DNA of 64,000 nucleotides. Source: Lingula anatina (taxonomy: Eukaryota; Animalia; Brachiopoda). The translations under genes and the position numbers were made by a program. The DNA is taken from assembly GCA_051362555.1 (NCBI GenBank), contig CM120647.1:8928001-8992000 (forward strand). The letters are read 5' to 3'. Positions 1 to 64,000 of the stretch are shown here, piece by piece; within the stretch, counting starts at the first letter, position 1, and every line of letters starts with the position of its first letter. A model generated the notes under the pieces. It searched no databases. It was not told where the DNA came from and saw only the letters and a program-made list of their open reading frames with translations.

Positions 1-365
1 GGGGGTAGTAGCTCCGAGTATTCTAGACCAGTGACAACGCCACGTCTGTCGCACTGGGTCTGATGAAAATCTGAAATTTGGCCGATAGGAAGTCAAAATA
101 TTTTGCGCGAGTGACTTTTTTCAAGTTTGCGACAAATTAAAAGAGCTTTTGGATTCTTAAATGTCTGGACTAAGAGTTTCATTGAATAAGTTGTAAATAG
201 AAAACAAATGTCTACAAAGTTTCATGACAAGAACAAAAGTGCTGTCATTTGCTACCAGTAATACCTGGATTGCTCCATTTTAATCCTTTTCGTCTAAAAG
301 TAAAGACTAACTTAAAATACTTTTTTTCAAGGGACCCAGTGATCTGAATGAGTAGCAATGAGTAC

Positions 366-520
366 CTGTGCCATGTTGACTGAGGAGTAAGACTTCATGT
401 CATCTTCTGTGCTGTTCCAAGGCAAACCCAGCACTGTCAGGTCGCTGTACTTCTTGCTGTCCAGCCGCTTTGTTTTCACGTTGCGATTTTTCAGGGTCTC
501 ATCTCCTTTTCCTTTGTTCT
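366..520 (-). pseudogene. TARDBP: TDP-43 exon-3-like fragment (bipartite NLS + N-terminal part of RRM1), copy 1
   Basis: ENKGKGDETLKNRNVKTKRLDSKKYSDLTVLGLPWNSTEDDMKSYSSVNMAQ aligns with human [55 protein letters not shown]. Phase-1 acceptor (ttttag|AG) and phase-0 donor (CAG|gtactc) match the human exon 3 boundaries. The FGE core is deleted. Confidence 0.88.
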
Positions 521-975
521 CTAAAACGGTAACACATTCCAATTATTATTAAGAATGTTAATTGAATTATCAACACTTTGTTGTATCAATATTTCTATTA
601 TTTCCTGTGTAATCAATGACTGCGACATACTAATTATTGTTCGGACAAGTAGATTTTTCAGAATGTATGAATGTATGAATGAATGTATGAATGTATAGTG
701 TTAAGACCATACGATTTTTTCGAAGTTTTCAAAACAGCTTTTGATTTGATTTAGTTTATTATCTTATATCGTAATTCTAAAAATGCCAAGGTCTTAAAAT
801 TTTTAATTTATATTCAAATACAATACAATCCAAATTCATTAAAATTTGTATTCGGACCAGTGAATGCTGATTTAGACCAAAAGATTTTAGGAAAGTTTAG
901 GTCCAATAGCCAGTAAGGCGAAAAGCTTATGGCAAATCATTTAGGTCTATTTCTCACCCCAATAACACGGGTTAC

Positions 976-3790
976 CTTCAAGGGTTTTCCATCTCAGTGA
1001 AACACCACATGGCTTGGACGCTTCCCCGATGCAGCCACCTCGTAGACAAACCATTGCAGGACTCGCTGGACGCTTTTCCGATGCAGCCACCTCGAAGACA
1101 GACCATGGCAGGACTCGCTGGACGCTTCCCCGATGCAGACACTTCGTAGACAGAACATGGCAGGACTCGCTGGACGCTTCCCTGATGCAGCCACCTCGTA
1201 GACAGACCTTGGCAGGACTCGCTGGATGCTTCCCCGATGCAGCCACCTCGTAGACAGACCATGGCAGGACTCGCTGGACGCTTCCCCATTGCAGCCACCT
1301 CATAGACAGGACGTGGCAGGACTCGCTGGCACCAAGGATTGATGGAAGTAGCTGAAGTGTAGATGTGGCTCTCTTTTCCTTGCAGTTGTCAGTGGTAGCT
1401 CTAGTGAGAATCGCCATAATCGAGTTCTGTTAACAGAAATAAAAAATTGGATTAATGACTTTTCATCATATTTCAGTACTCTGCATTCAGGCTTACCCTT
1501 AAGAGTTTATGTTAACAGAAATAAAAACGGATTAATTTCTTTCCTACATATGTCAGCACTCTAGAGTCAGGCTTACCCTTAAGGGTTTTCCATCTCGGTG
1601 AAACAACATATTCCTGGGACGCTTCCCCAATGGAACCACCTCGTAGACAGACCATGGCAGGACTTGCTGGCACTAAGGGTTGATCTAAATGTAGATGTGG
1701 CCCTCTTTTCCTTGCAGTTGTCAATGGGAGCTTTATCGATAATAGCCATAATCTAGTTCTGTTAACAGAAAGAAAAAACGGATTATTGATTTTTCCAACA
1801 TATTTCTTTTAACAGAAAAAAAATGGATTAATGACTTTTCTAGATATGTCAGCACTCTGCAGTCAGGCTTACACTTAAGGGTTTTCTGTTAACAGAAATA
1901 AAAACGGATTAATGACTTTTCCTACCTATGTTAGCACTCTGCAGTCAGGCTTACCTATATGGGTTTTCCATCTCTGTGAAACACCATATGCCTGGGATGC
2001 TTCTCCATTGCAGCCACCTCGTAGACAGACCTTGGCAGGACTCGCTGGACGCTTCCCCGATGCAGCCACCTCGTAGACAGACCATGGCAGGACTTGCTGG
2101 ACGCTTCCCTATTGCAGCCACCTCATAGACAGGACGTGGCAGGACTCGCTGGCACCAAGGGTTGATGGACGTAGCTGAAGTGTAGATGTGGCCCTCTTCT
2201 CCTTGCACTTGTCAGTGGGAGCTCTATCGAAACAGAAAGAAAAAAGAATTAATGACTTTTTCTACCTATGTGTACGCTCTGCAGTCAGGCTTACCTTTAA
2301 AGGTTTTCCATCTCAGGGAAACACCACATGCCGTCGACGCTTCCTCATTGCAACCATCTTGTAGACAGACCATTGCAGGACTAGCTGGACGCTTCCCCGA
2401 TGCAGCCACCTCATTGACAGACCATGGCAGGACTCGCTGGACGCTTCCCCGATGCAGCCACCTCGTAGACAGGACGTGGCAGGACTCGCTGGCACCAAGG
2501 GTTGATGGACGTAGCTGAAGTGTAGATGTGGGTCTCCTTTCCTTGCAGTTGTCAGTGGTCAGTGGTAGCTCTAGTGAGAATCGCCATAATCGAGTTCTGT
2601 TAACAGAAAAAAAAACGGATTATGACTTTTCCTACATATTTCTGTTAACAGAAAGTAAAAAATTAATTAATGACTTTTCCTACATATGTCAGCACTCTTA
2701 AGGGTTTTCTGTTTACAGGAATAAAAACGGATTAGTGACTTTCTTTACCCATGTTAGTACTCTGCAGTCAGTCTTACCTCTGAGGGTTTTCCATCTCAGT
2801 GAATCACCATATGTCTGGAACGCTTTCCCATTATTGTCACCTCGTAGACAGACCATGGCAGGTCACTTTGGCACCAAGGATTACTGTATGTAGATGTGCC
2901 CCTCTTCTCCTTGTAGTTGTCAATGGGCGTTTTACCGAGAATCACCACATTCGAGTTCTGTTAACAGAAAGAAGAAACAGATTAATGACGTTTCCTACAC
3001 ATGTCTGTTAACAGAAATAAAAGCGGATTAATGACTTTTTCTACCCATGTTAGCACTCTGCAGTCAGGCTTACCTTTAAGGGTTTTCCATCTCATTGAAA
3101 CACGATATGCCTGGGACTCTTCCCCAATGGAGCCACCTCGTAGACACAAATCATGGCAGGACTCGCTGGCACTTAGGATTGATCGAAGTAGCTGAATTGT
3201 AGATGTGACCCATTTCTCCTTGTAGTTGTCAGTGGGAGCTCTATCGAGAATCACCTTTATCGAGTTCTGTTAACAGAAAGAAAAACGGCTTAATGACTTT
3301 TCATACAATGTACATATGTCACTACTCTGCACGGATTAATAACTTTTTCTACATATTTCTGTTAACAGTAATAAAAAATGGATTAATGAATTTTCCTCTA
3401 TATGTCAGCATTTTGCATTCAGGCTTACCTTTAAAGGTTTTCTGTTAACAGAAAAAAAAATAACGACTTTTCCTATCTATGTCAGCACTCTGCAGTCAGT
3501 CTTACCTTAATGGGTTTTCCATCTCAGTGAAACACCATATGCCTTGGACGCTTCCCCATTGCAGCCATCTTGTAGACAGACCATGGCAGGACTCGCTGGA
3601 CGCTTCCCTAATGCAGCCACCTCGTAGAGACGGACCTGGCAGGACTCGCTGGCACCAAGGATTGACCGACGTGTAGATGTGGCCCTCTTCTCCTTGCAGT
3701 TGTCAGTGGGAGCTCTATCGAGAATCGCCATAATGGACTTCCGGTAAAAGAAAGAAATACGGATTAATGACTTTGCCTACCTATGTCAGC
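976..3790 (-). repeat. Compound tandem array, copy 1: ~7 exon-like modules, 52-bp internal repeats, ~69-nt intron-like spacers
   Basis: 52-bp unit ggcaggactcgctggacgcttccccgatgcagccacctcgtagacagaccat (e.g. period 1056 to 1108). Recurrent minus-strand donor G|GTAAGC and acceptor TTTTTATTTCTGTTAACAG|. Confidence 0.95.
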
Positions 3791-4117
3791 ACTCTGCTTC
3801 CTGGACCTGGAATAGAAGAAACCTGGAATGCATGGAAATAAATGCAATGACACTACAAAAATAAAGCCCACAACAGCAGAAAGCCGATGACGTATCCTGC
3901 GAAGATTCCTGAGCAACGATTCCTCGTGGAGAGAAGCGAAGGTTTTAGCTGGCCAGCTTAGAGAAACGTCGAATCCACCGTCCAGACGACTCCTGTGAGC
4001 GATGCGTTGACTTGGGATGAGGAAAAGATTCGGAGAAACGTGAGTCCTGTGTCCTTATTGCTTGATACGGGGCGCAGTACATGGCATCCTTCTTGTTGCT
4101 CCAGATCTGTCTGCGTT

Positions 4118-4177
4118 GAATGAACGAAATTTCAAAATTTCGCGCTTTTATACCTTTAGTTGGTATATAGTCACATG
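4118..4177 (-). promoter_or_regulatory. Pol II core promoter (TATAAAA at -31, Inr TCATTC, upstream E-box CATGTGAC), copy 1
   Basis: Minus-strand TATAAAA at 4152-4146 and TCATTC at 4123-4118 with +1 A at 4121, exactly 31 nt from the TATA start. The same spacing holds in all three copies. Confidence 0.72.
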
Positions 4178-5740
4178 GTGGCGTTCCTGGTCAACTTGTT
4201 CATAGGGGGTGGTGTTTGATAGTGATGCGCAAAATTGATGATAATATCTTATTGACATATACATTTTATTTACTATTTTTTATTTTGATTATTCTGTTTA
4301 TCATTTTATTTTAAGATAAGAGTAATAAGTACTAAGCAGTGACTTCGAAATGTACAGGCATATTTGATGACAATTTCTGAGCAACATACCTTCTCCCCAA
4401 AATTATAATGGCCACGATGTCCGTTAAACCGGTACAGGTAGCCGTGAACTTCTCGCAGGCCACTATAGTACGTGCGTATACAAACACTGATCCAAAATGT
4501 GGGTAATGTAATAGGGCGTAGGGTGACTGCATTTTCGAGGCAGCCTGAGGGAGCATGATTGTTTTGATTGCAGTGAATTGTAGTGAGTCAATTGAAAATA
4601 CACTGGACTTCGTGCCTACAGCCACCTCAGTACTCCGTAACACATTTTGTTATCAACTGAGTTTTTATTCTGAGAAATGAAAAACAAGTTATTGTGATTT
4701 TAAGAAACGAAAGAAAGCAGCACTAGGTCAAATGAAAAAAAATCTTTATTTATATATACTAGGCAGTAGAAACAAATGAATATTTTTTGCATATAAAAGG
4801 TCTACTGGTATAGGTAATAATTATAAGCGGGCACCTCTCTTCATGGCTTTGGGTTATCAATACTCTGATGCCAGTAGCATGAGTGGAGAAAAAAAACAAA
4901 AATAAAAATAAATAAGACATTAAGATAAAAATTAAAATTAAATATTTCTGATTTATGATCCCCTTAATACTCAATTGAAAACTGCACTAATACACATTTT
5001 AATATTGTTTTAAATCTGAGTGGTCACTGGCATCCTTTCACATCTCCCTGACGGCCACACAACCTAAGTTGTCGAACACTGAGCTTACATGTTAATAAGT
5101 CAATTGCTTACTATCAATGTTTTTATGGCCAGGCACACAACAGCTCCATTTGTGTGTGTGTGTGTGTGTTTTTTTTTTCAGTGAGGTTGTCTTTGACTCG
5201 ACCCAGCTTGAAAATCGGACTCGAGCCTTGCTTCGCCTGCCACGAGTACACTCACTGTTTCTCCTTATATAGATCCGTTTGATATTTTTAAAAAATCGTT
5301 AAGAATTATCGAGAAAAAAGTTTGTTCAAGTGAAAAGATGTACTGCGATACTCGAGCGTTCATTTTCATAGATATCCCATATAAATAAATAAGTAATAAA
5401 AGTACCTCTGCAATTACAGTAATAAGAGATAACAGACAGTTATAGCTGTTTATATTTTACAGGGTTTGTTGAGAAATTGAGGAAATGTTAACAATGGAGA
5501 GTATTAATGTTATGGATATTGGACATGAGGAGTGCATGTCAATTACCCGGAGTTTCTGAGACAACGAGAAACTTTTCTTTCTGTAAGTTTAAGTAACACT
5601 CCGAGAATCGCAGGTCAGTCAAAACCCTACCATTATCAGGATGCCTGTGCGGTTTTTAACTTTTTTCCCATACTTTCCCAAATTTCGACGTTAACTGGAC
5701 ATGTAGCCATTATTCCAGTCTGAGGACCTCACTGTGGCTG

Positions 5741-5757
5741 TGTGTGTGCGCGTGTGC

Positions 5758-5822
<65 letters not shown>

Positions 5823-5825
5823 CAA

Positions 5826-5881
<56 letters not shown>

Positions 5882-5890
5882 AAGCAAATA

Positions 5891-5924
<34 letters not shown>

Positions 5925-5935
5925 CGTGTGTGTTG
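5741..5935. repeat. Compound (TG)n/(GA)n microsatellite
   Basis: Three TG-then-GA blocks. A shorter paralogous tract lies at 18229-18347. Confidence 0.95.
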
Positions 5936-6671
5936 TGGAAGTACTCTATCAACAAAAGGATTCTACGATGAATCGATTGTAAAAAAAAATAAAAATGAAA
6001 TAAAATAAAAAAAACGCTAATGTGGTGGTGGTGACAGTTACTGTATATCTCCTCATTACAATAAATTAAATCATTTCATGAACATGACAAACTACATACA
6101 TTGTATTGTATTGTAAAACGCTTCTACTATTATTTATTTCTTCTTGTTCACACACTCAAAATATCGATAATTCGAGATTTGTAACGATCACATTAATTGT
6201 AACGTCTCTCTAATAAAGGAAATGACATGTATTTAGTAGATAGCATTTGTAGTAAATGTTGTTGAGTCATAACATTTACGTAATAATTAGGTCTGAAAAT
6301 TTGCATTTTAAATATATAATTCAAGAAATTTGCTGGACCTAAACTTCAGTCTGTGTACAATCATTCCCCAAAGTTTCAGTTATTTTGGTCGCTTTGTCTT
6401 AATGTTGTGTTCTTTCCAAAATATGCTCCAAATGGCCTCCGCGGCACATGAGACACTCACATACGTCCTGCATAAATTGTCAGCTGCTCTAACAGATCAC
6501 TTCCTGTTGATCAGTCTCTCCTGAAATCTGCCAGGCTGAGGAATAATCTGATGTGTGGGGGTGACCCTGTTCTTGCTATATATATATGATACATACAAAT
6601 ATAATTATACATTTAAATAAAATCATTTTAATATGATTTCAATGAAAGGACGATGTACATATGTGCCACCT

Positions 6672-8189
6672 TTATGTAGTTGAGTTGGGGACCGAGCACG
6701 AAATACCGGGCATCGCCTTTGACAGCGAGTCGACCAACGTATTCTTGATAAAGTTGGCAAATTCCTCGTCACATTTCTTCGTAACGACTTTTATGTGGCA
6801 CTTTACAAGGCGTCTCATGGCCCTGGAAAAAAAGAAAACACTGGGGTTAAGATAGGCATATATGATTAATAGGATAACTAAATCCAGGGGCAAACGCAAA
6901 CGATGCTATAATATTACTTGGAGTTTCGACTTCAATTTTATCTTTTATCCAGCTTAAGACTTTCACATCAATACAACATCAATTATCAAAAACGTTGAAC
7001 TGAACCGCAGAATATCAAGAAAAAATGTAGAAATTAAAACCCCCTTTACACTGGACGGCGTACTTTTTGCGTCCTTTGTGCGACCATGAAACTGGCATCG
7101 CTGTGGTCGATGAAAGGAGGCACAAGCATCGCTTTGGTTGCAGAATGAATGCTCTATGGTCGGCCAGTTGGCACGTAAAGTATTTTTTTTTTTACTCTCA
7201 AAAGGGGCCGTGCTACGGGACGCACAAAGGTCGCCGTCCAGTGTAAAGGGGGCTTTAAACAAACATTAACTTACGAACAAACGGATGACTCTGTCGCAGT
7301 ACCCGCCATTGCCTTCCCTATCATCATTCCTAAAAATTCAGTCTTTGGTTTACACCTTCGTTCGGCAGCCATTGTATATCTTTGCATACATTCCTGATTT
7401 GGGAGGGTCACTGTAAAATGGTTAAGATAAAGATTAATTTTTATTTAGGCTATAAAAAATATACAATATCGGGAATAAAATGCTCTGAAAAAGCATCGAT
7501 TTAAAAAAAAATAGAAAATAAAAAAAAAAAACATGAGTTCTGTATGAATTTAAAAGTTTAAAACTGTACTCAAAGGAATGCTACTGAAGGATAAAAGCTA
7601 CATAAAATTGTTTACTACTCTTAAAAGCTTGATAAATACATTCCTTGGACAACCATAGACAACTTAAAAAAAGATGAAGTTAATTTCCCCGCCATTTTGA
7701 AGGGACTCAAAATGTCGTACTAATGGATTCTAGTTCCTTTCCAGGTCTGGAGTAGGCACTGTTATTTCTCTGTTCTTTAAATTGCTTATTTCGCTTGATC
7801 AAATTTGTGAAAACCAATTTCTTGTATAAGTTGGATTTTAATTTCATATTAATGAAAGAATAAATGTTTATTGATGAATGGCGGATATTAGATATAATCA
7901 AGCAGTAACTGCATATGAAGCTGACAGTTACATGTATTTAATACGAGAGGAGGCCAGAAAGTTTTAGGACAAATACCAATACAAAAATAAAAATAAGTTC
8001 TCAACATAACTTCATTAGAAGTGTAAGGAAGCTGTTTTCTCCTTCGAAAGTCAATTTACGGGAGGATTCTCGGGATTTTTTGGCGCCAGGTTTTAACTTG
8101 CTTTGTTAGAGGGCACGAATCGACTTCTTATCAAATGTTCTTCTCAGCAATGTAGCGTCCATTAGGGGCCATTACTATGTACATTATTT

Positions 8190-8226
<37 letters not shown>

Positions 8227-8528
8227 GGTCCCATTGGGGGGGGGGGGGGGGAAGGTAGTGATCACAGTTCCAAGATATAGAATCTACATTCACAAATCAC
8301 ATTTAATAAAATTTATTCATACCTTACTGAAAGTGCGCGTCGAAAATCCTGAAAACCACGAATCGCCGTTGTATAGTGATTTCGCTTCACAAAGGGCGGA
8401 GATTAAAAAGCCGAATTCATGAGTAGCGGAAATAGAGTGCTTCACGAATCATGCTAAATAAAATGAGTGTTTCACGCATCTCAGGAAATAAAAGTGACCT
8501 TCACTCGTAACGGAAATAGCAAACGGAC

Positions 8529-8603
<75 letters not shown>

Positions 8604-10100
8604 CTTACAGTTTCTCTCTAGCAGCCCACATGATGCATTAACACTGGATTGCAAGCTCTCTGCCGTCCCTCTGAAAAGCCTAGCAACTTGCGGATCGCAC
8701 GAATCTCTGCTCGCTACCTCTTCGATGCATTCAATAACCCTCGGGTAAATGCTAAAGAAAATAAAAGGAGGAAAAATATAATAATAATGACGATAATATA
8801 CAGACCGGTGTTAAAGGAGTGGTAGTCCTGGGAATGGACGTCCGGGGTCCCATATGATTAGTATAGGTTAGGGTTAGTCAGAGTATTGGGGTTAGTATAT
8901 GGGACGAATGTTACCTATATAAAGTAATGGGTAACGGTCTACGGTCCCAGAGAACTACTATTCCCGTCACACCGGCAAACGGACAGATAGGCTGACAGAC
9001 AGACAGGCAGACAGACAGGGAGAGATAGACAGACACACAGACAAACAAACAGACAGATAGACAATCAAATGTTGTAATAAATAAATAATACTTTAATTTT
9101 TTTAAATCTCTGCTGCTTTTAGATAGGCATACAGTTATATTAGAACCCTCGTTATTAAAAAAAAGTACCAAAATTCCAACACTTACTTGCAGATTTCTTT
9201 CAGGTCTTGAGCTGAGGGCGTATAATTGCCAGGCATCGCTTCCAAGGACATTGCTTTACTTTGGGTATAATCAATGAGATCTTGCATACACCCTTGAAGA
9301 TCTAGAGGGGTGCAAGTTCCTGAACGCTTCACCACTAAAAGGTAACACGGAATAACCAAGGCACCAGCTATTTTATTATTTATTTGATTTCATGACTTCC
9401 AACTCATTCAAGTATTCATCCATCCATATATTTCAATAAAAAATTTATGTTTTTCATGGTGAGATCTTTAATTATCTGATAGCCAATCTCTTGCAATATT
9501 TATTTTGTTTTCGTTAACTGGATTTAGAAGCGTGTGCTTATTTTTATCTTAATGTATAAACATTTTTAGAAAAAAAAATATTTGCACTACCATTTTGGTA
9601 TACTTTCCACTTTTTGGTTGCTATGCTTTTAATAGAATTCTTCTTACTCTCCTTTTTTGTCATTATATATATAGCGTACATATATACGCGTCTATTGGAA
9701 TGTTGCTTAAAAAAGTCTGATGTCGAAAGTTGGTTTTACTCTTGTAACAGGGTTAAATATTTTGCTGGAAATTTTTTTAAAGAAAACAGGTGGAAAAATC
9801 AAGAAATTTTGTCTCAAAAGGAATACACACACTTGGGGTGGAGCCCGTTTGTCGGTCTCTCAGTGGTAGGGAGAATAGAGCCCAAACAATGAGAGACTGT
9901 GTTACAGTCTCTTATAGATCTCGTTTTCCAGAAAACATGCCCTCACTAGCGCTTCGTGATGAGGTTGCAAATCAAAACGCAGTCAGAAATTTATCAAATT
10001 GCGAGAAAACAAAAGAACTTAAACCTCCTTCGGAAAACTTACCCCCAGCGTTGCACAGTGATACCAGAAACGCAAATCCTAAAACAGTAGCGGAGCCCAT
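6672..10100 (-). CDS. Secreted cysteine-rich protein, 211 aa, paralog A (two 6-Cys domains; family unassigned)
   Basis: Exons 10100-10043, 9334-9187, 8751-8609, 7410-7275, 6822-6672. All introns GT-AG with gtaagt donors, phases 1-2-1-2, CDS 636 nt. Protein: MGSATVLGFAFLVSLCNAG (signal peptide) VVKRSGTCTPLDLQGCMQDLIDY...EICNIYPRVIECIEEVASRDSCDP...QECMQRYTMAAERRCKP...SVCSAMRRLVKCHIKVVTKKCDEEF...ISCSVPNSTT*. Confidence 0.9.
7038..7254. mobile_element. MITE, PIF/Harbinger-like, in the last intron of paralog A
   Basis: TIRs ccccctttacactggacggcg / cgccgtccagtgtaaaggggg flanked by TAA/TTA. Also present in unit 2 (19473-19686). Confidence 0.8.
8191..8602. repeat. (GA)n microsatellites (8191-8222 and 8533-8602) and a G-run
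   Basis: Directly visible. The second tract abuts the exon-3 donor of the secreted-protein gene. Confidence 0.9.
8805..8975. mobile_element. Short non-autonomous element with imperfect TIRs and internal ggttagggttag
   Basis: Left end CCGGTGTTAAAGGAGTGGTAGTCCTGGGA. Right end reverse-complements to CCGGTGTGACGGGAATAGTAGTTCTCTGGGA. Confidence 0.55.
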
Positions 10101-10274
10101 GTTGCTCTTGAATTCTATATTCTGCAGGAACGATTTGGATATGGACAAGACCCAATGCTTTTATACCTTTAAACTAATAATGATTATCTCCTCATTAATT
10201 TCCGTTTCACTCAGGGCCACTCATTTGTTATTATAAACGCAATTTGAATTCAATTATCAACAATGATAAATTAA

Positions 10275-10449
10275 AGGGACCGTTCCTAAATATGTTTTTT
10301 ATTTTTGAAGATTCTCGGTTTGTCTCCCATCGTTTTGGTAATAAAGTCATCGTGTATCGGCGTGGAAATATGCTGTGAATACTGCGTCTAAATATGAGAA
10401 TGGAACTCCAAATTTGACGGGTTGACCAAAACAAGTTACAAGGGTCTCT
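10275..10449. mobile_element. TTAA-flanked MITE (Kolobok-like)
   Basis: TTAA|AGGGACC ... GGTCTCT|TTAA. Paralogous copy at 23240-23418. Confidence 0.55.
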
Positions 10450-11752
10450 TTAAATTGCGATTTCATAATATCATCCCTCCATTGAAATATCGATTTAACA
10501 TTCAGTATGAAATATTGACGAGATTGTAATTGAAAAGGAAATAGGCTGAATATTCTGCATGAAACGTCAAGTCGGTACATGTTTAATAAATTGTGAATTT
10601 CCGACCTGGATTACCCATCAGTTTGTGAAAAATATTATAGTTATTAACTGGTTATTTCGATTTCGTCAAAATAATTTCATAATAAATTGGATGTAGAATT
10701 AATTTCGTAAACCACAGTTTAGTCTCAAGGCCAATAGCGGATGGGGGGAAGGGGGCTAGACGAACATTATAAGTTTCTCAGACGGGTAAAGCGCGGGTGG
10801 AATCAAATGTCCAAACTGGCTGTCTTTGTGTGGATGTAAACGGTAATAAGTCTTCTTGAAATATGCAGAATTTTATATTTAAACGGGAATTTTCTACTAA
10901 GAGTAAGAAGTACCCAAAATCATTTTGAAAATGGGCCCTTTGACTTTCAATGTCATCGACCTAATTTCAATCTTTTCATTCGACTGTCTTGTCTATTAAT
11001 GCCTCTCTTAACACAACCATAGCTGATTATGGCGTAAGATCATCTTAGATGTGGTTTGTCAATCGAGTATGCGACAAAATATTAATTTATAATTAATTTA
11101 TTTAATGCTTAATTCGAATCGTTCCATGACTTAAAAGTTCTTTTTTTCTTCTTTTTTTTTGTGTGAGGATCAAGAAAAACGAAGCCCCTCTAGGAAATCC
11201 TGGATCCGCCCCTATATATAAGGTACCCCTTCTTTAACATCAAGAGGTGCTGGATTCTTACATCCACAGCGTGATAGATTTCTTTAAGATAGTCGTTGCT
11301 AGGGGCTCTAATCCGACTAAGGAAAGCCTAGGTATCTGCTCGAGTTACTCCCGGAGAAAAAGGTAACGCAACACCGCAGCTTTATTTCCAAAACCAAAAA
11401 TCAGTTTTATTACCTGGACATTGCCTGGTTTTATGGAAAAAATCTACTTGGCAGAAATCGACAAATCTTAAGTTTTAGTGAGATAAGGAGCAAATGAAAA
11501 GAATTTCGACTAATCGATAATTAAACAAGCCGCGCGCATATGCATGCAACTCTATTAAAATTAATTTGTAAGTCTGGTGATTATTTTGCCATCTGTACAC
11601 TACTTTTAATAAAAAGAAAAAATTAGAAAATATAATTTTATTCAACTTCTAAATACAATAACATTCAATTTCAAAATTACTTTAGTAATCATTAATGAAT
11701 CATGTAAACGCAATGAATCAATAAATGGTAGAACCCAATTCTCTCGGGCCGT

Positions 11753-11801
11753 GGGGAAAAACCCGTCTAAACCCTTCGTGGGGAATGCCGGGAAAGTGCC
11801 C
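11753..11801. promoter_or_regulatory. Cluster of three kappaB-like sites upstream of secreted-protein paralog A
   Basis: GGGGAAAAACCC, GGGGAATGCC and GGGAAAGTGCCC within 49 bp. Identical in unit 2 (~24839-24887). Confidence 0.4.
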
Positions 11802-14117
11802 ACGCCCGGATACTTCAGTCTTTATAACATAATATTGGCACAACGCCTTACAGTTCATAAATATCGTCCCGTTTTAAACAGCATGGTGCAACTGAATGAA
11901 CTTGTTCTCGTGACTACAAACTATGCTCTATATACAGTACAATGGTTGACAAGCTGAAGCACAAGAATTTACCAAAGTGCATGTAATTCTACAGAAAGAG
12001 GTATTGAAAACCAATACACATTCACTGGAGTCTTAACACAATTAAACCGAGACTAATTTTAACTTTATCTAGGGGGTGAAGTCATAAATAAAGTGACTCA
12101 ACCCTTTTACAACTGAGAGCATCCACCAAAACTTGAATATAGTCATTTCTAATAATGATAATAAATATAATACGATTATTACCCAGACATAAACTTGACT
12201 TTGACAAATAACTGGTTTTAAAATAAGTTTCTCAAATGTAATTTTGCCCTGAAATCGCAACTACATGACAGTACCTGCATGATACATATGATAAAGATTA
12301 AAGCAAGCTTGCTTTGGAATATTTCAGGTCTCACATTACACTTTATGGCCGTCCATGTAAATTTCAATATGAATTTTTTGATCCGGAGAAAAGGGTGCAT
12401 ATGTGATGAATTGGATTTATTTGTCAACTATAACCCTTGAGAAAATCATAATATTAGTGATATTAGTAATGTGCACTCCCCTATCTTGAGAGATGCCTGA
12501 ACGCTTCCAGCCATCCCTCATGAGGAGCAGACTGTACAAAAAATATAATGAAATATTTTCTCAAACGTAAAATATTTCATTATAGATTTTGCACAACCTA
12601 TCAATGTAAAATCTCTTCATGTAAAAGCATTTACATGAAGTCGGATTTTACAAAGATGTGAGGGTTAGTTGAGGTTAGTGTGCGGATTATGATCTTCTCA
12701 AACGCTATACTGACGAACAACTCCACATCATCAACAGCACATATTTGAAAAATGACTACATCACTAAGATTGAAATAAAACACAGACGACCATAAGTGGT
12801 GGTGATACCAAAGTTTGAGCGAAAACCCATCTGCATTTAGAATGTGGATAAAGCAACTGGATATTCAATATTAAATTTTAAAACAATTATTATAATCACT
12901 GTAGAAGCAGACTTAAAATTTTCATACAGAACCACAATTCATCTTATTCAATTGATTATTCATGGAATTATAAATGAGCATCCTGAACTTCAGATTTCTC
13001 TTAAGCTATTGACAAAAGACGTTTCACTGTCATAAGTGAAAAAAACTCACTAAATGCAATTGCACTCGACTCATCTGTGACCCATGAACAGCAAAAATTC
13101 TCAATATCCAAAAGACTTGAGTGCATTATTAGGTTGTACCAGTATTCCTCTTACATTCAGTATATCGCTCTTCATTACCATTCCACATTCTCTAATTTTT
13201 TGCAGACAAGCTGTGTCCTTAAAACGAAGACTGCTAGGATGTCCGGTCATCAATGAAAGTGGCTACAGGGGCTCATTGCTAGCGACATATAGTGTTGCAC
13301 TTTTAGGCGAGGATTGGTTTCTGCGTTCGGTCATTATTTCTGGAAAACTGCCCTTTCGTAGCCTACAAATGAAACGTAATGTAAAGTATGAAAAGAAATT
13401 AAAAGCTTCCAGTAATTACAACAAAGATCAGTTTTTACACACCGTTAATACTCGTACTAGTATTTTAATATTTCATAATGCTATGGTTCTGAATATGACT
13501 ACTTTTTATTTTATTTTATTTTAAATTGCTTTTTTTTATTTTACTTCTATAACACAACACAAGAAAATTGCATTATGATTAAAGAAAGTGCGAAGATTCT
13601 TCAATAAAAAAAGTGACTGGAGAATAAGAGCTACAAAGGAGGGCATATGAATCACGAAAACGCCTAAGGATCTAAACAATATAAACAAGTGAAAATACAT
13701 GCTCACCTATACGATGGCCTCTTGGTACCACAACCGCAGCACTTAGGGTGAGGTTGGGAGTTGTAGCTCCGAGTATTCTAGACCAGTGACAACGCCACAT
13801 GTGTTGCACTGGGTCTGATGAAAATCTGAAATTTGGCCGATAGGAAGTCAAAATATTTTGCGCGAGTGATTTTTTTCAAGTTTGTGACAAATTAAAAGAG
13901 CTTTTGGATTCTTAAATGTCTGGACTAAGAATTTCCTTGAATAAGTTGTAAATAGAAAACAAATGTCTACAAAGTTTTATGACAAGAACAAAAGTGCTGT
14001 CATTTGCTACTAGTAATACCTGGATTGCTCCATTTTAATCCTTTTCGTCTAAAAGTAAAGACTAACTTAAAATACTTTTCAAGGGACCCAGTGATCTGAA
14101 TGAGTAGCAATGAGTAC

Positions 14118-14272
14118 CTGTGCCATGTTGACTGAAGAGTAAGACTTCATGTCATCTTCTGTGCTGTTCCAAGGCAAACCCAGCACTATCAGGTCGCTGT
14201 ACTTCTTGCTGTACAGCCGCTTTGTTTTCACGTTGCGATTTTTCAGGGTCTCATCTCCTTTTCCTTTGTTCT
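14118..14272 (-). pseudogene. TARDBP: TDP-43 exon-3-like fragment, copy 2
   Basis: ENKGKGDETLKNRNVKTKRLYSKKYSDLIVLGLPWNSTEDDMKSYSSVNMAQ. SDLIVLGLPW is identical to human TDP-43. 155 nt, same splice sites as copy 1. Confidence 0.88.
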
Positions 14273-14707
14273 CTAAAACGGTAACACATTCCAATTATTA
14301 TTAAGAATGTTAATTGAATTACCAACACTTTGTTGTATCAATATTTCTATTATTTTCTGTGTAATCAATGACTGCGACATACTAATTATTGTTCGGACAA
14401 GTAGATTTTTCAGAATGTATGAATATAGTGTTAAGACCATAAGATTTTTTCGAAGTTTTCAAAACAGCTTTTGATTTGATTTAGTTTTTTTTATGTTATA
14501 TCGTAATTCTAAAAATGCCAAGGTCTTAAAATTTTTAATCTATATTCAAATACAATACAATCCAAATTCATTGAAATTTGTATTCGGACCAGTGAATGCT
14601 GATTTAGACCAAAAGATTTTAGGAAAGTTTAGGTCCAATAGCCAGTAAGGCGAAAACCTTATGGCAAATCATTTAAGTCTATTTCTCACCCCAATAACAC
14701 GGGTTAC

Positions 14708-16290
14708 CTTTAAGGGTTTTCCATCTCAGTGAACGACACATGGCTTCTCCGATGCAGCCACCTCGAAGACAGACCATGGCAGGACTTGCTGAACGCTTCC
14801 CCGATGCAGACACCTCGTAGACAGACCTTGGCAGGACTCGCTGGACGCTTCCCCGATGCAGCCACCTCGTAGACAGACCATGGCAGGACTTGCTGGCACT
14901 AAGGGTTGATCTAAATGTAGATGTGGCCCTCTTTTCCTTGCAGTTGTCAATGGGAACTTTATCGATAATAGCCATAATCTAGTTCTGTTAACAGAAAGAA
15001 AAAAACGGATTATTGATTTTTCCAACATATGTCTTTTAAACAGAAAAAATGGATTAATGACTTTTCTAGATATGTCAGCACTCTGCAGTCAGGCTTACAC
15101 TTAAGGGTATTCTGTTAACAGAAATAAAAACGGATTAATGACTTTTCCTACCTTTGTTAGCACTCTGCAGTCAGGCTTACCTATATGGGTTTTCCATCTC
15201 TGTGAAACACCATATGCCTGGGATGCTTCTCCATTGCAGCCACCTCGTAGACAGACCATGGCAGGACTCGCTGGACGCTTCCCCATTGCAGCCACCTCAT
15301 AGACAGGACGTGGCAGGACTCGCTGACACAAAGGGTTGATGGACGTAGCTGAAGTGTAGATGTGGCCCTCTTCTCCTTGCACTTGTCAGTGGGAGCTCTA
15401 TCGAAACAGAAAGAAAATAGAATTAATGACTTTTTCTACCTATGTGAACACTCTGCAGTCAGGCTTACCTTTAAAGGTTTTCCATCTGAGGGAAACACCA
15501 CATGCCTTGGACGCTTCCTCATTGCAACCATCTTGTAGACGGACCATGACAGGACTCGCTGGACGCTTTCCCCAATGCAGCCATCTCGTAGACAGACCAT
15601 GGCAGGACTCGCTGGACGCTTCCTCATTGCAGCCACCTCATAGACAGGACGTGGCAGGACTCGCTGCCACCATGGATTGATGAACGTAGCTGAAGTGTAG
15701 ATGTGGGTCTCTTCTCCTTGCAGTTGTCAGTGGTAGCTCTAGAGAGAATCGCCATAATCGAGTTCTGTTAACCATCTCGTAGACAGACCAAGGCAGGACT
15801 CGCTGGACACTTCCCCGATGCAGCCACCTCGTTGACACACCATGGCAGGACTCGCTGGACGCTTCCTCATTGCAGCCACCTTATAGACAGGACGTGGCAG
15901 GACTCGCTGTCACCATGGATTGATGAACGTAGCTGAAGTGTAGATGTGGGTCTCTTCTCCTTGCAGTTGCCAGTGGTAGCTCTAGCGAGAATCGCCATAA
16001 TCGAGTTCTGTTAACAGAAAGTAAAAAATTAATTAATGACTTTTCCTACATATGTCAGCACTCTGCACTCAGGCTTACCTTTAAGGGTTTTCTCGCTGGA
16101 CGCTTCCCTAATGCAGCCACCTCGCTGAGACGGACCTGGCAGGACTCGCTGGCACCAAGGATTGACCGACGTGTAGATGTGGCCCTCTTCTCCTTGCAGT
16201 TGTCAGTGGGAGCTCTATCGAGAATCGACATAATGGACTTCTGGTAAAAGAAAGAAAAACGGATTAATAACTTTGCCTACCTATGTCAGC
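14708..16290 (-). repeat. Compound tandem array, copy 2 (~1.6 kb, ~5 modules, some fused by deletion)
   Basis: Same 52-bp unit and exon/intron modules as 976-3790. Confidence 0.95.
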
Positions 16291-16617
16291 ACTCTGCTTC
16301 CTGGACCTGTAATAGAAGAAACCTGGAATGCATGGAAATAAATGCAATGACACTACAAAAATAAAGCCCACAACAGCAGAAAGCCGATGACGTATCCTGC
16401 GAAGATTCCTGAGCGACGATTCCTCGTGGAGAGATGCGAAGGTTTTAGCTGGCCAGCTTAGAGAAATGTCGAATCCACCGTCCAGACGACTCCGATGAGC
16501 GATGCGTCGACTTGGGATGAGGAATAGATTCGGAGAAACGCGAGTCCTGTGTCCTTATTGCTTGATACGGGGCGCAGTAAATGGCATCCTTCTTGTTGCT
16601 CCTGATCTGTCTGCGTA

Positions 16618-16677
16618 GAATGAACGAAATTTCGAAATTCTGCGCTTTTATACCTTTAGTTGGTATATAGTCACATG
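16618..16677 (-). promoter_or_regulatory. TATA+Inr core promoter, copy 2
   Basis: ggTATAAAAgcgcagaatttcgaaatttcgtTCATTC on the minus strand, 31-nt spacing. Confidence 0.72.
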
Positions 16678-18229
16678 GTGGCGTTCCTTGTCAACTTGTT
16701 CATAGGGGTGGTGTTTGATAGTGATGCGCAAAATTGATTATTATATATTATTGACATATACATTTTATTTACTATTTTTCATTTTGATTATTCTGTTTAT
16801 CATTTTATTTTAAGATAAGAGTAATAAGTACTAAGCAGTGACTTCGAAATGTACAGGCATATTTGATGACAATTTCTGAGCAACATACCTTCTCCCCAAA
16901 ATTATAATGGCCATGATGTCCGTTAAACCGGTACAGGTAGTAGTGAACTTCTCGCAGGCCACTATAGTACGTGCGTATACAAACACTGATCCAAAATGTG
17001 GGTAATGTAATAGGGCGTAGGGTGACTGCATTTTCGAGGCAGCCTGAGGGAGCATGATTGTTTTGGTTGCAGTGAATTGTAGTGAGCCAATTGAAAATAC
17101 ACTGGACTTCGTGCCTACAGCCACCTCAGTACTTTGAAACACATTTTTTATCAACTGAGTATTTATTCTGAGAAATGAAAAACAAGTTATTGTTATTTTA
17201 CGAAACGAAAGAAAGCAGCACTAGGTCAAATGAAAAAATCTTGATTTACTTATACTAGGCAGTAGAAACAAATGAATATTTTTTGCATATAAAAGGTCTA
17301 CTGGTATAGGTAATAATTATAAGCGGGCACCTCTCTTCACGGCTTTGGGTTATCAATACTCTGATGCCAGTAGCATGAGTGGAGAAAAAAACAAAAATTA
17401 AAATAAAAAAGACATTAAGATAAAAATTAAATATTTCTGATTTATACGTCTTTATCCCCTTAATACTCAATTGAAAACTGCAATAATACACATTTTAATA
17501 TTGTTTTAAGTCTGAGTGGTCACTGGCATCCTTTCACATCTCCCTGACGACCACACAACGTAAGTTGTCGAACACTGAGCTTACATGTTAATAAGTCAAT
17601 TGCTTACTATCAATGTTTTTATGGCCAGGCACACAACAGCTCCATTTGTGTGTGTGTGTTTTTTTTTTTCAATGAGGTTGTCTTTGACTCGACCCAGCTT
17701 GAAAATCGGACTCGAGCCTTGCTTCGCCTGCCACGAGTACACTCACTGTTTCTCCTTATATAGATCCGTTTGATATTTTTAAAAAATCGTTAAGAATTAT
17801 CGAGAAAAAAGTTCGTTCAAGTGAAAAGATGTACTGCGATACTCGAGCGTTCATTTTCGTAGATATCCCATATAAATAAATAAGTAATAAAAGTGCATCT
17901 GCAATTACAGTAATAAGAGATAACAGACAGTTATAGCTGTTTATATTTTACAAGGTTTGTTGAGAAATTGAGGAAATGTTAACAATGGAGAGTATTAATG
18001 TTATGGATATTGGACATGAGGAGTGCATGTCAATTACCCGGAGTTTCTGAGACAACGAGAAACTTTTATTCTGTAAGTTTAAGTAACACTCCGAGAATCG
18101 CAGGTCAGTCAAAACCCTTCCATTATCAGGATGCCTGTGCGGTTTTTAACTTTTTTTCCCATACTTTCCCAAAATTCGACGTTAACTGGATATGTAGCCA
18201 TTATTTCTGTCTGAGGACCTCACTGTGGC

Positions 18230-18301
<72 letters not shown>

Positions 18302-18986
18302 TGTGTGAGAGAGAGAGAGAAAGAGAGAGAGAGCGCGCGCGTGTGTGTTGTGGAAGTACCTTATCAACAAATGGATTCTACGATGAATCGATTGTAAAAA
18401 AAATAAAAATAAATAAAATAAAATAAAAAACGCTAATGTGGTGGTGGTGACAGTTACTGTATATCTCCTCATTACAATAAATTAAATCATTTCATGAACA
18501 TGACAAACTACATACATTGTATTTTAAAACGCTTCTACTATTATTTATTTCTCCTTGTTCACACACTCAAAATATCGATAATTCGAGATTTGTGACGATC
18601 ACATTAATTGTAACGTCTCTCTAATAAAGGAAATGACATGTATTTAGTAGATAGCATTTGTAGTAAATGTTGTTGAGTCATAACATTTACGTAATAATTA
18701 GGTCTGAAAATTTGCATTTTAAATACATAATTCAAGATATTTGCTGGACCTAAACTTCAGTCTGTGTACGATCATTCCCCAAAGTTTCAGTTATTTTGGT
18801 AGCTTTGTCTTAATGTTGTGTTCTTTCCAAAATATGCTCCAAATGGCCTCCGCGGCACATGAAACACTCACATACGTCCTGCATAAATTGTCAGCTGCTC
18901 TAACAGATCACTTCCTGTTGATCAGTCTCTCCTGAAATCTGCCAGGCTGAGGAATAATCTGATGTGTGGGGATGACCCTGTTCTTG

Positions 18987-18987
<1 letters not shown>

Positions 18988-19027
<40 letters not shown>
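18988..19027. repeat. (TA)n microsatellite
   Basis: Expanded relative to the paralogous site at ~6577. Confidence 0.9.
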
Positions 19028-19030
<3 letters not shown>

Positions 19031-19110
19031 CATACAAATGTAATTATACATTTAAATAATATCATTTTAATATGATTTCAATGAAAGGACAATGTGCATA
19101 TGTGCCACCT

Positions 19111-20947
19111 TTATGTAGTTGAGTTGGGGACCGAGCACGAAATACCGGGCATCGCCTTTGACAGCGAGTCGACCAACGTATTCTTGATAAAGTTGGCAAA
19201 TTCCTCGTCACATTTCTTTGTAACGACTTTTATGTGGCACTTTACAAGGCGTCTCATGGCCCTGAAAAAAAAACACTGGGGTTAAGATAGGCATATGTGA
19301 TTAGCAGGATAGCTAAGTCCAGGGGCAAACGCAAACGATGCTATGATATTACTTGGAGTTTCGACTTCACTTTTATCTTTTTATCTAGCTTAAGACTTTC
19401 ACATCAAAACATCATCAATTATCAAAAACGTTGAACTGAACCGCAGAATATCAAGAATAATGTAGAAATCAAAACCTCCTTTACACTGGGCGGCGTCCTT
19501 TCTGCGTCCTTTGTGCGACCATGAAACTGGCATCGCTGTGGTCGTAGAAAGGAGGCACAAGCATCGCTTCGGTTGCAGAATGAATGCTCTATGGTCGGCC
19601 AGTTGGCACGTAAAGTTCGTTCTTTACTCTCAAAAGGGGCCGTGCTAAGGGACGCACAAAGGACGCCGTCCAGTGTAAAAGGGGCTTTAAACAAACATTA
19701 ACTTACCAACAAACAGAAGACTCTGTCGCAGTACCCGCCATTGCCTTCCCAATCATCATCCCTAAAAATTCAGTCTTTGGTTTACACCGTCGTTCGGCAG
19801 CCATTGTATATCTTCGCATGCATTCATGATTTTGGAGGGTCACTGTTAAATGGTTAAGAAAAAGATTAATTTTTATTTAGCCTATAAAAAATGTACAATA
19901 TCGGGAATAAAATGCTCTGAAAAAGCATCGGTGTAAAAAAATAGAAAATAAAAAAAAAACAGTGCTGTATGAATTAAAAAGTTTAAAACTGTACTCAAAG
20001 GAATGCGACTGAAGGATAAAAGCTACATAAAATCGTTTACTACCCTTAAAAGCTTGATAAATAAATTCCTTGGACAACCATAGACAACTTAAAAAAAAAG
20101 ATGAAGTTAATTTCCCCGCCATTTTGAAGGGACTCAAAATGTCGTATTATTGGATTCTAGTTTCTATTCCAGGTCTGGAGTAGGCACTGTTATTTCGCTG
20201 TTCTCTAAATTGCTTATTTCGCTTGATCTAATTTGTGAAAATCAATTTCTTGTATTAGCTGGATTTAAATTTCATATTAATGATAGAATAAATGTTTGTT
20301 AATGAATGGCGGATATTACATATAGTCAAGCAGTGACTGCAGTGAGGCTGACAGTTAAATGTATTCACTACGAGAGGAGGCCAAAAAGTTTTAGGACAAA
20401 AACTGAAAAAGGGAAGCTTTACTTTTGAAAAAAAAAAAATTGCTCACAGCATATCTTCATCAGAAGTGTAAGGAAGTTGTATTTCCCTTCGAAAATCAAT
20501 TTACGGGAGAATTCTGGGGATGTTTTGGCGCCAGGTCTTAACCTGTTTTGTTTGAGGACACGAATCGAGTTCTTATCAAATGTTCTTTACAGCAATGTAG
20601 CGTCCATTTAGGGACCACAACTATGTAGATTATTGAGACAGAGAGAGGAGGAGGAGGGTCCCATGGGGGGGGGGGGTTGATCACAGTTCCCGGAAATAGA
20701 AGCAACATTCACAAATTACATTAAATAAAATTTATTCATACGTCACTAACAATGCGCGTCGAAGATCCTGAAAACCACGGATCACCGGGTATAATGATTT
20801 CGTTTCACAAATGGCGGAGATTAAAAAGCCTCATTCACAAGTCACGGAAATGGTGTGCTTTATGAATCACGCTAAATGAAATTAACGTTTCACGCATCTC
20901 AGGAAATAAAAAGTGACTTTCACGGGTAACGGAAATAACAAACGGAC

Positions 20948-21003
<56 letters not shown>

Positions 21004-23071
21004 CGACTTACAGTTTCTCTCTTGCTCCCCACATGTTGAATTAATACTGGATTGCAAGCTCTCTGCCGTCCCTCTGAAAAGCCTAGCAACTTCCGGATCG
21101 CACGAATCTCTGCTCGCTACCTCTTCGATACATTCAATAACTCTCGGGTATATGCTAAAAATAGAAGCAAAATAATAATAATAAACAGAGTGGTAGTCCT
21201 AGGAATGGACGTCCGGGGTCCCATATGATTAGTGCAAGTTAGGGTTAGTCAGAGTATTGGGGTTTGTATATGGGACGAATGTCACCCGTATAAAGTAAAG
21301 CCTAGGTCCCAACTACGTTTTGGACGCACGGTTTTTAGGTTCCTTGCGTTCGGCTAGAACGTAGCTTGATCGCACGTAGCGGCTGTTGATCATGTCGAAA
21401 AGTTTCTAAGTGCTGTTTGCGTCCTCCAAAAGTCGCACGATGGACGTGCTCCTCACGCACGAACTCCTTCCCGATTCCTTCCCTGCGATCTAGCTACATC
21501 CTAGACGGACGCAAGGAACCTAAAAACCGTGCGTCCAAAACGTAGTTGGGACCTAGGCTTTAGGGTTAGTCAGAGTATTGGGGTTAGTATATGGGACGAA
21601 TATCACCCGTATAAAGTAAAGGGTAACGGTCTACGGTTCCCAGCGGACAACATAATTCCTGTCATACCGGCAAACGGACAGATAGGCTGACAGACACACG
21701 GACAGACAAACAGACAGATAGACAATCAAATGTAATAAATAAATAATACTTTAATTTTTTTTACATCTCTGCTGCTTTCAGATAGGAATACACTTATATT
21801 AGAACCCTCGTTATTAAAAAAAAAATTAACAAAAAAAGTACAGAAATTCCAACACTTACTTGCAGATTTCTTTCAGGTCTTGAGCTGAGGGCGTATACCT
21901 GCCAGACATCGCTTCCAAGGATAGTCCTTTACTTTGGGCAAAATCAATGAGATGTTGCGTACACCCTTGAAGATCTAGCGGGGAGCAAGTTCCGGAACGC
22001 TTCACCACTAAAAGGTAAAACGGAATAACCAAGGCACCAGCTATTTTATTATTCATTTGATTTCAAGCCTTTATTGACTTCCAACTCATTCAAGTATTCA
22101 TCCATCCATATTTTCAATAATAAATTTATGTTTTTCATGGTGAGATATTTAATTATCAGATTGCTAATTTCTCGCAATATTTATTTCGCTTTCGTTAACT
22201 TAATTTAGAAGCGTGTTCTTAAATGATCTTAATGTATAAACATTTTAGAAAAAAATAATCGCTTTACTATTTTAGTATAATTTCGACCTTTTGGTTGCTA
22301 TGCTTTTAATAATATTCTTCTTCTTCTCCTCCTCCTCTTTTTTTTGTCATTATATAGCGTACATATATCAAGCCCGTAGCCAGGGGGGTTCGGGGGTTCG
22401 AAAGAACCGCCCCTTTTGCTGTGAAAAGGTCCACTCTGGGCAAAATATGATCTAGGTACATAAAGTTTTTATGGGAAAAGGTCCACTTTTTCAGAATAAG
22501 AACCCCCCTTTTGAAATTGGTGGCTACGGGCCTGTATATAGACCTACTGCCAATCAGTGACTTTCGAAATAAAGCACCGTAGACACGGTTCAAATAATGT
22601 ATATTCTCGATGACGATTATCCGGAAAAATACGCGTTATTAGAATATTGCTTAAAAAGACTGATGTCGAGAGTTGGTTTTACCAAGGAGTTATAACAGAC
22701 ACACTCTTGTCACAGGGTTTAATATTTTGCTGGAATATTTTTATAAAGAAAACAGGTGAAAAAACCAAGAAATTTTGTCTCAAAAAGAATATACACACTT
22801 GGGGGTGGAGCCCGTTTGCGGGTTTCTCAATGGTCGGAATGAATAGAGCCCAAAGAACAATGAGAGACTGTGTATTAGTCTCGTATAAATCTTGTTTCCC
22901 AGAAAACGTACCCTCCCTGGCGCTTCGTGATGAGGCTGCAAATTAAAATGAAGTCAGATATTTATAAAAATGCGAGAAAACATACAAACTTTAACCTCCC
23001 TGGGAAAACTTACCCCCAGCGTTGCACAGTGATACCAGAAACGCAAATCCTAAAACAGTAGCGGAGCCCAT
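19111..23071 (-). CDS. Secreted cysteine-rich protein, 211 aa, paralog B
   Basis: Exons 23071-23014, 22007-21860, 21154-21012, 19842-19707, 19261-19111. Exon lengths and splice sites are the same as paralog A, the ORF is intact, there are 19 aa differences and all Cys are kept. Confidence 0.9.
19473..19686. mobile_element. MITE, PIF/Harbinger-like (paralog of 7038-7254)
   Basis: TIR cctttacactgggcggcgtcc / ggacgccgtccagtgtaaagggggct. Confidence 0.75.
21299..21559. mobile_element. MITE with long near-perfect TIRs, specific to unit 2
   Basis: AGCCTAGGTCCCAACTACGTTTTGGACGCACGGTTTTTAGGTTCCTTGCGT and its exact reverse complement at the right end, flanked by TAA/TTA. Absent at the paralogous site ~8925. 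Confidence 0.9.
22369..22534. mobile_element. Dispersed MITE family (CAGGCCCGTAGCC TIR), copy specific to unit 2
   Basis: caagcccgtagcca ... tggctacgggcctg. Absent at ~9685. Related copies in the opposite orientation at ~47398-47566 and ~56337-56498. Confidence 0.8.
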
Positions 23072-26000
23072 GTTGCTCTTGAATTCTATATTCTGCAGGA
23101 ACGATTTGGCTATGGACAAGACCCAATGCTTTTATACCTTTAAACTGATAATGATTATCTCTTCATTAATTTCACTCAGGGCCACTCATTTGTTATTATG
23201 AACGCAATTTGAATTCAATTATCAACAATGATTAATTAAAGGGACCGTCCCTAAATATGTTTTTTTTTTTTTTTTGAAGATTCTCGGTTTGTCTCCCATC
23301 GTTTTGGTAATAAAGTCATCGTGTATCGGCGTGGAAATATGCTGTGAATACTGCGTCTCAATATGAGCATGGAACTCCAAATTTGACGGGTTGACAAAAA
23401 CAAGTTACAAGGGTCTCTTTAAATTGCGATTTCATAATATCATCCCTCCATTGAAATATCGGTTTAACATTCAGTATGAAATATTGACGAGATTGTAATT
23501 GAAAAGGAAATAGGCTGAATATTCTGCATGAAACGTCAAGTCGGTACATGTTTAATAAATTGTGAATTTCCGACCTGGATTACCCATCAGTTTGTGAAAA
23601 ATATTATAGTTGTCAGCTGGTTATTTCGATTTCGTCAAAATAATTTCATAACAGATTGAGTGTAGAATTAATTTCATAAACCACAGTTTAGTCTCAAGGC
23701 CAATAGCGGATTGGGGGGGGGGGGAGGGGAGGGGGGACTAGACGAACAGCCCAATTAGACTGAAATAAACTTAATTGCAAATTTACTTGTTTGGTGCATT
23801 TCACACGGATGGATTTTATAACCTGTAGCTACATTAATTTGAAATATAACGATCGATTAAAATATAAGTTTCCCAGACGGGTAAAGCGTGGGTGGAATCA
23901 AATGTCCAAACTGGCTGCCTTTGTGTGGATGTAAACGGCGATAAGTCTTCTTGAAATATGCAGAATTTTATATTTAAACAGGAATTTTCTACTAAGAGTA
24001 AGAAGTTCCCAAAATGGGCCCTTTGACTTTCAATGCCATCGACCTACTTTCGATCTTTTCATTCGACTGTTTTGTCTATTAATGCCTCTCTTAACACAAC
24101 CATAGCTAATTATGGCGTAAGATCATTTTAGATGTGGTCTGTCAATCGAGTATGCGACAAAATGTTAATTTATAATTAATTTATTTAATGCTTAATTCGA
24201 ATCGTTCCATGGCTTAAAAGTTCTTTTTTTTTTCTTCTTTTATTTCGTGTGAGGATCAAGAAAAACGAAGCTCCTCTAGGAAATCCTGGATCCGCCCCTA
24301 TATATAAGGTACCCCTTCTTTAACATCAAGAGGTGCTGGATTCTTACATCCACAGCGTGATATATTTCTTTAAGATAGTCGTTTCTAGGGGCTCTAATCC
24401 GACTAAGGAAAGTCTAGGTATCGGCTCGAGTTACTCCCGGAGAAAAAAGTAACGCAACACCGCAGCTTTATTTCCAAAACCAAAAATCAGTTTTATTACC
24501 TGGACATTGCTTGGTTTTATGGAAGAAATCTACGTGGCAGAAATCGACAAATCTTAAGTTTTAGTGAGATAAGGAGCAAATGAAAAGAATTTCGACTAAT
24601 CGATAATTAAACAAGCCGCGCGCATATGCATGCAACTCTATTAAAATTAATTTGTAAGTCTGGTGATTATTTTGCCATCTGTACACTACTTTTAATAAAA
24701 AGAAAAAATTAGAAAATATAATTTTATTCAACTTCTAAATACAATAACATTCAATTTCAAAAGTACTTTAGAAATCATTAATGAATCATGTAAACGCAAT
24801 GAATCAATAAATGGTAGAACCCAATTCTCTCGGGCCGTGGGGAAAAACCCGTCTAAACCCTTCGTGGGGAATGCCGGGAAAGTGCCCACGCCCGGATACT
24901 TAAGTCTTTTTTTATGTCATCAGTTCAGTTTTTCATTGACATTACAGTTCAAGAATATCTTCCAGTTTTAGACAACATGGTGCAACGGTATTTTCTCTCG
25001 TGACTACAAACTTTTCTCTACATACACTATATTGGTACACAAGATGAAGCACAAGAATTTAACAAAGTACGTTATTCCTACTGAAAGAGGTACTAAAGAC
25101 AATTAAGACACATTTACTAGAGTCTTAACACAATTAAACTGAGACTTATATTAATAAGTCATAAATAAATAAAATCGATCCCTTTACAACTGAAAGCATC
25201 CATCAAAACTAGAATATAGTTCTTCTATATGGAAAAATATATAAAAAGTTCAGGTAATATGTTTATTATCCAGACACCTCAATGATTTAAACTAAACTTT
25301 GACATATAACCGTTTAAAACAGAAGTTTCTCAAATGTAATTTTGCCCTGAAATCGCAACTACCTGTATGATACAAGTAATGAATAAAGCAAGCTTGCTTC
25401 GACATATTTCACTGTATGACTGTCCATGTAAATTTCAATATGACTTTTGGGGTCCGGAGAAAAGGGTGCATATGTGATGAACTGGATATATTTGTCAGCT
25501 ATAAAACTTGAGAAAATTATAATACTAGTGATATTAGTAATGTGCGATCCTCCATCTTGAGAGATACCTGAATGCATCCAGCCATCCCTCACGAGGAGCA
25601 GACTGCACAAGACATATAATGAAATATTTTCACAAACGTAAAATATTTCATTATAGATCTTGCACCAGCCGTCAATGTAAAACCTCTTCATGTAAAAACA
25701 TTTACATGAAATAAGATTTTACAAAGATGTGAGGGTTAGTTGAGGTTAGTGTGCGGATTATGATTTTCTCAAATGCCATACTGACGAACAACTCCACATC
25801 ATCAACAGCACAAATTTGAAAATTGACTACATCACTAGGATTGAAATAAAACACAGACGACCATAAGTGGTGGTGTTTTGTGAGCGAAAATCTATCTGCA
25901 TTTGGAATGTGGATAAAGCAACTATATATTCTATTTGAACGTTAAATAATAACGTTAAATAATAATAGAGGTTGACAAAATTTTCACACAGAACCACATT

Positions 26001-27271
26001 TCATCTTATTCAATTGAACATTTATGGAATTAAGAATGAGCATCCTTAACTTCGGTGCTCTCTTAAGTTATTGGAATAAAATGTTCCACTGTCATAACTG
26101 AAAAAAACTCACTAAATGCAATTACACCCGACTCGTATCTGTGACCCGTGAAGCGCATAAATTCTCAATATCCAAAAGACTTGAGTACATTATTAGGTTG
26201 TACCAGTATTCCTCTTACATTCAGTATATCGCTCTTCATCATCATTCCACATTCTCTAATTTTTTTGCAGACAAGCTGTGTCCTTAAAACGAAGACTGCT
26301 AGGATGTCCGGTCATCAATGAAAGTGGCTACAGGGGCTCGTTGCTAGCGACATATAGTGTTGAACATTTGCACATTTAGGCGAGGATTGATGGTTTCTGC
26401 GTTCTAGCATTATCTGCTTTATCTGGAAAACTGCCCTGTCGTAGCCTACAAATGAAACGTCAAGTATGAAAAGCAATTGAACGCTTGCAGTAATTGCAAC
26501 AAAGAATATGTATTTCACTGGTATTTACACACCGATAATACTAATACTAGTACTTTGATGTTTCATTATGTTATGGTTCTTAACATGACTACTTTTTATT
26601 TTATTTAATTTTGTTTTATTTTACTTACTTTTATTTTATTTTATTTTCACTTCTATAACACAACACAAGAAAATCACATTATGATTTAGAAGAGTGCTAA
26701 GATTCTACAATAAGAAAGTGACTGAAGAATAAGAGGTATAAAGGAAGGCATATGAATCACACAAACGTCTAACGATCTAAACAATATAAACAAGTAAAAA
26801 TACATGCTCACCTGTACGATGGCCTTTTAGTACCACAACCGCAGCACTTAGGGTGAGGTTGGGGGGTAGCAGCTCCCAGTATTCTAGACCAGTGACAACG
26901 CCACGTGTGTCGCATTTGGACTGATGAAAATCTGAAATTTGGCCGATAGGAAGTCAAATTATTTTGCGCGAGTGATTTTTTTTTTTTTGCAAGTTTGTGA
27001 CAAATTAAAAGAGCTTTTGGATTCTAAAATGTCTGGACTAAGAATTTCCTTGAATAAATTGTAAATAGAAAACAAATGTCTACACTAAGTGACTAGATAA
27101 CGGTTTCCAAAAGGTCTAATTTAAAGTTTTATGAGAAGAACAAAACTGCTATTGTTTGAAACCAATAATATTTGGACTGCTCCATTTTAATCCTTTTCGT
27201 CTAAAATTAAAGACTAACTTAAAATACTTTTTTCAAGGGACCCAGTGATCTGAATGAGTAGCAATGAGTAC

Positions 27272-27422
27272 CCGTGCCATGTTGACTGAGGAGCAAGATC
27301 ATCTGTGCTGTTCCAAGGCAAACCCAGCACTATCAGGTCGCTGTACTTCTTGCTGTCCAGCCGCTTTGTTTTCACGTTGCGAGTTTTCAGGGTCTCATCT
27401 CCTTTTCCTTTTCTTTTGTTCT
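27272..27422 (-). pseudogene. TARDBP: TDP-43 exon-3-like fragment, copy 3 (frameshifted)
   Basis: ENKRKGKGDETLKTRNVKTKRLDSKKYSDLIVLGLPWNSTDD. Retains NKRK as in human TDP-43. It is +6 nt and -10 nt relative to copies 1 and 2. Confidence 0.85.
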
Positions 27423-27878
27423 CTAAAACGGTAACACATTACAATTATTATTAAGAATGTTAATTGAATTACCAACACTTTGTTGTATCAATATTTCTAT
27501 TATTTTCCGTGTAATCAATGACTGCGACATACTAATAATTGTTTGGACAAGTAGATTTTTCAGAATGTATGAATTTAGTGTGAAGAACATATGAGTTTTT
27601 CTAAGTTTTCAAAACAGCTTTTGATTTGATTTAGTTTTTAACTTATATCGTAATTCTAAAAATGTCAAGGTCTTAAAATTTTATATTTTAAATATATATT
27701 CAAATGCAATCCAATCCAAATTCATTGAAATTTGTATTCGGACCAGTGGATCCTTATTTAGACCAAAATATTTAAGGAAAATTTAGGTCGAATGGCCAGT
27801 AAGGCGAAAAGCTTATGGTAAAGACTGCAACTGAAAAAATCACTTAAGTCTATTTCTCTCCCCAATAACACGGGTTAC

Positions 27879-30800
27879 CTTTAAAGGTTTTCCATCTCAG
27901 TGAAACACCATATGCCTTGGACGCTTTCCCGATGCAGCCACCTCGTAGACAAACCATGGCAGGACTCGCTGGACGCTTCTCCGATGCAGCCACCTTGAAG
28001 ACAGACCATGGCAGGACTCGCTGGACGCTTCCCCGATGCAGCCACCTCATAGACAGACCATGACAGGACTCGCTGGACGCTTCCCCGATGCAGCCACCTC
28101 GTAGACAGACCATGGCAGGACTCGCTGGACGCTTCCCCGATGCAGCCACATCGTAGACAGACCATGGCAGGACTCGCTGGCACTAAGAATTGATGGAAGT
28201 AGCTGAAGTGTAGATGTGGCCCTCTTTTCCTTGCACTTGTCAGTGGGAGCTCTATCGAAACAAAAAGAAAAAAAGAATTAATGACTTTTTCTACATATGT
28301 GAACACTCTGCAGTCAGGCTTACCTTTAAAGGTTTTCCATCTCAGGGAAACACCACATGCCGTCGACGCTTCCTCATTGCAACCATTTTGTACACAGACC
28401 ATGGCAGGACTCGCTGGACGCTTCCCCAATGCAGCCATCTCGTAGACAGACCATGGCAGGACCCGCTGGACACTTCTCCAATGCAGGCACCTCGTAGACA
28501 GACCATGGCAGGACTCGCTGGACACTTCCCCATTGCAGCCGCCTCGAAGAAAACTAGCAGGAATCGCTGGACACTTCCCCAGTGCAGCCACCTCATAGAC
28601 AGACCATGGCAGGACTCGCTGGATGCTTCCACGATGCAGACACCTCGTAGACAGACCATGGCAGGACTGGCTGAACGCTTCCCCATTGCAAACACCTTGT
28701 AGAAAGACCATGGCAAGACTCACTAGACGCTTCCATCATGCAGTCACCTCGTATACAGACCATGGCAGGACTCGCTGGCACTAAGGATTGATGGAAGTAG
28801 CTGAAGTGTAGATGTGGCTCTCTTTTCCTTGCAGTTTTCAGTGGGAGCTCCACCGAGAATCGCCATAATCGAGTTCTGTTAACAGAAAGAAATACAGATT
28901 AATGACTTTTCCTACATTTATCTGTTAACAGAAATAAAAAAATGGATTAATGACTTTTCATACATATGTCAGCACTCTGCATTCAGGCTTACCCTTAAGG
29001 GTTTATGTTTAAAATAAAAACGGATTAATGACTTTTCCTACATATGAAGATACAGTCAGGCTTACCCTTAAGGGTTTTCCATCTCGGTGAAACAACATAA
29101 TCCTGGGACGCTTCCCCAATGGAACCACCTCGTAGACAGACCATGGCAGGACTTGCTGGCACTAAGGGTTGATCGAAATGTAGATGTGGCCCTTTTTTTC
29201 CTTGCAGTTGTCAATGGGAGCTTTATCGATAATAGCCATAATCTAGTTCTGTTAACAGTAAGAAAAAAAAACGGATTAATGATTTTTCCAACATATGTCT
29301 TTTAACAGAAAAAAATGGATTAATGACTTTTCTACATATGTCAGCACTCTGCAGTCAGGCTTACACTTAAGGGTTTTCTGTTAACAGAAATAAAAACGGA
29401 TTAATGACTTTTCCTACCTATGTTAGCACTCTGCAGTCAGGCTTACCTATATGGGTTTTCCATCTCCGTGAAACACCATATGCCTGGGATGCTTCCCCAT
29501 TGCAGCCACCCCATAGACAGACCTAGGCAGGACTCCCTGGACGCTTCCTCAATGGAGCCACCTCGTAGAAGGACAATGGCAGGACTCACTGGACGCTTCG
29601 CTAATGCAGCCACCTCGTAGACAGACCATGGCAGGACTCGCTGGACGCTTCCCCATTGCAGCCACCTCATAAACAGGACGTGGCAGGACTCGCTGTCACT
29701 AAGGATTGATGGACGTAGCTGAAGTGTAGATGTGGCCCTCTTCTCCTTGCACTTGTCAGTGGGAGCTCTATCGAAACAGAAAGAAAAAAGAATTAATGAC
29801 TTTTTCTACCTATGTGAACACTGCAGTCAGGCTTACCTTTAAAGGTTTTCCATCTCACCAAAACACCACATGCCTTGGACGCTTCCTCATTGCAACCATC
29901 TTGTAGACGGACCATGGCAGGATTCGCTGGATATTTCCCCAATGCAGCCATCTCGTAGACAGACCAAGGCAGGACGCGCTGGACACTTCCCTGATGCAGC
30001 CACCTCGTAGACAGACCATGGCAGGACTCGCTGGCACCAAGGATTGTTCTTTATTTGATGTGCCCCTCTTCTCCTTGTAGTTGTCAGTGGGTGCTTTATC
30101 GAGAATCACCACAACCGAGTTCTGTTAACAGAAAGAAAAAAAAAACAGATTAGTGACGTTTCCTATACATGTCTGTTAACAGAAATAAAAATGGATTAAT
30201 GACTTTTTCTACATATGTCAGTAATCAGCACTCAGGCTTACCCTTAGGGGTTTTTTTTCTGTTAACAGAAATAAAAACGGATTAATGACTTTCTTTACCC
30301 ATGTTAGTACTCTGCAGTCAGGCTTACCTCTAAGGGTTTTCCATCTCAGTGAAACACTATATCCCCAATGGAGCCACTTCGTAGACAGACAATGGCCACA
30401 TTCGCTGGACGCTTCCCCACTGCAGCTACCTCATAGACAGACCATGGCAAGACTTGCTGGATGCTTCCCTGATGCAGACACCTCATAGACAGACCATGGC
30501 AGGACTCGCTGGACGCTTCCCCAATGACGCCACATCGTAGACAGACCATGGACTCGCTGGCACTAAGGATTGATCGAAGCAGCTGAATTGTAGATGTTGC
30601 CCCTTTCTCCTTGCAGTTGTCAGTGGCAATGTATCGAGAATCACCATAATCGAGTTCTGTTAACAGAAAGAAAAACGGGTTAATAACTTTTTTACATATT
30701 TCTGTTAACATATATAAAAAATGGATTAATGACTTTTCCTCTATATGTCAGCATTTTGCATTCAGGCTTACCTTTAAAGGTTTTCTGTTAGCAGATAAAA

Positions 30801-31490
30801 AATTAATGACGTTTCCTACCTATGTCAGCACTCTGCAGTCAGTCCTACCTTAATGGGTTTTCCATCTCAGTGAAACACCATATGCCTTGGACGCTTCCAC
30901 ATTGCAGCCATCTTGTAGACAGACCATGGCAGGACTCGCTGGCACTTAGGATTGAACGAAGTAGCTGAATTGTAGATGTGGCCCATTTCTCCTTGTAGTT
31001 GTCAGTGGGAGCTCTATCGAGAATCACCTTAATCGAGTTCTGTTAACAGAAAGAAAAACGGCTTAATGACTTCTCATACAATGTACATTGTACATATGTC
31101 ACTACTCTGCACGGATTAATAACTTTTTCTACATATTTCTGTTAACAGAAATAAAAAAGGGATTAATGACTTTTCCTTTCTATGCCAGCACTCGGCAGTC
31201 AGGCTTACCTTTAGGGGTCTTCCATATCACTGAAACACCATATGTCTTGGACGCTTCCTCATTGCAGCAATCTTGTAGACAGACCATGGCAGGACTCGCT
31301 GGACGCTTCCCTAATGCAGCCACCTCGCAGAGACGGACCTGGCAGGACTCGCTGGCACCAAGGATTGATCGACGTGTAGATGTGGCCCTCTTCTCCTTGC
31401 AGTTGTCAGTGGGAGCACTATCGAGAATCGACATAATGGACTTCTGGTAAAAGAAAGAAAAACGGATTAATAACTTTGCCTACCTATGTC
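27879..31490 (-). repeat. Compound tandem array, copy 3 (~3.6 kb, ~8 modules)
   Basis: Same modules as the other arrays, with longer 52-bp runs at 27915-28180 and 28400-28780. Confidence 0.95.
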
Positions 31491-31820
31491 AGCACTCTGG
31501 TTCCTGGACCTGGAATAGAAGAAACCTGGAATGCATGGAAATAAATGCAATGACACTACAAAAATAAAGCCCACAACAGCAGAAAGCCGATGACGTATCC
31601 TGCGAAGATTCCTGAGCGACGATTCCTCGTGGAGAGATGCGAAGGTTTTAGCTGGCCAGCTTAGAGAAACGTCGAATCCACCGTCCAGACGACTCCGATG
31701 AGCGATGCGTTGACTTGGGATGAGGAATAGATTCGGAGAAACGCGAGTCCTGTGTCCTTATTGCTTGATACGGGGCGCAGTAAATGGTATCCTTCTTGTT
31801 GCTCCAGATCTGTCTGCGTA

Positions 31821-31880
31821 GAATGAACGAAATTTCGAAATTCTGCGCTTTTATACCTTTAGTTGGTATATAGTCACATG
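31821..31880 (-). promoter_or_regulatory. TATA+Inr core promoter, copy 3
   Basis: TATAAAA at 31855-31849 and TCATTC with +1 at 31824. Confidence 0.72.
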
Positions 31881-33687
31881 GTGGCGTTCCTGGTCAACTT
31901 GTTAATAGGGGGGTGGTGTTTGATAGTGATGCCCATAATTGTTTATAATATCTTTTTAACATATACATTTTATTTATTATTTTTTATTTTGATTATTCTG
32001 TTTACTATTTTATTTTATAATAAGAGTAATAAGTACTAAGCAGTGACTTCGAAATGAACAGGCAAATTTGATGAAAATTTCTGAGCAACATACCTTCTCC
32101 CCAAAATTATGATAGGCCCGATGTCCGTTAAACTGGTAGGCCTTACAGGTAGCCGTGAACTTCTCGCGGGTCACTTTAGAACGTGCGTATGCATGTACAA
32201 ACACTGATCCAAAATGTAGGGTGACTGCAGCCTGAGGGAACATGGTTCTTTTGATTGTAGTGAATTGTAGTGAGTCAATTGAAAGTACACTGGACATAGC
32301 ATATACAGCCACCTCAGTACTCTATAACATATTTTGTAATCGACTGAGTTGTTATTCTGAGAAATGAAAAACAAGTTATTAATTGTGATTTTACAAAACG
32401 AAAGAAAGCAGCAGTAGGTCGCATGAAGAATCTTGATTAACTCATACCAGGCAGTAGAAACAAATTAATATTTTTTTGCATATAGAAGGTCTACTGATAT
32501 AGGTGATAATTAACAACGGACGCCTTCATTCATGACTTCGGATTATCAGTAGGCCTACCCTGTAGCATGAGTAGAGAGAAAAAAAACGAAAAAATAATGA
32601 ATAAAACAATAAGATAAAAGTTGAAATTAAATATTTTTCATTTATATGTTTAATTTTTAGGCCTAATACGCGTTTTAACATTGTAATAAGTCTGAGCTGT
32701 CACTGTCAACCTTTCACATCTCCCTGGCGCTCATACAACCTAAGTTGCCGAACACTAGGTATATTGGTAGGCCTACAGACAAATTATGCTCAATACATGC
32801 CTTGATATAAAAATTTTGAAACTGAACAAAGTGACCGTGATCAAGTGTCATAAAGCTTACATTACGATCTTGCGTTGTTATTAGAAGACTTTTTAAATTT
32901 TAAATAGTAGGCCTAATTTATAATTTATTCAGTATTAAATTTTGATCGTTCGTTCCACGTATTAAAGTTGAAAAATTATTTTCCTTCTTTTCTTTTCTTT
33001 TCTTTTTTTTTTTAAATACCCCCCCCCCCCCCCTTGTTGAGAATCCTGAATCCGCCCCTGAAAATAGTCTATATAAAAGCATATATCTAATTATTAGCTT
33101 ACAATAAGATAACCCAGTTGTGAGGCTTCATATTCACGTTACATAATGCTGGAAAATTTTCGATGAGATTGAATTTGCGTTCGTCAAAGTCGCCCCGAGA
33201 GGCAAAATTTGATATTGGCAACATCTTAGCTTTGGTGGCCAAGCTTAACTTTTTCCTATAGCCTACCTCATCTAGAGTGTGGGAAATTTCAGATAGGCCT
33301 AATAGTAATTGCGTCTTTGTCTCGTTTTATTTATTTATAGGCCTATATAGGGGGCCTATATCTTATAATTTTTTAATAATTTTTTGTAGACCTAGGCGTT
33401 TGTCATAGCGATTTTATGTTTTAACTGTTCGTTTTGATTCCATACAAACGAAGATTTGTGTTGACAATGGAAGTAGGCCCTACCTACGTGAAAATTAGCT
33501 TCATAAAATCAATTTTCTATAAAACATTTTGTCCTGGTGCCTCAGCCCTAATTAACCTGCATGAAAACTTTGATTCATATAAAACGTTATAAAGAGGCCT
33601 CTTCACTACTTAAATGATATATTATAGGTAGGCCTATTTACAGTGATCAAAGTCGTTTGCAAGACCTGCATGCACAAATAGTTGCGT

Positions 33688-33743
33688 TATAAAAGCGCAG
33701 ACGTTTTCTGCTGTGTGCGTTTATTGTGAGGTCATTGAGGTCA
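33688..33743 (+). promoter_or_regulatory. Candidate WASHC2 upstream elements: TATA-like TATAAAAG and a perfect DR3 (AGGTCA-ttg-AGGTCA)
   Basis: TATAAAAGCGCAGA at 33688-33701 and AGGTCATTGAGGTCA at 33729-33743, about 230-280 nt upstream of the ATG. Confidence 0.35.
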
Positions 33744-33970
33744 CAGAGATCGTCGTGGCCTTACATTTTTCATTTTTTTTTTAATCTAAGAAACATATTT
33801 CTAGATTCTTGTGTATTTTCCTTCATAGACCACTTATTAGTTATACAAAAGATCACCACACAACCACAAAATCTTTTTTGTTTTCACAGTTACATTAATT
33901 TGGTACCTACAGCGAAACCCGAAACTAAACTCCAAACATCGGTTCAATATTATCACATGACAAATCCAAG

Positions 33971-36900
33971 ATGGCACCACCACCACCTCCGCCGCCGCCT
34001 CCCCCACCACCTCCTAATATGGGAGATACTCCTCTTCCTCCGCCACTAGACACGGGAACGACGGTGGGTATATAAATATGCTACTATTCTCACATTATGG
34101 ATTTTTAATTTTTTCCATAGGGTAATTAGAAACCTCTGTGCAGAGCGACGAATCGCTCGGGTTTGGATAATTTCAATGTTAGGTATATCAGAAAAATTTT
34201 CAAACTGATCAGAAAATTAAAATACTTATATCATCTGAAAGGTAATGCAAAAACCGGATGAAATCATTTGGAATTTTTTAAATATTCCTACAAGCAACAA
34301 AGATATTGAAGTTTTTTAACTGCAAAAATCCACCAAAAGTGTCCACACTTCTCAGCTCAAAACCTGTGCCCACTGACCAGCAGTGATCACTCAGGCGCAG
34401 CAGAGCACCCTGTGTGTCTTTGTGTGCTCAGCCTATTGTCTGGCTCACATAGCCTGTGACTAATCAGGGCAGAGCTATTTCCCTGTGGTAATTTTCACAT
34501 CATGTAATATTGCGGATTAAATTAACTATACTTCGCAACCTTCAAATTTCATGATTTTTCTACATAATATAGCAAATTTCATAAACTTTGCTGGATATAA
34601 ATTTCAAAAAGATGATACCAGCACTTACCTGAAATTTTTTAGCATTTTGTAGAGGCAAAACTTAAAACAAGCAGAACCGAAACTTGTCAAAGACTGCAAC
34701 ATGGGAAAATCATGTGACCGGATTTTACTCTTTGATTTACAACTTATTTAGTTAATGGCTTGTATTAGTTTTTTTACGCAGCGCTAAAAGAGAGATTTAA
34801 AAAAGGGGTTCCATAGGCGAACTGTCAGCAGGCCGACTTCAGTTTAACACTTCACTGCCCGTGGACAGTTACGACTGTAGCGCCCCTAGCGGATTGTGAT
34901 CTACCTATCAATGTTGATATCCTGTTCTTTGATAACTTTCGCTTTTATTTTGATGTTCAGACGCTGTTTTAACTACATTTTGATTATTCGGTGATTAATA
35001 CAATTAATGCACTTATATTATGGCACATTGCTAATCGGTCGGAGACACAGCATGTTTAATTAAATTGAGTATATTTCTAAATATTTTGAGGTTGGTGTGG
35101 GGGGGGGGGGAGGGTACTATTATCAAGTAACTTGGGCTTTATTGTCTAGGGTGTCGTTGAATGCAGTCAGTTTAAATTCATATGGAAACTTCTGGAGTTT
35201 ATACAAGTAGGCCAGTCATGTGTAACAAGTGCACATTCTTCCTTTTATATATTTTTAATGAAAATAACAAAAGAAATTATTTTAATGTTGTTGGATGTGT
35301 TTTGTGTCTCCTCTAGGCTAACGGTCCAGTCACCAATGGCCCCGTCGCTCCACAAGAAAATGGTCTTCAGGGGGCACCACCTGGCCAAGAGGAGGAGAAG
35401 GTGTGGGAAAGGTCATGGAGCATTGACGAAATAAGAAAAGGTGCCACAAACTGGAGTCTTGCTGGAGACGCAGGGGTAGGTGTCAGGAAGGTGTACAGTA
35501 TAAGGTGACAGGTTTAAGGAAAATATTTTGAAATGCTTCCTTTAACTTAAAGCACATTTATAACAGATGATCTGCTGACTAACTGATCCGCTGACTTAAT
35601 ATGGCAGAGTCCACTTAAAAAGCAATACCGCTAATGTCTCGATAGTCTTCCTGCCTTTACATGCACCGTTGCTGCAGGGGCCTAGCTATTAAACATCCAT
35701 TTAATGATGTGTGTGGAGGAAGAGAGTTGACCTTTTCAAGATTTAGTTTTTTCAGACACTTACATAAAAATTTGCCATTTAAAATAACACAGTAAGTCCA
35801 TGTGATGTTTTATGGAAAGAACTAGAAATCTTACCTTATGTTTAATGTTTTATGACTTTGTACATGGTTTATATGCACAGCCTGGGTCACTAACAGTTCA
35901 TTTGAGTGATCACACCATAGTTGTAGTAGTCATCAGAATTTGGAAGGCCGGCATAAATTGGAAAATTTTGTATTATGTACAAGCAGAAAAACATGTTGCA
36001 TCATCCTCATGACATCAGATGATCACTTGCAGCAGTCATTTATTGACAAACTTCAGTTCAGACTGTATAGTTAAAAAATCTTGTGTCTAAATATCTCAAA
36101 CATGCTTGACACCCTGTGTATTCCATTTTCAGCTCCTGTTGTATTTGCAAGAATTTTCACAGAAGATGATATCTAGAACTCATGAGATAGAAAAACAGGT
36201 TGATGGACTTGTAAATGAAATGAAGGTAAGTGTATGGGCGCTTTCCTTTAGGTGAACATATACTGACAGTCATTGAAAGTGCATCAGAAAACTTTCTTGT
36301 ACTTTTTTCTCAGAATCGATTCCAACCATACATGTATAAACGAGTACAAATGCACTTGTTTGGTCATAAGAGAGTCACCTTGTTTGACTGAATAATGGGT
36401 CATATTTCACACGAAAACTGTTCTTTTCTTAATGTTCCAAAGGAAATTAAAATAATAATTGATAAATAAATGATGCGTTTTTAATTGACTGTCAGAATAT
36501 ATGGGCAATTTCATGATGTCCAGAAGTGGTGGAATGATGATTGGCTTTGTAAATGAGGTAGAGGGAATTGTTAATAAACACTTTGATAGTGAATATATTT
36601 TTTATTCAAAATGAAACTTTTTAAATTAACTTTTCTAAGTTTTTCATTTCTTTTTTTTATTTCAGTCCACGGATGTGAGAGTACATAATACATTTAATGA
36701 CTTCATTATGCTGGCTAATACACAGTTTGTGGAAAACGTAAGTTGATATTCATTTCACTTCTGTTGCTAATGGCCCCAAAATTAAAATAGATAAGAAATA
36801 AAACGGCGAATATATTGAATAATAAAATGATTATAATAATCAGGGGATTAATACAAACTTTTACAATTCAGTAACTATAAGCAGGTGTCCTCGAAAAAAA

Positions 36901-38241
36901 AAAGGCAATTACAGCAAACAGAGATAGATCAATCCTGCTAGTGTGATAAGGTTTTTGGGAACGCTGTCTTTGTCTGTTAATTTCCTCTATTTCTTAATAT
37001 AGTCCAGTTTCAACAATTTTTAAATTTGATATGTGGAGAGTATGTGTATATGAAAAAGACCTCTGTCGTTTCTCTTCCTTGTTTGCTTTAGCTCATTGTA
37101 AATCATCTGAAACTCATTTTCTAGAGAGTATATGAAGAAGACCTCAGTCAAAATCCTGAAAACCCAGAGGGTGAGAAAAAGAGCGAGGAACAAGAAAAGA
37201 CGAGGGAACAAAAAGAAGCCGAACTTATCCCAAAGATCACTGAAGCTATTAACTATGGACTGAATGTGATAGATACAGCATTTGAAAAACTAGATGTGAA
37301 CGCAGGAAATTCCGATTCTGAGGATGAAGATGCCAATTATAAAGTTGATCCTATTTTTGAACCTAAGGTATGTGTACTGGAGGGGGGGGGGGAGATCTAA
37401 GAGAGGGGCGTGTGTGTGTGGGGTCTCTTAGGGGAGTATAGAGACCCTTATTTTACCAATAAAAAATGTTTTTGCACCTCGTCCTTTCTCGAAACAGGAT
37501 GAAAAATAAAGGCAACAAAGGTAGGGTGAATATTTGATGGCCTGTTTCTTGTAACCGTCGCTGCAAAAACCTTCCAGTTGCAGATTTCTATATTTACATT
37601 TTTGAATAATTGTGTTCTTATTAGCTTTTACATGTGACTCACAGCTTGTGTCATTTATCATAGATAAAGAAGAACCAGCAACAAAAAAATCATAGTAACT
37701 TTTACATATGATATATTAATTTTATTTATGATATTGTATTTGTATATATTGTATATTGTATTGTATATGATATATATTTGAAGACAGAATAAATAAAAGT
37801 AATTTTTACTCTAGGATCCTTACATTAACCTGCCCCTCAACAACAACAACAACAACAACAACAGCAACAACAACAACAAAATAGCGACATGTATCTGTAT
37901 ATAATGAAATAATTTATTAAAATTAAATGTTGTTGATGTAAAATGAAATAATTAAAATAATACTTTCTATTCCAGGATCCTTACATCAATCGACCTCTTC
38001 CCCATGTGATAGGGACTCCACTCTTCCTGCAGTCAGATGATGTTGGTTTAGAAGAGCTCCCCTCAGGTGAGTGTGTCACTCTGCCATCACAGGAGGCATG
38101 TGGACCAATTTATAATTAAAAAAAAAACTTTTTTTTACTAGATGAGTGGAACTGAAAACGTAGATTTCTTTTGTATGCCCATCTCAGATTCTGTAAAAAT
38201 TACTTGAAGAAACTTTTGTCCAGGTGTATAATAATAATAAA

Positions 38242-38283
<42 letters not shown>

Positions 38284-41200
38284 AGTTTAAACGTTCTGCT
38301 AGCTGAGTGGAACTGGTAATGTAAATTTCTTTTGTGTGCCCCTGTTTACAAAATGAATGTGGTGCCTCAATCAGCATTGCTTTTCAGAGGTCTGCACAAT
38401 AAATTGACCTCAGCCATAGTAAATAATAATAATAATAGTAATAATAATAAACTTCCTTCTGTAGAAGATGAAGCTGTGTCAGACCATGGTAGCATCAGTG
38501 AGTCTGAAGAGAGCGAGGAGTCCGAGTCAGACTCTGAAGAGGATAAAAAACCACAGAAAGTATCCTCCTCTGAGGAAGAGGTAAGGACATGTCTCTTTCA
38601 AATCTTCAGATAGACTTTTTTAATGATTGTGTGATATTTGTAGTTGATTAACCGATTAATTATTAAACGATTGGTGGATAAACTGGATATTTATTAAAAT
38701 GAGTGATAATTAATTGATTGGTTGATTGATTAAGAGCTAATAGATTAATCATGGTTACTGATATGTTTCGTTTACTAACTGTAATGGTTTGACATAAATT
38801 GATGCACTTTCATTGATGAGGGAATCACTTTGCAAACTTTAGTGCACTAGGAGACTACTGCAAAAGATTTTAGGTCCCAATAATCATCAAAACATAATTT
38901 AATTGGAAATATAATTCCTTGGAAATATGAATTTGTTTTATTTTAAATAAAAAAAATAATTTATAGGTTTAACACCTATTTTATTTTATTTTCATAAAGA
39001 AAATGAAGTCAGATTGTGTTATCAGACTTTTCACATATCAGATTTTAAACAATGAAAAGAAGTTTGGCCTTTTTGGACAAAAGTTTCTTGTAATGCACAC
39101 CAGTTTGTAATATATCACAGTGTGTAGTGGGCTGTCGTACTGTTTCATGTGGTTCATTTCTTGAGTTCCGACACTTTGTGTGAATTAGGCTTAAGTGTAC
39201 ATAACTATTTGGTTCATGCTCATATTTTAAGATTTTTAGATTCAGATTTTTTTCGGATTTAGATTTCTGGATTTCGTTTTTTTTTCTTTTACTCCTGTGT
39301 AGTTTGAATAGCATTGCATATTTAGTTCTGTGTTGTTATTCTACCTTTTCTGTAACTAACCTTCAATTCAGTCTTCTGAGAGTGAAAGTGAAAGTGAAAC
39401 TGACAGTGGGAGTGGCTCTGAAAAAGAGGTCAAGGTCAAAACCAAGGCCAAATCAAAAACCAAAAAGGTAACCCAGCAGAGACGTGTATATTTCAGTATC
39501 TGTGAAAACATCATTTCCTCTTGCAAGTTCTTCTATTTGTTTTTTCTTCTTCTATGTTAATTTATTAATTTTTCTAGCAACCTGTTGATTTTGTGTTTTG
39601 TTCTGCATAGTATTTGTTTGAATTAAAAGCCTTGTGTAGATTGGTTGCTTGCATGTTTTTATATATGTTTTGATTGTTGTTGTTTATTTTTGCTTAATGT
39701 ATTGTTTTGTTTGTGGCCAAGATTTTTTAAATTTTTGAGTCATTCAGTACACCTCTCTTGCTTTCGTATCACATAGTGCTATAGTATCGCTGTATTTCAT
39801 AGATTGAAGACAGTGATGATGGCGACCTTTTTGGAAAAGAATCTGAGGAAGAAGGGGAAGAGGATCTCAATAGTGAGGAGGAGGAGGGGGAGGACGAGGA
39901 AGAAGAAAAACCAAAAGTATGTCTTTAGATTAAAGATTATTATGCATCCAGATTATATTTACACAAATGGTTAAGAATCTATTTCACAGCCTATGATATC
40001 TGTGAGTCGATGGCTACTATCTGCATGACATACTCTGCTCAGAACATTTTTGCACAGTTTGTGGTAAAATATGTGCATGAAAATATAAACACATGTATTA
40101 AGTATTTCAAACTCACTTAACATATATTACTTCATCTGTGACTATTTGCACAAGAAATATTATTATTAGTATACGCGTACTACTACTACTACTGATAGTT
40201 GTTGTTGACATTATTATTATTATTATTATTATTATATTGATCCTATAAACCATCATATTTTCTGTAACTAGAAGCCGCCACCCCCAGTGGACTTTGCCTC
40301 AGAGTTGGCTGCCAAGCTGGGAGGTGGTATTCCTCAGCCCCCAAAACAACAGGACCAGGATGAGGATCAGGATGAGTGGGAGGATGCAGAAGAGGCGCCA
40401 AAACATAAAGGTATGCCCCTTGACCTTTGGCCTATGACCCTTGCTCTTTAACCTTTGTCCAATGACCCTTGGCTGCATCAAGTCTTCGGGTTGGTTTTAC
40501 CAATTTTAAATAACTAAACATTGAAAGTTGGTGTCAATTTTTTTTAAAACCATTTTTTTTTAATCAGAAGTAGTGCACAGGCACAGTTTACTTTGGCTTG
40601 TATTTATCTTGTTTTGTTAAATGTGTCTTCCATGTTTGTCATTATAGAGAAAAGACGATCTTCCAAAAGTGAAAAGAAAGAAAAGAAGGAAAAGAAAGAG
40701 AAGAAGAGCAAAAGAAAAGAATCTAAAGGAAGTGAAGGTAGTGTTTAATGCAAAGAAAGTTACCTCAGTTTCAATTTTTATTGTACCCCACTTGAAGCAT
40801 TTTCTTAACTGTGATTAAAGCTTGTAATGTCAGGGTGTTTTTTTCCCAAACGAACTAATAGCTGAATTATTTTTTTATACTCCACTTTTTGTTTCAAACT
40901 GTCACTTGTCTCATTTATTCCATGTTTCTTTTCAGATGGAGACCTTTTTGGCCCTCCTCCCGTGGAAGATGACGACTCCCCGTTTGGTCGAAAAGGCGGA
41001 CTGTTCTCTAGCAGTGGAGGACTGTTTGATGATGACAACGACGAGGTAATTTAAAAAAAGATCTTAAAAGATAAAAAGATATTTAAAAATATTTTCTGTA
41101 TATTTCCCATGTTTCCCTTTCTTATATCTTTCATATTTTCTCTTTTCTTTTTAAACTCTTTGGTCATTGCTTCTTTTTATTATTCTGTGTCTGATCTGCA

Positions 41201-44200
41201 ATTCCTTTTTTACTTGATCCAAGTAACATGTCAGAGAACCATTATGGAAATTCAAAGACATTCAAGTGGAATTATATATTATGGATTTCAATGATTTTAT
41301 TTCTGGACTGTCAGTGTTGTAACAAATATAATGTGATTATTCATAAACTACTGTGGTAATGTAGGAAATGATCCATCATTGACCAGAAATACATCTCAAG
41401 GTGACAATACAACATCGCTGTCTTTAAAAAATTGTAAGTCTTGAAAAAGAATAAGGAAATCTATAACATAATTTAAAGGTTCAGGTTCTGGATACTTCAT
41501 CATGTAAGTGTTTTTCTTTTTTGAACATTTTCTACAGGGTGGTGGTCTTTTTGATGATGTAATAAAAGAAGAAAAAATAGAAGAAAAGTCTGAGGAAGAG
41601 GATGAGGTAGAGGAAGAAAAACCTCCACCTAAAGCCAAAGGTATTGTTCTGTCTAAGTTGATATTTGATTTTCAGGTGATCAGTCTGCAACCCTAGTCAC
41701 TGGTCCAAACCAACTGACAAATAGATTCAGTACCTGATTTGAAAAAAAAAATTGGAATTCTCAAAGTTGCTACTTCAATAGAAGTGGTGAACATTTTACA
41801 TTATGTTTTACATGAAAAACTTCCCATAATCAGTGGATTTTATCTTTGGACTGTTGAATTTTGATTGAGAATATAAGTTTACTTGTTTTTGTGAGGTCTA
41901 CTTGTTTTTGTGACCAGTGAGCTAAAAATAGCAAGGTGCAGACTGGATTATCATGGAAACTGTCACAATTATTTCTTGTTCATCTGTGACACGTGACAGA
42001 AAAAGATATTTGTTTCTAAGAAATTTTGACCTCTGTGAACAAAATAAATGACATGCTGATAACTGGTTATGGGGAAGTGATAGAAATTTATTATGATTTG
42101 ATAGAAATCATGAAATTGTGAAAGAAGTAAGAATAGTAAGGCATTTTAAGGCACTTGCAGCACTTGGTGATTGTGGTTTATGTAAATGACTGCTAACTGT
42201 GCTTTTAGGTTGTCAGTTTTTAAAGAATTAAATTTTTTAAAAGATCATACCGAGTGAAATTGATTGTTATACATGCTGTGATAATCATTTCAGTAACCAT
42301 TTACAATTTGCATTAATTTCGTAGCAAGGGATGCTAAGTCTAGCTTTCACTTATAAGACATGGAGAAAATAATGAAATAGCTGCTCTCTGCATTGAATCA
42401 CAGTAATAATATGATAATAATATTTTTGGTTTGTCAAGTACAATTTTTGAAAGAGTTCAGAAACACAACTGCACTAAATGATTTTGAATTTGATTATTAT
42501 GATGCTTGTAAATAGCTTTAATGCACTTCTAATCATATTTAAATTCAAATTGCACAAACTCAAACAGAGAGCAAAGGAATGACCAAGACAGGAAAGAAAA
42601 TACCTGTAGGGGGTATATCCATATTTGGAGGTGAGTTGATTTATCTGAACAATAGGTGGAGTTACATGTAATTGCAAGATGAAACCATTAATCAAGCAAA
42701 TATTCTGAAATGGGAAATGATATCTTGATATTTTTTTATCAAAACCATTTGGTAATTTAAGTTATTTTTTCTAGAGATAATACTAAGTAGTTTCAATAAT
42801 ATTATTAGTATAGACTCTGATAGCTTCTTAAGTGAGCTTTATTTTACTTGAGGATATTGTAACTCTTTATTATCTCCCAAATACCAAAAATAAGTTTTTT
42901 TCTGCATCATATTGCTTAAAATGCATCTATCTTTAAACCGATTTAAAACTGATTTAAAATCTGATTTAAAACAATAAAGGGTTACAATAATGTATATACT
43001 TCTTCAGATCTAGATGATGATGACAACGACTTGTTTAGTTCCCCAAGTTCTAAACCAAGCCAGACAAAATCAACTGCCAAATCTGGAGGAGGAGGACTCT
43101 TTGATGATGATGATGAAGGCGACCTCTTTGGGTCTGCACCACCAGCTAAAAAGGGTGCGTGCCATTACTTGGTTAAATATATAAGCTGAGATTTTTGGAG
43201 TTAATTGTGAATTTTGGATCTGCACATGTTAACCTGCTAAAAAAATTCATGACTTTTATATTGTCATTACCATATTCTCTTCCTATCATCACAGACTTGT
43301 TTTTGGTTTGTTTTTTTGTTGTTTTTTTTTTTCTTTTTCTTATCTTCTTTTTTTTTTTGTTTTTTTTTTTTGACTCAAGGACTTGGAAAAGGATGGGTAA
43401 CTTTTTTTTAATCTTTCTTCTATTTAACATTTTAGCTGAGCCACCCAAGAAGAAGAAGGAGTCCAAAGCTGTCGACTTGTTTGCAGATGATGAGGACGAA
43501 GATGATGAAGGAGATATCTTCTCAGGAAAACCACCTCCAACGAAAAAAGAAGAGCCTAAGAAAAGTAAACCTCCCGAAAAGAAAGTTAGTAAAAGAATTA
43601 TTAATTTGGCTTACCTAACATTTTAGTCAAGCCCAGTGATAAACAATTAAATTTTCTTTTCCTTTTTTCACAATTTGCCTTGTTCCATACATATTTTTCA
43701 ATGAAGTACAGATTTACCTTGCCTTTTCTCATTGATTCATCCAGCTAACCTTCCTTTCCTCTCCCTCCTTGCTAGCTTCCCCCTGGGGCAGTATCTATGT
43801 TTGGAGGGGCGCCAAATCCTCTGGCAGCAGCCCTGAAATCCAAGAGACCCCCCTCAGATGATGAGGTACGTTTATATCCGTGTGTGTGTTCATTTTTTAT
43901 TTGCTTATATGATTTTGTGCCTGGTTCTTCTGTTTATATATATATATATATAAAACTAAACAGTTAGTTATTTCAATTAGCGAAGTGTTTAAATTGGTGA
44001 ATAAATACTGGTAAGAAAAAATGTTGTGACAACATCCTGTCATAATATTTTGTCTGGTAGGATGAGATGAGGTAAAACCAACTGTATTAGTATATATTTG
44101 GAATTGGTGGCATTTCTTTTATTAAAACAATTGAATTATAATGCACATTGAATGGCTTGCATGATTCTCCAAAAAAGTACCCCATTTTTTATGGATATTT

Positions 44201-46029
44201 CATCCAACAGACTGCCATCTATCCTTTTGTTTGTCCCCATCCCCTCCCCTTCGCCCTTAATTCCAGAGAATACGAAAACTTCTCTCTTTGTTCTTAACAG
44301 ACCTCTGCTATTTCCAGTAAAACCCTGAGTTTCAGAGGACACTGAAAGAAACTCCCTCTTCTACTGTCAGCATTCTGCTTCTGTTTCCATGCAGTTAACT
44401 GGGAGAGACACAGTAGAGAGATGAGGTTCTGGTGTCCTCTGATAGGCCACATTCAGACTAAGTAGTCTGCAGATCAAATATGGATGACCCACTTGAATGC
44501 TTGTTGTGTAATTTCAACAGGAAATCTATTCAGTGTCTAATTGGGAATAAAGCAGCAAGCTTTGAGTGGGTTGCCATATTTGATCCGCGGACTAGTTAGT
44601 CCACTGTTCTGAGTGGGACCATGCTTACTGTGCTCCCCTTTGAAGGTTTAGCAAAGGTCAGGTCAAAATAAGCATGTGAATGCACACAACTGAGTTTTGG
44701 TTATCATATCTGCTGGAATCTACATAAACATATTTTGGAGCACAGATAACAGAGATAGCATTTCACTAAGGATAGTGCCCTCTCTGATTTTCATCCATTT
44801 ATAGTTAATCGTATGTGCTTGATACTTACGTAACTGCTGTGCAATTTGTGTAAACCAGCCAATTAAACATGCTTCAGGCTTCAGAAGAGGAGATTAAATC
44901 GCGGTCCAGTAGCAGTAAATCCACCGCGTCAGGACAGATCAAGCCAACGCCATCGTCGTCGCAGAAGGCCAGTCGAAGTCCTTCCGTGTCCAGCAACAGT
45001 TTGTTCGCTGAAGAGCCAGATGCAGATGATCTTTTTGCAGGAAAACCCAGAGCTGACAGGTATGAAGTAATAATAATAATAATAATAATAATAGAATAGA
45101 AATATTTATTTCTTATCAAGTCTATTCCATTGTACATATTTCAATACACTAATAGTATATAGTTATTTGCACTATGTACAAATTAAAATTTGTGACAAAA
45201 CTGTGCAATACATAAAAAAAGATAATAATAATAATGATAATAGTAATATAAGAGAAATAATTATTTCTTATCAAGCCCATTCCATTGTATACATTTCATT
45301 ACACTATATAGTTATTTGCACTATAAACAAACTAAGATTTTTGAAATGCAAAACTGCAATACAAAAAATTATATAGCCTTACTTATTAAATTTAAGATTA
45401 GCCCTTAATTACTTTGATTTAAATAGGAAGTTGAAAAACATAAATGATAATTTCATAAACTTTAGGTGATTATTTAAAAAGACTGAAACTGTCATAATCA
45501 ACTTTAGTTCTTATATAAAATGGCATATTGGTGTAAAAGTGATTTCATAATGATAATAATAAAAAAAAACAAACAAGGAAATGAATTTTTTTTTTACCAT
45601 AAATCAAAACCCTAAAATCTACTAAAAACAGAATTTTTTCTTGAAATGAAATATTGTGACTTTTTTATTTGTAGTAGCAATGTCTAATATTTATAGCATT
45701 TTCTAATAATGAAAACCTGTTTGTAGCAGTAATCTTTCAGATCAGTGAATGTCAAACTAAGATATATGTGCCATTACACATGCTGCTATTTTGTCCTCTT
45801 TTAGGACAGATTCCATTCACCAGCTACTGTATGTACAGTGTGGAAGTGTATTTGTTGTTCAAAACAGCTAATGGTGTTTGTAGTTATAGAGGACATACAG
45901 TTTGTTTTTTATTTGTGTGCTCTAGATCGCCATATATTTACTCAGTTTCAAGGGGAGAAATTAGTTTAATTTTATTATTATTATACTCTTCAAATGTATT
46001 TACATTTATGACTGTTTCACCTAAAAAAT

Positions 46030-46069
<40 letters not shown>

Positions 46070-46316
46070 AAAGAACAAAACCCAGGTATTTTTTGTTATT
46101 GTCCTTATCAAATATATTTGTATTTATGGTTGTGTCAGCATTAAAAAACAAATGAAACTGCCCATGTGCACAGTTGTTCATATAAAGGATAATGATTGTA
46201 AATGGTTGTTTTGTATCTGTTAGATGTTTGTGGTTTGTTATCTTTTACTGCATGACAATTGATCATGGGCTTGTGACAAGTCAAGGTTGTTTGTTGATAG
46301 ATACTGGGTTATCTGT

Positions 46317-46368
<52 letters not shown>

Positions 46369-46563
46369 AAGAGAGAGTGATTGTGTGTATGGGAGGAGTG
46401 AGTGAGTGAGTATGTGTGTAGGTGAAAGAGTGCACACATGTGAGAGAGAAAGAGAGTGAATAAGTGTTTTTGAAAGAGGGAGAGAGAGAGGAAGAAGGAG
46501 AGAGAGGAAGCAAGAGAGAGGGTGAATATGTGCGTGTTAGTGTGTGTTTGTGTGTGTGTGTGA

Positions 46564-46626
<63 letters not shown>

Positions 46627-49600
46627 GAGCTGGGTAGACATTCGTATATACACGCACATATACATCCATGCTGGCTGGGTGAAGTAAATCTACACACATT
46701 TCAAGGCATACCCAGTCACAGGTGGCACAAAAATACCACGTGCAACAGATGTTGAATTTTAGTTGGCAGCTTTGGGTGTTCGCGAAGTTTCCAAAAAGTT
46801 TGCCCTTTGAGTCAGAGCGATCAGGCCTCTCCATAAATGGCTGTTAAAGTGCAGGTCAAGTTTGAAAATAGGTCTGATAGGAAAATTGTTTTCAAAGTTA
46901 CAGTGGGTAGTTCAATTTTAAAACATTTATTTATTCTTGTATTTTTATCGGATTAACATTTTATAAGAATATCAGAAAAAAATCTGTCTTGCTGCTTCAT
47001 GTATTCTGCACTACAGTTGTACACTGACTTTTTTTAAAAATTAATTTTTTTTTAAATATTAAAATATTAGACCTGTACAGATTATGGTACCTTGTCTATT
47101 TACATATTTATTGACTCATCAGACAAAGTAATCAAGTTTCTCTTCCTTTGTCATTTTGTACATTATATGTAATACATTGCCTTGCAACAATCCTATTTTA
47201 CTTGTTTGCAAAAGAAAAAAGGTTCCCCTTCCAATTTTGTGCCTTTTTTTATCCAAATTCACCCTCAACATTTTGTTTCTTGGAAGCAATTTTTATTTTG
47301 TAATCAAGATCTGCCATTCTTTTTTTTCTCATTCTGAACTTTTAGATAAAACCTTGCATAGTCTCTGGTCTTTTTTCATTACTACATGTAGCTATGTCAG
47401 CCCCATAGCCAGCAATTTCAAAAGGGTGGTTCTTTTCCTGAAAACAAAGTGGTCCCTTCACCATGAAAACTTTGTGCACCTAGATAAAAATTTACCCAGA
47501 GGGGACCTTTTTTCTGCAAAAAAGGAGGTTCTTTCAAACCATCAGAACCCCCCTGGCTACAGGCCTTTATCTCTAAAGACCCAAACACTAAGCTAGGTCA
47601 GCTCAGCTTGGCTATAAATGCACCTTCAATCGAGGTGATTCCCACCTTAAACGTGTAGACCTTAATTCTAGTTGTGAAGACGAATAATTGCCTTATTTAC
47701 CTAGCAGCTGTGAACTTGGGACTTCCTATTAGTGCCAGGTGTGGAGGGCAATCATTATATTAGCAATATGTTAGGCTGCGTTCACATGAAAAATCTATTT
47801 TCTAAAAATCTAAAAATCTATTTGTGGTATCTTGTGATCACGGTCTGTGCCCTGAATACCCCACGGCGTAATTACGGGCAGCGCAAGCCAGTTACTTCAA
47901 AAGCTGTAATTAATTCTCGGTGCTGCCAGTAATTACGCCGCGGGGTATTCAGGGCACAGACCGTGATCACAAGATACCGCCAATAGATTTTAAGATTTTT
48001 AAAAAATAGATTTTTCATGTGAACGGTCCCTTATAGTTTACAACACAATGAATGTACAATATATTGCTGAATTATATTATGTGGGTGATTGATCAGCTAA
48101 AGTGAAGATATGATAAAATTTATAAAACTAAATTAAATGTTGGAGAACTCACTGAAAAAAATGCATTGTGATGCTTCCAGGTGATAGAGCTACAAAATTA
48201 TTTATTTATTTATTTATTTATTATGATGTATGATATATTTCTAATGGTCAACACCACTTTAAAGTGGGCCTTTTAACCCCCTTAGTTGTTTCAACTTGAA
48301 AAATGGCATAAAACCAAGATCAATTTTTTATTCATAATGGATCTTTTTTGGCTAAAAGGGTGGTTCTGTTGCACTCTCCACCCCCCCCCCCCCTTCCCCC
48401 ACCAAAGGGCCTGGACTGAAATACCACTTAATTAATTGGAGGAATTATGACAGTTGAAGTTATCCAAATTAACCATTTCTACTTTCCTCAGGGAAGTAAA
48501 GTTGTCTTGGCAATGCTTTTTAGTCTAAGAGGTCGATTATGAAGGAAATTTGTTGCCCTTTGCAGCTGTGTTAGGTCACATGATTGTTGTAATGCATAGT
48601 TGGTGGACAACCAATAAAGTCATATTTCCTTGCGACAGTCTGTGAATTCAGATCTAGAACGATGATGGTGGTGAATTTTGGACTTCTTCAGCCAAGTTTT
48701 TCCATATTTTTGGACATCATGTGGTATGAGAATCTTTAGGAAGTAATGTGACTTTTGTGAAATGTGTCACTTTGTTGTGATGGAGAACGGAAGAAAATGG
48801 CAGAAGTATTTTGTGATCCAGACTTATATTAAAGAGGAGGTGTGATGTTGAAATCTGAATATTTCATTTGAATGAAGCAGAAAAAAGCAGACAATCAACA
48901 TGGAAGCCATGAATTTTGTACTTTGTCTGTGAAAGTTCCGAGAGTACATGAATTGCTAGAAAATATTTCTAGAAAATGGAGACGCAGATATTGTTTATTG
49001 ATTAAAGGATCTTGAACTCGCACAGATTGTGATTTCTTGTTGGATCCTCAAATTAGGACATGACGAATTATAATCTTGAAATTTTGAAATTAAATTTTGA
49101 AAATTAATGTTGATACAGAATCAGGTATGAGGACCTTACAAATATTTTGTAATTATTTGAAAAAAATGGGGCTGCTCATTTTCCAGAATGAAGAAGAATG
49201 TGAAGAATTATCTTTTAATTTTTCCTGCTTCAAAGCTGTGGGTTCTACCTGTAAGGAAATACTAACAGACAATTAGTTCATGGAGATGCCATTTGTAAGA
49301 TAATTGCTTTAACATTTGTGTCCCAGGTACCAGATGTCCTCTTAGTGTGACCTTAGCTACTGGTCCAAGGCAACTGACCAGTAAATTTTTACATCAGACA
49401 ATTAAAAATAAGATGTTAAAGTGACAGTACACCAGAGGCAACTGTAGAGAAATTTTAGCTGTTGCTGCACAGATATTTTCCTGGGGCAGATTGAGGGCGT
49501 CTTCCGGGTCTTCCAGAAGACGGTCAGATTTTCAAGCTTTCACTGACGGGTATCTAATTTTTTCTGTTGGAAGACAGTCAAACTTAGAGGATCAATCAAT

Positions 49601-51272
49601 AAAGATAATTTGGAAGACTGTCAGAAAGTACCTCTGGATCCACCCCTGATTTTCCATTATCTGTAGATGTCATCTTCGGACTACTACGTTTTTATTAGAA
49701 ATTTAGTTCTGTGAGGGCGGTCAGTTGGAGTGACCAGAAGACTGTTGGTCTGACCACTAAATATGACATGGACTTTGAGGATTTCTTTGTGGCTGGTTTG
49801 AATGGATGCGAGAACTGGAATTCTCTTATTGTGAAATATGACTGAGAAATTTTCTGGAAAGATACCAGCACGAGTTGAGACAAAAGCATATAGTGCACCT
49901 GCGATTGAACCTTGTATTTTTTGACAGATATGACTGAAAAACTTTTTTACAAAAGTCAGCACTGTTGGTTGAATTAATAACACGTCATGAGGAATTAGAG
50001 TAGATTTGACCCCATATGTGGATATTGCGTTTTTCTTTTTCCTTCTTGGCACAAATTACTGTATGCTGTTATGAATGCTTATGCAACAGCTGTGATGTAG
50101 GTTTGGACTGGACCACGTCCAAGCAGGGCAATCACGAGGTGTAAATACATATTCTGTTGAAGCATATGAAAAGTATAGCTAGATATTGACATAGAATAAG
50201 TGGGATCCCAAAGCAGTATGAAATAAGACTACACATGGAAAAGACTACAGAGCGCTACAAAATAAGTTAGACTACACCAGAAACACATTTTGGAAATTTC
50301 CTTTTAAAATTATTGGTACCCAGGCAAGGAAAGAAAAAATAATTGAGTTTTCATTCAAACAGGACATTTTTTTTACGATGGAAAGATGTAAATTATTAGA
50401 GCATAGGAGCTTCAGCTCGCTCTCGGCTCAAAGTTTAGAAGGAGTAGCATCCCTGACTTCTGACTGTATACAAATCGAAAATAGCAGCGGTTGCCGAGTG
50501 AAAGAGAAATCATCGAAACCAAAATGGTGGAAGATCGCTTTCGTCCGGTTAACTTCCTTCACCAAAAATGGCACAGTGAGGAAGAAAGAGAAAAAGCGAA
50601 GTAAATCTGAGGATTGTTGTAATTTGTATAGGTAGGATTGGAAGAAGGTTCATGTTGCTGTTGTTTGTCACTGTTGAATATGTATTACATCTGGCCAAGT
50701 ACTAGGATTTTTACCTCCGCCAAGGAGGTTATGTTTTCACCCCTGTTTGTCTGTCTGTTTGTTTGTTTGTTTATCATCAACATAACTCAAAAAGTTATGG
50801 ACCAATTTTGAGGAAATTTTCAGGAACTGTCAGAAGTGGGCCAAGGAAGAGATTATTAGTTTTTGGTGGTGATCGGGATCAATGATCAATCAATAATCAA
50901 TAATCAATAATAATCAAAAATTGCTACCTTAGCGGAGGTCTGTGCTCTCGGAGTGCTTTTCTAGTTTTATTATTATTACTTATCTGCAGTATACTTTCTA
51001 AGGGCACATTCCCATTAAAACTATCATCCTACATAAGTGTAGAAAACTACATGACGACTCATTGAATGCAAAGAGATGAACACGATTCCTCTTGTGTACA
51101 ACATACTCCTACAATCACCCGTTCTTCTGCATACTCGATGAGAATTACTACACAAATTACTACTACCAGTTTCATACACAACTTGAATAAAATCCACATG
51201 CCAAAAAAACAAACAAACAAACAAACAAAAATTAATCACTCAGTCAGCTCAATTGGGAAACAATGAAATGAA

Positions 51273-51310
<38 letters not shown>

Positions 51311-54011
51311 AAGTTTTCTTTTTGACACTATACCAAGTAGGGTAGCATAAGTCAGGTTTAATGGTAATAATTTGATATGTCTACTCCCTTAATGTTCGAC
51401 TTTAAGATTGCAATTTCTGGTCATTTATTTAAAATTTGTACTTCATTTGTATTTGCAGTAAAAATAAACCCAAGGCTGGCAGTGGAGGAGGAGGATTATT
51501 TGGTGACGAAGGAGCTGATGATGGACTGTTTTCTGCTCCAGCATCTAAGGTAGGTAATTTTTGTTTCCAAATTAGGCTAGGACATATGTTGTGATGAGAA
51601 AGGGGATTTGCCCATCTCTTGTTGTTATGTTCACACACACACATAAATACACACACACAAACACACAATGGTAGGGTATGTGTTTCTGAATACTTGCTCA
51701 TACTAATATATTCATTTACTTGATTATTGTGGAATTAATTTTTATGTGATTATTGTGAAATTTATTTTTATGCAATAATTGTGGAATTTATCTTTATGTT
51801 TGTTATTCAACTTGTCAGCACTGACCTAAAAAAAAGTAACAAATTCTAAACCTGTATTTGTTAAATGTCATGTCTTTTAATATTGGATATTCAGGTAGTG
51901 AGAATAGAAGTTTAAACAGCATATGGCGTCTTGCTGTAGGTCAAGTTCAGCGACACCATGTTGTTGGCAAAAACTTTGCAGTAATTTTTATCGTGTTAAT
52001 TTCTGTTCTATATAGCCAAGGTCAAATTTTGTTGCATTATACTGAAAAACTTAATTATCACAATTTTACATTTTGCAAATATAAGTGAACAGCAGTTAGT
52101 TCTATTAATAACTTGTTTTGCCTTTAGAAGAGGTTGGTGTTACAGCTGTTGCCTTGTAAATTGTTAGGGCTTGACAATTAGATGAAACGCACTTGAAAAA
52201 ATTTTGTGCAACATTTTTGAAAGTCATTTATAATTAGTAGATTGTTGTCTTAAAATATATCATACAGTAATCACTCAATCTTTTCAATGTGGGAAAAATT
52301 GTGAATTTTGCAAATACTGTATTTTTTAAAGTCATAATTCTTTAGAATCAGGACATTCTTATTGAGTGGAAGCAACAGAATTAAAAAGCAGGCTACCCTG
52401 TAATTCTATTCTATGCAGTAAAAGCAGCACAAATGCTCTGTAGAAATATAACATTTTGTTATTATAAAATCATGTATCTGAAAGTTTGGTGATTTTTGGC
52501 CATTGAAAAGATTGAGTAATTGCCACAATTATATGTCAGTCTTTAAAAATTTTTGTTGGGACCGTTTTCTGCCTACACAATTGTTTCACTGTGAAAATTA
52601 CCTCAAACTTGAAAATGGGCCTCTCCATAATTATGAAAAGTTTGTCACTTAATATGGGTTTCGCACATTTAAAAATATTAATAAATTTTTAAGTGATAAA
52701 ATTTTCTAGTTTTTACCATAATTATCTTTCAGACCTCAAGTAAACCCAAAGCTGTCAGTCTATTTGATGAAGATGATGAAGATGGTGATGGTGGAGATTT
52801 GTTTGCAGCCATTTCTAAACCTAAAGACAGGTACATGTAACCTAAAAACTGAAGCATTATTGTTTTAGCCATCCTGCAACATAATGAAGGTATTTGGGAC
52901 TTAACTTACTTTCACAAGTTCACTTCTTATGGTATAGGGGACTTTACTTACTTTCACAAGTTACCTTCTTATGGTTTGGACCAAGTTTTTACCTGTAACA
53001 AAAAACAAAAAGTATGCAGTGCTGATGCCCCAGGTATAGCTTGCTCTTGAAAGCATGCTTGAACCAACCAGACTTAATTTGCCATGGTGTACGTAGATGA
53101 CCTCTGTAAGTCATTTAATCTCAATCCCTTATCAGTTTGATATTTGTCCACCAGGTGGCAGCAAAGTGCCATTAGTTTTGAAGTGCAAGCCTGCCAAAGG
53201 CAGCATTTAAAAAAAATTTCTGTTATGCTATTTCAGCGACAAGAAAAAGCCAGCAGGTGGCGTTTCCCTCTTTGGTGGGGTGGATGTCTTGGGGGTTGGA
53301 AAGAAAGAAGATAAAAAGGAAGAAAAACCAAAAGAGGAGCCACTGCCCAAAGCACAGACCCAGAAACGCCCCTCTCTCTCCATCTTTAGTAACGACGATG
53401 ACGAGGATGGAGGGGATCTGTTTGGTGGCGCCACCTCTGTGCCAAAAACTGAGGCTTCAAAGCCACAGGAGGTAAAGGGATGGGATATATGGGACTATGA
53501 TATTTAAGAAGGGTATTCCTATTCCAAAAATGAAAAACAAAGAAGATAAGTCAATAAAAAGAAAAGTAAACAGAAAATTATTTGTTAATCTTGATAATTG
53601 AAAAGAAAAAAATCTTTTTGGTTCAATTTAAAGATGAAATTTATTTTGGATGAGATTACCTTTTGTCCATCTTAAATTTTAAAAGGTTAAAAATAATTAC
53701 AATTCCTAATTGGTAAAACAGATAATAAGAGGAATTAATGATTTCCTCAGGTGAAATCCAGAAGCAAGAGTAAAATGTTGTTTGAAGATGAGGATATTTT
53801 GTTTGGTGGCGGACCGACAGAAAGCCCAGACGTGGATTTGTTTGGAGCAGCAAGCCCAGTGGGAAGTCCCACACAGACTAAGGTGATTGTGACGGTTGAG
53901 ATTGTTCTTCTCTAAAGCAATTGCTTGTGTGGGTGGGTGTGAGTGTGTGCGTGAGAAAGAATCAATTGTAATGCTGGAGTCTGTGTTTTACTTCCAACAT
54001 AATGGTGTGTG

Positions 54012-54056
<45 letters not shown>

Positions 54057-54367
54057 GAAGAAGAAATATAGAGAGACATTATATTACAGTTGATTGTGAT
54101 AGTTGAGGTAATTGTGTTCTTCTCTTGCACAGTTGTATGTTAACTTGATACCACTCATCTCTTCATGTAAGAACATCAATTTCACTTAAATTTTTGTTCA
54201 TTTTTGGCCATCTGCAGCCAATACCAGCCAAGCAGCCCACAGAGCCAGCCAAACAGAAGGTCAGCATAAAGGGAGCTACGGTCAGTTCATCCACTACAGA
54301 TTTGTTTGGGAGTCCTAGGAGTGATGACGATCTGTTCTCTCCTAGTAAACCTAAGGCTAAGGAGGTT

Positions 54368-54429
<62 letters not shown>

Positions 54430-57400
54430 TGAGAATTATTTCAGTTGCAAGTATAACTCCAAGGGAATCACTGGGTTATGATTGTCAGATCAATGTTTTT
54501 CAGACCTAAACATGTTTTCCAAGTAAAAGATGCTACAACTTCTTATACCTAAAGAGTAACTTAATTGCATTAATTTTGTTACATTAATGTACTAGTATAT
54601 TGTGCATGTTTGATTGTAGTCATAGTAAAAGAGACAAAAAATAATAATACTTGAACTGAAGTAGATAAATAAATTGTATAATTTTTTTTTTTAGCCTGAT
54701 CCCGCTCTCCCAGTAAAGGGTGCTACAGTGACAGAATCTTCTACAGATCTTTTTGGGAAAAGCCCATCTCAAGATGATGACCTTTTTGGGGAAAAGAAAC
54801 AGGAGAAAGTGGTAATTATTTAATTTTTGAGGCATTTTATATCCTCTTAATAAGTGAATTTTTTTTTTGTACAGATAAAAATTTTGAAAAAAAAGAGATC
54901 ATTGTAACATTTTTATTTTTAGTCATTTGTCTCCAGCTACAATTAAAAGATAAAATTAGAAATATTAAGCACTTGTCTTTAAATTTGTCAATATAAATCT
55001 TCTCCTCCATTTCTCCCCCAGGAAGAGGAACCAGTTAAACCTAAAAAGCCAATAGGTGGCGTGTCTATGTTTGGAGGTTTTGATCCCACCGCTGCCACCA
55101 AAGGACTCAAAAAGACAAGGGGTGCATCTAAAGTGGAAGAGGAAAGAAAAGAAGCAGTAAAGGTGGAAGAAAAGAAACCAACTCCGGCCAAGAAAATTGC
55201 TGATCCTCTCTTTGGAGGAGAGGATGAAGATGAGGGTGATCTTTTTGGAGGTGGTGCTGCCAAGTCATCTAAGGTAGCTGTCACTAAGTCCCAGATTGTC
55301 AAAAGCTCAGTTTTTAAATTGAAATCTTGAATTGGTTTTGTCATTTCAAGGGAATTGTGGAAGTTCCTTGGTTGGTAGCTTGAGAAATGAACTGACATTT
55401 ACCAGCCAGTATTTACATTGGGGTGTTAGGTAGTCATATCTGTCACAGCCCCATTTCCTGATGATGACTGACGGAGGGATAAGATTTTTCCTACTTTTGG
55501 CAGACAACTAAATGTCTGGGTAGAGTTGGCACCTACAACAATAATGAAATTTTTCAGACTATCGGCAGATTTCCAACTTTTTAGGAGCCAAAAGTCTCGC
55601 TGCTTACTATAAGCTGGTAAAAAGTACAATTAAGCTATTTGCAAAGGAACCTCCACATTTCTTTTTTGAAGTTACATACAAGTAGCAGATGAAAGTCTTC
55701 AACTATAATCAGATGAAATGTTGGTTTAAAACGTATCTGTAGGAAATACCAAAATTAGGCACAAGTAATTCTGTTTGAAAGTTTGAAATTTATCAAGGTT
55801 TAAATTGGAAATAATAAGCAGCTTTGCAGGATATCAAGAGATAAAAAAATGATTTTGACACATTTTAATGTGTATAGAATTCTTTTAAGTAGTTTTAACA
55901 AAAAAATTATTTTAAAAATTATTTAGAGTTCAAAATGTGTTGTTAATTTTAGCCTGTTGAAGAAAAACCCAAAAAGCCGGCAGGTGGGGTGTCCTTGTTT
56001 GGTGCAGGAGGTGAGGATGATGGAGGAGATCTCTTTGGAAAACAAGCAGCTAAGAAAGAAGAGAAGGTATTGTTACTAGCCTAAGAAAAAACTTTAAATA
56101 TGATGAAAAATGAACTTTTGGAAGTGCAAGGTTGAACTTTTGAGGAAAAAATGTTGCTAGTTTATCAAAATTTGGTCTCAAGTTTTTGAGTGAGCACAAC
56201 ATATCTTTGAGAATAAAGTAACTGTTCTTCAATCAACAGCTAATATTGAAAATTTTTACCTCCATTATTTCAATGTCTACCTAGAGCATCTTCATCAGTG
56301 AATTAATAGTGGAAAACTTAATTTATTCTTATAACATAGGCCTGTAGCCAGCAATTTCAAAAGGAGTTCTTTTTCTGAAGAAGTGGACCTTTTACAATGA
56401 AACTTTTGTGTATCTCAAATTTTGTCCAGAATGGACCTTTTTCCCGCAGAAAGGGGGGTTCTTTTTAACTCTTTGAATACCCCCTGGCTATGGGCCTGTA
56501 ACATAATGCAGCTGATAAAATTCTTCTCTTACAAAATCTCTTTGTATTGTATTGTGGCCATAGCCTCCAGAAGCTGAAGTTAGTAAGCCCAAGAAACCTG
56601 TAGGGGGAGTGTCCATGTTTGGTGGATTTGATCCATCAGCTTTCAAAAAGAAAGAAACAAAGGAGGAAGAAAAAGGTTAGTGATTCAATCCTATTTTAAA
56701 AAAATAAAGACAAAAAAGAATTAAGAGCAAAGACAGAAACTTATCACTAAGTTAATAAAAGTTAAGTTATTTTAAGATAAAAACTCTAAATATTTTTTTC
56801 TTTTCAGATTCACCATTTGATTGTGTTTGGAAAAATGCTTTTATAAAGTTATAAAATATTGAATATTCAGCAAATTTCTTCACACTTTATCAAAATCCAT
56901 TTTTTCCATTAATTTATTAGCTGAGGACAGTGTTGATGCCAAACCCGAGGCTCCAATAAGTAGTCCTCCAAAACCACAATCAAATATAGGTCGCTTACAG
57001 GTAATTTAATGAATATTACTTTAGCTTCTATTTCCGTGGCTGCTGAGCTTGGTTTTTGAGGTTGTTCTTGAGATATGACCAGATTTCACTGAAGTATTTT
57101 AATGACCATTATAGCTCTCTGTCCTAGTGTTACTCTGCTAATCTAATTGCATTAAGCATGAGTCGTGATGGAGTTTGATCTGTCTACATACATGTAGAAT
57201 GATATATTTCATAGGGAATGAACCCTTTAACTTTGTTTGACAGAATGAAAGCTTAAAAATTATAAGAGTGGCTGTAAATTAATGCTTTGGCATTGCATTA
57301 AATGTTTTTGACTGGTTACATTGAAGAAGATAACCAAAACCTGAAAGGACTGGTTTTTTTAAAGTTATTTATTTATTTATCTCTAGTATTGATTGCCTCC

Positions 57401-60400
57401 TCCTCCTCCCTCAAAAAAAGTTTATTTTTGACTGTTTTCATCCGAAGGTTTACGTTTGATTATTTTCATCCTTAGAAGTAAAGTAAAAAAAATTTAAAAA
57501 GATTTAGATACCAACACTTTTTTAGCTTCTTTGCATGTTTAAAATTTGCAGTGGTTTGAGTTTTGATTTATTTCCAGGCTGGTTTGGCATTTAACCCCGC
57601 TGCTTTATTGCCTGGTGCGGCTCCAGTTGCTAAGGAGCCTGAAACGGTTGCCGTGGGCTTTGATCAACCCGTGAACACTACTAGTACTTTACAAAATGCT
57701 GCGAAGGTGGGTAACGGTCATCTTCTGAGAAAGCCCGAAATGTGGCAAATTAACTAAAAATCAAGGGAGATTTCATGGGATTAGGGGAGAGTAAGGGTCA
57801 GAAATAATGGCAGACTAGTGGATATGGTAAGGTAATGAATAAAAACTGACAAACTTTGTCTGTGGAAATTTATTTGGTTGTTTTCACTAAACTCCTGTCG
57901 TATTGTGGTCTATTGCAACTGTGAGAATTCACCATATTATGCATGCAACTTATGCATTGCTCCTTAGACAATATTGCCAGTTTCGCTCTTATTGCGTAAA
58001 AGTAAGCCCCACCTAACAGATTCTGAAATTCTAGTCTCATATATATATATATGATATGTCAAACAGTGCTGATGGCCTTATTTTAAGCTATCTCAGATGA
58101 TTTCCATGATGTCCAACTGCTGGTGGTACATACACAGGTGCTTCTAGATCTGGTTTTGTAGTTTTATGAAAGTGTTTTTGTGTATTTAGATATTTGTGTG
58201 AGTTTTTTTAGTTAAATTTTCAGTAAAAACGATCATTTTATAATGATAACTTAATAATAATAATAATAACAAGGAGTTCTGTACAACTGTACTCAACATT
58301 TATATACATGATCAAATTTCAGGGTCGAGCCAAAGTACAACAGAAGAGGAGACCTCCGTCAAGACAAGCCAGACAGGCAGCTGCAAGACAAGCCGAACAG
58401 GACTTTGTTGATGGAGTAGGTGCCATGACAACAGCACCATCAGCAGCTTCTGTGACAACTGGCACGACAACAACAGTCACCAGAAAAGTTCCACAAGCAA
58501 GTAGTGCACCAACCTCAAACAAACCAGTGAAGGACATTTTTGGAAATGATGACCTTGTTCCTGAAGGAAAAGCAGGTCAAGGTCAGGGACTACTTCAAGG
58601 AAGTGAGGACATTTTTGATGCAGGATTTGGAAACAAGCCGAAGAGTGCTGAAAAGAAAGTCACCAACTTTGAGGATGACTTATTTGGTGCAGCAAAAACT
58701 GTTCCAACACCTACTGTGCCTCCCTCCTCCCAAGTGACACAAAACGACAAAGACGATATTTTTTCAGAACCCAAGAAAACTGCAAAACCATCCTCGATTT
58801 TAGAGGATGACTTGTTTGGGGACAGTGTATTGAATAAACCTCCCCCAAGCTCAAAATCTGTTGGCAAAGTGAAGCCTTCTGGTGCTCTACTGGATGATGA
58901 TATTTTCGCAGACTCCAGTTTAAATTCCAAAAAAGATGAAAAGAAAGAAGACAAGAAAGCGACAAAAGCTGCCAAACAGGAAGAACTCTTTGGTGTAAGT
59001 AGACGTACTAAAAATCAAAAAGTCTTAGGCCGCATTCAGAACAGTGGACTTGCTAGTCAGCGGGTCAAATATGGCAACCCACTTAAAAGCTTATCATCTA
59101 ATCCGCTTATAGTCACTGAATAGATTCCCCATGGGTTGGCATTATTTGGCCTTCAATCTAGTTAGTCCACTGTTCTGAATGTGACCTAAAAAGGCCTTTT
59201 TCACAATGATCATTACACCTATAAATATTAAACCACTTAGATACAGATATGTGTAATGCATGATGTGATAAGGATCTTTGCCTTTTCCAATAATCTTTTA
59301 ATCTGATTGCATTCAGCAAGAGTCCCCATGGAGTTGGATCGATATACATAGAGTGATAGTTTCATTGGAAATGAGCCTTAAGACTTTTGGTCTGTTACAA
59401 ATGCCATTGCACAGACTAATACCAAGGTTATACATGAGCTTTTGTAATTTATTTTGAACACAACAAATATTCTATAGGAAGAGGACACAACTGAAAGTCC
59501 AGAGCAAGAAGATGAAGTGAGCATTTGTTTACTACTTTTGTGATATTTTCCATTATAATTGATGAAGAAAATTAAACAACAATTTCATTATAAGAATATG
59601 CATACTGGTAACTGAAACTATGTATCTGAAAAAACTGGATGGTTAGAGTGGTATTCGATTATCTACAGTTTTTCAGATATTCTTGATTTTTGATTTGTGA
59701 TATTATTATATTGATGAAAATTATTTCTTTATGAAAATTATTTCTTTAAGTTATTAATGAACCCTACATCATTTGTCCCCTTTAATTAACTATAATCAAC
59801 TGATGATATAATTGTCAAAAAAAAAAAAATAGATTAAAGAGATTTACTTATGATTCTAGTGATAGATTGTTGGGAACAAAAATTAAAGCGAAACACCTAC
59901 ATTTTGCTCTTGTCTCAAGAGCACCATGGACTGTGTTTCAAATTTAGTGATCATTATCACTAGAATCAGTAAATACAATCCCTTGGAACCATGAAAAATC
60001 TTACTGATAATTCAAAATATTATTTCTAAATTTCTGACAAGTTACAATTATTGGGGAAAAATCAGTAGAACCACCCTGACTTTCTAAAACTTGGTAAAAA
60101 CTTGAACATTTTGTGACCTAAAATTAAATCAATATTTGAAAATGCCAGAATCTCACATGGTCATTTTAGCTGAAATATTCAAAATTGTCCAGTCGTCAAT
60201 TTTCAAGTTTGATGAAATTTTGTAAGTGAAAAAAAATTGTCAGCAGAGAATCGTCTTTTGAAGAAAATTTCAAGACCGACTAAATTTTCAAGTTTTTTTT
60301 ACTGCATCCAAACTCTTATCTAAACCCAGTGTATGTATTATGCTGGCTACAGATAAACGCTGTCATTGAAACATAGGGTGACTGGGAAAAAAAACATCAT

Positions 60401-62042
60401 GAAAATTTTTAAAACTTGAAATATCTGCAGATAATGGTATAGTTTAGATTGTTGTTAGTTTAGGTGGTGTTTTATGTAGTTAGATTAGCTTTTAGCATAT
60501 TTCAAATATGTAGACTTGCTGTGGAATCTGGGACCTGTTGCACTTTAAAGCAATTTAGACCAAAATTTTATATTTATAGCTGCAGGTTTATGGGTCTTGC
60601 ACAGCTCCATTTATTAGTGGAAAGAATCATTGAAGTTCAAGTGCACCAATTTAAAATGCTCATTTAATTATTTGGGTCACATGATTCCATAGAAGGGTTT
60701 GTGACATCTTAAATAGGTCCATCAGTATATCTACGTAGTATGTAGCAGAACCCTGTTACTGTACATATTATCTGACATGTACAATCAGTTATATTTATAA
60801 ATGGTGGTGTCTATTTAACATATTCTTTGTTACAGGGTTGTATACTTTTTTAAAACTTTGTACTTTGTAGTAAGAGTGGAGAAAATTTATTAATATGTAG
60901 AATAAATGAACATGCATGAACTTGCACACACACATACATACATGTACATGCATGTACACAAGGGGCACGCACATGCTACGCACAGACACAGAAAACTGCA
61001 TGTTTCAAACTGGTGGAAGCATTTTATAAAATAAAGTGTGTCGTGAAGATTAAAACCTCTTCAACCTTAAATGAGACTAAATAGACAGCTTCTTGTGCAT
61101 TTTCTTTTAATTTTACATTGTCGATTTTTATGTAATCATTGCAGGATGAAGACATGTTTGCAGCAGCAGCAGCCAGTAAAGCTGCAGCGAAGAAACAGAA
61201 AGAAAAACCCAAAACACGAGATGAGGACATATTTCAAGATGACACTGACATTTTTGCGGACATTCCAGCAGCCAAACCCAAAGAAAAGAAGAGCAAGAAG
61301 AAAACTGGCACAAAATCAGATACCAAACCATTATTTAAAGGAGATGTTGGTGAGTTTAACAGGGGGTGGGGGTGGGGGGAGAGGGGAAGGGGCTGAGATG
61401 TTGGTGACTTTTATGGGTTTTTATGGTTTTTGGGTGGTGGGGAGTGGGTAGTCAGGATGATGAAGCAGTGGGCTAAAAACTTAAGTCAGGTTCCAGGGCT
61501 AAGAACTTAATTACCAAGGTAACATGGTCACATGGGCACACGATCTTGCCCAATCAGGAGCAGTGTTACAGCACTCTCATGGAAATCCTAGTAAACTAAG
61601 CCAAGGAACTGATTAATTTTTTTTCTTTTAACTGGGGCCAGGTCATGGCAGTGAGTTTTAGGAGTCTGTCATGAGGGAGGGAGGGTGGAGGGGGTTCTGG
61701 GAGATGAAACAGGGGGTACATGTAGAAACAGGGGGTGAGGGTGATGTCCTCACAATCTTGTTGGTAATTTGGTAATCCCGTTTGCACCCCCACCCCACCC
61801 CAGGGGTGAATTTAATAATGTCTTCATACGCAACTTACTATTAATATGTTCTATACTTGATTATATTTAGCACTTGTTGAATTTTATTTCCAGATGACAT
61901 CTTTGCTGACACAGACCCAAAACCTAAGGCCAAGAAAACGAGTAAAGGCACAAAGAAAAAGACCAGTCCAGCAGAAGCTGCAAATATCTTTGACGAGAAT
62001 GCACCAAGTATTTTTGACGACCCTCTAAATGCTATGAACTGA
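33971..62042 (+). CDS. WASHC2: WASH complex subunit 2 (FAM21), ~1573 aa, ~33 coding exons
   Basis: Exons: 33971-34063, 35317-35475, 36133-36225, 36666-36737, 37125-37367, 37976-38066, 38465-38580, 39372-39467, 39803-39916, 40272-40410, 40648-40737, 40936-41045, 41538-41640, 42568-42630, 43008-43154, 43436-43584, 43776-43865, 44878-45059, 51459-51549, 52733-52830, 53237-53471, 53751-53882, 54218-54364, 54695-54811, 55022-55273, 55953-56066, 56564-56675, 56921-57000, 57578-57706, 58323-58994, 59478-59516, 61145-61349, 61894-62042. Phases are consistent (4722 nt). Diagnostic sequence: head [35 protein letters not shown]...[23 protein letters not shown], many LF-acidic (LFa) motifs, [21 protein letters not shown] motif [21 protein letters not shown]-terminus [11 protein letters not shown]. 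Confidence 0.96.
34124..34470 (-). mobile_element. Probable Helitron-like non-autonomous element in WASHC2 intron 1
   Basis: The minus-strand end reads GAGCGATTCGTCGCTC (hairpin) ... TTTCTAATTA, resembling a rolling-circle 3' end. The other boundary is uncertain. Confidence 0.35.
44445..44620. mobile_element. Palindromic MITE (same family as 59028-59186)
   Basis: ggccacattcaga...gatcaaatatggatgacccact / agtgggttgccatatttgatc...gtccactgttctgagtgggacc. Confidence 0.65.
45062..45370. repeat. Local ~160-bp tandem duplication with (AAT)n
   Basis: tatttcttatcaag..attccattgta..tatatagttatttgcactat occurs twice. Confidence 0.7.
46315..46625. repeat. Compound (TG)n/(GA)n microsatellite
   Basis: Directly visible. 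It generates spurious ORFs in the track. Confidence 0.9.
47398..47566. mobile_element. Dispersed MITE (family of 22369-22534)
   Basis: cagccccatagccagcaatttcaaaagg ... ccccctggctacaggcct. Confidence 0.75.
47774..48030. mobile_element. Fold-back MITE, PIF/Harbinger-like, TTA target duplication
   Basis: TTA|GGCTGCGTTCACATGAAAAATCTATTTT ... AAAATAGATTTTTCATGTGAACGGTCCC|TTA, with ~110-bp inverted arms. Confidence 0.88.
49107..50631 (+). CDS. Candidate alternative N-terminal exons of a short WASHC2 isoform
   Basis: ATG...CAG|gtatga (49107-49124) joins in frame to the acceptor tcattcaaacag| at 50363. The exon is open for 269 nt ([12 protein letters not shown]...[10 protein letters not shown]...CCNLY) and ends AG|gtagga in phase 2, matching the acceptor at 51459. 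Confidence 0.5.
49482..49648. mobile_element. MITE of the CAGGGGCGGATCCAG-ended type
   Basis: tggggcagattgag ... ctggatccacccctg. Similar right ends at ~11200-11213, ~24287-24299 and ~33046-33060. Confidence 0.5.
50711..50964 (+). mobile_element. Helentron/HINE (DINE-1-like) non-autonomous element
   Basis: TTACCTCCGCCAAGGAGG start, (GTCT/GTTT)n tract, subterminal inverted copy CCTTAGCGGAGGT, then 3' hairpin GCTCTCGGAGTGC and CTAG end in a T-rich site. Confidence 0.85.
56337..56498. mobile_element. Dispersed MITE (family of 22369-22534)
   Basis: aggcctgtagccagcaatttcaaaagg ... cccctggctatgggcctg. Confidence 0.75.
59028..59186. mobile_element. Palindromic MITE, TWA-flanked
   Basis: TTA|GGCCGCATTCAGAACAGTGGACT ... 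AGTCCACTGTTCTGAATGTGACC|TAA. Confidence 0.75.
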
Positions 62043-62683
62043 GAGCAGAAATAACTTTGTTTTTGTCTTGACACATACCCTCACTTATCCTGACCATAAG
62101 ATATCTTGATTTACTGAAGATTTATCCTGTGATATGAAGTTGTTGGATGTGGAATGATATTATACTTATAATATTACACGCCGTGATGGCTGACTATTGC
62201 TTATATGAGTTCTAATCATATTTTGCTAGTCTATTTCTTGTTTTGCTGAGTATAAACTTACTACTAAGATAGAGAGAAATAATTCTTTCTCAAAAGACGG
62301 AATTGATTTTTCAATTGCAGAAACAAATGAATAATGTTAAAACTCAGCAGTTGGAAGATATTATTTCCTGTAGAAGTATTCATTTGTTTACCATGACATG
62401 TTTGAGTTATATCAATGGTGAGAAGTGAATCGGTTTTTTTTAAAAACTGTAATATACTGTCCTGCAAACCTCTAGTCAAAACATATCATGAAATCACATA
62501 AATAATCACTGATGATGTAAGATATCAAAGAAGAGCCCAAAATTAGTTAATATGTAAAGCAATGCTAACAACCCTGTCCCACCAATATATGCTAAGTATA
62601 TAAAGCATGATTCTTTTGGATTTTGAATATCTTTCCTTCTAGTTGCCACCCCTTCCCCCTTTTTCTGTATCTCATTCTCTTTC

Positions 62684-62730
<47 letters not shown>
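62684..62730. repeat. Poly-C run (~47 nt) in the WASHC2 3' region
   Basis: Directly visible. Its length may be a sequencing artefact. Confidence 0.85.
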
Positions 62731-62732
<2 letters not shown>

Positions 62733-63229
62733 GGAGTGTTAAAGATCTTATTTCTGCCTTGTCATTTTATACAGCTAAATTTATTTTATTACAGCATCCT
62801 CGTTACCTACAGCGTTGTGCTCAAGAATTGCAGGGGATTTATTATAATTTAAAAAAATTATAGGGCAAACCCAAGAAATCTGACATATGAAGTGCACGTT
62901 TTGTTAGAATGTTATGTAAACATATGACATTTGAAGTTACCGTCGTCTTGTGTAAGGTTGTTGATGGCGATTCTGATTTAAATGATGACAGTTTGAATTT
63001 TCACCCAAAACGGAATATTGTGTTTGGGATACACTTTGTTAGAATATGTTCACCTTATAATAGAAAACTAGAAGACCATATGCAATAATAATAATAATAA
63101 TTAATATGGTGTTTTGAAGGGATAAATCCCTAAGTTATACAGGTCATCATTTTTGTCTCGTAAAAAAGAAGAAAAATTCTATATATATATATATCTATAT
63201 ATACAGGACTCTCTGTAAGCTGTCCAGAA

Positions 63230-63235
63230 AATAAA
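63230..63235 (+). terminator. Candidate polyadenylation signal for WASHC2 (second candidate at 63696-63701)
   Basis: AATAAA downstream of the stop codon. Not verifiable without transcripts. Confidence 0.25.
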
Positions 63236-64000
63236 CTTATTACATGACAAATGTCTGTTATGTAATACAGGAAACCACCTCATTCATGTAAGCTTCATAT
63301 ATGTCTTTATATACTTTGATTTTCTGCCTACCCATACTGTTGCCATGTGATGCATTTGTTTTTAACAACCTTACTGCCCAACTGCATTTTTGTTTTACTT
63401 CAAATGTAACAGGGGATGTTGGCAAAAAGGCAGTTTGAGTTCAATGATGGGCAAATATAATTGGACAAATATTTTCTTTACTAAAGTTATTTTTGTGATA
63501 TTATAGAAATAATGACCAAAGAATTATTTTTTTTTTAATTACTAGGGAGCTGAAGGCTGGACAGCGTGTAAGGGATCTCTAGTCCCTTTTGCTTTAATTT
63601 TAATCAAATTAAGCATAAGCGTTGAAGATTTTCTGGTTTTAAAAGTAAGTGTTTTGCACATTTCGTGGTGTTTTTCAATCGAGTTTCTTGGTACAAATAA
63701 ACTGAAAGTGCAGGAAATCGTGGATATTTTGCATTAGTATTTTACCAAGTGGCACCCAAGCTTCATTTGCTTCAGGACCCCATGGGAATTTGAGGCATGG
63801 GAGAGACTACTGGGACTCTTTTAATCATGTCATCTATGCCCTTTCTAAACCACTTCAAGATAAAACATAAGACACGTAGTTTAGATGATAGTTTATTCAA
63901 TAACTAGAGGAACTAGAAAGGCATTTGTTACACTTCAGAGAGAGTCTGAATTTAAAACATATCAATATTTTTGTCTTACATCCACACCTTGTACAGATAA

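Follow-up and report, generated by a model that had tools for sequence, protein, structure and literature searches.

A satellite-like array in Lingula anatina as part of a transcribed, spliced and probably non-coding gene family

We analysed a 64,000-nt window of the Lingula anatina genome (assembly GCA_051362555.1, contig CM120647.1, positions 8,928,001 to 8,992,000) and found that a repeat which looks like a satellite represents an expressed and spliced gene family. Its RNA is transcribed from one strand into poly(A)-selected RNA, is spliced at several sites and uses an alternative donor. That the array belongs to a real family of spliced non-coding genes we regard as very likely; that its RNAs are, in addition, near-neutral, with the micro pieces as by-products, is a less secure claim, which we hold to be probable. 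The complete reading, which we favour on balance, places the array in the middle of a multi-copy, probably non-coding gene family that is transcribed from the minus strand, is likely driven by a TATA promoter and probably arose as one exon was duplicated in tandem several times over, together with its flanking intron ends, yielding near-neutral RNAs.

Anatomy of the three gene copies

Positions 1-33 kb of the window are a tandem triplication with a unit of ~13.7 kb, the units being 82-93% alike. Each unit contains the array once, on the minus strand, at 3.8-1.0 kb (copy A), 16.3-14.7 kb (copy B) and 31.5-27.9 kb (copy C). The order of parts per copy is a TATA box, a leader of ~247 nt, a 134-nt intron, the repeat exons, a 455-nt intron and a TDP-43 exon. 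There are seven repeat exons in copy A, four in copy B and eight in copy C. In a large exon, a unique stretch of 85-103 nt is combined with between one and seven 52-nt units and with an end shared by all, and the large modules measure 180-451 nt in copy A and 162-552 nt over all three copies.

All features of copy A lie on the minus strand. A putative TATA box, TATAAAAG (4145-4152), recurs at 16652 in copy B and at 31855 in copy C. It stands 31 nt upstream of an initiator-like TCATTC, and, the distance being the usual one, we take the two to be a TATA box and an initiator. Exon 1, a non-coding leader (3875-4121) with a presumed 5' end, reaches a read depth of up to 12-20x at 3862-3998. It is followed by intron 1 (3741-3874, 134 nt), whose 3' 53 nt match the spacers found further downstream. 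Repeat exons A1 (3506-3740, 235 nt), A3 (2778-2957, 180 nt) and A4 (2295-2596, 302 nt) were defined by parsing the sequence and by reads. A1 is separated from A2 (3074-3266, 193 nt) by a compound intron of 239 nt (3267-3505), which consists of a spacer, a micro piece, a further spacer and a half-spacer; another compound intron, of 181 nt and with GT-AG ends (2597-2777), separates A3 from A4. Exon A5 (1955-2223, 269 nt) has lost its original acceptor by deletion, and a candidate new AG lies at 2225-2224. The 196-nt compound intron behind it (1954-1759) leads to A6 (1577-1758, 182 nt), a close match to part of the RefSeq model P0002 that has almost no reads, and A7 (976-1426, 451 nt, six 52-nt units) shows the highest depth of all, 30-45x. 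The last array intron (521-975, 455 nt) ends at a degenerate, internally shortened TDP-43 (TARDBP) exon that covers the start of RRM1 (366-520; PDB TDP-43, E=7.4e-8). The start of a next predicted exon, recognised by homology to model P0005 and by its AG/GT ends, lies at 1-70.

Parsing the sequence in the same way places promoter, exon 1 and array at 14708-16652 in copy B and at 27879-31855 in copy C, with TDP-43 exons at 14272-14118 and 27422-27274, respectively. In copy B the next predicted exon is complete (13825-13707), the last exon begins at 13362 and the first AATAAA is found at 12421. A motif scan across the window and a Pfam search with 64 of the 68 minus-strand ORFs listed between copies A and B detected no other TDP-43 exon, and none of 28 candidates proved to be a longer relative of the relic. 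A functional TARDBP gene has an intact frame with an NTD and two RRMs; each copy here has a single shortened exon, which is frameshifted in copy C.

Between the large exons, the first-pass annotation had described 69-nt spacers, 13-nt micro-exons and half-spacers that create tandem acceptors, and this layout holds. Read on the minus strand, 1954-1886 is a 69-nt GTAAG...AG spacer, which forms the first part of the 196-nt compound intron; the 13-nt pieces at 1885-1873 and 3441-3429 each sit between an acceptor and a donor; and half-spacers give tandem acceptors at 3359/3267, 3005/2958, 2709/2642/2597 and 1806/1759. Full spacers are 64-71 nt long. A third micro piece, 1508-1497, measures 12 nt and lies behind a dead acceptor (AT), and the one at 2708 has lost its donor. 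Counted from the first donor to the last acceptor, the effective introns would be 116-239 nt long, plus one of 71 nt that would use the new AG. The branch-like motifs CTRAC and TTAAT are present as described; CTRAC, however, lies ~46 nt from the AG, and TTAAT, at about -24, is the likelier branch, given the usual branch spacing. The spacer does not form a hairpin (folding z +0.78); with this value, and with Rfam returning nothing for the arrays up to E=1, a mirtron or snoRNA host was rejected. Over positions 1-34000 Rfam returned one chance-level match, outside the arrays. A spliced-leader RNA was rejected on anatomy, the modules carrying acceptors and long exons.

A strong bias towards the minus strand had been expected of genuine splice modules, and it is found for donor-acceptor pairs, which number 12, 5 and 13 (copies A, B and C) on the minus strand versus 2, 0 and 0 on the plus strand. 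Shuffled sequences gave, on the minus strand, means of 1.3, 0.9 and 1.7 pairs and maxima of 7, 6 and 6, so the five pairs of copy B are not above its shuffle maximum. Minus-strand donors alone (14, 9 and 19) stay below their shuffle maxima of 18, 11 and 22, and acceptor-like sites are as numerous on the plus strand (13, 6 and 13) as on the minus strand (10, 5 and 14); only the pairing is therefore strand-specific. Since the copies share one ancestor, the single unit is the fair shuffle test, and 57 of 3000 single-unit shuffles had a strong pair on either strand. Compared with shuffles, pairs are thus enriched, whereas donor counts alone and acceptor-like sites are not, and the splice motifs taken alone are modest evidence.

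Other genes accompany the array. Each whole unit carries an intact five-exon gene on the minus strand (10100-6670 and 23071-19109), with 211 codons, 13 cysteines and a start that, read by eye, resembles a signal peptide. All of its AG/GT ends are kept, though exons 2-4 differ by 7-9%. Pfam scans of its exon frames found no family above the cut-off, and the ESM Atlas gave no usable lead for its exon; the gene is a candidate for what drives the triplication. The TATA regions of this gene and of the array gene have 15 identical nucleotides in common (10171-10157 versus 4158-4144), with a local score of 35 that was reached by one of 300 shuffles. Weak similarity extends on to the start codon of the five-exon gene, where the array gene has AAG for ATG, and judged by this likeness a common origin of the two promoters is possible. 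Finally, a plus-strand gene at ~33960-61500 is apparently arranged head-to-head, starting ~2 kb from the TATA box of copy C; its Pfam match, CAP-ZIP_m (E=0.008), is below the cut-off, and we take it to be FAM21/WASHC2-like.

Transcription and splicing of the array

Reads from four of nine same-species runs were aligned to positions 300-4400 only, at 90% likeness, which yielded 229 (run X1), 21, 71 and 282 (run X2) aligned reads. Most reads of X1 (179 of 229) and X2 (224 of 282) are only 90-95% alike, which indicates that they come from paralogues or other haplotypes, and the read evidence speaks for the family more than for copy A. In these two stranded runs array reads have the orientation of true TDP-43 mRNA reads, with nearly all depth that way, showing that array RNA is minus-strand RNA. 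Mean depth in X1 and X2 is 8.3x and 11.2x over thirteen exon bins and 1.1x over four spacer bins; the exon-to-spacer ratios are 7.6x and 10.1x, or 4.4x and 2.8x when the intron-1 bin is included, and poorer mapping of the AT-rich spacers may be a partial cause of their low depth. None of the four runs has any depth in the bin 3314-3450, inside the compound intron of 239 nt. Expression is very uneven across runs: its depth is about that of TDP-43 in X1 and X2 but almost nil in X4.

Ten joints were listed, generally resting on 1-6 reads with 1-3 starts. The only clean GT-AG intron among them is 2777-2597, seen in six X1 reads with two starts that are nearly identical to copy A; it is removed whole, past the acceptors at 2709 and 2642. 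The joined forms that were tested, this one included, are absent from the window DNA. Four reads in X1 and one in X2 join the leader to A1 (3874/3740), and these five reads remove an intron 1 of 133 nt as listed, or of 134 nt by the GT-AG reading. The acceptor of intron 1 is GG in copy A and AG in copies B and C; at position 3742 every covering read (X1 9/9, X2 21/21) has the AG letter and none has copy A's own. Seven reads with 2-3 starts connect a module end to the TDP-43 exon (3515/504), a joint that is ambiguous in that the intervening letters can also be read as acceptor sequence. Moreover, seven X2 reads exit exactly at the main donor of A2 (3074) and continue into sequence that is absent from the window. 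Two of the ten joints are unexplained paralogue differences.

The remaining pattern is a set of five joints that go back, supported by 18 X2 reads (3-4 each), which all exit 37 nt short of the main donor and rejoin at the start of an exon. At the exit point GC comes next in 10 of 14 matched window modules and GT in none; the alternative donor is thus of the GC type, or else of the GT type in paralogues. Such joints do not show circles, because the modules are near-identical, the reads are mostly 90-95% alike and the libraries are poly(A)-selected. The first-pass annotation had inferred combinatorial exon skipping, circular RNAs or a spliceosome-loading scaffold. Circles and scaffold are unsupported. 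Variable splicing is borne out by the alternative donor and by 21 X2 reads that cross an acceptor unspliced or use an upstream one; the clean array joint, however, connects the first donor with the third and last acceptor. Unspliced transcripts across the array had been named as counter-evidence to splice competence, and those 21 reads are partly of this kind, yet the GT-AG joint 2777-2597 was found. The array is thus transcribed and spliced on the minus strand, but none of the ten listed joints, at low depth, includes a micro-exon or removes a lone 69-nt spacer; the piece at 3429-3441 accordingly occurs in none of them. Working splice sites, together with transcription and splicing of the minus strand, make the array a gene rather than a plain satellite. 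At the family level the RNAs would qualify as spliced lncRNAs: they come from one strand, exceed 200 nt, occur in poly(A)-selected RNA, contain a GT-AG joint and lack a protein-coding signature.

Three further observations concern the reads. Loose read ends at 3988-3991 and 3561 contain at least three leader variants and strongly diverged 52-nt units, which points to older expressed family members elsewhere in the genome. A minority of X2 reads lack one letter, each time at the equivalent position within the unit, at 1185 (3/40), 1237 (5/69) and 2060 (4/23); the resulting 51-nt units would keep a frame in that paralogue. At 520-522, TDP-43-like reads join the exon to two upstream sequences, one that looks like the expected coding exon (16, 9, 29 and 12 reads) and another (6, 3 and 5 reads), which is perhaps an alternative exon or a second paralogue.

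Coding potential, relatives and origin

Array RNAs are likely non-coding, as judged by several features of their sequence. The 31 full 52-nt units contain 21 stop triplets versus 22.4 in simulations (P=0.41), that is, stops are not avoided. Variants are spread evenly over the codon positions (20/23/19), and there are indels of 1, 7, 9 and 11 nt. Exon phases are mixed, and the first ORFs have 10, 10 and 78 codons. The longest ORFs (213, 156 and 252 codons) start 1.2-2.0 kb into the transcript and are not the same in the three copies; with every combination of skipped exons considered, an ORF from one of the first three ATGs reaches 156-199 codons at best. Such long ORFs result from the stop-poor 52-nt unit. 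No Pfam family scored above the cut-off for the array frames. In micro-exon genes, the micro-exons lie within a coding gene and their length preserves the frame; the pieces found here are 13 nt long in a non-coding context.

With a 283-residue array ORF as query, four proteins were recovered, all of them 'uncharacterized' L. anatina RefSeq singletons (XP_013382232.1, XP_013398288.1, XP_013410457.1 and XP_013396589.1; lengths of 30-496 were searched) on four scaffolds. They are probably spurious ORFs of the array family. The corresponding RefSeq models, which are predictions, contain five module-to-module junctions, including places homologous to 1955/1758 and 1577/1426, and one module-to-TDP-43 junction; the micro piece is in none. 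Both micro-exons, the one at 1873-1885 included, are left out at the homologous places of predictions P0002 and P0003, and one stretch of P0002 is nearly identical to exon A6. Prediction P0005 connects a module, by way of the TDP-43 exon, to the two further exons located in copy B at 13825-13707 and from 13362. P0004 is one of the older family members. No description of the family was found in the literature searched, including under the four LOC identifiers; the available passages of the Lingula genome preprint (10.1101/2024.05.28.596352), whose supplements may list the repeat, do not contain the words 'lncRNA', 'non-coding' or 'tandem'.

Sequence matches bear on how the array was built. The last 53 aligned nucleotides of the spacer match intron 1 with five mismatches, and its first seven match the start of the last array intron at six. 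The spacer is thus the hybrid intron expected if one exon was duplicated with breakpoints in the flanking introns. Since the micro pieces are identical to the last 13 nt of the large exon, they appear to be partial re-duplications of the spacer. We therefore propose that a first duplication, with breakpoints in the introns on either side of one exon, would have created the hybrid 69-nt spacer. Later unequal exchanges would have taken place at a short sequence that recurs near the end and near the start of the exon, copying either the spacer plus 13 nt or a half-spacer and leaving micro pieces and tandem acceptors within introns of 116-239 nt. The large exons would be those recognised by the spliceosome, with the micro pieces bypassed for the most part, producing RNAs of 2-3 kb with many early stops that carry the 52-nt repeats and the TDP-43 relic. 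These RNAs would be passengers of the segmental duplication, lacking a specialised function, while the neighbouring secreted-protein gene would be its conserved cargo.

CpG sites in the unit change ~3-fold faster than other sites (47 changes at 8 sites versus 77 at 44), which suggests germ-line methylation. The signs of constraint on splicing are weak. Last acceptors deviate in 1 of 12 cases and inner ones in 9 of 19 (Fisher p=0.046, for copies that are not independent and counting neither deleted acceptors nor those of the first-exon type), and the branch box does not follow this trend (last 7/12, inner 5/19). From exon 1 to module 1, copies A and C diverge by 2.8-3.6% versus 5.5-19.9% in the flanks; as intron 1 is just as alike (3.0%), gene conversion fits this equally well. 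The first acceptor of copy A and the donor of the TDP-43 exon in copy C have been lost, and copy B has two fused modules. The comparisons of acceptors, branch box and A-C divergence thus give no evidence for a function of the array RNA.

Weighing the readings and known systems

The near-neutral reading accounts for lost splice sites, an exon number that varies from 4 to 8, CpG decay and a neighbouring gene that is intact in both whole copies. A functional repeat-exon lncRNA, in which splicing would set how many unstructured 52-nt units are on offer to an RNA-binding protein, much as the FIRRE RRD binds hnRNPU, is doubtful. It could draw on units that fold worse than shuffles (z +1.7 for one, +3.1 for two), on a depth that rivals TDP-43 in two runs and nearly vanishes in X4, on older family members (P0004 and the diverged units in loose ends) and on the weak acceptor constraint. 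However, relatives were found only among L. anatina proteins, neighbouring copies differ in module number and in splice sites, and CpG sites in the units decay. Improbable, too, is the proposal of the first-pass annotation that 69-nt spacers and micro-exons form a combinatorial splicing code, give rise to circles or load spliceosomes. Many near-identical strong sites, the five joints that go back from the alternative donor to an exon start and the reads that cross acceptors unspliced would suit it, but neither a micro-exon nor a lone spacer is used in the listed joints, tandem near-identical modules produce such backward joints unaided, the libraries are poly(A)-selected and it is the inner acceptors that decay more.

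To a family of proteins with Cys-containing repeats that splicing would diversify, in the manner of SmPoMuc, we give very little credence: although four RefSeq proteins are annotated and the consensus unit has no stop in any frame, allowing ORFs of 156-252 codons, a 52-nt unit rotates the frames, stop avoidance and codon bias are absent, all four proteins are singletons with no Pfam family above the cut-off, and the copies have no start in common. Equally remote is a satellite or transposon-derived repeat with chance splice-like motifs and read-through RNA. Strong pairs do arise in single-unit shuffles (57/3000), the repeat is dispersed over at least four scaffolds and part of the RNA is unspliced; this reading is nevertheless largely refuted by the joints, and the GT-AG intron, the strand specificity, the leader and the downstream exons all speak against it, as does the lack of any Pfam family above the cut-off in the 64 minus-strand ORFs between copies. 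A bolder version, by analogy with FIRRE, is quite improbable: the array would belong to a family of architectural RNAs in brachiopods, in which alternative splicing across near-identical cassettes adjusts how many unstructured, protein-binding 52-nt units are present, the shared TDP-43 exon would feed back on TDP-43 splicing or level, and the whole would be an independently evolved multi-copy FIRRE-like system of a lophophorate.

On the favoured reading of a near-neutral, spliced non-coding family, the array is a natural test of splice-site choice, in which near-identical sites compete around 13-nt and 180-550-nt exons in one pre-mRNA, and it records step by step how exon duplication yields hybrid introns and micro-exons. 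Should the 52-nt units turn out to be functional, the array would be a rare lophophorate example of a repeat-exon lncRNA. The array is of a kind already known, and a function of its RNA is only putative. Chimeric transcribed pseudogenes in segmental duplications and tandem exon duplication are familiar for a captured housekeeping-gene exon, hybrid introns and copy-number variation. Beyond these, the Lingula locus has a non-coding cassette amplified in series, with 52-nt repeats nested in it and micro pieces left over.

Other known systems are compared here as far as the available parts of the sources describe them. SmPoMuc of Schistosoma is a protein-coding, lineage-specific multigene family with frequent recombination and several splice variants (PMC2576457); the Lingula family is likewise lineage-specific, recombining and spliced, but lacks a coding signature. 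The chicken LL2R repeat has a more than threefold excess of donors, is poorly spliced, contains few poly(A) signals and nucleates condensates (bioRxiv 10.64898/2026.03.19.712899). As in LL2R, a tandem repeat rich in splice sites is transcribed from one strand; unlike LL2R, copy A is roughly balanced, with 14 donors and 10 acceptors, and its RNA is spliced, if incompletely, and poly(A)-selected, so that the donor excess and failed splicing of an LL2R-type scaffold are not seen. In FIRRE, the RRD repeat occurs in 7 of 13 human exons and in 11 of 23 mouse exons, the number of repeat exons varies among isoforms, a single locus is common to human and mouse, and binding of the RRD to hnRNPU and nuclear retention have been tested (PMC4820808, PMC9074896). 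The Lingula array resembles FIRRE in layout without being a member: in both, a local repeat forms several exons of a multi-exon non-coding RNA, whereas in Lingula the short introns are repeated too, the RNA ends in a TDP-43 relic, and, in place of a single locus, there are three copies in the window and models on four scaffolds. We claim no homology between the two, and the likeness would be one of architecture.

Follow-up and report, generated by a model that had tools for sequence, protein, structure and literature searches.

Transcribed unprocessed (duplicated) pseudogenes and chimeric part-duplicates form a known class of gene copies, and head-to-tail tandem arrays of exons, each with its own splice sites, are known from Dscam. 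Tandem exon duplication arrays have also been reported for the arthropod myosin heavy chain gene (PMC2257972). Here we describe a locus of the brachiopod Lingula anatina, contained in a window of 64,000 nt (the whole stretch of DNA analysed), that shares features with both. As with the unprocessed pseudogenes, it has the appearance of an intron-bearing part-copy of a gene, in this case TARDBP, with lesions, neutral-looking change, spliced RNA and a tandem cluster; in contrast to them, its first exon is multiplied five to eight times per copy, contains a variable 52-bp minisatellite and is eroded far more than the next exon. As in Dscam and the arthropod myosins, exon copies (here called modules) lie head to tail with splice sites of their own; unlike in those genes, the modules are spliced to each other and not chosen singly, their lengths are not frame-symmetric and they appear free of protein constraint. 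The reading that we prefer, giving it slightly better than an even chance, is that the locus is a family of partial TARDBP copies that are transcribed and spliced and likely do not encode protein; in them a well-preserved exon 3 is preceded by a tandemly multiplied exon whose head is probably a heavily scrambled exon 2.

The first 33 kb of the window are three tandem units with a period of ~13 kb (1..32756), the first of which is incomplete and extends beyond the window start. In their unique segments units 1 and 2 diverge by 2–4% and unit 3 by 2–14%, and the duplications lie one within another, with lengths of 52 bp, about 300 bp and 13 kb. Each unit reads on the minus strand in the same order: TATA box and initiator-like element, 5′ region, module array, a GT-AG intron of 435–456 nt, a copy of TARDBP exon 3 and further exons foreign to TARDBP. 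The promoter predicted from sequence in unit 1 spans 4118..4152 (TATA box at 4152-4146 and initiator-like TCATTC at 4123-4118, 31 nt apart), and both elements recur at 16652 and 31855 (−); the adjoining transcribed 5′ region at 3875..4121, with a depth of 9–32 in RNA runs X1 and X3, is likely the first exon. The arrays occupy 976..3740 (seven modules plus short remnants), 14708..16240 (five modules) and 27879..31443 (eight modules), the members of array 1 lying at 3506-3740, 3074-3266, 2778-2957, 2295-2596, ~1955-2240 (which lacks an acceptor), 1577-1758 and 976-1426. Between the last of these and exon 3 is an intron of 455 nt (521..975). The exon-3 copies, found by sequence match, are at 366..520 (residues ~80–136, with a 12-nt deletion near the end), 14118..14272 and 27272..27422 (with a frameshift near the end and an altered donor). 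Downstream, exon A (13707..13825), without TARDBP coding sequence, is spliced to exon B (13200..13362, with a provisional 3′ end), which was placed by an RNA joint.

The cluster lies head to head with a multi-exon gene at 35317-62000 (+), presumably FAM21/WASHC2 as judged from its motifs, for which Pfam gives a sub-threshold CAP-ZIP_m match alone (E 0.008); 48 other ORFs of the window had no Pfam match at the curated cut-off. A 14-nt TATA-containing word of the predicted minus-strand promoters at 31855 and 16652 is also present on the plus strand at 33688-33701, facing away from the cluster, and downstream of it is a proline-rich candidate ATG exon at 33972-34066. On the minus strand at ~34626-34700, a short ATG-led stretch with a strong GTAAGT donor could be a first exon facing the cluster. 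MITE-like inverted repeats lie at 47779-48025 (104-nt arms) and 21296-21562 (79-nt arms), and the segments 14389-14430, 14571-14627 and 4442-4610, matched by unrelated, mostly opposite-strand transcripts, are likely interspersed repeats.

An initial annotation, made from the sequence alone, had reported about 20 copies of a repeated exon, and we likewise count 20 modules (7+5+8 in units 1–3). These are 82–85% alike, differ among arrays in number and order, and contain 0–7 of the 52-bp units each, 55 in all; a GT donor follows 19 of them and an AG acceptor precedes 15. The annotation gave every module an ATG 9 nt after the acceptor, which is so in 12 of the 20 and not in the others. Its quoted phase-1 donor is exact in 3 of 20 and, given that module lengths fall into all three classes modulo 3, phase 1 holds only relative to the exon-3 frame. 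Its observation that the last module joins the exon-3 homolog stands for every array, the final module facing the exon-3 copy across a GT-AG intron of 455, 435 or 456 nt. The module on which it had focused, the first of unit 1 (3506..3740, −), has two 52-bp units, an ATG at +10 and a GT donor, with GG and not AG at its acceptor. A 24-nt deletion has removed the acceptor and ATG from four modules, and the last module of unit 3 lacks both. Eight remnants (at 3447, 1891, 1514, 15117, 29010, 29383, 30264 and 30790) join the acceptor region to the final dozen or so module bases, and some, having AG and GT, could be micro-exons. At 15764-15790 two modules are fused within one exon, the second acceptor having no pyrimidine tract. 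The upstream flank of the first module resembles the inter-module introns over about 55 nt, and the last donor diverges from the inner donors after a few bases; we infer that one ancestral exon was copied together with short flanks.

At the level of sequence, the link of the locus to TARDBP through exon 3 is certain. All three units have a significant exon-3 match, the copy corresponding to TDP-43 residues 80–125 (phmmer, E 1.4e-8) with 75% protein identity to the L. anatina TDP-43 XP_013391411.1 (P0002). The likeness extends over residues ~80–136 and includes the phase-1 acceptor and the start of the next intron: similarity continues past the exon-3 donor, into a stretch that the P0002 model appears to take from the intron, which makes this likely a DNA-level copy and not a retrocopy. 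Parent-type RNA reads show, among the matches listed, at least 12 differences over 133 nt of exon 3 (~9%), of which 5 are synonymous and 7 non-synonymous, too few to judge selection on exon 3 alone; the alignment to the parent needs one or two gaps. The point at which these reads depart from the window sequence coincides exactly with the acceptor of exon 3 and so defines the phase-1 junction of the parent; the same phase-1 intron is found in two of two other invertebrate loci. Six full-length TDP-43 queries (tblastn) recovered exon 3 and no other TARDBP exon in the window. The units fall outside the TDP-43 protein family, which is defined by an N-terminal domain (NTD), two complete RRMs and a Gly-rich tail: they have no recognisable TDP-43_N, the start of the first RRM only, neither second RRM nor Gly-rich tail, and new downstream exons. 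As for P0002 itself, the RefSeq model seems to read through the exon-3 donor at residues ~137–170, and the second half of the first RRM found in other TDP-43s is missing from it, likely a model or assembly error.

Raw RNA-read runs were picked by species label, and of the nine listed seven were mapped, X1 in two separate mappings. Reads covered 3490-5140 in all four runs counted (465, 326, 137 and 122 reads in X1, X3, X6 and X8), mostly at 80–95% identity, with only 13 of the 1,050 at 99% or above; the RNA therefore comes from other copies or individuals, and transcription and splicing are shown for the family rather than for these exact units. First mates are almost all on the plus strand in X1, X3 and X6, which indicates minus-strand RNA, as in most stranded libraries. 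Depth falls upstream of about 4105–4160 in X1 and X3, near the predicted start, with no sharp start among the read ends listed. Splicing is seen from the 5′ region to a module (joint 3740-3874; 4 reads with 2 starts), from module to module (joint 3741-to-3512; 6 and 3 reads, together with 33, 6 and 8 reads whose loose ends read as the start of the next module), from module to exon 3 (8 reads that continue into exon 3 and 7 that give an approximate joint) and from exon A to exon B (joint 13361-13706, ends CT..AC; 4, 8, 0 and 3 reads in X1, X2, X4 and X7, hence in three of four runs). Reads containing introns are also present. At 14236, a diagnostic site in exon 3, the window letter occurs in 12 of 47, 4 of 29, 0 of 17 and 1 of 50 reads. 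The depth in X1 is ~20–32 on exons A and B as well as on the 5′ region, compared with the 12 of 47 exon-3 reads that carry the window letter, and exon 3 is thus likely skipped in, or absent from, many transcripts. Upstream of exon A, at 13796-13804, loose ends (10 and 5 reads) start with a 9-mer like the module tail, a hint of transcripts without exon 3. In X8 the 5′ region has a depth of 0–1.4, and its identity to the 5′ UTR of the parent is accordingly likely below 80%. Among the 24 of 98 matches listed, none was a parent-type loose end on the module.

The initial annotation had gone further and interpreted the module as a decayed exon 2, which encodes the TDP-43 NTD. The module does sit in the exon-2 slot and carries a weak colinear signal of the Lingula NTD; standard searches go against this interpretation, and decay alone does not fit the divergence figures. 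Pfam TDP-43_N had no match in nine module frames and four module-derived models (P0002 control, E 4.3e-32), tblastn no module match at E<0.5, and nhmmer with the back-translated NTD no module match (exon-3 control, E 1e-33). The NTD motifs that the annotation listed in order are nine, and no single module has them all, 3506-3740 being without STLQ and YVV. Over the 20 modules the counts are 8 for IELP, 8 for EEG, 9 for STLQ, 7 for LGAS, 18 for PASPAM, 1 for VRLYE, 19 for LH, 8 for WGS and 2 for YVV; EEG, STLQ, PASPAM and YVV do not occur in the Lingula TDP-43 protein. We also considered the module as a descendant of exon 3, which looked plausible by eye and was rejected when 145–813 of 1,000 shuffles were as good in all 24 tests; that such an alignment is due to chance is a warning against reading motifs.

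For the alignments that follow, back-translated residues 1–79 of P0002 stood in for the exon-2 DNA of the parent. Gap-tolerant alignment gave p values of 0.15–0.76 with strict and 0.002–0.16 with lenient gaps (10 settings, two targets). A pair-HMM, averaged over 12 settings on a grid chosen after lenient gaps were known to help, scored −1.1 bits against these residues, the shuffle mean being −11.4, and the score was equalled by 11 of 4,500 residue shuffles and by 1 of 457 real peptides; the absolute log-odds are about −1 bit, versus 123 for the exon-3 control. Along P0002, high scores were confined to windows starting at residues 0–18, and the domain of Lingula ranked highest of the 19 N-terminal domains compared; many of the 19 come from molluscs and are nearly identical, and they do not count as independent tries. 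The best setting combined few substitutions with many indels, and the best module–NTD alignments need more than ten gaps. The signal is located in the 112-nt module head, against residues about 15–39 (head versus residues 1–45, equalled by 14 of 2,000 shuffles); the 52-bp unit plus tail is not significant against the NTD (162 of 2,000). The two-unit 3′ half of module 3506-3740 was equalled by 24 of 2,000 shuffles. No support was found for the proposed origin of the 52-bp repeat by amplification of NTD coding sequence, the score of the unit alone being equalled by 779 of 2,000 shuffles. The last 32 nt of the parent's exon 2, read from RNA, do not match the module tail (610 of 2,000), and the tail compared with a degenerate extra 52-bp unit gave 59 of 2,000. 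Comparison of the module with 730 stretches of the window, in search of another source, gave a best local score of 33 and nothing clear. Human TARDBP exon 2 begins 12 nt before the ATG. On the alignment evidence the head of the module probably represents TARDBP exon 2 in heavily scrambled form, and the initial annotation, correct on count, position and the TARDBP link, was possibly correct on the head as well.

Several features suggest that the modules might encode protein, and it has to be asked whether this is a young protein-coding gene in which they serve as combinatorial exons for Cys/Ser-rich repeat proteins with the TDP-43 basic linker at their end. The last modules of units 1 and 2 have an ATG in the frame of exon 3, and this frame runs through exon 3 without a stop; all sense frames of the consensus unit are open, and four RefSeq Lingula models on four scaffolds, together with one unnamed protein, encode products of this module family. 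However, an in-frame ATG in two of two cases has a 1-in-9 chance, the last module of unit 3 has no ATG, and all 20 modules as scanned contain stops in at least two frames, with lengths that vary modulo 3. The 78 distinct substitutions in the module heads are spread over the codon positions (27, 28 and 23), their synonymous share is as expected in all three frames, and the heads accordingly show no coding constraint; beyond exon 3, the reading frames differ between copies and models. Three weak, repeat-driven protein matches at 28–33% identity were dropped, and protein searches with the module frame for relatives outside the family returned only the Lingula models and the one unnamed same-family protein. 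We regard this young coding gene as quite unlikely. A functional TARDBP-derived gene in the process of being born, with a scrambled, multiplied NTD exon and a tunable 52-bp repeat, expressed near its parent's level as a regulatory RNA or as a repeat protein keeping the TDP-43 basic linker, is also unlikely. Searches for Rfam families (1-34000) and for tRNAs gave no matches, no stable fold was found, the folds being weaker than those of shuffles (z +2.15 and +2.42), and the module motif was absent from viral contigs. The locus, with its parental introns kept, truncated, its heads apparently neutral and its family spliced, fits a transcribed, chimeric, intron-bearing unprocessed TARDBP-derived pseudogene family with tandem exon amplification, and is likely a non-coding relic, odd and functionless.

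Where the modules came from is a closer matter, because the divergences conflict with simple descent. The module heads are ~8% from their consensus and exon 3 is ~9% from the parent, which means that the module already had its present form, unlike exon 2, at the time of the exon-3 split; plain decay does not explain this, and descent from exon 2 needs an extra step, either an exon 3 refreshed in an older copy or a burst of indels. No such step is needed if the TATA promoter, 5′ exon, modules and exons A and B belong to a transcription unit that is lineage-specific and unrelated, and if one of its introns later took up a segment of TARDBP with exon 3; the likeness to the NTD would then be chance. 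This explanation, which we take seriously while holding it less probable than not, would also account for the module tail being nearer to an extra 52-bp unit than to the parent's exon end, for the 5′ region being likely less than 80% alike to the parent's 5′ UTR, and for a depth in X1 that is greater on exons A and B and on the 5′ region than on window-type exon 3, with loose ends at exon A of the kind expected from transcripts that skip or lack exon 3; and an equally convincing alignment by eye, that of module and exon 3, did turn out to be chance. Yet capture leaves both the alignment signal and the matching position to coincidence: a p of ~0.003 for one hypothesis fixed by position, the first rank of Lingula among 19 domains (many of them close molluscan relatives and not independent), and an ATG near the exon start combined with an AAAG/GT end in the right phase, and no other source for the module has been found, the searches having returned its own family alone. 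That the triplication and the arrays are assembly artefacts is very improbable: units 1 and 2 are only 2–4% apart in unique segments and a heterozygosity of 1.6% is reported for Lingula (PMC4595640), but unit 3 differs by up to 14%, the arrays differ in module number and order with modules 82–85% alike, and transcripts with several modules are seen independently in gene models and in RNA reads.

On the preferred reading, that of partial TARDBP copies with a scrambled exon 2, the locus would have begun with a part-duplication of TARDBP at the DNA level. Many small indels would then have scrambled the exon-2 slot before its amplification, either in an older copy that later received a fresh exon 3 from the parent or in a single burst. 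Unequal crossing-over may next have copied the exon with its flanks, about 55 nt on the acceptor side and 10 nt on the donor side, so that each junction would have formed a new short intron. Slippage would have expanded the 52-bp stretch inside each exon, the whole 13-kb unit would have been triplicated, and the sequence would since have been drifting without selection at the protein level.

Among bilaterians, gene-family turnover is reported to be highest in Lingula, with a rate of young duplication 2–4-fold faster (PMC4595640), so that a young cluster is to be expected there. A search of literature listings and the openings of abstracts found no description of this locus. The RefSeq genes LOC106175563, LOC106163526, LOC106164805 and LOC106153014 have the same modules with the same module–module or module–exon-3 joints; all four are named 'uncharacterized', their names containing neither the TARDBP link nor the array, and the present findings explain them. 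Unless the locus proves to have a function, none of this bears on the role of TDP-43 in disease. At face value the locus provides a worked example of how the duplication of an exon with short flanks creates new spliceable exons and introns, here in a TARDBP-derived locus and, if the module head is indeed exon 2, the contrast in erosion between adjacent exons would be the trace of gene conversion or of an indel burst.
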